Source of the DNA: Escherichia coli
GTDB taxonomy: Bacteria; Pseudomonadota; Gammaproteobacteria; Enterobacterales; Enterobacteriaceae
NCBI RefSeq assembly: GCF_030384885.1
Contig: NZ_CP128613.1
Length of the DNA stretch: 64,000 nucleotides
Strand: one strand, 5' to 3'
Part shown: positions 1 to 64,000 of the stretch, piece by piece
How the letters are laid out: every line of letters begins with the position of its first letter
Numbering within the stretch: the stretch's first letter is position 1
Program-made: the position numbers and the translations under genes
The notes under the pieces: model-generated
Database searches by the model: none
What the model was told of the DNA's origin: nothing
What the model saw: only the letters and a program-made list of their open reading frames with translations

Positions 1-3306
<3,306 letters not shown>

Positions 3307-3479
3307 TACTTACCCGCAGAAATCATTCTGCGGGTATTAAGTTACTTTCTTATAAATTAATACAGATTAATCCTGGTTATTTGCTTTATTTATCACCAGT
3401 CATCCGGTATAGTTCTTCATAATCTCTGCAAAATCATCATGTTGTAATATTCTCTCATCACTCTCCATCAAATTTTCTT

Positions 3480-3497
3480 TTTTTCTCCATAATTGGC
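3480..3497 (+). promoter_or_regulatory. BaeR response-regulator box in the spy promoter
   Basis: TTTTTCTCCATAATTGGC matches the BaeR consensus as I recall it (TTTTTCTCCATDATTGGC), about 140 bp upstream of the spy start. Confidence 0.5.
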
Positions 3498-3635
3498 GCA
3501 AAAGTGTTTTTTACACTTTCATTGTTTTACCGTTGCTCTGATTAATTGACGCTAAAATCAGTAAAGTTAATCTCGTCAACACGGCACGCTACTTAAGAAA
3601 GCCGTAATAAATAACTGAAAGGAAGGATATAGAAT

Positions 3636-4121
3636 ATGCGTAAATTAACTGCACTGTTTGTTGCCTCTACCCTGGCTCTTGGCGCGGCTAACCTGGCCCA
3701 TGCCGCAGACACCACTACCGCAGCACCGGCTGACGCGAAGCCGATGATGCACCACAAAGGCAAGTTCGGTCCGCATCAAGACATGATGTTCAAAGACCTG
3801 AACCTGACCGACGCGCAGAAACAGCAGATTCGCGAAATCATGAAAGGCCAGCGTGACCAGATGAAACGTCCGCCGCTGGAAGAACGTCGCGCAATGCATG
3901 ACATCATTGCCAGCTATACCTTCGATAAAGCAAAAGCTGAAGCGCAGATCGCAAAAATGGAAGAACAGCGCAAAGCTAATATGCTGGCGCACATGGAAAC
4001 CCAGAACAAAATTTACAACATCCTGACGCCGGAACAGAAAAAGCAATTTAATGCTAATTTTGAGAAGCGTCTGACAGAACGTCCAGCGGCAAAAGGTAAA
4101 ATGCCTGCAACTGCTGAATAA
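3636..4121 (+). CDS. spy: Periplasmic ATP-independent chaperone Spy
   Basis: 161-aa ORF with signal peptide (MRKLTALFVASTLALGAANLAHA) and repeated LTxxQ motifs (LNLTDAQKQQI, LTPEQKKQF). Confidence 0.93.
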   Translation: MRKLTALFVASTLALGAANLAHAADTTTAAPADAKPMMHHKGKFGPHQDMMFKDLNLTDAQKQQIREIMKGQRDQMKRPPLEERRAMHDIIASYTFDKAKAEAQIAKMEEQRKANMLAHMETQNKIYNILTPEQKKQFNANFEKRLTERPAAKGKMPATAE

Positions 4122-4143
4122 TCTTTCAGCCAAAAAACTTAAG

Positions 4144-4207
4144 ACCGCCGGTCTTGTCCACTACCTTGCAGTAATGCGGTGGACAGGATCGGCGGTTTTC
4201 TTTTTTG
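4144..4207 (+). terminator. Rho-independent terminator of spy
   Basis: Long near-perfect stem (accgccggtcttgtccac / gtggacaggatcggcggt) followed by a T-run (ttttcttttttg). Confidence 0.6.
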
Positions 4208-4245
4208 TTCTCAAACAGATGCAAAAAAAGCCTGATCGCCACTAA

Positions 4246-5746
<1,501 letters not shown>

Positions 5747-5759
5747 TGTTGACTCCGAG

Positions 5760-5779
5760 TGCTGGTTATCTATCCAGTG
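5760..5779 (-). promoter_or_regulatory. LexA operator (SOS box) of cho
   Basis: Reverse complement reads CACTGGATAGATAACCAGCA, the cho/ydjQ SOS box as I recall it; sits just upstream of the cho start. Confidence 0.55.
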
Positions 5780-5844
5780 TAACAGGCGGGGAGCGATTAA
5801 AAAAGAGGCGGGTCGATGACAAAGGTTACACCATGAGACGTGCT

Positions 5845-5931
5845 ACGCCTGTCAGGCCTATTCGACTCCTGCAATGTATTGAATTTGCATAGTTTTGTAG
5901 GTCGAATAAGGCGTTCACGCCGCATCCGGCG
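5845..5931. repeat. REP/BIME-like repetitive extragenic palindromic element
   Basis: tgtaggtcgaataaggcgttcacgccgcatccggcg (5896..5931) resembles the E. coli REP consensus; a second degenerate copy (acgcctgtcaggcctattcga) lies about 50 bp upstream. Confidence 0.5.
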
Positions 5932-5975
5932 TGAACAAAGGGCTCTTTTTCGCACAAGCCAATATGTGCAAATTA

Positions 5976-6803
5976 TTACTTTTTCCAGAAATCATCGAAA
6001 ACGGTAATTGGCGGACGGCGTTTATGTTCAGTTTTCAGATACCAGTTCTCTATTGTTCTGGCGACCTGTTCAGGTACGTTTTTCCCTTCCAGATAGTCGT
6101 CGATATTGTCATAGGTCACGCCGAGTGCCACTTCATCTGGCAGAGAAGGGCGATCATCTTCCAGATCGGCCGTTGGGGCTTTCTTATAAAGATGTTCCGG
6201 ACAACCTAATGCCGCCAGTAACTGTTTACCCTGACGTTTGTTGAGGCGATACAGCGGATTAATGTCCGTACCGCCGTCACCATATTTAGTGAAGAATCCG
6301 GTAATGGCTTCTGCTGCATGATCGGTGCCCACCACGACACCGCTGGTCATACCCGCAATGCTATATTGTGCTTTCATCCGCTCACGCGCTTTTTCATTGC
6401 CACGGACAAAATCACTTAATTCAATACCCGCTTCGCGCAGCGCCTGTTCGCTGGCCAATACCGCGCCCTTGATATTAACGGTTAATACGCGATCCGGTTG
6501 AATAAAGGCAATGGCATCCTGACAATCTTGTTCGTCGGCCTGAACACCATAGGGCAGGCGTACGGCAATAAATTGCAGCGATTCGTTGCCGGTTTCCTGG
6601 CGCAGCTCATTAATCGCCATCTGGCACAGCTTACCGGCAAGCGTGGAGTCCTGACCGCCGCTGATCCCGAGCACCAGTGATTTAATGAACGGATAAGTTT
6701 GCAGGTAGCTTTTCAGAAAATCGACACTACGACGAATTTCCTCTTCAGCATTAATCTGCGGTTTTGCGCCCAGCGCCTTTATTATTTGTTGTTGCAATGT
6801 CAT
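5976..6803 (-). CDS. nadE: NH3-dependent NAD+ synthetase
   Basis: 275-aa [19 protein letters not shown]... with PP-loop motif SGGQDS. Confidence 0.93.
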
Positions 6804-7004
6804 TGAACCCCTCCAGACAGAAAAGACAAAACTTCCTTAAAGCTAACCCGTTGCTACTGAAACGACAAGCGACAGCGGGCTGAATGGTGGTTAAAACGTC
6901 ATACAGGAATCCTCTGAAAGCGGAGCCGTTTCGTTCACGGGCTTGAAAAAGCGCCCAATGTATTCCAGGCTTATCTAACACGCTGATAAACAAGAGGACG
7001 GAAT

Positions 7005-7343
7005 ATGAACAAGAATATGGCAGGAATTCTGAGTGCAGCGGCGGTATTAACCATGCTGGCGGGTTGTACGGCTTATGATCGTACCAAAGACCAGTTTGTA
7101 CAGCCTGTGGTGAAAGACGTCAAAAAAGGCATGAGCCGGGCGCAGGTTGCACAAATTGCGGGTAAACCTTCGTCTGAAGTGAGCATGATTCATGCTCGTG
7201 GTACTTGCCAGACCTACATCCTGGGTCAACGTGATGGTAAAGCAGAAACCTACTTTGTCGCGTTAGATGATACCGGACATGTCATCAACTCCGGTTATCA
7301 GACCTGTGCTGAATACGACACTGATCCACAGGCTGCGAAGTAA
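7005..7343 (+). CDS. osmE: Osmotically inducible lipoprotein OsmE
   Basis: 112-aa ORF with lipobox (LAGCTA). Confidence 0.9.
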
Positions 7344-7376
7344 TCACTTCGTCTGAAAGCTTGAGTAACAACGGAA

Positions 7377-7401
7377 ACCGGCCATTGCGCCGGTTTTTTT
7401 T
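7377..7401 (+). terminator. Rho-independent terminator of osmE
   Basis: Stem accggc/gccggt followed by an 8-T run. Confidence 0.65.
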
Positions 7402-7443
7402 GGCCTGTGTTCTTAATTATCTTCGCGAATTATTTGCCCGAAA

Positions 7444-7459
7444 TGTGAAGAGGGTCATA
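7444..7459 (+). promoter_or_regulatory. Candidate CRP site in the chb promoter
   Basis: TGTGAagagggTCATA matches TGTGA-N6-TCACA with one mismatch, about 190 bp upstream of chbB. Confidence 0.4.
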
Positions 7460-7641
7460 ACCACAGGTCAAGGAGAGACAATTTATAAGGTCAAAGAAAT
7501 ACTATTGCTCAGGTCTATACCGTATACTCCTTTCAGCCACAAAAAAAGTCATGTTGGTTTCGCAAGTTACCCAGAGCATGGAAGCAGGTTAAGGCTTGCG
7601 GAGTGTCTGGCTGACAGATAATCGTCGATGAGGGCAGTTTT

Positions 7642-7962
7642 ATGGAAAAGAAACACATTTATCTGTTTTGTTCTGCGGGCATGTCTACCTCTTTACTGGT
7701 ATCAAAAATGCGCGCACAGGCAGAAAAATATGAAGTTCCGGTCATTATTGAAGCATTTCCGGAAACACTGGCTGGTGAAAAAGGTCAGAATGCCGATGTC
7801 GTGTTATTAGGGCCGCAGATTGCTTATATGTTGCCCGAAATCCAGCGTTTGTTACCCAACAAACCGGTTGAAGTAATTGACTCGCTGCTTTATGGCAAAG
7901 TCGATGGTTTAGGCGTGCTTAAGGCTGCGGTTGCAGCGATTAAAAAAGCCGCAGCAAATTAA
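7642..7962 (+). CDS. chbB: PTS chitobiose/cellobiose-specific EIIB component
   Basis: 106-aa [23 protein letters not shown] with the active-site Cys of lactose-family EIIB. Confidence 0.9.
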
Positions 7963-8046
7963 TTTATTTTAAATTTTCCCGTCAAAGAGTTATTTCATAA
8001 ATCAATACCGCAATATTTAAATTGCGGTTTTTAAGGGTATTTTTCT

Positions 8047-9405
8047 ATGAGTAATGTTATTGCATCGCTTGAAAAGGTACTCCTCCCTTTTGCAGTTAAA
8101 ATAGGAAAGCAGCCACACGTTAATGCAATCAAAAATGGCTTTATTCGCTTAATGCCGTTAACCCTTGCGGGGGCCATGTTTGTATTAATTAACAACGTTT
8201 TTCTAAGCTTTGGGGAGGGGTCGTTTTTTTATTCCTTAGGTATTCGCCTGGATGCCTCAACCATTGAAACACTTAATGGTCTGAAAGGTATTGGCGGCAA
8301 CGTATATAACGGAACATTAGGGATAATGTCTTTAATGGCACCGTTCTTTATTGGCATGGCGCTGGCAGAAGAGCGTAAAGTCGATGCGCTGGCGGCTGGG
8401 TTGTTATCCGTTGCAGCATTTATGACCGTCACCCCATATAGTGTCGGTGAGGCCTATGCGGTTGGCGCAAACTGGTTAGGTGGGGCGAATATCATCTCCG
8501 GGATTATTATTGGCCTGGTGGTGGCAGAAATGTTTACCTTTATTGTCCGCCGCAATTGGGTCATTAAATTGCCCGACAGCGTACCTGCTTCAGTATCGCG
8601 TTCCTTCTCGGCATTAATTCCCGGCTTTATTATTCTTTCCGTGATGGGGATTATTGCCTGGGCGTTGAATACCTGGGGCACCAACTTCCATCAGATCATT
8701 ATGGATACCATCTCAACCCCACTGGCATCGTTGGGTAGCGTGGTGGGCTGGGCCTATGTGATCTTTGTTCCACTGCTCTGGTTCTTCGGTATTCATGGTG
8801 CGCTGGCGCTGACCGCACTGGACAACGGCATTATGACGCCGTGGGCGCTGGAAAATATCGCGACCTATCAGCAATATGGTTCCGTCGAAGCGGCGCTGGC
8901 AGCCGGTAAGACCTTCCATATCTGGGCCAAGCCGATGCTGGACTCCTTTATTTTCCTTGGGGGCAGTGGTGCGACTTTAGGCCTGATCCTGGCTATCTTT
9001 ATCGCCTCTCGCCGTGCTGATTATCGTCAGGTGGCAAAACTGGCGCTGCCGTCCGGCATCTTCCAGATTAACGAACCGATTCTGTTTGGTTTGCCAATTA
9101 TCATGAACCCGGTGATGTTTATCCCGTTTGTACTGGTGCAACCGATTCTGGCGGCAATCACTCTGGCAGCGTACTACATGGGCATTATTCCTCCGGTGAC
9201 CAATATTGCACCGTGGACCATGCCAACCGGTCTGGGGGCCTTCTTTAACACCAACGGTAGCGTCGCCGCATTGCTGGTCGCACTCTTCAACCTTGGTATC
9301 GCAACGTTAATTTATCTGCCCTTTGTTGTGGTCGCTAACAAAGCACAAAACACGATTGATAAAGAAGAGAGCGAAGAAGATATCGCTAATGCCCTGAAAT
9401 TTTAA
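8047..9405 (+). CDS. chbC: PTS chitobiose/cellobiose-specific EIIC permease
   Basis: 452-aa polytopic membrane ORF directly after chbB. Confidence 0.93.
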
Positions 9406-9455
9406 TCGATGCCGGTAGGAGTAATCGTGCCGGCAAGAAAAGAGAGGAACGATGT

Positions 9456-9806
9456 ATGATGGATCTCGATAACATTCCCGATACGCAAACAGAAGCTGAA
9501 GAGCTGGAAGAAGTGGTGATGGGACTTATCATCAACTCCGGACAAGCGCGCAGCCTGGCGTATGCCGCACTGAAACAGGCGAAGCAGGGCGATTTTGCCG
9601 CAGCAAAAGCCATGATGGATCAGTCACGGATGGCATTGAATGAAGCGCATCTGGTACAGACGAAACTGATTGAAGGCGATGCGGGCGAAGGTAAGATGAA
9701 AGTGAGTCTGGTGCTGGTCCACGCTCAGGATCATTTAATGACGTCCATGCTTGCGCGTGAACTGATTACTGAATTAATTGAGCTTCATGAAAAACTGAAG
9801 GCATAA
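9456..9806 (+). CDS. chbA: PTS chitobiose/cellobiose-specific EIIA component
   Basis: 116-aa ORF in operon position. Confidence 0.9.
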
Positions 9807-9813
9807 GGAGTTG

Positions 9814-10656
9814 ATGATGCAGCCAGTGATTAACGCGCCGGAAATTGCCACTGCCCGAGAACAGCAGTTGTTTAATGGCAAAAACTTCCATGTGTTTATC
9901 TACAACAAAACTGAGAGTATCAGCGGACTGCATCAGCACGACTATTATGAATTTACTCTGGTATTAACCGGGCGTTACTTCCAGGAGATTAATGGTAAGC
10001 GCGTGTTACTGGAACGGGGCGATTTTGTTTTTATTCCGTTAGGTTCGCACCATCAAAGTTTTTATGAGTTTGGTGCCACGCGCATATTGAACGTTGGGAT
10101 CAGTAAACGCTTTTTTGAGCAGCATTACCTGCCGTTGTTGCCTTATTGCTTTGTCGCTTCGCAGGTATACCGGACCAATAACGCTTTTCTCACCTATGTG
10201 GAAACAGTGATTTCTTCATTGAATTTCCGCGAAACAGGGCTGGAAGAGTTTGTTGAGATGGTGACTTTTTATGTCATTAACCGTTTGCGTCATTACCGCG
10301 AAGAACAGGTGATTGATGATGTACCGCAGTGGCTGAAAAGTACGGTAGAAAAGATGCATGATAAAGAGCAGTTTAGTGAATCGGCGCTGGAGAATATGGT
10401 GACGTTGTCAGCCAAATCACAGGAATATTTGACGCGAGCGACTCAACGATATTATGGCAAAACACCAATGCAGATTATTAATGAGATCCGTATTAATTTT
10501 GCCAAAAAACAACTGGAAATGACCAACTATTCCGTGACGGATATTGCGTTTGAGGCCGGTTATAGTAGCCCGAGCTTGTTTATTAAAACGTTTAAGAAAT
10601 TAACGTCCTTTACGCCTAAGAGCTATCGTAAGAAATTGACTGAATTTAATCAGTAA
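9814..10656 (+). CDS. chbR: AraC-family dual regulator of the chb operon
   Basis: Track ORF from TTG 9811; ATG at 9814 gives the 280-aa protein [10 protein letters not shown]...; C-terminal AraC helix-turn-helix. Confidence 0.88.
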
Positions 10657-10758
10657 GTCGTTATACCTGACAATTAACATATCTGTCCTGTTGCTGGATT
10701 ATTTATGTCCGGGGGCAGATATGCCAGATATCAGTATTCTGTACTGAAGGGAGAAATT

Positions 10759-12111
10759 ATGAGCCAGAAATTAAAAGTCGTCACTATTGGTGGCGGGAGC
10801 AGCTATACCCCGGAATTACTGGAAGGATTTATTAAGCGTTATCACGAATTGCCGGTCAGCGAATTATGGCTGGTGGATGTCGAAGATGGTAAAGAGAAAC
10901 TGGATATTATTTTTGATCTCTGCCAACGGATGATTGATAACGCTGGCGTCCCGATGAAGCTTTATAAAACGCTGGATCGCCGCGAAGCATTGAAAGATGC
11001 TGATTTCGTTACTACCCAACTGCGCGTAGGCCAATTACCGGCGCGCGAACTGGATGAACGTATTCCATTAAGTCATGGTTATCTTGGTCAGGAAACTAAC
11101 GGCGCGGGCGGTTTGTTTAAAGGTCTGCGTACCATTCCGGTGATTTTTGACATCGTAAAAGATGTCGAAGAACTTTGTCCGAATGCATGGGTGATTAACT
11201 TCACTAACCCGGCGGGAATGGTCACTGAAGCCGTTTATCGTCATACCGGATTTAAACGCTTTATCGGCGTGTGTAATATTCCGATCGGCATGAAGATGTT
11301 TATTCGCGATGTTCTGATGCTGAAAGACAGCGATGATTTATCTATCGATTTGTTCGGCCTCAACCATATGGTGTTCATTAAGGATGTGCTGGTAAATGGC
11401 AAATCACGCTTTACCGAATTGCTTGATGGTGTGGCATCCGGGCAGTTAAAAGCATCTGGCGTTAAAAATATTTTCGATCTGCCATTTAGCGAAGGCTTAA
11501 TTCGTTCTCTGAATCTGTTGCCGTGTTCTTATTTGCTTTATTACTTCAAGCAAAAAGAGATGCTGGCTATTGAAATGGGCGAATACTACAAAGGCGGCGC
11601 ACGTGCGCAGGTAGTACAGAAAGTCGAGAAACAACTTTTTGAGCTATATAAAAACCCGGAGTTGAATGTTAAGCCGAAAGAGCTGGAACAGCGCGGTGGG
11701 GCTTATTACTCTGATGCAGCGTGCGAAGTGATCAACGCTATCTACAACGACAAGCAAGCAGAACATTACGTTAATATCCCGCATCATGGGCATATTGATA
11801 ATATTCCGGCAAACTGGGCGGTAGAAATGACCTGTACGCTGGGGCGCGATGGGGCGACGCCACATCCGCGCATTACGCATTTCGATGATAAAGTGATGGG
11901 GCTGATTCACACCATCAAAGGCTTCGAGATTGCTGCCAGCAACGCCGCACTTAGCGGGGAATTTAACGATGTGTTACTGGCGCTAAACCTTAGTCCGTTG
12001 GTGCATTCCGATCGCGATGCTGAGCTGCTGGCACGCGAGATGATTCTGGCGCACGAGAAATGGCTGCCAAATTTTGCCGACTGCATCGCAGAGCTTAAAA
12101 AAGCACATTAA
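10759..12111 (+). CDS. chbF: 6-phospho-beta-glucosidase (glycoside hydrolase family 4)
   Basis: Track ORF 10705..12111; start set at ATG 10759 (MSQKLKVVTIGGGSSYTPEL, NAD-binding motif), 450 aa. Confidence 0.9.
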   Translation: MSQKLKVVTIGGGSSYTPELLEGFIKRYHELPVSELWLVDVEDGKEKLDIIFDLCQRMIDNAGVPMKLYKTLDRREALKDADFVTTQLRVGQLPARELDERIPLSHGYLGQETNGAGGLFKGLRTIPVIFDIVKDVEELCPNAWVINFTNPAGMVTEAVYRHTGFKRFIGVCNIPIGMKMFIRDVLMLKDSDDLSIDLFGLNHMVFIKDVLVNGKSRFTELLDGVASGQLKASGVKNIFDLPFSEGLIRSLNLLPCSYLLYYFKQKEMLAIEMGEYYKGGARAQVVQKVEKQLFELYKNPELNVKPKELEQRGGAYYSDAACEVINAIYNDKQAEHYVNIPHHGHIDNIPANWAVEMTCTLGRDGATPHPRITHFDDKVMGLIHTIKGFEIAASNAALSGEFNDVLLALNLSPLVHSDRDAELLAREMILAHEKWLPNFADCIAELKKAH

Positions 12112-12882
<771 letters not shown>

Positions 12883-12892
12883 GTAAGGTGGT

Positions 12893-12920
12893 AAGGTCAC
12901 TCCCCAGGGGGCGTGACCTT
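12893..12920. terminator. Bidirectional terminator between convergent chbG and katE
   Basis: 8-bp perfect arms aaggtcac/gtgacctt enclosing a CCCC/GGGG stem. Confidence 0.5.
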
Positions 12921-12928
12921 ATCCATAT

Positions 12929-15190
12929 TTACGCCGGGATTTTGTCAATCTTAGGAATGCGTGACCACACGCGGTGTGCTGCCATCAGCGTTAACAGTTC
13001 ATCCATAAAACTACCATCGGCGCTATCGGCTTCTACAATACCTTCTTCACCCTGATCATCAACTTTGATTGTCGCCTTAAACTTGCGCGCGTCTCCTGCC
13101 AGTGCAATCGGTTTGAGGTGTTTGTAGGCTTCCATCAGGTAGTAGTTGGCATCGCCGTTGTCAGCGATGTCCGCGATATTGCCGCAAGGGACAATGACCG
13201 CATCGACCGTCAGCGAAGGCGCTCCGGCAAAGGTAGCGGCTATAGGCAGCACAGTACCGTCATCCGCAGTCACTTCACCCATTCGAGAGTAGAGTAGTTT
13301 GGCATGAACGCCTTTGGCCTTCAGCGCCTTGAGAATGGCCAGAAGGTCTGCCGATCTCACTTCATCATTAAGCAAAATCGCTACCACGCGACCTTTCACA
13401 TCACCGTCAGGAATGGCGTACAGACTTAAGGATGGATCCTTTTTCAGACCGTTGACGTCCGGAGGCGGAGTGATATTCAGCTGGTCGTCAGTCAGTTCGA
13501 TACCGAGATTTTTCGCCACTGCCTGGGCCAGAGTGAGATCAATATGCGCCAGTTGGTCTACAACGCGCTCACGAATATAAGGGCGTACAACTTTGCTTAA
13601 CTCAAAACTGAAACCATCGACAATATGCCGCTGCTCGAACGGCGTCTGACTTAACCAGAACAGGCGCGGATGAGAATAATATTCGCCAAATGACGGGCTA
13701 CGTTCGCGCACTTTATTGCCTTCCACGCGCTCCTGATATGACTCAAATCCGCCACGTTTTGGCCCTGGTGGTGTTTCGCGCGGCCAGTTATCGTTGATCG
13801 AGTTGGGTTCGTAATTCGCCGGGTTAGTGTCGATACCCATGCGGTGCATGCCATCACGCTGGAAGTTGTGGTATGGGCAGGTCGGGCGGTTAATCGGAAT
13901 TTCATGGAAATTGGGTCCGCCAAGACGACTGATTTGTGTATCGGTATAGGAGAACAAACGTCCCTGTAACAGGGGATCGTTGGTGAAGTCCAGACCTGGA
14001 ACAATATGACCTGGATGGAAAGCTGCTTGTTCGTTTTCGGCAAAGAAGTTATCCGGATTACGATTGAGCACCATTTTGCCGACACGCTGAACGGGCACCA
14101 GTTCTTCCGGGATAAGTTTAGTTGGATCAAGAAGGTCGAAGTCGAACTTAAATTCATCTTCTTCAGGAATCAACTGGAAGCCCAGTTCGTATTCCGGGAA
14201 ATCACCTGCTTCAATCGCTTCCCACAACTCGCGGCGGTGGAAGTCCGGGTCACGTCCGGTTAGTTTTTGTGCTTCATCCCAAACGAGCGAGGCTTTACCT
14301 GCCAGTGGTTTCCAGTGGAAACGAACGAACGTCGCTTTACCTTCGGCGTTAATCAGACGGAAGGTATGAATACCAAAGCCTTCCATAGTGCGGTAACTGC
14401 GCGGGATCCCGCGATCCGACATCGCCCACATCACGTTGTGCAGAGTTTCAGGTTGCAGAGAAACATAATCCCAGAAAGTATCGTGAGCACTTTGCCCTTG
14501 CGGAATTGCCCAATGCGGTTCTGGTTTTACCGCATGGACAAAATCAGGGAATTTATGCGCATCCTGAATAAAGAAGATCGGTGTGTTGTTACCAACAAGG
14601 TCAAAAATACCCTCTTCAGTGTAGAACTTGGTCGCGAAGCCACGGATATCTCGCACCGTATCCGCCGAGCCAGCACCACCCTGAACGGTAGAGAAACGTA
14701 CAAATACTGGGGTGATTTTGTTCGGATCTGAGAGGAAATCCGCTTTGGTGATATCGCTTAAGCTTTTATATGGCTGGAAATAACCGTGAGCGGCTGATCC
14801 GCGCGCATGAACAATTCGTTCCGGGATGCGCTCATGGTCAAAGTGAGTGATTTTCTCGCGCAGAATAAAATCTTCCAGCAGTGTTGGGCCACGGCTACCG
14901 GCGCGTAGGGAGTTTTGATCATCGGCGATGCGTACACCCTGGTTGGTGGTAAGTGCATAATTTTCACTACCTTTGCGTACGTCTTCCAGAGAATTAAGTT
15001 TTTCGTTACGCGTATCAGGGGCTTTCAGGCTCCCTGGGGCGGTAGGTTGTGCACCTGGCGGTGTTGGTTCAGCCGCTGGACGATGAGATCCGTCCTCAGG
15101 TGCCAGTGAGTCCATCCCCGGTTTCGCTTCGCTGGAATCGTGTAGTGGTGACTGGTGCTGATGTGGGTTCTTTTCGTTATGTTGCGACAT
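12929..15190 (-). CDS. katE: Catalase HPII
   Basis: 753-aa ORF with catalase motifs ([22 protein letters not shown]); size typical of large-subunit catalases. Confidence 0.95.
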
Positions 15191-15393
15191 TGAACTCGTC
15201 TCCTTAATGTATTACTGAAAGGGCCGCTGTTTTGGTCAAAAAACTCTCTAACTATAGACCACCAGCCAGATCCCGCTTCGGAGACTATTCTGGAAACGGT
15301 GTTATGAAATACACGCAAAGCGGGACGTACAGGGGCTAAATCGGCTAAACTACAGTTTTTCTGATTTTTAATATGCGTTTAGTGAAGCCAGTA

Positions 15394-15636
15394 ATGAAGA
15401 AACCGCTCCGTCAGCAAAACCGCCAGATTATTAGCTATGTCCCACGCACGGAACCCGCGCCGCCAGAACATGCGATAAAGATGGATTCGTTTCGTGATGT
15501 CTGGATGCTGCGTGGCAAATATGTTGCGTTTGTACTGATGGGAGAGTCATTTCTGCGCTCACCGGCGTTTACTGTGCCTGAATCCGCCCAGCGTTGGGTA
15601 AATCAGATCCGCCAGGAAGGGGAAGTGACTGAGTAA
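15394..15636 (+). CDS. cedA: Cell division modulator CedA
   Basis: Track ORF 15373..15636; start set at ATG 15394 (MKKPLRQQNRQIISYVPRTEP), 80 aa. Confidence 0.85.
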   Translation: MKKPLRQQNRQIISYVPRTEPAPPEHAIKMDSFRDVWMLRGKYVAFVLMGESFLRSPAFTVPESAQRWVNQIRQEGEVTE

Positions 15637-15912
15637 GGATTACGTACCTCCCGGTTTTGCCGGGAGTTACATGGCCTGAAATTTTGTATTTCATTGCTAC
15701 ATTCATTCAAACCACCTGTAACAAAAAGCTGCCTTTGACGATCTATTGCTATAAATAAGTGATCTTTTTTCTTTAATTGTTTATTTATTTTAAAATGGTT
15801 AAGTTTTGCTAATCATGATGAGCTATTTTTGATAGTTCATCCTGTGGCGTCGCTCTTAAACTTATATTGTAAATGACTTAGATTTAAATGAGATAATAAT
15901 TTTGTTAACAAT

Positions 15913-16728
15913 ATGAGGCGGGAGATGTTTTCTACAAACTTAATACAGAGTAATTATGGTGATTTAAATATTAAAAGCCTGGCTTTCGACTCTTTTAAAG
16001 AAAGGCTGCAGTCTACTATGACAGCACTCACTTTCTTTATATCAACGGGGCAATGTGACTGCGATGAAATAGCAGAATCAAACTTTAATTATATGATTGC
16101 CTATATGTCTAACATTAACTATGATGCCTCAAAGCCAGGAGCGCCAGCACTTAGTTTTGATACATATCTGCAGGACAATGTTAAATATAGAGTAATAATT
16201 AATAATCTTTATGGTAGTGAAATTCGGATAAGAGGTATAAATAAAGATTTTATTGGAATGGATGTCGCTTCTGTATTTCGCCCAGAAAAGATGACCAATT
16301 TGATCAATATAAAAAACAGGTTGGTTATTCACTATTTAAGGACTATATACTATGAACAAAATTATATACATCCTGCCGGGAGTATTTTTTCTGCAATTCA
16401 AAAAAATGAGAGTCTCCTAAAGTTTCCTTCGGTAATATCAATGCTTAATGTCAATCTTCTTTTTAATCCACTGAATCTTCCGGGAATGGGAAGTGGTGTG
16501 CTTGAAGAGATTATGAGTATTTCAGATAGTTCACTTAGAAAACGTCTTGGGTATGAGGTTTTAAGCTTCTCGCTACAAGCACATTCATTGAGTCAGGAAT
16601 GTATTGATAAGTTAGCCATTTTTTTCGCTGACGATCTGTTTAAATATGAGTCAGTATGCATCGCCGCGATGGAACATTTAAAAAGTAAGGCAACGGCCCC
16701 TATACAAAACGGACCGTTGCCAGCATAA
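15913..16728 (+). CDS. ydjO: Uncharacterized protein YdjO (AT-rich)
   Basis: 271-aa ORF (a second in-frame ATG at 15925 would give 267 aa); strongly AT-rich with AT-rich upstream region. Confidence 0.8.
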   Translation: MRREMFSTNLIQSNYGDLNIKSLAFDSFKERLQSTMTALTFFISTGQCDCDEIAESNFNYMIAYMSNINYDASKPGAPALSFDTYLQDNVKYRVIINNLYGSEIRIRGINKDFIGMDVASVFRPEKMTNLINIKNRLVIHYLRTIYYEQNYIHPAGSIFSAIQKNESLLKFPSVISMLNVNLLFNPLNLPGMGSGVLEEIMSISDSSLRKRLGYEVLSFSLQAHSLSQECIDKLAIFFADDLFKYESVCIAAMEHLKSKATAPIQNGPLPA

Positions 16729-16731
16729 GAA

Positions 16732-26473: not shown

Positions 26474-28402
26474 ATGCCTGTTATAACTCTTCCTGATGGC
26501 AGCCAACGCCATTACGACCACGCTGTAAGCCCCATGGATGTTGCGCTGGACATTGGTCCAGGTCTGGCGAAAGCCTGTATCGCAGGGCGCGTTAATGGTG
26601 AACTGGTTGATGCTTGCGATCTGATTGAAAACGACGCACAACTGTCGATCATTACCGCCAAAGACGAAGAAGGTCTGGAGATCATTCGTCACTCCTGTGC
26701 GCACCTGTTAGGGCACGCGATTAAACAACTTTGGCCGCATACCAAAATGGCAATCGGCCCGGTTATTGACAACGGTTTTTATTACGACGTTGATCTTGAC
26801 CGCACGTTAACCCAGGAAGATGTCGAAGCACTCGAGAAGCGGATGCATGAGCTTGCTGAGAAAAACTACGACGTCATTAAAAAGAAAGTCAGCTGGCACG
26901 AAGCGCGTGAAACTTTCGCCAACCGTGGGGAGAGCTACAAAGTCTCCATTCTTGACGAAAACATCGCCCATGATGACAAGCCAGGTCTGTACTTCCATGA
27001 AGAATATGTCGACATGTGCCGCGGTCCGCACGTACCGAACATGCGTTTCTGCCATCATTTCAAACTGATGAAAACGGCAGGGGCTTACTGGCGTGGCGAC
27101 AGCAACAACAAAATGTTGCAACGTATTTACGGTACGGCGTGGGCAGACAAAAAAGCGCTAAACGCTTACCTGCAGCGCCTGGAAGAAGCCGCGAAACGCG
27201 ACCACCGTAAAATCGGTAAACAGCTCGACCTGTACCATATGCAGGAAGAAGCGCCGGGTATGGTCTTCTGGCACAACGACGGTTGGACCATCTTCCGTGA
27301 ACTGGAAGTGTTTGTTCGTTCTAAACTGAAAGAGTACCAGTATCAGGAAGTTAAAGGTCCGTTCATGATGGACCGTGTTCTGTGGGAAAAAACCGGTCAC
27401 TGGGACAACTACAAAGATGCAATGTTCACCACGTCTTCTGAGAACCGTGAATACTGCATTAAGCCGATGAACTGCCCGGGTCACGTACAAATTTTCAACC
27501 AGGGGCTGAAGTCTTATCGCGATCTGCCGCTGCGTATGGCCGAGTTTGGTAGCTGCCACCGTAACGAGCCGTCAGGTTCGCTGCATGGCCTGATGCGTGT
27601 ACGTGGTTTTACCCAGGATGACGCGCATATCTTCTGTACTGAAGAACAAATTCGCGATGAAGTTAACGGATGTATCCGTTTAGTCTATGATATGTACAGC
27701 ACTTTTGGCTTCGAGAAGATCGTCGTCAAACTCTCCACTCGTCCTGAAAAACGTATTGGCAGCGACGAAATGTGGGATCGTGCTGAGGCGGACCTGGCAG
27801 TTGCGCTGGAAGAAAACAACATCCCGTTTGAATATCAACTGGGTGAAGGCGCTTTCTACGGTCCGAAAATTGAATTTACCCTGTATGACTGCCTCGATCG
27901 TGCATGGCAGTGCGGTACAGTACAGCTGGACTTCTCCTTGCCGTCTCGTCTGAGCGCCTCCTATGTGGGTGAAGACAACGAGCGTAAGGTACCGGTAATG
28001 ATTCACCGCGCAATTCTGGGGTCGATGGAACGTTTCATCGGTATCCTGACTGAAGAATTCGCTGGTTTCTTCCCGACCTGGCTTGCGCCGGTTCAGGTTG
28101 TTATCATGAATATTACCGATTCACAGTCTGAATACGTTAACGAATTGACGCAAAAACTATCAAATGCGGGCATTCGTGTTAAAGCAGACTTGAGAAATGA
28201 GAAGATTGGCTTTAAAATCCGCGAGCACACTTTGCGTCGCGTCCCATATATGCTGGTCTGTGGTGATAAAGAGGTGGAATCAGGCAAAGTTGCCGTTCGC
28301 ACCCGCCGTGGTAAAGACCTGGGAAGCATGGACGTAAATGAAGTGATCGAGAAGCTGCAACAAGAGATTCGCAGCCGCAGTCTTAAACAATTGGAGGAAT
28401 AA
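26474..28402 (+). CDS. thrS: Threonine--tRNA ligase
   Basis: 642-aa [27 protein letters not shown]... with N-terminal TGS domain and class II synthetase motifs. Confidence 0.97.
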
Positions 28403-28948
<546 letters not shown>

Positions 28949-29020
28949 GGCCTTCAAGTAGCACTGTCTGTGGAGCCTTTGGGCTTCACAGGCATTGTTC
29001 GCCTTTGTTTCGTTTATTAA

Positions 29021-29242
<222 letters not shown>

Positions 29243-29268
29243 GCCGTTAACGTTTTTTAACTTTTTAA

Positions 29269-29652
<384 letters not shown>

Positions 29653-29662
29653 GCCAGTTGAA

Positions 29663-29690
29663 AGAGGGAGCTAGTCTCCCTCTTTTCGTT
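29663..29690 (+). terminator. Rho-independent terminator after rplT
   Basis: Stem agaggga/tccctct followed by tttt. Confidence 0.55.
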
Positions 29691-29774
29691 TCAACGCCAT
29701 CAAAACATTGACTTTTATCGCCGTAGCCTTTTCAATAAAGGTCTTTTGAAAAGTACCAAAAGGTAACGCAAGCA

Positions 29775-29819
29775 ATGAATGCTGCTATTTTCCGCTTCTT
29801 TTTTTACTTTAGCACCTGA
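29775..29819 (+). CDS. pheM: pheST attenuator leader peptide (14 aa, 5 Phe)
   Basis: atgaatgctgctattttccgcttctttttttactttagcacctga encodes [14 protein letters not shown]; too short for the ORF track. Confidence 0.85.
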
Positions 29820-29867
29820 CTCCAGGAGGCTAGCGCGTGAGAAGAGAAACGGAAAACAGCGCCTGAA

Positions 29868-29891
29868 AGCCTCCCAGTGGAGGCTTTTTTT
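29868..29891 (+). terminator. pheST attenuator terminator
   Basis: Hairpin agcctcc-cagt-ggaggct followed by a 7-T run, 50 nt downstream of the pheM stop. Confidence 0.75.
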
Positions 29892-30060
29892 GTATGCGCG
29901 TTTTGAAAAATAAAAAGCCTGTCTCATCAGGCGTAATTGTCGCAGCCAGTCTGGGCACGGCCAGCGCGGAGAAACCGGAGCGTACTTAAGTACGTGAGGA
30001 TTTCGAGCACTGCCCGGGACCAAAATGGCAAGTAAAATAGCCTGATGGGATAGGCTCTAA

Positions 30061-31086
<1,026 letters not shown>

Positions 31087-31097
31087 GGCAGGAATAG

Positions 31098-33488
<2,391 letters not shown>

Positions 33489-33492
33489 ACCT

Positions 33493-33792
33493 ATGGCGCT
33501 TACAAAAGCTGAAATGTCAGAATATCTGTTTGATAAGCTTGGGCTTAGCAAGCGGGATGCCAAAGAACTGGTTGAACTGTTTTTCGAAGAGATCCGTCGA
33601 GCTCTGGAAAACGGCGAACAGGTGAAACTCTCTGGTTTTGGTAACTTCGATCTGCGTGATAAGAATCAACGCCCGGGACGTAACCCGAAAACGGGCGAGG
33701 ATATTCCCATTACAGCACGGCGCGTGGTGACCTTCAGACCCGGGCAGAAGTTAAAAAGCCGGGTCGAAAACGCTTCGCCCAAAGACGAGTAA
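33493..33792 (+). CDS. ihfA: Integration host factor alpha subunit
   Basis: 99-aa [60 protein letters not shown] (HU/IHF fold). Confidence 0.95.
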
Positions 33793-33809
33793 TCTGATCT
33801 AACTAAAAA

Positions 33810-33835
33810 GGCCGCTCTGCGGCCTTTTTTCTTTT
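33810..33835 (+). terminator. Rho-independent terminator of ihfA
   Basis: ggccgc-tct-gcggcc hairpin followed by ttttttctttt. Confidence 0.75.
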
Positions 33836-33892
33836 CACTGTCGAAGAGTCACCGTAAAATCAACGCCATGACACTTCAGCAGAACGGATACC

Positions 33893-34873
33893 ATGCTGAC
33901 ACTTGCCCGCCAACAACAGCGACAAAATATTCGCTGGTTATTATGCCTGTCAGTTTTGATGCTGCTGGCGCTTCTCTTAAGCCTTTGCGCCGGTGAACAA
34001 TGGATTTCGCCAGGTGACTGGTTTACTCCTCGTGGCGAACTGTTCATCTGGCAAATTCGCCTACCACGTACGCTGGCTGTATTGCTGGTTGGTGCGGCGC
34101 TGGCTATATCCGGCGCTGTAATGCAGGCATTGTTTGAAAATCCTCTGGCAGAACCTGGACTACTTGGCGTCTCTAACGGCGCAGGCGTAGGGCTTATCGC
34201 CGCGGTATTGCTTGGGCAAGGGCAATTCCCAAACTGGGCACTAGGGCTGTGTGCGATTGCTGGCGCGCTTATCATCACTTTAATACTCTTACGTTTTGCC
34301 CGTCGTCATCTTTCGACCAGTCGGTTATTGCTGGCTGGTGTTGCATTAGGGATTATCTGTAGCGCACTAATGACGTGGGCTATCTATTTTTCCACCTCTG
34401 TTGATTTACGTCAGCTGATGTACTGGATGATGGGCGGTTTTGGCGGCGTAGACTGGCGGCAAAGTTGGCTGATGCTGGCATTGATACCCGTGTTGTTGTG
34501 GATCTGTTGTCAGTCCAGACCGATGAATATGTTAGCACTTGGCGAGATCTCGGCGCGGCAACTAGGTTTACCCCTGTGGTTCTGGCGCAATGTGCTGGTG
34601 GCAGCGACCGGCTGGATGGTTGGCGTCAGTGTGGCGTTGGCGGGTGCTATCGGCTTTATTGGTCTGGTGATCCCACATATTCTCCGGTTATGTGGTTTGA
34701 CCGATCATCGCGTATTACTTCCCGGCTGCGCGCTGGCAGGGGCGAGCGCATTGCTGCTGGCCGATGTTGTAGCGCGCCTGGCATTAGCTGCCGCAGAGCT
34801 GCCTATTGGCGTGGTCACCGCAACGTTGGGTGCGCCGGTGTTTATCTGGTTATTGTTAAAAGCAGGACGTTAG
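33893..34873 (+). CDS. btuC: Vitamin B12 ABC transporter permease
   Basis: 326-aa polytopic membrane ORF (FecCD family). Confidence 0.93.
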
Positions 34874-34932
34874 CCGCAAAAGACGGTCTATGATTAAAAG
34901 CTAAGATTTTTACTGACCACCCAGGAGAAACG

Positions 34933-35484
34933 ATGCAAGATTCCATTCTGACGACCGTAGTGAAAGATATCGACGGTGAAGTGGCCACGCTGGAGAAGTA
35001 CGCCGGTAATGTGCTGTTGATTGTCAATGTCGCCTCAAAGTGTGGCTTAACGCCGCAATATGAGCAGTTGGAGAATATTCAGAAAGCCTGGGCCGATCGT
35101 GGTTTTGTGGTGTTGGGATTCCCGTGCAACCAGTTTCTGGAGCAAGAACCGGGCAGCGATGAAGAGATTAAAACTTACTGCACCACTACCTGGGGGGTGA
35201 CGTTCCCGATGTTCAGTAAGATTGAAGTTAATGGCGAAGGACGCCATCCGCTGTATCAAAAATTGATTGCCGCAGCGCCGACGGCAGTCGCGCCGGAAGA
35301 GAGCGGATTCTATGCCCGTATGGTCAGCAAAGGTCGTGCACCGCTGTACCCTGATGATATTTTATGGAATTTTGAGAAATTTTTAGTTGGCAGGGACGGA
35401 TTGGTCATCCAGCGTTTTTCCCCGGATATGACGCCGGAAGATCCCATTGTGATGGAAAGCATTAAACTGGCGTTGGCGAAATAA
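34933..35484 (+). CDS. btuE: Glutathione peroxidase-family protein BtuE
   Basis: 183-aa ORF with GPx motifs ([25 protein letters not shown]). Confidence 0.9.
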
Positions 35485-36233
35485 TGTCTATTGTGATGCA
35501 GCTACAGGATGTTGCGGAATCAACCCGCCTTGGGCCGCTTTCTGGCGAGGTTCGGGCTGGGGAGATCCTGCATCTGGTGGGGCCGAATGGCGCGGGTAAG
35601 AGTACCTTACTGGCGCGAATGGCCGGAATGACCAGCGGTAAGGGAAGCATTCAGTTCGCGGGGCAACCACTGGAAGCATGGTCCGCAACAAAACTCGCGC
35701 TGCATCGCGCCTATCTTTCACAACAACAGACGCCACCGTTTGCAATGCCGGTCTGGCACTACCTGACACTGCATCAGCACGATAAAACGCGTACCGAACT
35801 ACTGAATGATGTCGCAGGGGCGCTGGCTCTTGATGACAAACTCGGACGTAGCACCAATCAACTTTCCGGCGGCGAATGGCAACGCGTACGTCTTGCTGCG
35901 GTGGTGCTGCAAATCACACCACAAGCCAATCCCGCAGGCCAATTACTACTTCTTGATGAGCCTATGAACAGTCTTGATGTTGCGCAACAAAGTGCGTTAG
36001 ACAAAATTCTGAGCGCGCTGTGTCAGCAAGGACTGGCGATTGTTATGAGCAGTCACGATCTCAACCACACCTTGCGTCATGCGCATCGGGCGTGGTTGCT
36101 AAAAGGTGGAAAAATGCTGGCCAGTGGACGCAGAGAAGAGGTGCTCACGCCGCCAAATCTGGCGCAGGCCTATGGGATGAATTTTCGCCGTCTGGATATC
36201 GAAGGTCACAGAATGCTGATTTCGACCATCTGA
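35484..36233 (+). CDS. btuD: Vitamin B12 ABC transporter ATP-binding protein
   Basis: 249-aa ORF with Walker A (GPNGAGKST) and ABC signature ([12 protein letters not shown]); start overlaps the btuE stop (ATAATG). Confidence 0.93.
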
Positions 36234-36310
36234 TTTCATTAGTATCTTGAAAATCGGGTAATTACGACGCTAAATTAATGCAAGAATAAAAAACAGAGGA
36301 ACCGTACGGA

Positions 36311-36775
36311 ATGCGTTTCTGCCTTATTTTGATCACAGCACTGTTTCTGGCCGGGTGTAGCCACCATAAAGCACCGCCGCCAAATGCCAGACTTTCTGAT
36401 TCGATTACCGTTATTGCCGGTTTGAACGACCAGCTACAGAGCTGGCATGGCACGCCGTATCGTTATGGTGGCATGACGCGGCGCGGTGTGGACTGTTCGG
36501 GGTTTGTGGTTGTGACGATGCGCGATCGTTTCGATTTGCAGCTGCCCCGTGAAACCAAACAACAAGCCTCTATCGGCACGCAAATTGATAAAGACGAGTT
36601 GCTGCCTGGTGACCTGGTCTTTTTCAAAACGGGCTCCGGACAAAATGGTTTGCATGTAGGTATTTACGATACCAACAACCAATTTATCCACGCCTCTACC
36701 AGCAAGGGAGTGATGCGTTCCTCACTCGATAATGTCTATTGGCAGAAAAATTTCTGGCAGGCGAGACGAATCTAG
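36311..36775 (+). CDS. nlpC: NlpC/P60-family lipoprotein (peptidoglycan endopeptidase)
   Basis: 154-aa ORF with lipobox (LFLAGCS) and catalytic Cys context (GVDCSGFV). Confidence 0.9.
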   Translation: MRFCLILITALFLAGCSHHKAPPPNARLSDSITVIAGLNDQLQSWHGTPYRYGGMTRRGVDCSGFVVVTMRDRFDLQLPRETKQQASIGTQIDKDELLPGDLVFFKTGSGQNGLHVGIYDTNNQFIHASTSKGVMRSSLDNVYWQKNFWQARRI

Positions 36776-37021
36776 TATGTCGAAAAATGGACGGCGATGA
36801 TACATCTCCGTCCATTTACTCCTGAATACAGTAGTATTTTACAGACAAAAATACCGTATATGGATTATTCGTTTATAATCAGGATAATCTAATAAAAGGA
36901 CCCCTGAAAAAGTGGTTAACATGGAACAAATGAAAGTTACTCCTTCTGTAATTGTTATGTCTTATGGCCTCATCCCTTTTAGCCGGATACTGAAAAACAT
37001 CCTTCGAGAGGGACGGTTACC

Positions 37022-37735
37022 ATGAAGATTTTTTTGGAGAATCTTTATCGTTCTGATTGCTATTTCCTGCCGATAAGAGATAACCAGCAAGACCTTGTCG
37101 GCGTTGAGTTAATTACCCATTTCTCCAGTGAAGATGGTACGGTTCGTATACCGACGAGTCGGGTTATAGCGCAACTTACCGAGGAGCAACATTGGCAATT
37201 ATTTTCTGAGCAGTTGGAATTGCTAAAATCATGCCAACACTTTTTTATTCAACATAAACTCTTTGCCTGGCTTAATTTAACCCCACAAGTGGCTACTTTA
37301 TTATTAGACAGGGATAATTACGCGGGCGAACTATTAAAATATCCGTTTATTGAACTGTTGATTAATGAGAATTACCCGCATCTCGATGAAGGAAAAGATA
37401 ATCGCGATCTTTTGTCCTTATCGCAAATGTATCCCCTTGTGTTAGGTAATTTGGGCGCAGGCAATAGCACAATGAAAGCGGTTTTTGATGGTCTTTTCAC
37501 CCGCGTCATGCTGGATAAAAGTTTTATTCAGCAACAAATCACGCATCGCTCCTTCGAACCGTTTATTCGTGCGCTCCAGGCGCAAATTTCCCCATGTTGC
37601 AATTGCATCATCGCGGGGGGCATTGATACGCCAGAAATAATGGCACAGATTACCCCCTTTGATTTCCATGCTCTCCAGGGATGCCTGTGGCCTGCCGTTC
37701 CTGTAAATCAGATAACGACGTTGGTTCAGCGATAA
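37022..37735 (+). CDS. ydiV: Anti-FlhD4C2 factor YdiV (degenerate EAL domain)
   Basis: 237-aa ORF; the canonical EAL motif position reads ELI (DLVGVELITHF); AT-rich gene. Confidence 0.85.
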   Translation: MKIFLENLYRSDCYFLPIRDNQQDLVGVELITHFSSEDGTVRIPTSRVIAQLTEEQHWQLFSEQLELLKSCQHFFIQHKLFAWLNLTPQVATLLLDRDNYAGELLKYPFIELLINENYPHLDEGKDNRDLLSLSQMYPLVLGNLGAGNSTMKAVFDGLFTRVMLDKSFIQQQITHRSFEPFIRALQAQISPCCNCIIAGGIDTPEIMAQITPFDFHALQGCLWPAVPVNQITTLVQR

Positions 37736-37758
37736 CCCTCCTGTTTGCTGGTGTTTAA

Positions 37759-39234
<1,476 letters not shown>

Positions 39235-39237
39235 AGG

Positions 39238-39429
39238 CTACTTGGTCAATAGCAGCTTGCCAGCCTGAGTTTTACGGAGCAGATATTCTTGCCCGTCATG
39301 ATCGATAATCAGTTTGCCATCCGGACCTAACAGTGTCTGGCTGGTAATTCGCCGAATGGGCTGCGGGGAGGCGGTCTTGTGATTGGCATCCGTTTCAGGC
39401 GTGAGTTTTCTGCTATCCGTATAACGCAT
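39238..39429 (-). CDS. ydiE: HemP-like small protein YdiE
   Basis: Internal ATG of track ORF 39238..39456 gives the 63-aa [63 protein letters not shown]. Confidence 0.7.
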
Positions 39430-39451
39430 AAAAATTAATAATAATTGATAT

Positions 39452-39470
39452 AACAATGATTCTTATTATC
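39452..39470 (-). promoter_or_regulatory. Candidate Fur box upstream of ydiE
   Basis: Reverse complement GATAATAAGAATCATTGTT matches the 19-bp Fur consensus GATAATGATAATCATTATC at about 15 of 19 positions, 25-40 bp upstream of the ydiE start. Confidence 0.45.
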
Positions 39471-39560
39471 AATATTCTGGCGGGCCAGAGCAAGCAGTAA
39501 TTTGTTGAGAAGACAACAAGTTGCGCAGAAATGCCCATTCCGTCAGGAATGGGCACGCAT

Positions 39561-40607
39561 TCAGAAGCGGGTATCAACCGCAGAGGCGAGTTTTTCGACC
39601 AGGCGTTCGGTATCTTCCCAGCCCAGACACGGGTCGGTAATCGATTGACCGTAAGTGAGCGGCTGACCGCCGACGATTTTTTGCGTTCCTTCGCGCAGGA
39701 AACTTTCCGCCATAATTCCAGCAATCGCCGTAGAGCCATTGCGGATTTGCTGACAAATATCCTCACAAACTTCTAACTGGCGACGATGCTGCTTCTGGCA
39801 GTTGCCGTGGCTGAAATCCACCACCAGATGTTCAGGTAAATCAAACTCGTGCAACGTATCGCAGGCAGCGGCGATATCATCCGCATGGTAATTCGGCTTT
39901 TTGCCGCCACGCATAATAATGTGGCCATACGGATTGCCGCTGGTCTGATAGATGGTCATCTGACCATTTTTGTCTGGCGAGAGGAACATATGGCTGGCGC
40001 GGGCTGCGCGGATAGCATCCACGGCAATCCGCGTGTTGCCATCGGTACCATTTTTAAAACCTACCGGACAGGAGAGTGCCGAAGCCATTTCACGGTGGAT
40101 CTGACTTTCGGTAGTACGTGCGCCAATCGCGCCCCAACTGATTAAATCAGCAATAAACTGACCGGTCACCATATCGAGGAACTCAGTCGCGGTAGGGACG
40201 CCCAGCTCATTGACCTGTAAAAGTAATTTGCGCGCCAGCTCCAGACCGTGATTTACCCGATAGCTGCCGTTTAAATCCGGATCGGAGATTAGCCCTTTCC
40301 AGCCGACTACAGTTCGTGGTTTTTCAAAATAGGTGCGCATTACGATTTCCAGCCGTGACTGGTACTGGTTGCGCAGCGACTGCAGACGGGTGGCGTACTC
40401 CATTGCAGCGGTGAGATCGTGGATCGAGCAGGGGCCAATAATGACCAACAGTCGCTTATCTTCACCATTCAGTATTTTTTCAATTCTGCGGCGGGAGTCG
40501 GTGACATGGGTGGCGACGCCAGGCGTTACGGGATACCGTAGCGCGAGTTCGGCGGGCGTTACCAGGCTCTCAATACGCGCAGTACGGAGTTCGTCAGTTC
40601 TGTTCAT
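39561..40607 (-). CDS. aroH: DAHP synthase, tryptophan-sensitive isozyme
   Basis: 348-aa ORF MNRTDELRTARIESLVTPAELALRYPVTPGV... (class I DAHP synthase). Confidence 0.95.
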   Translation of the reverse strand: MNRTDELRTARIESLVTPAELALRYPVTPGVATHVTDSRRRIEKILNGEDKRLLVIIGPCSIHDLTAAMEYATRLQSLRNQYQSRLEIVMRTYFEKPRTVVGWKGLISDPDLNGSYRVNHGLELARKLLLQVNELGVPTATEFLDMVTGQFIADLISWGAIGARTTESQIHREMASALSCPVGFKNGTDGNTRIAVDAIRAARASHMFLSPDKNGQMTIYQTSGNPYGHIIMRGGKKPNYHADDIAAACDTLHEFDLPEHLVVDFSHGNCQKQHRRQLEVCEDICQQIRNGSTAIAGIMAESFLREGTQKIVGGQPLTYGQSITDPCLGWEDTERLVEKLASAVDTRF

Positions 40608-40752
40608 TACAAGTCTCAGAAATTTGTTGCTTCTACGGCAGGACTACCGGGAAGTGATGCGCATCACGATAAACCAATCGCAGCTGATTTCAAGTGCGAG
40701 GTGTGTCACACCTCGCCGGGTGGTTAGCATGATAACAAAAAAACAAGTTAAT

Positions 40753-40770
40753 GCACTAGTTCTCTAGTAC
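40753..40770 (-). promoter_or_regulatory. TrpR operator of the aroH promoter
   Basis: Reverse complement GTACTAGAGAACTAGTGC contains the paired CTAG half-sites of the Trp repressor operator; lies about 150 bp upstream of aroH and overlaps the last codons of ppsR. Confidence 0.6.
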
Positions 40771-41597
40771 ATTCGACGACTAAGGCCCATGATATCAAGG
40801 ATCTTGGTGGCAATCTCTTCTACCGAATAATTGGTACTGTTAATCCATGGGATCTGATTCTTACGGTACAACGCTTCCACTTCCGCGACTTCCATCCTGC
40901 ACTGACGAAGCGAGGCATAGCGACTGTTCTCCCGACGTTCCTCGCGAATCGCCGCCAGACGTTCCGGGTCGATAGTCAGGCCGAACAATTTATGCTGAAG
41001 CGGTTTGAGCGACGCGGGTAGCACCAGATTATCCATATCGTCGGCAATAAAGGGGTAGTTTGCCGCGCGGATACCAAATTGCATTGCCAGATACAGACTG
41101 GTGGGGGTTTTACCACAGCGAGAAACGCCGAGCAGGATCACCTGAGCCTGGTCCAGATTGCGCAACGAAATGCCGTCGTCATGGGCAAGGGTGTAATCAA
41201 TCGCCGCAATGCGCGCATCGTATTTATTGAGATTATTAGGGTTAAGGCCATGGGTACGATGAGCAATCGGCGTTGGATCCAGTTTCATCTCTTGCTGTAG
41301 CGGGGCAACCAGCGCCTGAACGATATCCTGGCAAAAGCCTTCACTTTGCAAGATGATGGCGCGAATCTCCGGCAACACGATGGAGTAGAAGACCAGTGGG
41401 CGCACACCTGTCTGGTGATAAATTGCGTCAATCTGATCCTTCACTGCCCGTGCACGGCTCTCATTTTCGACAAACGGCAGCGTAATGCTGCTGATAGTGA
41501 CGGGAAATTGTGACATTACTGCGTGTCCTAATACCTCCGCAGTTATTGCCGTACCATCAGAAATATAAAAAACGTGGCGATCAACAGCATTATCCAT
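40764..41597 (-). CDS. ppsR: PEP synthetase regulatory protein (bifunctional kinase/pyrophosphorylase)
   Basis: 277-aa [34 protein letters not shown] recognised as YdiA/PpsR; divergent from ppsA. Confidence 0.9.
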
Positions 41598-41827
41598 TTT
41601 GTTCTTCCCGTAATGCAGACATAATTCTATGAAAGCATAAATTAAAAACGCACAGAAGCGTAGAACGTTATGTCTGGTTTATAAAATGAACCTTCAATTT
41701 TATTTTTTATGAAAACAGCATTTCATTTTTACGGTTTCGTTTATACCGATGGTTTATGTGGAAATTGTCGAAGAGAGCAGATTTGCGCAACGCTGGGATC
41801 AGTCTTAAAAAGTAAAAAAATATATTT

Positions 41828-41843
41828 GCTTGAACGATTCACC
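41828..41843 (+). promoter_or_regulatory. Candidate Cra (FruR) site in the ppsA promoter
   Basis: GCTTGAACGATTCACC resembles the Cra consensus GCTGAAWCGWTTCAGC, about 90 bp upstream of ppsA. Confidence 0.5.
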
Positions 41844-41929
41844 GTTTTTTTCATCCGGTTAAATATGCAAAGATAAATGCGCAGAAATGTGTTTCTCAAA
41901 CCGTTCATTTATCACAAAAGGATTGTTCG

Positions 41930-44308
41930 ATGTCCAACAATGGCTCGTCACCGCTGGTGCTTTGGTATAACCAACTCGGCATGAATGATGTAGACAGGGT
42001 TGGGGGCAAAAATGCCTCCCTGGGTGAAATGATTACTAACCTTTCCGGAATGGGTGTTTCCGTTCCGAATGGTTTCGCCACAACCGCCGACGCGTTTAAC
42101 CAGTTTCTGGACCAAAGCGGCGTAAACCAGCGCATTTATGAACTGCTGGATAAAACGGATATTGACGATGTTACCCAGCTTGCGAAAGCGGGCGCGCAAA
42201 TCCGCCAGTGGATTATCGACACTCCCTTCCAGCCTGAGCTGGAAAACGCCATCCGCGAAGCCTATGCACAGCTTTCCGCCGATGACGAAAACGCCTCTTT
42301 TGCGGTGCGTTCCTCCGCTACTGCAGAAGATATGCCGGACGCTTCTTTTGCCGGTCAGCAGGAAACTTTCCTCAACGTTCAGGGTCTTGACGCCGTTCTC
42401 GTGGCAGTGAAACATGTATTTGCTTCTCTGTTTAACGATCGCGCCATCTCTTATCGTGTGCACCAGGGTTACGATCACCGTGGCGTGGCGCTCTCCGCCG
42501 GTGTTCAGCGGATGGTGCGTTCCGACCTCGCATCTTCTGGCGTGATGTTCTCCATTGATACCGAATCCGGCTTTGACCAGGTGGTGTTTATCACTTCCGC
42601 TTGGGGCCTTGGTGAAATGGTCGTGCAGGGCGCGGTTAACCCGGATGAGTTTTACGTACATAAACCGACACTGGCGGCAAATCGCCCGGCTATCGTGCGC
42701 CGCACCATGGGGTCAAAAAAAATCCGCATGGTTTACGCGCCGACCCAGGAGCACGGCAAGCAGGTTAAAATCGAAGACGTACCGCAGGAACAGCGTGACA
42801 TCTTCTCGCTGACCAACGAAGAAGTGCAGGAGCTGGCAAAACAGGCCGTACAAATTGAGAAACACTACGGTCGCCCAATGGATATTGAGTGGGCGAAAGA
42901 TGGCCACACCGGCAAACTGTTCATTGTGCAGGCGCGTCCGGAAACCGTGCGCTCACGCGGTCAGGTCATGGAGCGTTATACGTTGCATTCACAGGGTAAG
43001 ATTATCGCCGAAGGCCGTGCTATCGGTCATCGCATCGGCGCGGGTCCGGTGAAAGTCATTCATGACATCAGCGAAATGAACCGCATTGAACCTGGCGACG
43101 TGCTGGTCACTGACATGACCGACCCAGATTGGGAACCGATCATGAAGAAAGCATCTGCCATCGTCACCAACCGTGGCGGTCGTACCTGTCACGCGGCGAT
43201 TATCGCTCGTGAACTGGGCATTCCGGCGGTAGTGGGCTGTGGTGATGCAACAGAACGGATGAAAGACGGTGAGAACGTCACTGTTTCTTGTGCAGAGGGT
43301 GATACCGGTTACGTCTATGCTGAGTTGCTGGAATTTAGCGTGAAAAGCTCCAGCGTGGAAACGATGCCGGATCTGCCGTTGAAAGTGATGATGAACGTCG
43401 GTAACCCGGACCGTGCTTTCGATTTCGCCTGCCTGCCGAACGAAGGCGTGGGCCTTGCGCGTCTGGAATTTATCATCAACCGTATGATTGGCGTCCACCC
43501 ACGCGCACTGCTTGAGTTTGACGATCAGGAACCGCAGTTGCAAAACGAAATCCGCGAGATGATGAAAGGTTTTGATTCTCCGCGTGAGTTTTACGTTGGT
43601 CGTCTGACTGAAGGGATCGCGACGTTGGGTGCTGCGTTTTATCCGAAGCGTGTCATTGTCCGTCTCTCTGATTTTAAATCGAACGAATACGCCAACCTGG
43701 TCGGTGGTGAACGTTACGAGCCAGATGAAGAGAACCCAATGCTCGGCTTCCGTGGCGCGGGACGTTATGTTTCCGACAGCTTCCGCGACTGCTTCGCACT
43801 GGAGTGTGAAGCGGTGAAACGTGTGCGCAACGACATGGGACTGACCAACGTTGAGATCATGATCCCGTTCGTGCGTACCGTAGATCAGGCGAAAGCGGTG
43901 GTTGAAGAACTGGCGCGCCAGGGGCTGAAACGTGGTGAAAACGGGCTGAAGATCATCATGATGTGTGAAATTCCGTCCAACGCCTTACTGGCAGAGCAGT
44001 TCCTCGAATATTTCGACGGCTTCTCAATTGGCTCAAACGATATGACGCAGCTTGCGCTTGGTCTGGACCGAGACTCCGGCGTGGTGTCTGAACTGTTCGA
44101 TGAGCGCAACGATGCAGTGAAAGCACTGCTGTCGATGGCGATTCGTGCCGCGAAGAAGCAGGGCAAATATGTCGGGATTTGCGGTCAGGGTCCGTCCGAC
44201 CATGAAGACTTTGCCGCCTGGCTGATGGAAGAGGGGATCGATAGCTTGTCCCTGAATCCGGACACTGTGGTACAAACCTGGTTAAGCCTGGCTGAACTGA
44301 AGAAATAA
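41930..44308 (+). CDS. ppsA: Phosphoenolpyruvate synthase
   Basis: 792-aa ORF with phosphohistidine domain motif ([21 protein letters not shown]). Confidence 0.97.
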
Positions 44309-44316
44309 AATAAATA

Positions 44317-44342
44317 CCCGGCGGCGTTTTGTCGCCGGGTTT
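44317..44342 (+). terminator. Rho-independent terminator of ppsA
   Basis: Stem cccggcg/cgccggg followed by ttt, 9 bp after the ppsA stop. Confidence 0.55.
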
Positions 44343-44364
44343 ACGTGATCCCCGAGTATGAAAC

Positions 44365-46065
44365 TTATTCAACCTCTTCGCAGATATCCTGAGTTAATCG
44401 CCGCATAATATCTTTCCTTAACAAAAACTTTTGTATTTTACCTGATGCAGTACGTGGTAATTTCTCTGTTACCACAATATGTTCAGGATATTTATATTTT
44501 GCTACCCGTTTACGGCTAAAAAAAGCCACTATGTCTTTCAGCGATATTGAATGATGTGGCGCTTTCAGCACGACATAAGCGCATGAACGTTCACCTAAGC
44601 GTTCATCGGGCATTGCCACAACACAAGCATCATGAATTTTAGGATGCTGTAATAAAATATCTTCCACTTCACGACTGCTAATATTTTCCCCGCCGCGGAC
44701 AATAATATCTTTCTTGCGCCCGGTTATTTTTATATAGCCAGCTTCATCCATTCGGCAGAGATCGCCGCTGTAATACCAGCCTTCTTCATCCAGCGCACGG
44801 GCGGTTAATTCAGGTTCATCAAAATACCCCATAAATACATTGGGGCCACGCGAGGCTTCTTCACCTACACAACCAGGCGGTAAGGTCTTGCGTGCATCAT
44901 CGACCACTTTAATCTCTACGCCTGCGGCAGCGTAACCATCGGTGTTCATAAAGCGCGACAAAGGATCGTCGAGATTTACCACCGCATGCGGCGAACTTTC
45001 TGTGGAACCATAAACACTTAATAATTTAATGCCGCGTTGTTGGCATTCACGCGCCACCTTTTTGGGGATCGTGGTGCCGCCGCAAAGAAAGAAGCGGAGT
45101 GCTGAAAGGTCCGCAGGCTGTTTTTCCAGTAAGTTCAGCAAATCATAGACAAATGGCGTGGCGCCGAGCATACAGGTGCAACGCTGCTGCTCAAGCAGCG
45201 CGAGACACGCATCAGGAGTGAAAATATCTAACAACACGCTGCGAGCACCAATCAAAAAAGGTGCCGTTACGCCATGCAGAAAGCCCGTTGCGTGACCAAG
45301 TGGCGCAGGCATCATAAAGACATCCTGCCAGGTCAGGTTCAGCCGCGCGCAATATGCCCGCTCACTGGCGAGAATATTGTTATGCGTTAGCATCACGCCC
45401 TTTGGCTGCCCCTCAGTTCCGGAGGTAAATAGCACTGCTGCTAATTCATCGCCGTGGACCGTTATTGCCTTAGTCAGTGGGGTATTGTCGGCGATAAGAT
45501 GACTTAACGAGAGGGACGAGGTGGCGGGGGCCAGTTTGTCGACGCCGACGATTTGCTGTAGTTGTGGAAGCTGATTTTGCAGCGGCAGGATTAAATCTAC
45601 CGGACGCGTTTGTTTAAACAACGTCGGTGCAAAGAACATTTTTGCCTGACACTTATTGAGCACCCACACCAGTTCAGCCTCCCGCCAGGAAGGCAACAGC
45701 GGCACGGAAACCGCACCGGTTTTCAGGCAGGCAAGATAGATAACGGTAAATTCACACCAGCCAGGCAGTTGAAAAGCAATGCGATCCCCTGATTCAATAC
45801 CCTTCGCCAGCATCCAGTTTGCCAGACAGCTCGCGGCGTGATCGAGCTCGCTATAGGTGTACGATGCACCATGATTATCGACCACGGCAATTTTATCTGG
45901 CATCGAACGAGCGGTCTGCTGCCAGTAATCGGCCAGCGAAGCATCGCCCCATAATCCTTGTTGACGATAAGCCGCACGACGTTGTTCGTTAAACGTTAAT
46001 GTCACTTTCATTTTGGACTCTCGAAACAGAACATCAGGCCCGAGATACGGGCCTGTGGGATGCAT
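44365..46065 (-). CDS. fadK: Acyl-CoA synthetase (short/medium-chain, anaerobic) FadK
   Basis: 566-aa ORF with AMP-binding motif (TSGTEGQPKGV); ATG at 46065 lies 2 nt after the ydiT stop; an internal ATG at 46011 (MKVTLTF) would give 548 aa. Confidence 0.85.
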   Translation of the reverse strand: MHPTGPYLGPDVLFRESKMKVTLTFNEQRRAAYRQQGLWGDASLADYWQQTARSMPDKIAVVDNHGASYTYSELDHAASCLANWMLAKGIESGDRIAFQLPGWCEFTVIYLACLKTGAVSVPLLPSWREAELVWVLNKCQAKMFFAPTLFKQTRPVDLILPLQNQLPQLQQIVGVDKLAPATSSLSLSHLIADNTPLTKAITVHGDELAAVLFTSGTEGQPKGVMLTHNNILASERAYCARLNLTWQDVFMMPAPLGHATGFLHGVTAPFLIGARSVLLDIFTPDACLALLEQQRCTCMLGATPFVYDLLNLLEKQPADLSALRFFLCGGTTIPKKVARECQQRGIKLLSVYGSTESSPHAVVNLDDPLSRFMNTDGYAAAGVEIKVVDDARKTLPPGCVGEEASRGPNVFMGYFDEPELTARALDEEGWYYSGDLCRMDEAGYIKITGRKKDIIVRGGENISSREVEDILLQHPKIHDACVVAMPDERLGERSCAYVVLKAPHHSISLKDIVAFFSRKRVAKYKYPEHIVVTEKLPRTASGKIQKFLLRKDIMRRLTQDICEEVE

Positions 46066-46067
46066 GA

Positions 46068-46361
46068 TTAGCCGTAGCGAAAATCAATACCGAAGGTGCC
46101 TGCGGGATATTGCCACTGTTCGAGAATCGTATTGCCACACAACACCCGACAGGTGCCGCATTCGAGACAACCGGCGGAATCAAAATGTATGTTTCCTGCG
46201 TCATCCTGCTTATACAGTCCGGCAGGGCAAGCTTTCATTAATTTACGGAATTCATTGATATCGGGATTTGCCGCCAGAATGATATGCGGGTGACCCTCAT
46301 CAACATGGAATTTATTGACACCTAATTTGATGTCGACGTTAACCGTAGCGTTCTGGCTCAT
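46068..46361 (-). CDS. ydiT: Ferredoxin-like protein (FixX homolog)
   Basis: 97-aa ORF with Cys clusters (CLECGTCRVLC); overlaps ydiS stop by 4 bp. Confidence 0.85.
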   Translation of the reverse strand: MSQNATVNVDIKLGVNKFHVDEGHPHIILAANPDINEFRKLMKACPAGLYKQDDAGNIHFDSAGCLECGTCRVLCGNTILEQWQYPAGTFGIDFRYG

Positions 46362-47647
46362 AGCGCGGTTGCTCCCTTAATGCCATCTTTCAGCAAGTTG
46401 ATCAGCCCAATTTTCTTCGCATGTCCCATGATCATTTTGCGTACCGGTTGGTTAGGCTTACCGTCGATAGTGAACATTTCGTTCATGATGTCGGCGACCA
46501 TTCGTGGGTATTGGCTAAACAGGCGCGGGTTTTCCATCAGCGCCGGGATCTTGCGAAAATGCTGCATATCACGCATGACGCAACTTTGTTCCAGCTCACG
46601 TTTGTATTGCGCCAGGCTGCTGGCGGAGAAGTCAGCGCGTTCTTTAGCGGCAATCACTGTTGTGGCAGCAGCCTGGGCCGATGCGATGGCTAAATCCATT
46701 CCGCGAACCGTAAAGCCCAGATTGAGGCAGAAACCTGCGGCATCACCGACGATCATCACGCCCTCATTAACCAGCTGCGGCACCATCGCCAGACCGCCTT
46801 CCGGCACCATGTGCGCGGAATATTCAAGCAGTTTGCCGCCGCTAATCAGTGGGCGAATGGCGGGGTGTTGTTTAAAATCTTCCAGCATTTGCGGCACGCT
46901 TTTTTTTGCATGGGCGATATCACCCAATCCACAAACCAGCCCCAACGATACGGAATCCTTGTTGGTATAGAGGAATCCGCCGCCCATCAGGCCGTCAGAA
47001 GGGGAACCGGCAAACAGCCAGGCGGTACCTTCCTCGCCCATAACATTAAAGCGATCGTTGATTTGCTCTGGTGTAAGACCAATAACCTCTTTAACACCAA
47101 CTGCGTAATGATGCGGATCGGAAGCGGGAACCATTCCCAGCGAGCGGCCAAGCATTGAGTTAACGCCATCAGCCAGAATCACTACATTCGCTTCGAGAAT
47201 ATCCTCCCCGGCCTGGACGCCAGTGACCTTGTTTCCTTCACGAACCAGCGCATCGACGCGAACACCCGGGATAAACTGCGCACCCGCCTGTTCGGCTAGT
47301 TCCATCAACCACGGGTCCAGACGATTACGCAATACGGTATAAGACGCGTGTTGCGGAACATCTGGTTGCTCGCGGTGAAAATCGAGGGTAACGGCACTCT
47401 CTTCGGTTAAGAAGGAGATTTTCTCGCGTGTGACCTTGCGTTCTACCGGTGCTGATGCAGCAAAGCCCGGAATGATCGCTTCAAGTGTGTGGGCATAAAG
47501 ACGCCCGCCGGTCATATTTTTGCATCCGGCACTGTCGCCGCGTTCTATCACCAGGACATCCAGCCCGGCTCGCGCCATGACCAGTGCGGCAACGCTACCG
47601 GCAACGCCCGCACCGACCACAATGGCATCAAATTTGTCATCCGACAT
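46358..47647 (-). CDS. ydiS: FAD-dependent oxidoreductase (FixC / ETF-quinone oxidoreductase-like)
   Basis: 429-aa ORF with N-terminal FAD-binding fold (FDAIVVGAGVAGSVAALVMARAGLDVLVIERG). Confidence 0.9.
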   Translation of the reverse strand: MSDDKFDAIVVGAGVAGSVAALVMARAGLDVLVIERGDSAGCKNMTGGRLYAHTLEAIIPGFAASAPVERKVTREKISFLTEESAVTLDFHREQPDVPQHASYTVLRNRLDPWLMELAEQAGAQFIPGVRVDALVREGNKVTGVQAGEDILEANVVILADGVNSMLGRSLGMVPASDPHHYAVGVKEVIGLTPEQINDRFNVMGEEGTAWLFAGSPSDGLMGGGFLYTNKDSVSLGLVCGLGDIAHAKKSVPQMLEDFKQHPAIRPLISGGKLLEYSAHMVPEGGLAMVPQLVNEGVMIVGDAAGFCLNLGFTVRGMDLAIASAQAAATTVIAAKERADFSASSLAQYKRELEQSCVMRDMQHFRKIPALMENPRLFSQYPRMVADIMNEMFTIDGKPNQPVRKMIMGHAKKIGLINLLKDGIKGATAL

Positions 47648-47701
47648 GCGTTATGCTCCCTTCCCGCTGCGTTTACAGCGGGAGATGTGGTTGAAAGGGA
47701 A

Positions 47702-48640
47702 TTAGCGACTCAACTGACTAATCAGGGCAGGGACGACTTTGTAGATATCGCCCACCAGACCGTAGTCGGCATAGTTGAAGATTGGCGCATTTTTATCTTT
47801 ATTAATGGCGACAATCACTTTTGCACCGTTGCCGCCAACCATATGCTGGATCTGCCCGGAGATCCCCAGCGTCAGGTAGAGATCGGATTTCAGCAACACG
47901 CCGGAGACACCGATATAACGTTCACGCTCCATCCAGTTCTCGCCTTCGGCAATTGGACGTGAACAGCCGACTTCAGCATTCAGAACCGCCGCCAGTTCGT
48001 GGACCATTTTCAGGTCATCCTGCGCCGCCAGACCACGACCGACGCCAACCACACGTTTTGCTTTGCTCAGGTCCACGCTGCTTGCCGCTTTCGCACGGCG
48101 TTCGCGACAGAGAATTTCATGACGCGGGGCAACATAAGGTACCGTTTCTGTCGGGCACTGATGAGAGATATCACTGGTGCACGGTTCCTGAACACCGGGT
48201 GCAAGGGTAATGATCGCCAGCGGGCTGTTGATCTTTTCCTGAGCGAACGCTAACCCGCCATACATCCGGTGTTCGGCGCAAATGTGACCATCGACAATAT
48301 CCACCGCCGTGGCATCGTTCACCAGCGCCGCATTCAGTTGCACACTTAACCGTGCTGCCAGAGCTTTACCACGTTTCGTCGCGGCCAACAGCAACATAGC
48401 GGGGTGTTTATCTTTCAGCAGGGCAGCAATGCTTTCGGCGTAATTTTCAGTACGTTGCAGCGCGTCGTTTTGTTCAAGAACATAAATACATTTTGGCCCA
48501 TAAGGCATAACTGCCTGCGCCTGGTCGGTATTTTGTACAATGGCATACACCTGTTGGCCCCATTGCTGAGCGCCGCCAAACAGTTCAGCATAACGTTCAG
48601 GATTATCGCTAAAGACCCAGACGCTGTTTAATTGACTCAT
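47702..48640 (-). CDS. ydiR: Electron transfer flavoprotein alpha subunit (FixB homolog)
   Basis: 312-aa ORF recognised as ETF alpha. Confidence 0.9.
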   Translation of the reverse strand: MSQLNSVWVFSDNPERYAELFGGAQQWGQQVYAIVQNTDQAQAVMPYGPKCIYVLEQNDALQRTENYAESIAALLKDKHPAMLLLAATKRGKALAARLSVQLNAALVNDATAVDIVDGHICAEHRMYGGLAFAQEKINSPLAIITLAPGVQEPCTSDISHQCPTETVPYVAPRHEILCRERRAKAASSVDLSKAKRVVGVGRGLAAQDDLKMVHELAAVLNAEVGCSRPIAEGENWMERERYIGVSGVLLKSDLYLTLGISGQIQHMVGGNGAKVIVAINKDKNAPIFNYADYGLVGDIYKVVPALISQLSR

Positions 48641-48659
48641 CGTTTCTTCTCCGTAGGCT

Positions 48660-49424
48660 TCAGTTCAGGGCTTTCTTCAGATGTTCCGCCAGCTCGGCAA
48701 TGGCCTCCGGCGAATCGTTATCGAGAATGATGTGCTTACGTTCTGTTTGCGGCGGTACGCGAATGCCGGTCAGTTCAGCAAGTGGTGTGCTCTGGCTCCA
48801 GCCAATATCACTTGCCTGCCACTGATTTACCGGTTTTTTACCCGCGCCGAGAATGGCTTTCATCGAAGGAATGCGTGGCATGTTAATATCGGAGGTGACG
48901 CAGAGCACGGCTGGAACAGAGAGCTCAATAACTTCAACATCATCTTCAAGCGTGCGTTCAATCACCAGTGTATTGCCCTGACGCTGAATAGCACTCACTG
49001 CATTAATCACCGGAAGTTGCAGAATTTCTCCGACCAGCAAGCCAACCTGCTGGGCATAAAGGTCGCCGGAACCTTCACCAAAGATCAGTAAATCGAAGCC
49101 GATCTTTTCAACTGCTGCCGCCAGCGCCTTTGCGGTATCGAGAGGCAGTGCATGTTCAAGTTGCGCATCCTGCACCAAATACAGGCTATGCGGCCCGCGG
49201 GATAGCACGTCTTTGCGCACTTTCGAGTTCTGCAACAATGAGCCGCCAATGGTCAGCGCGGCTATCTCATCGTCATCTGTTGCAATCTGGCTTGCAGCTT
49301 CAATGGCATTGAGATCGAACTGGCTGATTTTGGCGTCGGCATTGTCGAAATTCAGGGTATATTCTGGAGTGACAACAATGTCCTGTTCTTCAGGCACCAG
49401 CTTAAAGCAGGTTATTATTTTCAT
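48660..49424 (-). CDS. ydiQ: Electron transfer flavoprotein beta subunit (FixA homolog)
   Basis: Track ORF extends to 49523; ATG at 49424 (MKIITCFKLVPEEQD) gives the expected 254 aa. Confidence 0.88.
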   Translation of the reverse strand: MKIITCFKLVPEEQDIVVTPEYTLNFDNADAKISQFDLNAIEAASQIATDDDEIAALTIGGSLLQNSKVRKDVLSRGPHSLYLVQDAQLEHALPLDTAKALAAAVEKIGFDLLIFGEGSGDLYAQQVGLLVGEILQLPVINAVSAIQRQGNTLVIERTLEDDVEVIELSVPAVLCVTSDINMPRIPSMKAILGAGKKPVNQWQASDIGWSQSTPLAELTGIRVPPQTERKHIILDNDSPEAIAELAEHLKKALN

Positions 49425-49739
49425 GATTTCTCCTGTGAGTCGCATACGGAACCATCTCCGATGGAAGGTAAAAATGGCCTGAAAATAGTGTGCGATAGCG
49501 GTGCGGGGTTTTCGACGGAGCAAGCTGTTTTCCTTGCCAACAATCTTGCAAAAAAAATGCGATCGCTAAAACAAAAGTGCAATTTGCGGCAAAGTTGTTA
49601 TTCCATGACCGTACAATCTTGCATTCAGTGTAAATAATCTTGTTTAGCTCTCGCTAAACGCGGTTGTATAACCGCAATACACGCCGTATTTTATCCGGCA
49701 TATATTGTTTTTGCTTGCTCATGGAATAGGGAGGTTGTC

Positions 49740-50651
49740 ATGTATCAACGCTGTTTTGATAACGCCAGCGAAACGCTGTTTGTCGCCGGTAAAACGCCAC
49801 GGCTTTCACGTTTTGCATTTAGCGATGATCCAAAATGGGAGTCCGGACATCACGTTCATGACAATGAAACCGAGTTGATTTACGTCAAGAAAGGGGTAGC
49901 AAGGTTTACCATCGATTCTTCGTTATATGTCGCGCATGCCGATGACATTGTGGTGATAGAACGTGGCAGGTTGCATGCGGTGGCCTCTGACGTTAACGAT
50001 CCGGCAACGACGTGTACCTGTGCGCTGTACGGCTTTCAGTTTCAGGGGACTGAGGAAAATCAGCTACTGCAACCGCATTCTTGCCCGGTCATTGCCGCAG
50101 GGCAGGGAAAAGAAGTCATTAAAACCTTATTTAATGAGCTAAGTGTGATTTTGCCGCAAAGTAAAAATAGCCAAACATCTTCGTTATGGGACGCATTTGC
50201 CTATACGTTAGCAATTCTTTACTACGAAAACTTTAAAAATGCTTATCGTTCGGAGCAGGGGTATATTAAAAAAGATGTTCTGATAAAAGATATTCTTTTC
50301 TATCTGAATAATAATTATCTCGAAAAAATCACTTTAGAGCAGTTATCGAAAAAATTTCGTGCCAGCGTCAGTTATATCTGCCATGAATTTACCAAAGAGT
50401 ATCGTATTTCCCCTATTAACTATGTTATTCAACGGCGTATGACGGAAGCGAAATGGTCACTCACTAATACTGAATTATCACAGGCAGAGATCTCCTGGCG
50501 TGTGGGTTATGAAAATGTCGATCACTTTGCCAAACTGTTTTTGCGCCATGTCGGCTGTTCGCCCAGCGATTACCGCAGGCAATTTAAAAACTGTTTTGCG
50601 GAACAAGAAATCCTATCTGAATTTCCTCAACCAGTAAGTCTTGCCGGATAA
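49740..50651 (+). CDS. ydiP: AraC-family transcriptional regulator
   Basis: 303-aa ORF with C-terminal AraC helix-turn-helix; AT-rich; divergent from ydiQ. Confidence 0.85.
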   Translation: MYQRCFDNASETLFVAGKTPRLSRFAFSDDPKWESGHHVHDNETELIYVKKGVARFTIDSSLYVAHADDIVVIERGRLHAVASDVNDPATTCTCALYGFQFQGTEENQLLQPHSCPVIAAGQGKEVIKTLFNELSVILPQSKNSQTSSLWDAFAYTLAILYYENFKNAYRSEQGYIKKDVLIKDILFYLNNNYLEKITLEQLSKKFRASVSYICHEFTKEYRISPINYVIQRRMTEAKWSLTNTELSQAEISWRVGYENVDHFAKLFLRHVGCSPSDYRRQFKNCFAEQEILSEFPQPVSLAG

Positions 50652-50655
50652 ATCT

Positions 50656-50687
50656 GGCGGCGCAGTTTGTTAAGAAGCTGCGCCGCC
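50656..50687. terminator. Bidirectional hairpin between convergent ydiP and ydiO
   Basis: 10-bp perfect arms ggcggcgcag/ctgcgccgcc with a 12-nt loop; no strong T-run. Confidence 0.4.
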
Positions 50688-50693
50688 TGCAGA

Positions 50694-51845
50694 TTATTTG
50701 TTCTGATAATCTTTCAGGATCTGCCGACCCGCTACGTAAATCATAATTTCGTCTGTACCGCCGCCGATACGTTCACAACGGACATCACGCCAGAAGCGGG
50801 AGACGCGCGCCTCATCGGTATAGCCCAGACCGCCCATGATTTGAATCGCATCATCAATAACTTCCATTGCGGTACGTGCGCAGTACAGTTTTGCCAGCGC
50901 CGCGCTGGTGCGCAGTGACTGATGCTGATCGGCTTGCCATGCCACTTTCAACACCATGTTGCGCATGTTGTCGATCTTAATCGCCATCAGCGCCAGTTTT
51001 TCCTGGATCATCTGGTTATGACCAATGGGTTTACCAAAAGCGATACGTTGGTTGGCATAGCGGGCGGCATCTTCGAATGCGCATTCGGCAAAGCCGGTGC
51101 TGCGCGCGGCGTTGATCAGGCGCTCCATCTCAAAGTTGTACATCACATTGAGGAAACCCATTCCTTCTTCGCCCACCATGTCGCTCTCTTCAACCTCTAC
51201 GTTGTCGAGATAGACTTCGCAGGTGCTGAGCATATGCCAGCCGATTTTATGCAGCGGGTTAATCTTAATGCCGGGCTTACTGGAGTCGACCCACCACAGG
51301 GTGAAGGCTTTTTTGGGATCTTTCGGTTCTGGATCGCGCGCCAGCACCAGCATATATGGGTACTCTTTCGCGCCGGTAATAAAGGTTTTCTGGCCGTTGA
51401 TGTAAACCTTGCCATTTTTACGCGTGTAAGTGGTAGTGGCACTGTTATTGTCTGAGCCTGCGCCTGGTTCCGTCAACGCCAGGGCATAGGCGGGATCACC
51501 CGTTTCCAGGGTGCTCTCTGCCGTTTTACGTAGCTGCTCAGCAGAACCGAAACGGCGCATGCTGTGAATACATTGACCGTTGGTAATCAAAAATGCCGGA
51601 GCACCGCATTTTGACACTTCCATCAGCGCCAACATCTGGGTGACGTAATCCGCAGGGATGCCACCAAATTCTTCCGGCACGCCAAGCATAGAAATGCCGT
51701 TATCCGCCAGTGCCCGCATAAACTCACGCGGGTATGTCCCGTTTTGATCGCAGGTGCGGAAATACTCTTCCGGGAAGTTGGTCGTAATCAACTCGCGAAT
51801 ACTGGCCAGCAGCAGTTCTTGTTCTTCAGTTAAAGAAAAATCCAT
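50694..51845 (-). CDS. ydiO: Acyl-CoA dehydrogenase-family protein
   Basis: Track ORF 401 aa; ATG at 51845 (MDFSLTEEQELLL) gives 383 aa; ACAD fold with C-terminal ETF-interacting region. Confidence 0.88.
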   Translation of the reverse strand: MDFSLTEEQELLLASIRELITTNFPEEYFRTCDQNGTYPREFMRALADNGISMLGVPEEFGGIPADYVTQMLALMEVSKCGAPAFLITNGQCIHSMRRFGSAEQLRKTAESTLETGDPAYALALTEPGAGSDNNSATTTYTRKNGKVYINGQKTFITGAKEYPYMLVLARDPEPKDPKKAFTLWWVDSSKPGIKINPLHKIGWHMLSTCEVYLDNVEVEESDMVGEEGMGFLNVMYNFEMERLINAARSTGFAECAFEDAARYANQRIAFGKPIGHNQMIQEKLALMAIKIDNMRNMVLKVAWQADQHQSLRTSAALAKLYCARTAMEVIDDAIQIMGGLGYTDEARVSRFWRDVRCERIGGGTDEIMIYVAGRQILKDYQNK

Positions 51846-51858
51846 CGTGATACTCCTG

Positions 51859-53454
51859 TTAATGAGCCGCTTCAGGCAGGACAAAACCCATCGCCGCATC
51901 GATAAATAATCTTTCGTCCATCAGTTTGAGTTCTGGTGAAATCACTGGGGTGAAATCCATTTTGTCGAGAATATCTTTTTGTAAATCGACGCCAGGGGCG
52001 ATTTCGATTAAATGCAGGCCGTCTTCTTTTAGCGTGAATACGGCGCGCTCAGTGATATAACGAACATCCAGCCCTCGCTCGAGAGCGATTTTTCCGCTGA
52101 AAGTAATTTCCGGTAGTTCCCGAATAAATTTCTTCACCCGTCCTTCCTGGACGATATTTAATTTGCCGTCGGTAATTTCTGTTTTTAAACTGCCCGCAGT
52201 TAACGTGCCGCAGAAAACGATTTTCTTCGAAGTGGCACTGATATCAATAAATCCACCGGTGCCCATGATTTTACCATTGAATTTATGCACGCCGACGTTA
52301 CCGTGCTGGTCGACTTCAGCAAAACTCAAATAACAAACATCCAGACCGCCACCGTGATAAAAATCAAACTGGGACGTCATATCCAGAATGGCACGGGTAT
52401 TCACGTTCGCGCCAAAGGCGATACCCTGTGAAGTAATACCGCCAATTGGGCCTGTTTCTACCGTCAGAATAAAGTCATCAGCACAACCTTCTTCCCGGGC
52501 GACCAGGCCAATGCCGTCAGCAATACCGACGCCGACATTCCCCACCGCGCCTTTACGCATTTCGAATAATGCGCGCCGCGCAACTAATTTACGTTGGTTT
52601 AGGGGCAGGCTAAGTTTGGTACTGTCATCAAGGGTGAAGTCACCAGAAATAAAGCGGTTAACCGGCGCACCGCCATACAGTTGGGTTTGATCCGGATCGA
52701 CCACCACAATATCCACCAGATAACCCGGAATACGGACAGATTTAGGATGCAGCGTGGCTTTCTTAACCATTTTCTGCACCTGCATCATCACAATACCGCC
52801 GTTATTGTGCACCGCCTGAGCAATAACCAATGCGTCGAGATACATCACCTCATCTTCAAAAGTGGCGTAGCCTTCGCTGTCGCAGGTGGTAGCGCGAATG
52901 AAGGCGATATCTGGCGCTATCGCTTTGTAATAGAGATATTCTTTGTTATCAAACTCGACCAGTTTAATCAGGTCTTCTTTAGTGACTTCATTCAGTTTGC
53001 CGCCTTGCTGGCGTGGATCGACAAATGTTCCGATGCCAATATCACTAATAATACCAGGCTGGTGGGCTGCGGCGGCGCGTAAGGTTTGTGTAAGTACACC
53101 TTGTGGATAGTTATAAGCAATAATTTTATTTTGTTCTGCGAGATCAGAAATACGCGGCGATTGTCCCCAGTGACCGCATAATGCCCATTTCACCAGACCT
53201 TCTTGTGCCAGCGGACTAATACCACGGTCGGCGCGATCGCCAAGCCCTGTTGGACTAATAATCGATAAATTACGTGGTGTTTGAGTCTGTTTATATTTAT
53301 CAGCAAGAGCAGTAATTAACGTGGTGGCTTCCAGAATACCGCCGCCAGCGCCTAACACACAAAGTGTTGCTTCGTCGGGAATATAATTCACCGCTTCCTG
53401 TGCCGACAGGACCGGCACTCGTCCATTAATACGAGGTGGTTTTACAGGTTTCAT
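51859..53454 (-). CDS. ydiF: Acyl-CoA:acetate/short-chain acid CoA-transferase (fused alpha/beta)
   Basis: 531-aa ORF recognised as a family I CoA-transferase. Confidence 0.9.
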   Translation of the reverse strand: MKPVKPPRINGRVPVLSAQEAVNYIPDEATLCVLGAGGGILEATTLITALADKYKQTQTPRNLSIISPTGLGDRADRGISPLAQEGLVKWALCGHWGQSPRISDLAEQNKIIAYNYPQGVLTQTLRAAAAHQPGIISDIGIGTFVDPRQQGGKLNEVTKEDLIKLVEFDNKEYLYYKAIAPDIAFIRATTCDSEGYATFEDEVMYLDALVIAQAVHNNGGIVMMQVQKMVKKATLHPKSVRIPGYLVDIVVVDPDQTQLYGGAPVNRFISGDFTLDDSTKLSLPLNQRKLVARRALFEMRKGAVGNVGVGIADGIGLVAREEGCADDFILTVETGPIGGITSQGIAFGANVNTRAILDMTSQFDFYHGGGLDVCYLSFAEVDQHGNVGVHKFNGKIMGTGGFIDISATSKKIVFCGTLTAGSLKTEITDGKLNIVQEGRVKKFIRELPEITFSGKIALERGLDVRYITERAVFTLKEDGLHLIEIAPGVDLQKDILDKMDFTPVISPELKLMDERLFIDAAMGFVLPEAAH

Positions 53455-53597
53455 TGTTAATTCCTGATTCAGGTGTGATTTTCCCTACGCCAGATGGAGA
53501 ATTAGCGCACAGAGACTCACGAAATATTTTTATTAAATACGGTTGAATATATTTTTTTGTTCGGCGGGGGAGGGTATTCCCGCCGAAATATTATTGC

Positions 53598-54356
53598 TTA
53601 TGCCTGATGTAAAATAGTTAATACCGTGCGCAAATCATTTACCGAGATTTGCCCTGGCGCAGAGGCTTTTTTTACCGCACCAAAAGTTGCCGCCGAGCCA
53701 AATACTTCACCAGCCAGACGAGAAATTACGCCAGTTTTTGCCATCGACATCGTGATGATTGGACGATCGGCATACTGCTCCTGCATCTCCAGGGTCGCAG
53801 CAAGCAACGTCAGCACATCGCTGGTACTTTGCGGCATCAGCGCAATCTTAGGAATATCGGCATCGAAGGACTGCATTTTGCGCAGACGGGCAATGATTTC
53901 TTCGGCTTCCGGCGTTTTATGGAAGTCATGGTTGGACATGACAACTTTCACATCATGCGCGTGGGCGTAGGCGACGGTTTCTTTAACCTGATCATCGCCG
54001 GTAAATAACTCCAGATCGATCATATCAACCAGGCCACTATCGATGGCTGCACGATTGAGTGCAATATAAGCCTCGGTGGAAATCGCCTGCTCGCCGCCTT
54101 CTTTGGCACTGCGGAAGGTAAACAGCAGCGGTTTTTCTGGCATGGTTTCACGGAGAATTTTTGCCGCTGCCATGACAGACTCCACATTGGAGAGGTCGGC
54201 ATAGTGGTCAACACGCCATTCCAGAATATCAAAGTCCGCTTCACGATAGGCGAGAGCTTCGGATTTCACGCTGGCGATATCTTTCGCCATCAGCGAGACG
54301 ATGATTTTAGGTGCGCCCGTACCAATGACGAGATCTTTTACAGTTACGGTTTTCAT
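53598..54356 (-). CDS. aroD: 3-dehydroquinate dehydratase (type I)
   Basis: 252-aa [55 protein letters not shown]. Confidence 0.93.
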
Positions 54357-54386
54357 TTTTTACCCTTTCTGCACGCGGTCAGCCTG

Positions 54387-55253
54387 TCAGGCACCAAACC
54401 CCATGACCTGTTTAACATATTCCAGAGGGAAATCTTTGCCAGTCCATAACGTGAACTGTTCAGCCCCTTGCCACAACAACATGCCGTATCCATCAATCGT
54501 TTTGCAACCAGCTTGTTGCGCCTGCTGCAATAACTTCGTCATATGCGGGTTATACACGCATTCAGTGACCAGAAGTCCCGGATGTAACAGACTGATATCA
54601 TTAACCAATGATTCATTCTCAAGGGGTTTCATACCCACTTTTGTGCCATTGGTTAAAATGTCGGCGGAAGCCAGGGCTTCAGCAAAGGCTTGCTGATCGG
54701 CGAGATCGGTGACTGTCACGACGCAATCGGTGTTTTCGTTAACCCGCTGCGCGAAGGCGAGGGCTTTATCGAAGAACTCATCCCGACGGTTAAAGAGTTT
54801 AATTTCTTTTAAACCTTCAATTGCCCCCTGCGCGCCAATCGCCGTTGAGGCACCTCCGGCCCCTAACAGCACCATCGTTTTGCCTTTGATATCAAAACCG
54901 CTCTCTTTAATGGCGCGAATATGCCCCGTGCCGTCGGTGTTATAGCCACGCAGATAGCCATCATCATTAACGATGGTGTTGATGGCCCCCACCAGTTTGG
55001 CAGCTGGTGTTAATTCATCAACATATTCACACGCCAGTTGTTTGTTCGGCATTGATACACCAGTTCCGCGCATTTTTAGAGCTTTTAATCCTTCAATTGC
55101 TCCGGGAAAGCTATCGTTATCCACTTCAAAGGCCATATAGGTAAATGGCAATCCCGCTTTTTCTAAGGCTTTATTCTGCATTTCGGGCGATAAACTGTGG
55201 CGGATAGGATAGGCCATCAACCCAATCAATTCGTATTTTGCGGTAACATCCAT
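54387..55253 (-). CDS. ydiB: Quinate/shikimate dehydrogenase (NAD-dependent)
   Basis: 288-aa [38 protein letters not shown] (shikimate dehydrogenase fold). Confidence 0.9.
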
Positions 55254-55264
55254 AATTAACTCCT

Positions 55265-56530
55265 TTAACCTCTATGCTTAATTGTGTTTAACCGGGTGCT
55301 AAATTTACGCTCGCCAAACCGCACATCATTTTCAGGAATAATGAAAACGCGGTAATAGCGGATAAAAACAATAATTGCGGTAATCAGGGCCAGCAGCGCG
55401 AAAGTAAAATCGAGAACAATGATATATTGCAGGCCGATGTTCGACAGATAACCGGTAATCAGCGGAATAACAAAGTTAGCCAGTCCACCCATCATCATAT
55501 AAATACTGGTGACTTTGGCTTTGCTTTTGGGGAAAAACTCTGACATGACCGAAACGCCGAGCTGTAAAATGCCGCCAGCCGCTGAGAAACCGATAACAAA
55601 GGCTCCGGCATTACACACCAGTGGAGAAGGGTACAGGTAGATAATGGCAGCTGTTATTGTTGCCAGTGCAGAGTTAAATACATTAGCCCAGATGGGCCGG
55701 ACCATTTTTTTCAGTAGTGCGGCAAAAATAAAGACACAGACCAACGAGCCCATACTGTAATAAGAGATGGTTTTTAATGCCTCAGCTTCTGACATACCAG
55801 CAAAAGCCATCGCATATTTGGGCATCCACACCACAATCACATAAAAGGTCGAGAATGCGGCTACACCGAACAGTACCGATGAAACACCTTCCAGCCAGAC
55901 TAATGGTTTGCTGTTCATTTGTGGTAATTCATGAGCTACGCTGGCGTCCACCAACTGGCTGGGGAATTTGCTTTTCAACAGCATCAACGTGATCAGTAAA
56001 AATAGGATGCCTGGAATAATCAGCCCATAGCCGTACCAGATATTATTGAGCAACATATAGCTCACTAGCATTGGATAGAACATTTGTCCAAATGACACCA
56101 TTGCTTTAACCAGTATGACTGCCGAACCGGAGGCTTTCGGAAAGCATTCCATTAGCGCGGGGTAACCACCCGTATCCAATGCTGAGTTAGCGATACCTAC
56201 GCACACTGCCAGACAGTAGGCGAGAGTTAAATTCGGGCAAGCGGGAATACCAAAGAAGAATAGCAGATACATTATTACTGCCATTAATATTACCGCCCGA
56301 CGACCAAACTTATCGGAGATCACACCGAAGAATAAAATACTGATCAATCGCCCCAAACCGATACCGGAAATTAAATAGGCAATGCCCGCGTTGTCAGTAG
56401 AAAACTTTTCTGCCAGAGATGACATATTTTGGGCAAGCGTTATAACACTAATGCCGTGCAGGAAATAGCTGAAGTAAATACAAAGAACAGCCAGGATAAA
56501 TGGCGTGCTGAAAGCCTTATTTTGAGACAT
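55265..56530 (-). CDS. ydiN: MFS transporter YdiN
   Basis: Track ORF starts at GTG 56536; ATG at 56530 ([20 protein letters not shown]) gives 421 aa; 12 predicted TM segments. Confidence 0.85.
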
Positions 56531-56756
56531 TTTCACAGCTCCTTGCTGAAAGATAATTTCGTTACCGTACGTATTGTTCTCCGACGGTTTACATAATTAC
56601 TATACTGAAGATGATTTTCCCTGGGTACATGGCATAAAGTTTATGTTTCCAGGAATATTGCATGTCATAGTTTGTTTTTTATCGCGATTTTCCTTAGTTG
56701 GCGCAGAAAGAGTTATTTATCCGTAAGATCTTGCATGACCTGAAAAGAATATTGCA

Positions 56757-57971
56757 TTACCCACCCGGAGCGACATTTTCCTTTAGCGAGTGATGCCACG
56801 TTTCTTTGCGGCTGCGTAAGCCGATAAACAGTGCCAGTAAAAAGCCGATGGCAGCGATGGCGGTATCGAACCACATAATATCGGCAATACTTCTTTGGGA
56901 CAGATGAGCCGTAATCAACGGAATAGTAAAGGTCGCAATACTGCCCGCACTGTAATAGATCCCTGTAGCTTTACCTTTAGCGTAGGGGAAACGTTCAGCC
57001 ATTAATGTCAGGCCAATTTGCACAACACCTCCAGCAGAGGTAAAACCAATGACAAAAGCAAATATTATCACCACATAAAATGTGGGATGCAGACAGACGG
57101 TAAACAGAGCAATAAATGAGATAAAGGTGTACAGCATCAGTAATGTTGTTGGGCGAACGGTATTACGAATGAGTGGAGCGGTAATAAATACACAAAGCAG
57201 CGAACCCACGGTGTAGATACTGAGTAGTTTGATCGACATAGTGTATGACATGCCTGCAACAAATTGTCCGTACTGTGCCAGCCACTGGCTAACCAGATAA
57301 AAGGTTGCCATTGAGATATAGCCATATAAGGTATAACTGGCTAAATCGATAATTGAACAGCGATGTTCCGTAGAGTTGGTGGCTTTCTCTATGACAGGTA
57401 AGCGACGACCCGGATGTGGTGGGAACGTACAACGGTATAAAAACAGAGCGTTAATAAACATAATGCCTGCGGCAATCATAAAGGACCAGCCGAACCACAG
57501 TTCAGCCCACACTAACAGGCTGATGATTAGCGGTAATAAAAATTGCCCGCTGGAAACAAATGCTTTAATTAAAATATTAGCTGTACCCGGTGAACGTGGA
57601 AAAGCTTCCATCAAACTGGGATAGGTGCCTGCATCGAGAAAACTGTTTGCCATTCCCGCCAGAAAGCCCAAACCATAAGCGATAATGATGTTATTGGTGT
57701 GCAGGATGCCAAAAAAGAAGGCCATATAGCAGCACATCCCGAGCATGATAAAAGGGCGGCGACCAAAGCGATCGGATAATAATCCTGCAAAAAGCAAGAC
57801 ACTTAATCGACCAATACCCAGCGATGAGATAACTATTGAGACGCCTGCGGCATTAGTCTGCCAAAGCGTCTCCAGCGAGGCCATATTCAGGCTCATCAAA
57901 ATGACGCCCATACCATGCACCAGGTAATTAAAATACAACCCAAGTGCGGTAGGGAAATAGGGATTTTTCAT
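56757..57971 (-). CDS. ydiM: MFS transporter YdiM
   Basis: 404-aa polytopic ORF, paralogous in architecture to ydiN. Confidence 0.85.
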   Translation of the reverse strand: MKNPYFPTALGLYFNYLVHGMGVILMSLNMASLETLWQTNAAGVSIVISSLGIGRLSVLLFAGLLSDRFGRRPFIMLGMCCYMAFFFGILHTNNIIIAYGLGFLAGMANSFLDAGTYPSLMEAFPRSPGTANILIKAFVSSGQFLLPLIISLLVWAELWFGWSFMIAAGIMFINALFLYRCTFPPHPGRRLPVIEKATNSTEHRCSIIDLASYTLYGYISMATFYLVSQWLAQYGQFVAGMSYTMSIKLLSIYTVGSLLCVFITAPLIRNTVRPTTLLMLYTFISFIALFTVCLHPTFYVVIIFAFVIGFTSAGGVVQIGLTLMAERFPYAKGKATGIYYSAGSIATFTIPLITAHLSQRSIADIMWFDTAIAAIGFLLALFIGLRSRKETWHHSLKENVAPGG

Positions 57972-58069
57972 AGGTTCTACTTAGCAAAGGTGCTTTAAAA
58001 AGTGAAGCGATGTTGTGTCAGCATCCGTTCATTATTGTTGTAACAACGACAATTCCTTTCTTTGGAAAA

Positions 58070-58426
58070 TTAACAAAGGCGCTCCAGATCGTGTGCATAT
58101 AATTCAGCGGCTACCGATTGATAGATCTTCCAGTCAATAAAATTGCCATCAGGGTAGACACGTTGAAACGCGGTTAAGTCAGGGAAAAAACGCATGGTGT
58201 TGTTGCCGATGTGGTTATTTATTTTCTCTATGATGGCATGAAGATGTTTTTTTCGTTGCTGTCGCATAGCCAACAGTTGCTCGACCACACGATCAGGAAT
58301 GGCGCATTTGCCATTTTCCCACTGACGCCAGCTTTCACTGTCACCGGTCTGGGCAATCCAGGTCGCGCATTCATCAATAGTCATGGCAAAAATATGGCGG
58401 AGTGCCTGGAGTTCATAAGCGTTCAT
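58070..58426 (-). CDS. ydiL: Uncharacterized protein YdiL
   Basis: Track ORF starts at TTG 58453; ATG at 58426 (MNAYELQALRHIFAMTIDECATW) gives 118 aa. Confidence 0.75.
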   Translation of the reverse strand: MNAYELQALRHIFAMTIDECATWIAQTGDSESWRQWENGKCAIPDRVVEQLLAMRQQRKKHLHAIIEKINNHIGNNTMRFFPDLTAFQRVYPDGNFIDWKIYQSVAAELYAHDLERLC

Positions 58427-58564
58427 CGTGTAATGGCTGCATGAAATAAACAATAAAATATAAATAACATTATCAGCCTGCTGACGGCTTGAAGAGAGTC
58501 ACAGTATCTTGTGCAACATTATTGGAAAGAGTGAGGGGCGAGGTAGCGAAGCGGAAAAATGTTA

Positions 58565-58669
58565 AAAAAAAGCCCATCGTGGGAGATGGGCAAAGACTAC
58601 ACACAGCAATTCGTTGTTTCACTCAGGGGATTTCCATGCTTATAAATCAATATGTTGATTTATAACCGT
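58565..58669 (-). ncRNA. rprA: Small regulatory RNA RprA (RpoS translational activator)
   Basis: Reverse complement matches the RprA sequence as I recall it (ACGGTTATAAATCAACATATTGATTTATAAGCATGG...CCCATCTCCCACGATGGGCTTTTTTT), with a 3' terminator hairpin (cccatctcccacgatggg) and U-run; no ORF. Confidence 0.8.
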
Positions 58670-58854
58670 GAGCTAATAGTAGGCATACGGACTTTTTGCG
58701 TCGATCAGATTCGTCTCATTAGTTTAAAAACTGTAAAGAATTTGCGACAGGTACTACCAGCTGAAAGGCGGTAAGCAGGAAAATATAGTGAAGAGCAAGC
58801 AAATATCAATTAGCGGTGGTTAACAATCAGGCGGCAGAGCCGCCTGATGAGAAA

Positions 58855-59967
58855 TTACTTATTCGGTTTCTCGATTTCGCCAAGTTCTTCGAGAATTTCT
58901 TCCGGTTGGTCCGTCGGCGGCGGGACTTCTTCCACCCACGCGGCAAACAGACGCCAGGAAACGGCTAACAGAACCGGACCAATAAACAGACCGATCATCC
59001 CGAAAGCAATCAAACCACCAATAACGCCAGAGAGGATCAGGATCAGCGGTAAATCGGCACCCATGCGAATTAACATTGGGCGGATGACGTTATCCAGCGT
59101 GCCAACCACACCACTCCATACCAGTAATACCGTGCCCCAGGTGGTATCGCCGGTCCAGTAAAGCCAGATGATCGCCGGAATCAGCACCGGCAGCGGGCCA
59201 AGTTGGACAAGGCAGGAGAGGATCATTAACACCGTGAGCAAAGTTGCATAAGGTACGCCGGATACCGCGAGGCCGATACCACCAAGCACTGCCTGTACTA
59301 ACGCAGTCACCACAACACCCAGCGCCACTGCGCGGATAGCTTGTGCCGCTAGCAGCACGGCGGCATCTCCACGAACGCCTGCCAGACGGGTAGCAAAATG
59401 GCGAATGCCTTGCGCCACTTGTTCACCGCGCCAGTACAGCAGGGCGCTGAAGAGAAGCATCAGCGCACAATGCACCATAAAGCGCCCGATATGCGCCGCC
59501 TGCCCAACGAACCAGGTGGTGGTGGTGCCAATATAAGGACGGAGTTTCGCCATGATCGCCGTACCCCCCATATCCAGCAAGTTGTGCCAGCCTGCATATA
59601 GCTTCGCGCCAATCACCGGAATGGTATTAAGCCACGCCAGATCGGGTAACGTCATGTCACCGCTGGAAATAGCTTTAATAAGCGGGCCGCTGCCATCGAC
59701 AATACTGTTAACCAACAAGGCAATAGGGATGATAAACACCATCACTAATAACAGCGTCATCACCAGAACGGCGAGAGAGCGGCGGCCAAACATGATCTTT
59801 TGCAAACGTAACAATACCGGCCAGGTAGCGATAACCACCGTACCGGCCCATGCGAAACCGAGAATAAAGGGTTGAACAATCCACAGACATGCCACAATCA
59901 TGATGGCTAAAAACAGCACCGAAAGCAGAATTTGTGCGACATCCCTGGGCTGACGAACATTTACCAT
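58855..59967 (-). CDS. ydiK: AI-2E/UPF0118-family inner membrane transporter YdiK
   Basis: 370-aa polytopic membrane ORF. Confidence 0.85.
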   Translation of the reverse strand: MVNVRQPRDVAQILLSVLFLAIMIVACLWIVQPFILGFAWAGTVVIATWPVLLRLQKIMFGRRSLAVLVMTLLLVMVFIIPIALLVNSIVDGSGPLIKAISSGDMTLPDLAWLNTIPVIGAKLYAGWHNLLDMGGTAIMAKLRPYIGTTTTWFVGQAAHIGRFMVHCALMLLFSALLYWRGEQVAQGIRHFATRLAGVRGDAAVLLAAQAIRAVALGVVVTALVQAVLGGIGLAVSGVPYATLLTVLMILSCLVQLGPLPVLIPAIIWLYWTGDTTWGTVLLVWSGVVGTLDNVIRPMLIRMGADLPLILILSGVIGGLIAFGMIGLFIGPVLLAVSWRLFAAWVEEVPPPTDQPEEILEELGEIEKPNK

Positions 59968-60353
59968 AACTACTTTTCACCTTTTTTGTGCGTCAAATCG
60001 TCGACGCGACGTGAACACGCGAAACTCACCTGCATAATGATGAGCAATTTCAGCGGTTTTTAACAGGCCGATTCTGCCCTTAATTCTGATGGGCGTGTTA
60101 GAAAAAAATGTGGTACAACAAATCAGGCAACACGCAAACGATTTACTCGTCGTATTTCAAATTGCATGTGCTGCGGCTACGTTCGTTCACCCCAGTCACT
60201 TACTTTTGTAAGCTCCTGGAGTTCACTCGCTTGCCGCCTTCCTGCAACTCGAAATCCATAGAGTAAACAAACATCACCTTTCAGTGCGCTATTAGAAGCC
60301 TGAAAGAACAGTGTATCGATCTACATCACAGACCGCAGGAAAGGGTCAATATA

Positions 60354-63300
60354 ATGATTCCACAGATTTCCCAGGCACCCGGCGTCGTTCAATTGGTGCT
60401 TAATTTTTTGCAAGAGCTGGAGCAACAGGGTTTTACTGGCGATACGGCGACAAGTTATGCCGATCGTCTGACAATGTCGACCGACAACAGTATTTACCAA
60501 CTTCTCCCCGATGCAGTGGTATTTCCGCGTTCGACCGCAGATGTGGCGCTGATCGCTCGTCTTGCCGCGCAGGAACGCTATTCATCGCTGATCTTTACCC
60601 CCCGCGGCGGCGGCACCGGCACTAACGGTCAGGCGCTCAACCAGGGGATTATTGTTGATATGTCCCGCCATATGAACCGCATCATCGAAATTAACCCTGA
60701 AGAGGGCTGGGTGCGCGTTGAGGCCGGGGTGATAAAAGATCAACTCAATCAGTACCTGAAACCGTTCGGCTACTTTTTTGCGCCGGAGCTTTCGACCAGC
60801 AACCGGGCAACGCTCGGCGGGATGATCAATACCGATGCATCCGGTCAGGGATCGCTGGTCTATGGCAAAACGTCAGATCACGTACTTGGCGTACGCGCGG
60901 TGTTGTTGGGGGGCGATATTCTCGATACGCAACCCTTACCCGTCGAACTGGCAGAAACGCTGGGTAAAACCAATACCGCAATCGGGCGAATTTATAACAC
61001 GGTTTATCAACGTTGCCGTCAGCAACGCCAGTTAATCATCAACAACTTCCCCAAACTTAACCGCTTTCTTACCGGTTACGATCTGCGTCATGTCTTTAAC
61101 GATGAGATGACCGAGTTCGACCTGACGCGCATTCTGACGGGTTCAGAAGGGACGCTGGCCTTCATTACCGAAGCGCGGCTGGATATTACGCCCTTGCCTA
61201 AAGTGCGCCGTCTGGTGAACGTCAAATATGACTCTTTTGACTCCGCGCTGCGTAACGCGCCGTTTATGGTTGAGGCGAGGGCGCTTTCGGTAGAGACGGT
61301 GGACTCAAAAGTGCTGAATCTGGCGCGGGAAGATATTGTCTGGCATTCCGTCAGCGAGTTGATTACCGATGTGCCTGACAAAGAAATGCTCGGGCTGAAC
61401 ATTGTGGAATTTGCTGGTGATGATGAGACGCTGATTGATGAGCGGGTAAATGCACTCTGTGCGCGGTTGGATGAACTGATTGCCAGCCAACAGGCAGGTG
61501 TGATTGGCTGGCAGGTGTGCCGCGAACTGGCGGGTGTTGAACGTATCTATGCGATGCGCAAAAAAGCCGTTGGTCTGCTTGGCAATGCCAAAGGTGCCGC
61601 TAAGCCAATTCCGTTTGCTGAGGATACCTGCGTACCGCCGGAACATCTGGCCGATTATATTGCTGAATTTCGCGCGCTGCTCGACAGCCACGGCTTAAGC
61701 TACGGTATGTTCGGTCACGTCGATGCAGGTGTCTTGCACGTCCGTCCGGCGCTGGATATGTGCGATCCACAACAAGAGATTTTGATGAAGCAAATCTCTG
61801 ATGATGTAGTGGCGTTGACTGCGAAATACGGTGGTTTGTTGTGGGGCGAACACGGTAAAGGTTTTCGTGCCGAATACAGCCCGGCGTTTTTCGGTGAGGT
61901 ACTTTACGGCGAATTACGTAAAGTCAAAGCGGCATTTGATCCACAAAACCGGCTCAACCCAGGGAAAATTTGCCCACCGGAAGGTATCGACGCGCCTATG
62001 ATGAAAGTGGACGCGGTGAAGCGTGGCACATATGATCGACAGATCCCCATCGCGGTACGCCAGCAGTGGCGCGGGGCAATGGAGTGTAATGGCAACGGTT
62101 TATGCTTCAACTTTGATGCCCGCAGTCCGATGTGCCCGTCGATGAAGATCACCCAGAACCGGATTCATTCACCGAAAGGACGCGCAACGCTGGTGCGTGA
62201 GTGGCTGCGTTTGTTGGCAGATCGCGGCGTTGACCCACTCAAACTGGAACAAGAACTGCCTGAATCCGGCGTCAGTTTGCGGACGTTAATTGCCCGCACG
62301 CGCAATAGCTGGCATGCGAATAAAGGCGAATATGACTTCTCACACGAAGTCAAAGAGGCGATGTCGGGCTGTCTGGCCTGTAAAGCTTGTTCGACCCAGT
62401 GCCCCATCAAAATTGATGTGCCGGAGTTTCGCTCTCGTTTCCTGCAGCTCTATCACACACGTTATTTACGCCCATTACGTGACCATTTGGTGGCAACGGT
62501 TGAGAGCTACGCGCCGCTGATGGCACGCGCGCCGAAAACCTTTAACTTCTTCATTAACCAGCCGCTGGTGCGCAAACTCTCGGAAAAACATATTGGCATG
62601 GTTGATTTGCCGCTGCTGTCGGTCCCCTCGCTGCAACAACAAATGGTGGGGCATCGCTCGGCAAACATGACGCTGGAACAGCTTGAAGCTCTCAATGCAG
62701 AGCAGAAAGCGCGCACGGTGTTGGTGGTGCAGGACCCCTTTACCAGCTATTACGATGCGCAAGTGGTGGCGGATTTTGTCCGTCTGGTCGAAAAATTAGG
62801 TTTCCAGCCCGTGTTACTGCCATTTTCGCCGAATGGCAAAGCCCAGCATATCAAAGGCTTTCTTAATCGTTTTGCGAAGACGGCGAAAAAAACGGCGGAT
62901 TTTCTCAACCGAATGGCGAAATTGGGAATGCCAATGGTGGGCGTCGATCCAGCGCTGGTACTTTGTTATCGCGATGAATATAAACTGGCTCTGGGCGAGG
63001 AGCGTGGCGAGTTTAAGGTCTTACTGGCGAATGAATGGTTGGCAAGCATACTTGAGTCACAGCCAGTGGCTACAGTCAGCGGTGAATCATGGTATTTCTT
63101 TGGTCACTGTACCGAGGTTACCGCTTTGCCGGGCGCGCCAGCACAATGGGCTGCGATATTTGCCCGTTTTGGCGCGAAACTGGAAAATGTCAGCGTGGGT
63201 TGCTGCGGCATGGCAGGGACTTACGGACATGAAGCGAAAAACCATAAAAATTCGCTCGGGATCTATGAGTTATCCTGGCATCAGGTGATGCAGCGACTGC

Positions 63301-64000: not shown

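Follow-up and report, generated by a model that had tools for sequence, protein, structure and literature searches.

A possible role for the whole ydi locus of Escherichia coli in the reduction of quinate and shikimate

In Escherichia coli, the dehydroquinase gene aroD and the dehydrogenase gene ydiB lie beside two genes for MFS transporters, ydiN and ydiM, which raises the question of what this combination of enzymes and transporters is for. The initial annotation of the locus suggested uptake and interconversion of quinate, shikimate or dehydroshikimate by a block that a terminator hairpin separates from ydiF. The locus was examined here within a window of 64,000 nt of E. coli DNA (assembly GCF_030384885.1, contig NZ_CP128613.1; Table 1). 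ORF calls placed all four genes on the minus strand, in agreement with their description as adjacent and co-oriented, and E. coli 2013C-4282 (NZ_CP027579.1), which is 100% identical to the window, has the same four genes in its RefSeq annotation. The locus is core in E. coli (5425/5426 complete genomes), and the ydiB locus shows 95-99% DNA identity among E. coli genomes. Intergenic gaps measure 11 nt between ydiN and ydiB, 30 nt between ydiB and aroD, and 226 nt between ydiM and ydiN. A GTG-started ORF for ydiN extends to 56536.

Table 1. Features of the ydi locus, in window coordinates.
Feature	Position	Strand	Description	Basis
ydiM	56757..57971	-	MFS transporter, 404 aa, ydiN paralog; putative second importer or product exporter	37% identity to YdiN
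ydi box, distal, ydiN	56747..56756	-	TGCAATATTC, 21 nt upstream of middle copy	motif match
ydi box, middle, ydiN	56722..56735	-	TGCAAGATCTTACG, 73 nt upstream of proximal copy	motif match
ydi box, proximal, ydiN	56653..56662	-	TGCAATATTC, 132 nt before ATG	motif match
ydiN	55265..56530	-	MFS transporter, 421 aa; candidate quinate/shikimate importer	PF07690; homolog context; substrate inferred
ydiB	54387..55253	-	NAD(P)-dependent quinate/shikimate dehydrogenase, 288 aa	NF009390, PF08501, PF18317, Lys71 + Asp107
aroD	53598..54356	-	type I 3-dehydroquinate dehydratase, 252 aa	TIGR01093, PF01487, His143 + Lys170, RefSeq
hairpin	53560..53587	-	10 nt past aroD stop codon; not a canonical terminator	fold energy, 3' sequence
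ydiF	51859..53454	-	family I CoA-transferase, 531 aa; proposed to load CoA onto ring carboxylate	PDB 2AHU, context
ydiO	50694..51845	-	acyl-CoA dehydrogenase family, 383 aa; proposed enoyl-CoA reductase	NF008997 (787 bits)
ydiP	49740..50651	+	AraC-family regulator; candidate ydi box binder	RefSeq annotation; below-cut-off NCBIfam AraC-type matches
ydi box, distal, ydiQ	49610..49623	-	TGCAAGATTGTACG, 73 nt upstream of proximal copy	motif match
ydi box, proximal, ydiQ	49537..49550	-	TGCAAGATTGTTGG, 126 nt before ATG	motif match
ydiQRST	46068..49424 (ydiQ 48660-49424; ydiR 47702-48640; ydiS 46358-47647; ydiT 46068-46361)	-	FixABCX-like electron-transfer flavoprotein, ETF-quinone oxidoreductase-like protein, ferredoxin-like protein	NCBIfam
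fadK (ydiD)	44365..46065	-	acyl-CoA synthetase; proposed primer of CoA cycle	NF004758 (1075 bits)

Profile searches assigned both enzymes with scores well above cut-off: AroD scored 292.2 bits on TIGR01093 (cut-off 139.3) and 260 bits on PF01487, and YdiB 669.9 bits on the equivalog profile NF009390 (cut-off 349), with both of its domains and both catalytic residues in place. The AroD residues His143 and Lys170 are likewise present; in type I dehydroquinases, Lys170 forms the Schiff base and His143 is the general base. For YdiB of strain K-12, EcoCyc lists a quinate reaction with dual use of NAD and NADP. The designation of YdiN and YdiM as paralogs holds, as their 37% identity extends across 385 residues (E = 7e-87). 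Pfam MFS_1 spans the whole of each protein (115 and 133 bits), and a crude hydropathy scan found many hydrophobic segments without resolving 12 helices. TCDB places both transporters in 2.A.1.15. On TIGR00895, the aromatic acid:H+ symporter subfamily, YdiN scored 43.6 and YdiM 35.4 bits, below the cut-off of 418.55, and neither protein reached the cut-off of any substrate-defined NCBIfam family. The idea that they transport quinate or shikimate is not new, having been published in 2006 and 2023; EcoCyc curators consider quinate transport in K-12 to lack compelling evidence.

Using a YdiN/YdiM-family profile, 80 loci from named genomes were collected for comparison. An MFS gene, a YdiB-like gene and a dehydroquinase gene lie within 10 kb in 75 of these loci (hereafter, the triad), which come from Enterobacterales, Sutterella, Enterococcus, Megasphaera, Lactobacillaceae, Clostridium and Bacillus; the same association was reported in the 2023 paper. 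The transporter of the Firmicute operons is nearer to YdiM (41-57% identity) than to YdiN (32-36%). Mere adjacency, with aroD and ydiB as plain shikimate-pathway genes and YdiN and YdiM carrying unrelated cargo such as copper or solvents, would suit the transporters' failure to reach a substrate-defined cut-off and the harm that deletion of ydiM does to the bo3 quinol oxidase and to metal uptake. In published work, ydiM has been connected with copper, with the activity of bo3 oxidase and with tolerance of isoprenol. Nevertheless, the recurrence of the triad in 75/80 loci of two phyla, with tight spacing on one strand, makes an accidental link highly improbable, and this reading is already disfavored.

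Another proposal, attributed to Johansson and Liden in a later summary, is that YdiN and/or YdiM expel by-products of the shikimate pathway (quinate, dehydroshikimate) that arise from YdiB and AroD working in the reverse direction. Deletion of ydiN alters the shikimate titer, raising it just 1.3-fold, and YdiM has been listed as a putative exporter from the isoprenol-tolerance phenotype. By-product overflow, however, belongs to engineered strains, and it would leave unexplained both why Firmicutes and Sutterella retain the triad next to reductases and why the operons have a LysR/AraC-regulated structure; we consider export quite improbable as the function of the locus.

A third possibility is salvage, in which YdiN and YdiM bring in quinate, shikimate or dehydroshikimate for YdiB and AroD to channel into chorismate synthesis, sparing PEP and erythrose-4-phosphate, and ydiF through fadK are unrelated neighbors. 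The functional type I hallmarks of AroD, the lack of a type II dehydroquinase encoded within the window and the very short gaps between ydiN, ydiB and aroD all favor salvage, as do the shikimate-kinase-like genes that adjoin the triad in L009, L010, Megasphaera and Serratia/Brenneria/Symbiopectobacterium and the aroK neighbors and chorismate-mutase fusions described in the 2023 paper. Against it, ShiA already serves shikimate and dehydroshikimate in E. coli, and salvage alone leaves two further observations unexplained: a motif common to the ydiN and ydiQ promoters (see below) and the presence of ene-reductase systems of three unrelated kinds in 72 of the 75 triad loci. We therefore regard salvage as the sole function as unlikely, although it is compatible with a reductive unit whose front end would then have two uses.

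In each of these 72 loci, one of the three non-homologous C=C (ene-)reductase systems lies within 10 kb of the triad. YdiF and YdiO (with ETF/FixCX) accompany it in 33 proteobacterial loci, which are largely one inherited arrangement and so represent few independent events (about five gene orders). A BaiCD/FadH-related OYE/Fe-S enzyme is found in 26 Firmicute triad loci, mostly less than 350 nt from ydiB and on the same strand. ApbE together with an FMN_bind/FAD_binding_2 (UrdA/fumarate-reductase-like) reductase is found in 12 Lactobacillaceae loci, and one of these flavin reductases carries a fused NAD(P)H-FMN reductase domain. In Sporolactobacillus, the triad occurs with an acyl-CoA dehydrogenase (ACAD), ETF, FixCX and a FadK-like ligase. 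Where gene order is shuffled, the association is kept: L004 has ydiB-aroD between ETF and FixC, L011 has the pair after ETF, and in L009 it precedes ACAD-MFS-ACAD-ETF.

In the E. coli window, the set of ligase, CoA-transferase, acyl-CoA dehydrogenase, ETF alpha and beta and FixC/FixX-like proteins is complete (FadK, YdiF, YdiO, YdiQ, YdiR, YdiS and YdiT, at 44365-53454). YdiF is the protein of PDB 2AHU, and its gene adjoins those of YdiB/AroD in 33/34 proteobacterial triad loci and in the metagenome contigs L004, L008 and L011; its RefSeq annotation as an acetate/3-ketoacid CoA-transferase counts against a role with ring acids. The next-best families of YdiO are CaiA (452 bits, below the cut-off of 540), the acryloyl-CoA reductase AcrC and cyclohexane-1-carbonyl-CoA dehydrogenase. 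YdiO relatives with 62-74% identity occur in other modules without YdiB/AroD, which counts against the proposed assignment. YdiQ, YdiR and YdiS reach their own NCBIfam models, followed by FixA, FixB and FixC, and the sole NCBIfam match of YdiT is FixX, below cut-off; ydiQRST accompany the triad in 32/34 proteobacterial loci. The second-best family of FadK is cyclohexanecarboxylate-CoA ligase (426 bits), and homologs are present in the Sutterella clusters (59-61% identity) and the Sporolactobacillus cluster (53%). As the profile alignment of FadK begins at residue 19, the true start of the gene is probably near 46011.

Is this downstream set separated from aroD by a terminator, as had been suggested? 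The hairpin itself is well supported: it has a G+C-rich stem of 9 bp, and the 71-nt segment containing it folds at -17.5 kcal/mol (z = -4.05), which was equaled by 0/200 shuffles. Its reading as an aroD terminator did not survive inspection of the flanks. Immediately after the hairpin, the minus (aroD) strand reads CAAAAAAAUAUAUU, an A-run, with the T-run on the opposite side; no U-tract follows the stem on the aroD strand, where the sequence is CAAAAAAATATATT, and a terminator scan flagged the site on the plus strand only. The hairpin is thus not a canonical intrinsic terminator for aroD. Most genera have a hairpin at the same position after aroD, but the sequences are unrelated. Gene orders in other bacteria do not support the proposed boundary with ydiF either: in Sutterella, which has two divergent operons and YdiB, YdiF and YdiO with 75-84% identity to their E. 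coli counterparts, ydiF-ydiO directly follow aroD, and in other loci ydiB-aroD sit within the CoA-transferase/acyl-CoA dehydrogenase/ETF cluster. In the aroD-ydiF interval, neither a consensus-like promoter nor a ydi box was found. We infer that aroD retains a biosynthetic role, which would account for the hairpin flanking it.

Both the ydiN and the ydiQ promoter contain a conserved direct-repeat motif, TGCAAKAT (the ydi box). Its copies lie 132 and 205 nt from the start for ydiN and 126 and 199 nt for ydiQ, so that the spacing is 73 nt in each case. Across 20 Enterobacterales loci, its density is 3.87 per kb in the ydiN and ydiQ promoter regions versus 0.069 per kb elsewhere, and the proximal ydiQ copy is almost unchanged from Yersinia to Escherichia (TTTTTTTGCAAGATWGTTGG). 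TGCAAKAT also occurs in the divergent control region of Sutterella, and pairs 21 bp apart, about the direct-repeat spacing expected of an AraC-type promoter, are found at ydiN (56756 and 56735), L015, L021, L039 and L040. The AraC-family gene ydiP is adjacent, and its homologs accompany the cluster with 58-99% identity in Enterobacterales; AraC genes are also present in L004, L009, L011 and L036. YdiP is a candidate to bind the ydi boxes of both promoters. An FNR-matching site at 49875-49888 accords with a published FNR ChIP peak at ydiP/ydiQ, and the shared box and the nearby FNR site together suggest a ydiN/ydiQ regulon. In a shikimate producer under carbon limitation, ydiN, ydiB and aroD increase together, and in another, the genes with the strongest differential expression include ydiQ, ydiR, ydiS and ydiT; both transcriptome observations lack specificity for shikimate.

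Taken together, we propose that ydiM-ydiN-ydiB-aroD-ydiF-ydiO-ydiP-ydiQRST-fadK (44365-57971) form one unit, with the first four genes as its front end, by which E. coli would take up the plant acids quinate and shikimate from outside and use them as an anaerobic electron sink, a proposal whose chances we judge to be even. The connection of the ydiM phenotype with bo3 oxidase and copper and the small effect of ydiN deletion on shikimate titer count against it. YdiN, possibly with YdiM, would import the hydroaromatic acid. By their known activities, YdiB would then convert quinate to 3-dehydroquinate by oxidation and AroD would convert this to 3-dehydroshikimate by dehydration, a product that YdiB or AroE could interconvert with shikimate. 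CoA would be placed onto the ring carboxylate, primed by FadK and cycled by YdiF, and YdiO might reduce the thioester at its ring C1=C2 double bond with electrons arriving via YdiQR and YdiST, in parallel to CaiA/FixABCX acting on crotonobetainyl-CoA; the hydroshikimate product would finally be freed and exported. The initial proposal is supported in its link between the transporters and YdiB-AroD; the interconversion it invoked is probably only the first half of the pathway.

The unit could also run in the opposite direction, oxidizing hydroshikimate or a related cyclohexanecarboxylate from other gut microbes by a route that passes from the CoA ester via YdiO and ETF into the quinone pool and yields shikimate for biosynthesis or energy. 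An acyl-CoA dehydrogenase with ETF and ETF-quinone oxidoreductase is usually oxidative, YdiO resembles cyclohexane-1-carbonyl-CoA dehydrogenases, and the published role of ydiQRST and fadK is oxidative and requires an external electron acceptor. The published placing of ydiO, ydiQRST and fadK in anaerobic fatty-acid oxidation is the main counter-evidence to the proposed reductive unit. Yet the Firmicute partners (OYE/Fe-S and UrdA-like flavin reductases) are best known as reductases, and several sources give the name crotonobetainyl-CoA reductase to CaiA/FixABCX, which is the closest paralogous system; we consider the oxidative direction improbable.

The proposed reductive unit shares features with several known systems. 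In Listeria, qui1/qui2 likewise cluster a transporter, a YdiB-type dehydrogenase and a dehydroquinase, and are substrate-induced. The same substrate-induced trio is clustered in Corynebacterium qsuABCD and Acinetobacter qui. Whereas the qui/qsu clusters continue via dehydroshikimate dehydratase to protocatechuate, the recurrent partner of ydi is an ene-reductase, and the ydi dehydroquinase is a type I enzyme that also serves biosynthesis. A tblastn search with a Telmatospirillum QuiC-like query found no QuiC/QsuB match in the 64-kb window and, among the 80 loci, matched only its source locus. The caiTABCDE and fixABCX genes, whose products CaiA/FixABCX act reductively in vivo, resemble ydi in combining a transporter, a CoA ligase, a CoA-transferase, an acyl-CoA-dehydrogenase-type reductase and a FixABCX-type electron supply, and their substrate is an alpha,beta-unsaturated acid handled anaerobically as its CoA ester, as proposed for ydi. 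The ydi unit differs in its MFS transporters, in two additional substrate-preparing enzymes (YdiB and AroD), and in YdiF, a family I (PF01144) rather than a CaiB-type family III CoA-transferase. ShiA, which imports shikimate/dehydroshikimate, is an MFS protein like YdiN and YdiM but belongs to a different family (on the metabolite:H+ symporter model, with its cut-off of 443, YdiN reaches 21.5 bits), and shiA, unlike ydiN and ydiM, is not clustered with enzymes.

Use of shikimate as a respiratory electron acceptor, with reduction of its enoate double bond to give hydroshikimate and support of anaerobic growth, was described for Eggerthella lenta and Sutterella wadsworthensis by Little et al. 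For S. wadsworthensis, which has a ydi-like cluster (L040), the conversion and its growth benefit are experimental. For E. lenta, the enzyme identified was a single flavin reductase, of a class resembling the third partner type in Lactobacillaceae. In the literature searched, we found no description of a CoA-dependent YdiF/YdiO route. We tentatively suggest, at slightly less than even chances, that E. coli, other Enterobacterales and Sutterella possess an unrecognized CoA-dependent pathway, encoded by the whole ydi locus under YdiP and FNR control, in which quinate/shikimate from the diet or from microbes is reduced to hydroshikimate and so serves as an electron sink in anaerobiosis, and that Firmicutes achieve the same trait with three unrelated ene-reductases. 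If so, hydroaromatic-acid reduction would be a widespread metabolism of gut and plant niches, and YdiB, YdiN/YdiM, YdiF, YdiO, YdiP and YdiQRST would gain a joint physiological role.

Two further pathways have a similar logic. In caffeate respiration by Acetobacterium woodii, CarABCDE couple a CoA ligase/transferase loop to an acyl-CoA dehydrogenase/ETF reductase whose substrate is an unsaturated acid from plants. In the 1970s, Whiting and Coggins reportedly followed quinate to dihydroshikimate in Lactobacillus plantarum, the redox sink being made up of quinate, dehydroquinate, dehydroshikimate and reduced ring acids. Neither pathway is known to have been linked to the E. coli ydi genes. The YdiB-MFS-AroD-ApbE-flavin reductase operon found here is a candidate for the Lactobacillus quinate-reduction genes.

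Four minus-strand ORFs, corresponding to aroD, ydiB, ydiN and ydiM, lie adjacent to one another in the window, as the initial annotation had read them, and its description of the two MFS transporters as paralogues also holds, since YdiN and YdiM share 37% identity over 385 residues. AroD and YdiB exceed the cut-offs of curated profiles (292 bits versus 139 and 670 bits versus 349, respectively) and retain their catalytic residues (H143 and K170 in AroD; K71 and D107 in YdiB). For YdiN and YdiM, the sole profile match was the general MFS_1 domain; in a profile search of substrate-defined transporter families, including aromatic-acid symporters, both fell far under every cut-off, and no solved structures related in sequence to YdiN were found. 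Judging from the intergenic gaps (11 nt for ydiN-ydiB, 30 nt for ydiB-aroD and 226 nt for ydiM-ydiN), ydiN-ydiB-aroD looks like one tight operon, with ydiM slightly detached. A single 668-aa database entry, P0007, unites YdiN (99% identity) with YdiB domains; as ydiN and ydiB are so closely spaced, it is probably a frameshift or gene-calling artefact and not a genuine fusion. The window matches the chromosome of E. coli 2013C-4282 at 100% identity, and of 5426 complete E. coli genomes all but one carry the locus. Over the 5.5 kb from 53000 to 58500, just two of 5425 genomes match the window at 99% identity or above, the rest falling at 95-99%, so either the allele is uncommon or the strain belongs to an uncommon lineage.

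Positions of genes and sequence elements within the window
Feature	Coordinates	Strand	Description
fadK	44365-46065		mechanical ORF, 566 aa
ydi box copies (ydiQ)	49537-49623		conserved direct repeats
FNR half-site	49875-49888		
ydiO	50694-51899		mechanical ORF, 401 aa
GAATATT(N5-9)AATATTC	~53505-53530		inverted repeat
aroD stem-loop	53560-53587		
aroD	53598-54356	minus	ORF; TIGR01093
ydiB	54387-55253	minus	ORF; NF009390
ydiN	55265-56530	minus	ORF; MFS_1
ydi box copies (ydiN)	56653-56756		conserved direct repeats
ydiM	56757-57971	minus	ORF; MFS_1
ydiL	58070-58426		Aca2/YdiL-like protein
ATAATGTTGCACAAGATA	58505-58522		upstream of ydiL
RprA	58562-58669		sRNA; Rfam 118.5 bits
RprA terminator	58591-58572		canonical, followed by T-run

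The association of these four genes and the inference of transport are already in print and are not new. As summarised elsewhere, ydiN, ydiB and aroD rise together and YdiN is proposed to carry shikimate or its by-products (Johansson and Liden, 2006). About 75% of YdiM/YdiN homologues adjoin a shikimate-pathway gene, mostly ydiB, aroD or aroK (PLoS One, 2023), and in Klebsiella the set is limited to ydiB-ydiM-aroD. Direct evidence is sparse: deletion of ydiN raises shikimate titre 1.3-fold, the phenotypes tied to ydiM involve bo3 oxidase, copper and isoprenol, and in EcoCyc quinate is a dead-end metabolite for which no transporter is accepted. That the transporters export by-products would account for the engineered strains but leaves the conservation of the arrangement unexplained. 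We consider it likely that YdiN and YdiM act together with YdiB and AroD on exogenous hydroaromatic acids. The front end of the locus resembles catabolic qui/qsu clusters, from which it differs in lacking dehydroshikimate dehydratase; a catabolic quinate cluster is ruled out, as the 64-kb window contains no such dehydratase, type II dehydroquinase or OYE-type reductase.

A larger unit was first suggested by the genes surrounding seven distant metagenomic YdiN homologues. At loci L004, L008, L009 and L011, which carry YdiN/YdiM-family homologues, genes for the MFS transporter, YdiB and AroD (hereafter, the triad) are intermingled in varying order with those for a CoA-transferase, an acyl-CoA dehydrogenase (ACAD), ETF alpha/beta and a FixC-like protein, the homologues of E. 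coli ydiF, ydiO, ydiQ, ydiR and ydiS that lie immediately 3' of aroD in the window. A comparison set of 80 loci was then assembled by scanning one genome per species, with gene content tallied by tblastn. The triad falls within 10 kb in 75 of these loci, two of the other five being truncated contigs. YdiF and YdiO are present in 33 proteobacterial loci (Enterobacterales, Sutterella), nearly always along with ETF and FixCX. Another 26 triad-bearing loci, from Firmicutes (Enterococcus, Megasphaera, Clostridium, Bacillus, Isobaculum and others), instead carry an OYE/Fe-S flavoenzyme, kin of BaiCD and 2,4-dienoyl-CoA reductase, usually co-oriented with ydiB and under 350 nt away from it, and one Sporolactobacillus locus has ACAD, ETF, FixCX and a FadK-like ligase. 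Directly 3' of aroD in 12 of the 14 remaining loci, all from Lactobacillaceae, are ApbE and an FMN_bind/FAD_binding_2 reductase related to urocanate and fumarate reductases. In 72 of 75 loci, the triad is thus accompanied by a C=C reductase system belonging to one of three unrelated kinds, a count in which many proteobacterial loci represent a single inherited arrangement and not independent events. That three non-homologous reductase systems neighbour one and the same gene triad points to a pathway whose last step is reduction of the ring double bond in shikimate or 3-dehydroshikimate; one function with three such solutions is the strongest argument for a reductive end.

Several of these loci have further features. 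The triad has a shikimate-kinase-like gene (PF01202) close by in L009 (7570-8235), L010 (9314-9955), the Megasphaera loci L073-L085 and the Serratia/Brenneria/Symbiopectobacterium loci L018, L022, L023 and L046. Such neighbours, found in several lineages, agree with a salvage branch into chorismate synthesis, a possible role that is compatible with the reductive unit as a second use. In Lactobacillaceae, the operon LysR / YdiB - MFS - AroD - ApbE - FMN_bind/FAD_binding_2 reductase (L047, 9009-14768; L055, 7026-13195, where the reductase is fused to an NAD(P)H-FMN reductase domain) is a candidate to encode the reduction of quinate that older biochemical work observed in lactobacilli. In Sutterella-type clusters, an FAD_binding_2 flavin reductase adjoins the fadK-ydiTSRQ arm (L008, 1-3343, with a two-component system ahead of the gene; L040, ~1784-3300).

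In the window, aroD is followed on its 3' side by ydiF, ydiO, ydiP (on the opposite strand), ydiQ, ydiR, ydiS, ydiT and fadK. YdiO, YdiQ, YdiR, YdiS and FadK each match their own NCBIfam models, with CaiA, FixA, FixB and FixC as the next-best matches of YdiO, YdiQ, YdiR and YdiS, while FixX is the sole NCBIfam match of YdiT. The second-best family for FadK is cyclohexanecarboxylate-CoA ligase, and YdiO is also similar to cyclohexane-1-carbonyl-CoA dehydrogenases. In the cai/fix system for carnitine, a CoA-transferase loop, an ACAD-type reductase and Fix electron supply reduce an unsaturated acid. We liken the ydi back end to this system in its working and not as a member, as YdiO falls under the CaiA cut-off and YdiF comes from a different CoA-transferase family than the cai enzyme. 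The mechanical ORFs of fadK and ydiO exceed the likely genes: the FadK profile alignment begins at residue 19, and the annotated ydiO start is at 51845, the longer form overlapping ydiF.

When the comparison was reversed and begun from YdiO, homologues with at least 77% identity proved to belong to ydi-like clusters. Those sharing 62-74% identity (Desulfovibrio, an E. albertii paralogue and one orphan) lie outside such clusters, in modules of MFS, CoA-transferase, ACAD, ETF and FixCX without YdiB or AroD. The ydi-cluster link is therefore confined to the YdiO orthologous group, and the wider family looks modular, every module apparently bound to its own substrate-handling genes. Two sister modules, L094 (the Escherichia albertii paralogue, 4504-12872) and L093 (Desulfovibrio desulfuricans, 5134-17537), contain AraC or LysR, CoA_transf_3, MFS, two acyl-CoA dehydrogenases, one of them 63-68% identical to YdiO, and ETF beta/alpha; L093 additionally has FixC/FixX and an AMP-binding ligase.

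The ydiN and ydiQ promoter regions share a direct-repeat motif, TGCAAKAT (the ydi box), each copy of which points the same way as the gene it precedes. Ahead of the ydiN start there are copies at 132, 205 and 226 nt, and ahead of the ydiQ start at 126 and 199 nt. The proximal copy is separated from the next by 73 nt at both genes, and these blocks coincide when the two regions are aligned. In a set of 20 Enterobacterales loci, the motif occurs at 3.87 per kb in these promoter regions versus 0.069 per kb elsewhere (56-fold), and the ydiQ-proximal copy, TTTTTTTGCAAGATWGTTGG, is near-invariant from Yersinia to Escherichia. In S. wadsworthensis, where the ydiQRST-fadK and ydiN-ydiB-aroD-ydiF-ydiO operons diverge from one shared control region, the motif is found in that region. 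The first 10-mers tried as motifs showed no window-wide enrichment with one mismatch permitted; the signal comes from copies without mismatches, from where they lie and from how well they are conserved. The obvious candidate to bind the motif is YdiP, an AraC-type regulator whose gene is linked. FNR half-sites are weakly enriched overall, and the sole relevant one agrees with a published FNR ChIP peak at ydiP/ydiQ. TyrR boxes gave 27 matches versus 31 expected, with no convincing one upstream of ydiN or aroD.

The initial annotation had also separated the four genes from ydiF by an aroD terminator hairpin. The hairpin itself is stable (-17.5 kcal/mol for a folded 71-nt segment, z = -4.05), but its U-tract is on the wrong side: the aroD strand reads CAAAAAAAUAUAUU 3' of the stem-loop, the T-run sits opposite, and a terminator scan called the element on the plus strand only, where no gene needs a terminator. 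A canonical terminator after aroD is thus ruled out, and the stem is no evidence for a functional boundary. In most genera, a hairpin lies directly 3' of the aroD stop codon, with unrelated sequences and mostly no U-tract; it is a feature conserved in position and may serve as a 3' stabiliser or leaky attenuator. Upstream of ydiF, we detected no TGCAAKAT copies and no consensus-like promoter, which is compatible with read-through from aroD, short of proof. Between hairpin and ydiF, ~60-90 nt past the aroD stop, is an inverted repeat, GAATATT(N5-9)AATATTC (L014, L019, L032, L037, L038, L041-L043), conserved in Citrobacter, Kosakonia and some Escherichia species and weaker in the window; it may be an operator for some regulator of ydiF-ydiO.

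Shikimate is converted to hydroshikimate, with better growth, both by S. wadsworthensis and by E. lenta, the latter via a shikimate-induced flavin reductase. E. coli YdiB, YdiF and YdiO share 75-84% identity with their counterparts in the S. wadsworthensis cluster, and the shikimate reductase of that species could be either the FAD_binding_2 flavin reductase or the ydi-like module. In a shikimate-accumulating E. coli strain, ydiQ, ydiR, ydiS and ydiT were among the top differentially expressed genes in a comparison of growth phases that is not shikimate-specific. In the pathway we propose, YdiN and/or YdiM would bring the acid in; YdiB and AroD, through their known activities, would convert quinate to dehydroquinate and dehydroshikimate, the latter interconvertible with shikimate; FadK and YdiF would make the CoA thioester; YdiO, by analogy with Cai/Fix, would reduce C1=C2, its electrons being supplied by YdiQR and YdiST; and hydroshikimate would be released and exported. 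What speaks most strongly against this pathway is that published work assigns ydiFO, ydiQRST and fadK to the anaerobic oxidation of fatty acids or butyrate. The ydi unit could also run oxidatively on reduced ring acids. We judge the chances of the full unit with a reductive end to be evenly balanced.

No literature connecting ydiF, ydiO or ydiQ with shikimate, shikimoyl-CoA or hydroshikimate in E. coli was found in a search largely confined to openly accessible journals, so the following are only provisionally new: the link to three reductase systems, the motif common to the ydiN and ydiQ promoters, and the interpretation that the entire ydi locus forms a single hydroaromatic-acid reduction unit. 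If true, this reading would give YdiB the physiological role sought since its structure was solved, speak to the disputed function of ydiO/ydiQRST, bring some dozen little-understood genes of the best-studied bacterium under a single testable hypothesis, and tie the ydi genes to shikimate reduction, which recent work has shown to support gut bacteria growing without oxygen. Two further matters on which it could have a bearing are the loss of ydi genes and of ydiP from extraintestinal Salmonella and the by-products formed by shikimate strains used in industry.

The only known RNA element in the locus is RprA, upstream of ydiL; this sRNA has its own terminator and is unrelated to the four-gene finding. 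The nearby ATAATGTTGCACAAGATA resembles the ydi box with one inserted base and is kept as ATAATATTGCACAAGATA in Citrobacter, Kosakonia and Intestinirhabdus.

Follow-up and report, generated by a model that had tools for sequence, protein, structure and literature searches.

The chromosomal rprA locus of Escherichia coli and the wider occurrence of its conserved 3' core

DsrA and ArcZ, like RprA, are Hfq-dependent activators of rpoS translation. The inputs of the three RNAs are low temperature for DsrA, ArcAB/oxygen for ArcZ, and the Rcs envelope-stress relay for RprA. In sequence and locus DsrA and ArcZ are unrelated to RprA, and they are assigned to separate RNA families. The three RNAs share an anti-antisense mode of action on rpoS, in which each pairs with the upstream arm of the hairpin in the leader (PMC3465796; PMC4152358). 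RprA, whose length is given as 105 nt, is described as an anti-antisense activator of rpoS; it also represses ydaM, and represses csgD via sites there to which nt 28-45 and nt 60-97 of RprA are complementary (PMC3465796). The 3' portion of the RNA, RprA60-105, referred to as 'the highly conserved region', suffices for csgD repression (PMC3465796). Further targets comprise ricI, hdeD and narP; alongside the full-length RNA, a processed form of 47 nt is present (PMC9262595). Here we analyze the rprA locus within a 64,000-nt stretch of E. coli DNA (contig NZ_CP128613.1, assembly GCF_030384885.1; hereafter the window), compare it with K-12 and with other Enterobacterales, and catalogue elements that carry its most conserved segment on phages and plasmids.

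The rprA gene in the window

The whole window was scanned with cmscan against all 4227 Rfam families. The RprA family, RF00034, matched at 58562-58669 on the minus strand, with model positions 1-108 aligned in full and a score of 118.5 bits (E = 1.6e-16), compared to a gathering score of 70. A preliminary description of this DNA, made from the raw sequence alone, had recognized an sRNA gene here, placing RprA on the minus strand at 58565-58669 between ydiL and ydiK and proposing a covariance-model search as its check. The search agrees, the sequence is as claimed, both neighbors are where they were said to be, and the 5' end, 58669, was called accurately to the base. The minus strand of 58565-58669 reads ACGGTTATAAATCAACATATTGATTTATAAGCATGGAAATCCCCTGAGTGAAACAACGAATTGCTGTGTGTAGTCTTTGCCCATCTCCCACGATGGGCTTTTTTT. 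Depending on convention, the 3' end lies at 58565 (the classical 105 nt), 58564 (the 106-nt b4431 of K-12), or 58562 (the 108-nt RNA of Rfam and PGAP); the earlier 3' end is 1-3 U-tail nucleotides short of the annotated ends, a matter of convention only. Elsewhere in the window, the Rfam matches above threshold were a Phe leader at 29769-29893 (plus strand, 74.4 bits), the sRNA STnc540 at 33734-33892 (plus strand, 67.4 bits), and ES036/CssrF at 5854-5896 (minus strand, 42.9 bits).

The features of the locus, with their window coordinates, are as follows.

60354-63410, plus strand: ydiJ
58855-59967, minus strand: ydiK, encoding an AI-2E family transporter, with a 185-nt spacer before the RprA +1
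58705-58718, minus strand: RcsB box TGAGACGAATCTGA, spanning -49 to -36 relative to the 5' end of RprA, fitting TN(G/A)GAN4TC(T/C)NA
58699-58704, minus strand: weak -35-like hexamer TCGACG, with 4/6 matches to TTGACA, adjoining the RcsB box
58676-58681, minus strand: -10 hexamer TACTAT, at -12 to -7
58565-58669, minus strand: rprA, the gene for the 105-nt sRNA (RF00034; annotated by PGAP in NZ_CP027579.1; identical to K-12 b4431)
58640-58665, minus strand: 5' AU-rich stem-loop, RprA nt 5-30, in both the MFE and the centroid fold
58605-58641, minus strand: central region, nt 29-65, putative pairing partner of the rpoS leader (-127 to -85; targeted duplex, a consistency check)
58589-58610, minus strand: invariant 22-nt core ATTGCTGTGTGTAGTCTTTGCC, RprA nt 60-81, the start of processed RprA60-105 (58565-58610)
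58564-58591, minus strand: intrinsic terminator with a 7-bp stem GCCCATC/GATGGGC, a 6-nt loop, then eight T (terminator scan; covariation)
58070-58426, minus strand: ydiL (DUF1870), 137 nt beyond the RprA 3' end
56757-57971, minus strand: ydiM, encoding an MFS transporter

These data identify the segment as chromosomal rprA, an independent transcription unit for the Hfq-dependent sRNA RprA, with a probability that we put at roughly 0.98; nothing in the analysis contradicts the identification. It is a known, RefSeq-annotated textbook sRNA gene, present as an ordinary chromosomal copy. The 901 bp around it are 100% identical to E. coli 2013C-4282 (NZ_CP027579.1), in which RefSeq lists the gene order ydiK, rprA, ydiL, and an rprA that corresponds to window positions 58562-58669. 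The gene had been described as invisible to ORF-based annotation; current annotation does register it, as this RefSeq/PGAP entry shows. The neighbors had been described as poorly characterized membrane protein genes, which is correct for the membrane character of ydiK, ydiM, and ydiN, all annotated transporters, but not for ydiL, whose annotation is that of a DUF1870/YdiL family protein rather than a membrane protein.

The closest described system is rprA of K-12 MG1655 (b4431, 1770372-1770477). Aligned with it, the RNA and positions -1 to -95 show no difference, and the sole differences in the alignment are three SNPs in the upstream spacer, at about -97, -118, and -120. The two loci share the same RNA, proximal promoter, length, RcsB box, terminator, and ydiK-rprA-ydiL synteny, and the window strain departs from K-12 only beyond -95. 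The two distal SNPs, searched with a 46-nt query, occur in only 9/5426 E. coli genomes. The upstream spacer also holds a sigma-70-like site at 58782-58809 on the minus strand (TTGATA, a 16-nt spacer, TATATT; 10/12 matches), approximately 110 nt upstream of the RprA +1, which the strain's SNPs sharpen (CACTATATT here, CCCCATATT in K-12). Nearer to ydiK, 6 nt past its stop codon, a perfect 10-bp GC-rich hairpin lies at 58826-58848 on the minus strand (ATCAGGCGGC TCT GCCGCCTGAT); it has no T-run, the terminator scan makes no call there, and it may be a 3' stabilizer of ydiK or a Rho-related element.

Promoter, RNA structure and conservation

Both promoter elements that the preliminary description had expected within 58670-58720, an RcsB box and a -10 element, are found there. 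The 14-nt core of the box is the same as that in the Salmonella PrprA oligonucleotide (-53 to -33) that was co-crystallized with RcsB (PMC7913699). The pattern alone carries little information, as it matches the window 3 times against 2.4 expected, with no enrichment; the weight of the box therefore lies in its position and its conservation. The pattern was found upstream in 110/115 species loci with full context among the matches listed, and the -10 hexamer is kept as TACTAT/TAGTAT in most Enterobacteriaceae loci. A generic sigma-70 scan of the locus missed the rprA promoter and flagged an unrelated upstream site instead, which fits an activator-dependent promoter. Two loci that are canonical in having ydiK upstream, in Edwardsiella ictaluri and E. 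hoshinae, show no RcsB-box pattern from -90 to +10 relative to the start expected from E. coli; either their 5' ends are at another position or they are regulated differently.

At the 3' end of the gene, the terminator quoted in the preliminary description, cccatctcccacgatggg, is present, with a stem-loop plus eight T detected by the terminator scan. Stem and loop span 58591-58572, with 5/7 pairs being G-C, and are followed by the T8 at 58571-58564. Across 97 distinct sequences, 99.3% of the cells in the stem are paired, a value as high being seen in none of 500 shuffles, and three pairs show compensatory changes (e.g. C-G 74, U-A 16, U-G 7). The 5' AU-rich hairpin, which pairs nt 5-15 with nt 20-30, is 95-97% paired in 52 distinct E. 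coli-like full-length sequences, through G-U pairs plus a few compensatory changes. The first helix of the Rfam structure, pairing nt 2-5 with nt 19-22, is only 76% paired in the same number of sequences and was rejected as the 5' structure in favor of the better-fitting hairpin; the RF00034 consensus structure may need revision at this helix. As a single sequence, RprA folds modestly better than its shuffles (z = -2.3). The 22-nt core never varies, so the feature conserved there is sequence rather than structure. Together, these elements are those of an Hfq-type sRNA unit activated by RcsB.

Within E. coli, the 206-bp gene and promoter were found in 5423/5426 genomes, and 5416 of the 5424 matching records are at least 99% identical to the query. 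The wider 901 bp are mostly 95-99% identical across E. coli records, indicating that rprA is under stronger constraint than its surroundings. To extend the comparison to other species, each represented by one genome, we used the 22-nt core as the query; it has a single match in the window against 0.00 expected (100 shuffles). The exact core was found at no fewer than 120 loci in at least 117 Enterobacterales species, and it is likewise invariant in alignments A2 and A3. Among the matches listed, these loci include Escherichia, Citrobacter, Enterobacter, Yersinia, Serratia, Erwinia, and Pantoea, as well as Dickeya, Proteus, Providencia, Photorhabdus, Edwardsiella, and Arsenophonus. Where at least 1500 bp of flank was available, 105/107 loci among the matches listed have a co-oriented ydiK upstream. 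Only nine of the listed loci, in Escherichia, Citrobacter, and their close relatives, have ydiL downstream of rprA. An E. coli-like 5' half is confined, among the matches listed, to Enterobacteriaceae and their close relatives, beyond which most of the rpoS-pairing region is not recognizably conserved. The variability of the 5' half, set against a 3' core that is kept across the order, suggests that the 3' core is the ancestral functional part of the RNA. That the core, the RcsB box, and the linkage to ydiK are conserved over the whole order Enterobacterales adds modestly to what is already described for this gene.

The same genomic arrangement could be read as a cis element, with the segment serving as the 3' UTR or terminator of ydiK, or as a leader or attenuator of ydiL. 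All three genes share one orientation, the ydiK-rprA linkage is kept across the order, and a processed 3' fragment exists; moreover, the hairpin after the ydiK stop lacks a T-run, making some read-through into rprA conceivable. We consider this reading highly improbable. The RcsB box and the -10 hexamer sit at a fixed distance from the mapped 5' end throughout the 110 listed species loci that carry the box, a strong terminator with U8 closes the unit, and rprA transcription is reported to be strictly RcsB-dependent (PMC6298664). A ydiL leader is further contradicted by the presence of ydiL after only the nine listed loci, when RprA itself is conserved everywhere.

Target pairing and proposed mode of action

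The pairing of RprA with rpoS was assessed using the 597-nt rpoS leader of K-12, rather than that of the window strain. When nt 28-66 of RprA were tested against this leader, the best site was the published one at -127 to -85, at -24.3 kcal/mol. This targeted duplex is a consistency check and no discovery, because the sub-sequence was chosen with the answer known. Unconstrained RNAduplex of RprA against the leader produced giant-loop artefacts and a z of -0.5 relative to shuffled RprA, and a 32-nt windowed duplex scan of the leader picked a site other than the published one, at z = +0.4 relative to shuffles. As both energy scans perform no better than shuffles, the rpoS pairing is not demonstrable de novo by energy-only prediction.

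The RcsB dependence, Hfq dependence, targets, and processing of RprA are taken from the literature, including RcsB-dependent transcription and Hfq-dependent activity in vivo (PMC6298664; PMC3708529; PMC3465796). Because its RNA and promoter (95 bp) match K-12 at every base, the copy in the window strain would be expected to behave in the same way. Envelope stress would activate the Rcs phosphorelay, and an RcsB homodimer bound to the box at -49 to -36 would offset the poor -35 and allow transcription from the TACTAT -10. The GC-rich hairpin and U8 would end transcription, and the U-tail, together with adjacent single-stranded U/A-rich stretches, would recruit Hfq. Nucleotides ~29-65 would then pair with the rpoS 5' leader, opening the hairpin that hides the RBS and raising RpoS synthesis, while this region and others nearer the 3' end (nt 28-45 and 60-97) would pair with csgD, ydaM/dgcM, hdeD, and narP and repress them. 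Cleavage would leave a stable 3' fragment of ~47 nt, nt 60-105, which contains the invariant core and keeps part of the regulatory activity.

RprA-core modules on phages and plasmids

Searches of phage and plasmid collections with RprA returned look-alikes of its 3' half in several elements. Core modules were found in the Escherichia phages LLS, Eeyore, Flotzy, and vB_EcoM-606R2, in Schitoviridae (N4-like) Erwinia phages such as Ea9-2, and on non-mobilizable plasmids of ~77-99 kb, including one with P1-type lpa and pacA genes. A scan of IMG/VR with the core yielded at least 120 viral contigs. The modules, each with the exact core, are positioned within their extracted loci as follows.

L124, 1501-1544: RprA-core module
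L125, 2501-2546: RprA-core module
L126, 2501-2550: RprA-core module
L127, 2501-2556: RprA-core module
L128-L247: RprA-core modules from IMG/VR

In an alignment of these mobile modules (A4, from which the L087 row was left out), each combines the exact 22-nt core with an individual terminator and T-run, and with an unrelated 5' part. They have in common with RprA the core, a GC-rich hairpin, and a T-run, which is the architecture of processed RprA60-105; unlike rprA, they lack the RcsB box, ydiK, and the AU-rich hairpin at the 5' end. Among the IMG/VR matches listed, there are no host-type copies and at least 30 distinct, unrelated 5' contexts, and the CCYCTGARY motif (RprA nt 41-49) is kept in 19/120 modules. 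Across 79 distinct modules, the terminator shows compensatory change, with one pair occurring as G-C 32, A-U 28, and C-G 8. One 266,939-bp viral contig (IMGVR_UViG_2974797879_000001; locus L130, 4571-4592) has the core followed by a different terminator, GGGGAGAGCCGGATGGCCTCCCC and a T-run, which shows that terminators unrelated to one another can follow the core. Rfam scores of the modules range from 40.8 to 63.4 bits, below the RprA threshold. The region of the vB_EcoM-606R2 type is present in 156/5426 E. coli genomes.

The modules are sited in the early or immunity regions of phages, or immediately downstream of phage genes. Their flanks comprise early-region phage genes, with no integrase in the seven representatives tested. 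In the complete LLS genome the module lies between the repressor gene and the early-left genes, and in Ea9-2 it occupies the whole 49-bp gap after thymidylate synthase. A same-strand ORF ends within 200 nt upstream of the module in 46 of the 120 loci among the matches listed, a proportion that led us to reject the notion that the module is always a 3'-UTR element.

Second chromosomal copies of the core were also found. Among the matches listed, three genomes feature a second, 5'-truncated copy with neither RcsB box nor ydiK. In Phytobacter massiliensis (NZ_HE578945.1) the full copy lies at ~1,410,180 (L048, 814-921) and the truncated copy at ~1,418,247 (L049, 1165-1284); they are on the same strand, 8.07 kb apart, and match exactly from nt ~37 to 105. 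The interval between them holds a C4 antisense RNA (L049, 583-671) and an ORF in which a lambda tape-measure domain is recognized, both phage remnants. The arrangement looks like an element that inserted at rprA, or one that recombined with rprA via a phage-borne core module. The other two second copies, in Enterobacter wuhouensis (L087) and a Citrobacter MAG (L107), occur beside a canonical rprA (L086 and L108, respectively); their 5' parts match LLS-type and L136-type modules, and they are therefore probably prophage-borne. Plasmid-labeled records were inspected as well. Five from Klebsiella pneumoniae (H52-H56; 110-144 kb, with one of 1.04 Mb) contain RprA nt 1-106 at 98.1% identity, and four 'plasmid' records of 4-5 Mb (H49-H51 and H57) are evidently chromosomes.

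The Phytobacter pair, whose full and truncated copies flank phage remnants, and the many phages with core-bearing segments raise the question of whether the 3' half of rprA is primarily a phage attachment site, kept by integrases rather than for the function of the RNA. An attP/attR reading is plausible for the Phytobacter pair itself. As a general account of the truncated and phage copies we rejected it, and as an account of the segment in the window we regard it as having hardly any chance of being right. In LLS the annotated attP, a tmRNA pseudogene, and the integrase are separated from the module by ~5.4 kb. Core modules are also carried by Schitoviridae (N4-like) phages and P1-type plasmids, neither of which is known to integrate. 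The window itself has one uninterrupted copy with K-12 synteny, and the 3' fragment has a published regulatory function (PMC3465796). Least credible, to the point of being negligible, is conservation due to a small protein, for although the mechanical ORF list includes a 49-codon GTG ORF (58473-58622, minus strand) that starts inside RprA, this ORF extends past the terminator and its run of T into DNA that shows no relationship from one species to another, the frame is shifted by a T-run whose length ranges from 7 to 9, conservation ends at the T-run, and the core has no third-position variation pattern, being simply invariant.

The simplest interpretation of the mobile modules, judged from sequence comparison, is that these elements may carry mimics of processed RprA. 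More tentatively, and with rather more doubt than confidence, we suggest that 58565-58610 represents the chromosomal prototype of a module captured repeatedly by mobile elements, among them lambdoid phages, lytic N4-like phages, and P1-type phage-plasmids, which may express such mimics. The literature we searched, of incomplete coverage, offered no description of the core string or of RprA-like phage elements, and an earlier report is possible; neither RprA nor the core string appears in a preprint on the prophage 'Pas' sRNAs or in its supplement, which were considered as the same element. The modules are widespread on phages and phage-plasmids and invisible to Rfam-based annotation, and, if confirmed, they could be relevant to phage-host regulation: such mimics would impose RprA-type regulation, e.g. 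repression of csgD and of biofilm, on the host without Rcs signaling.
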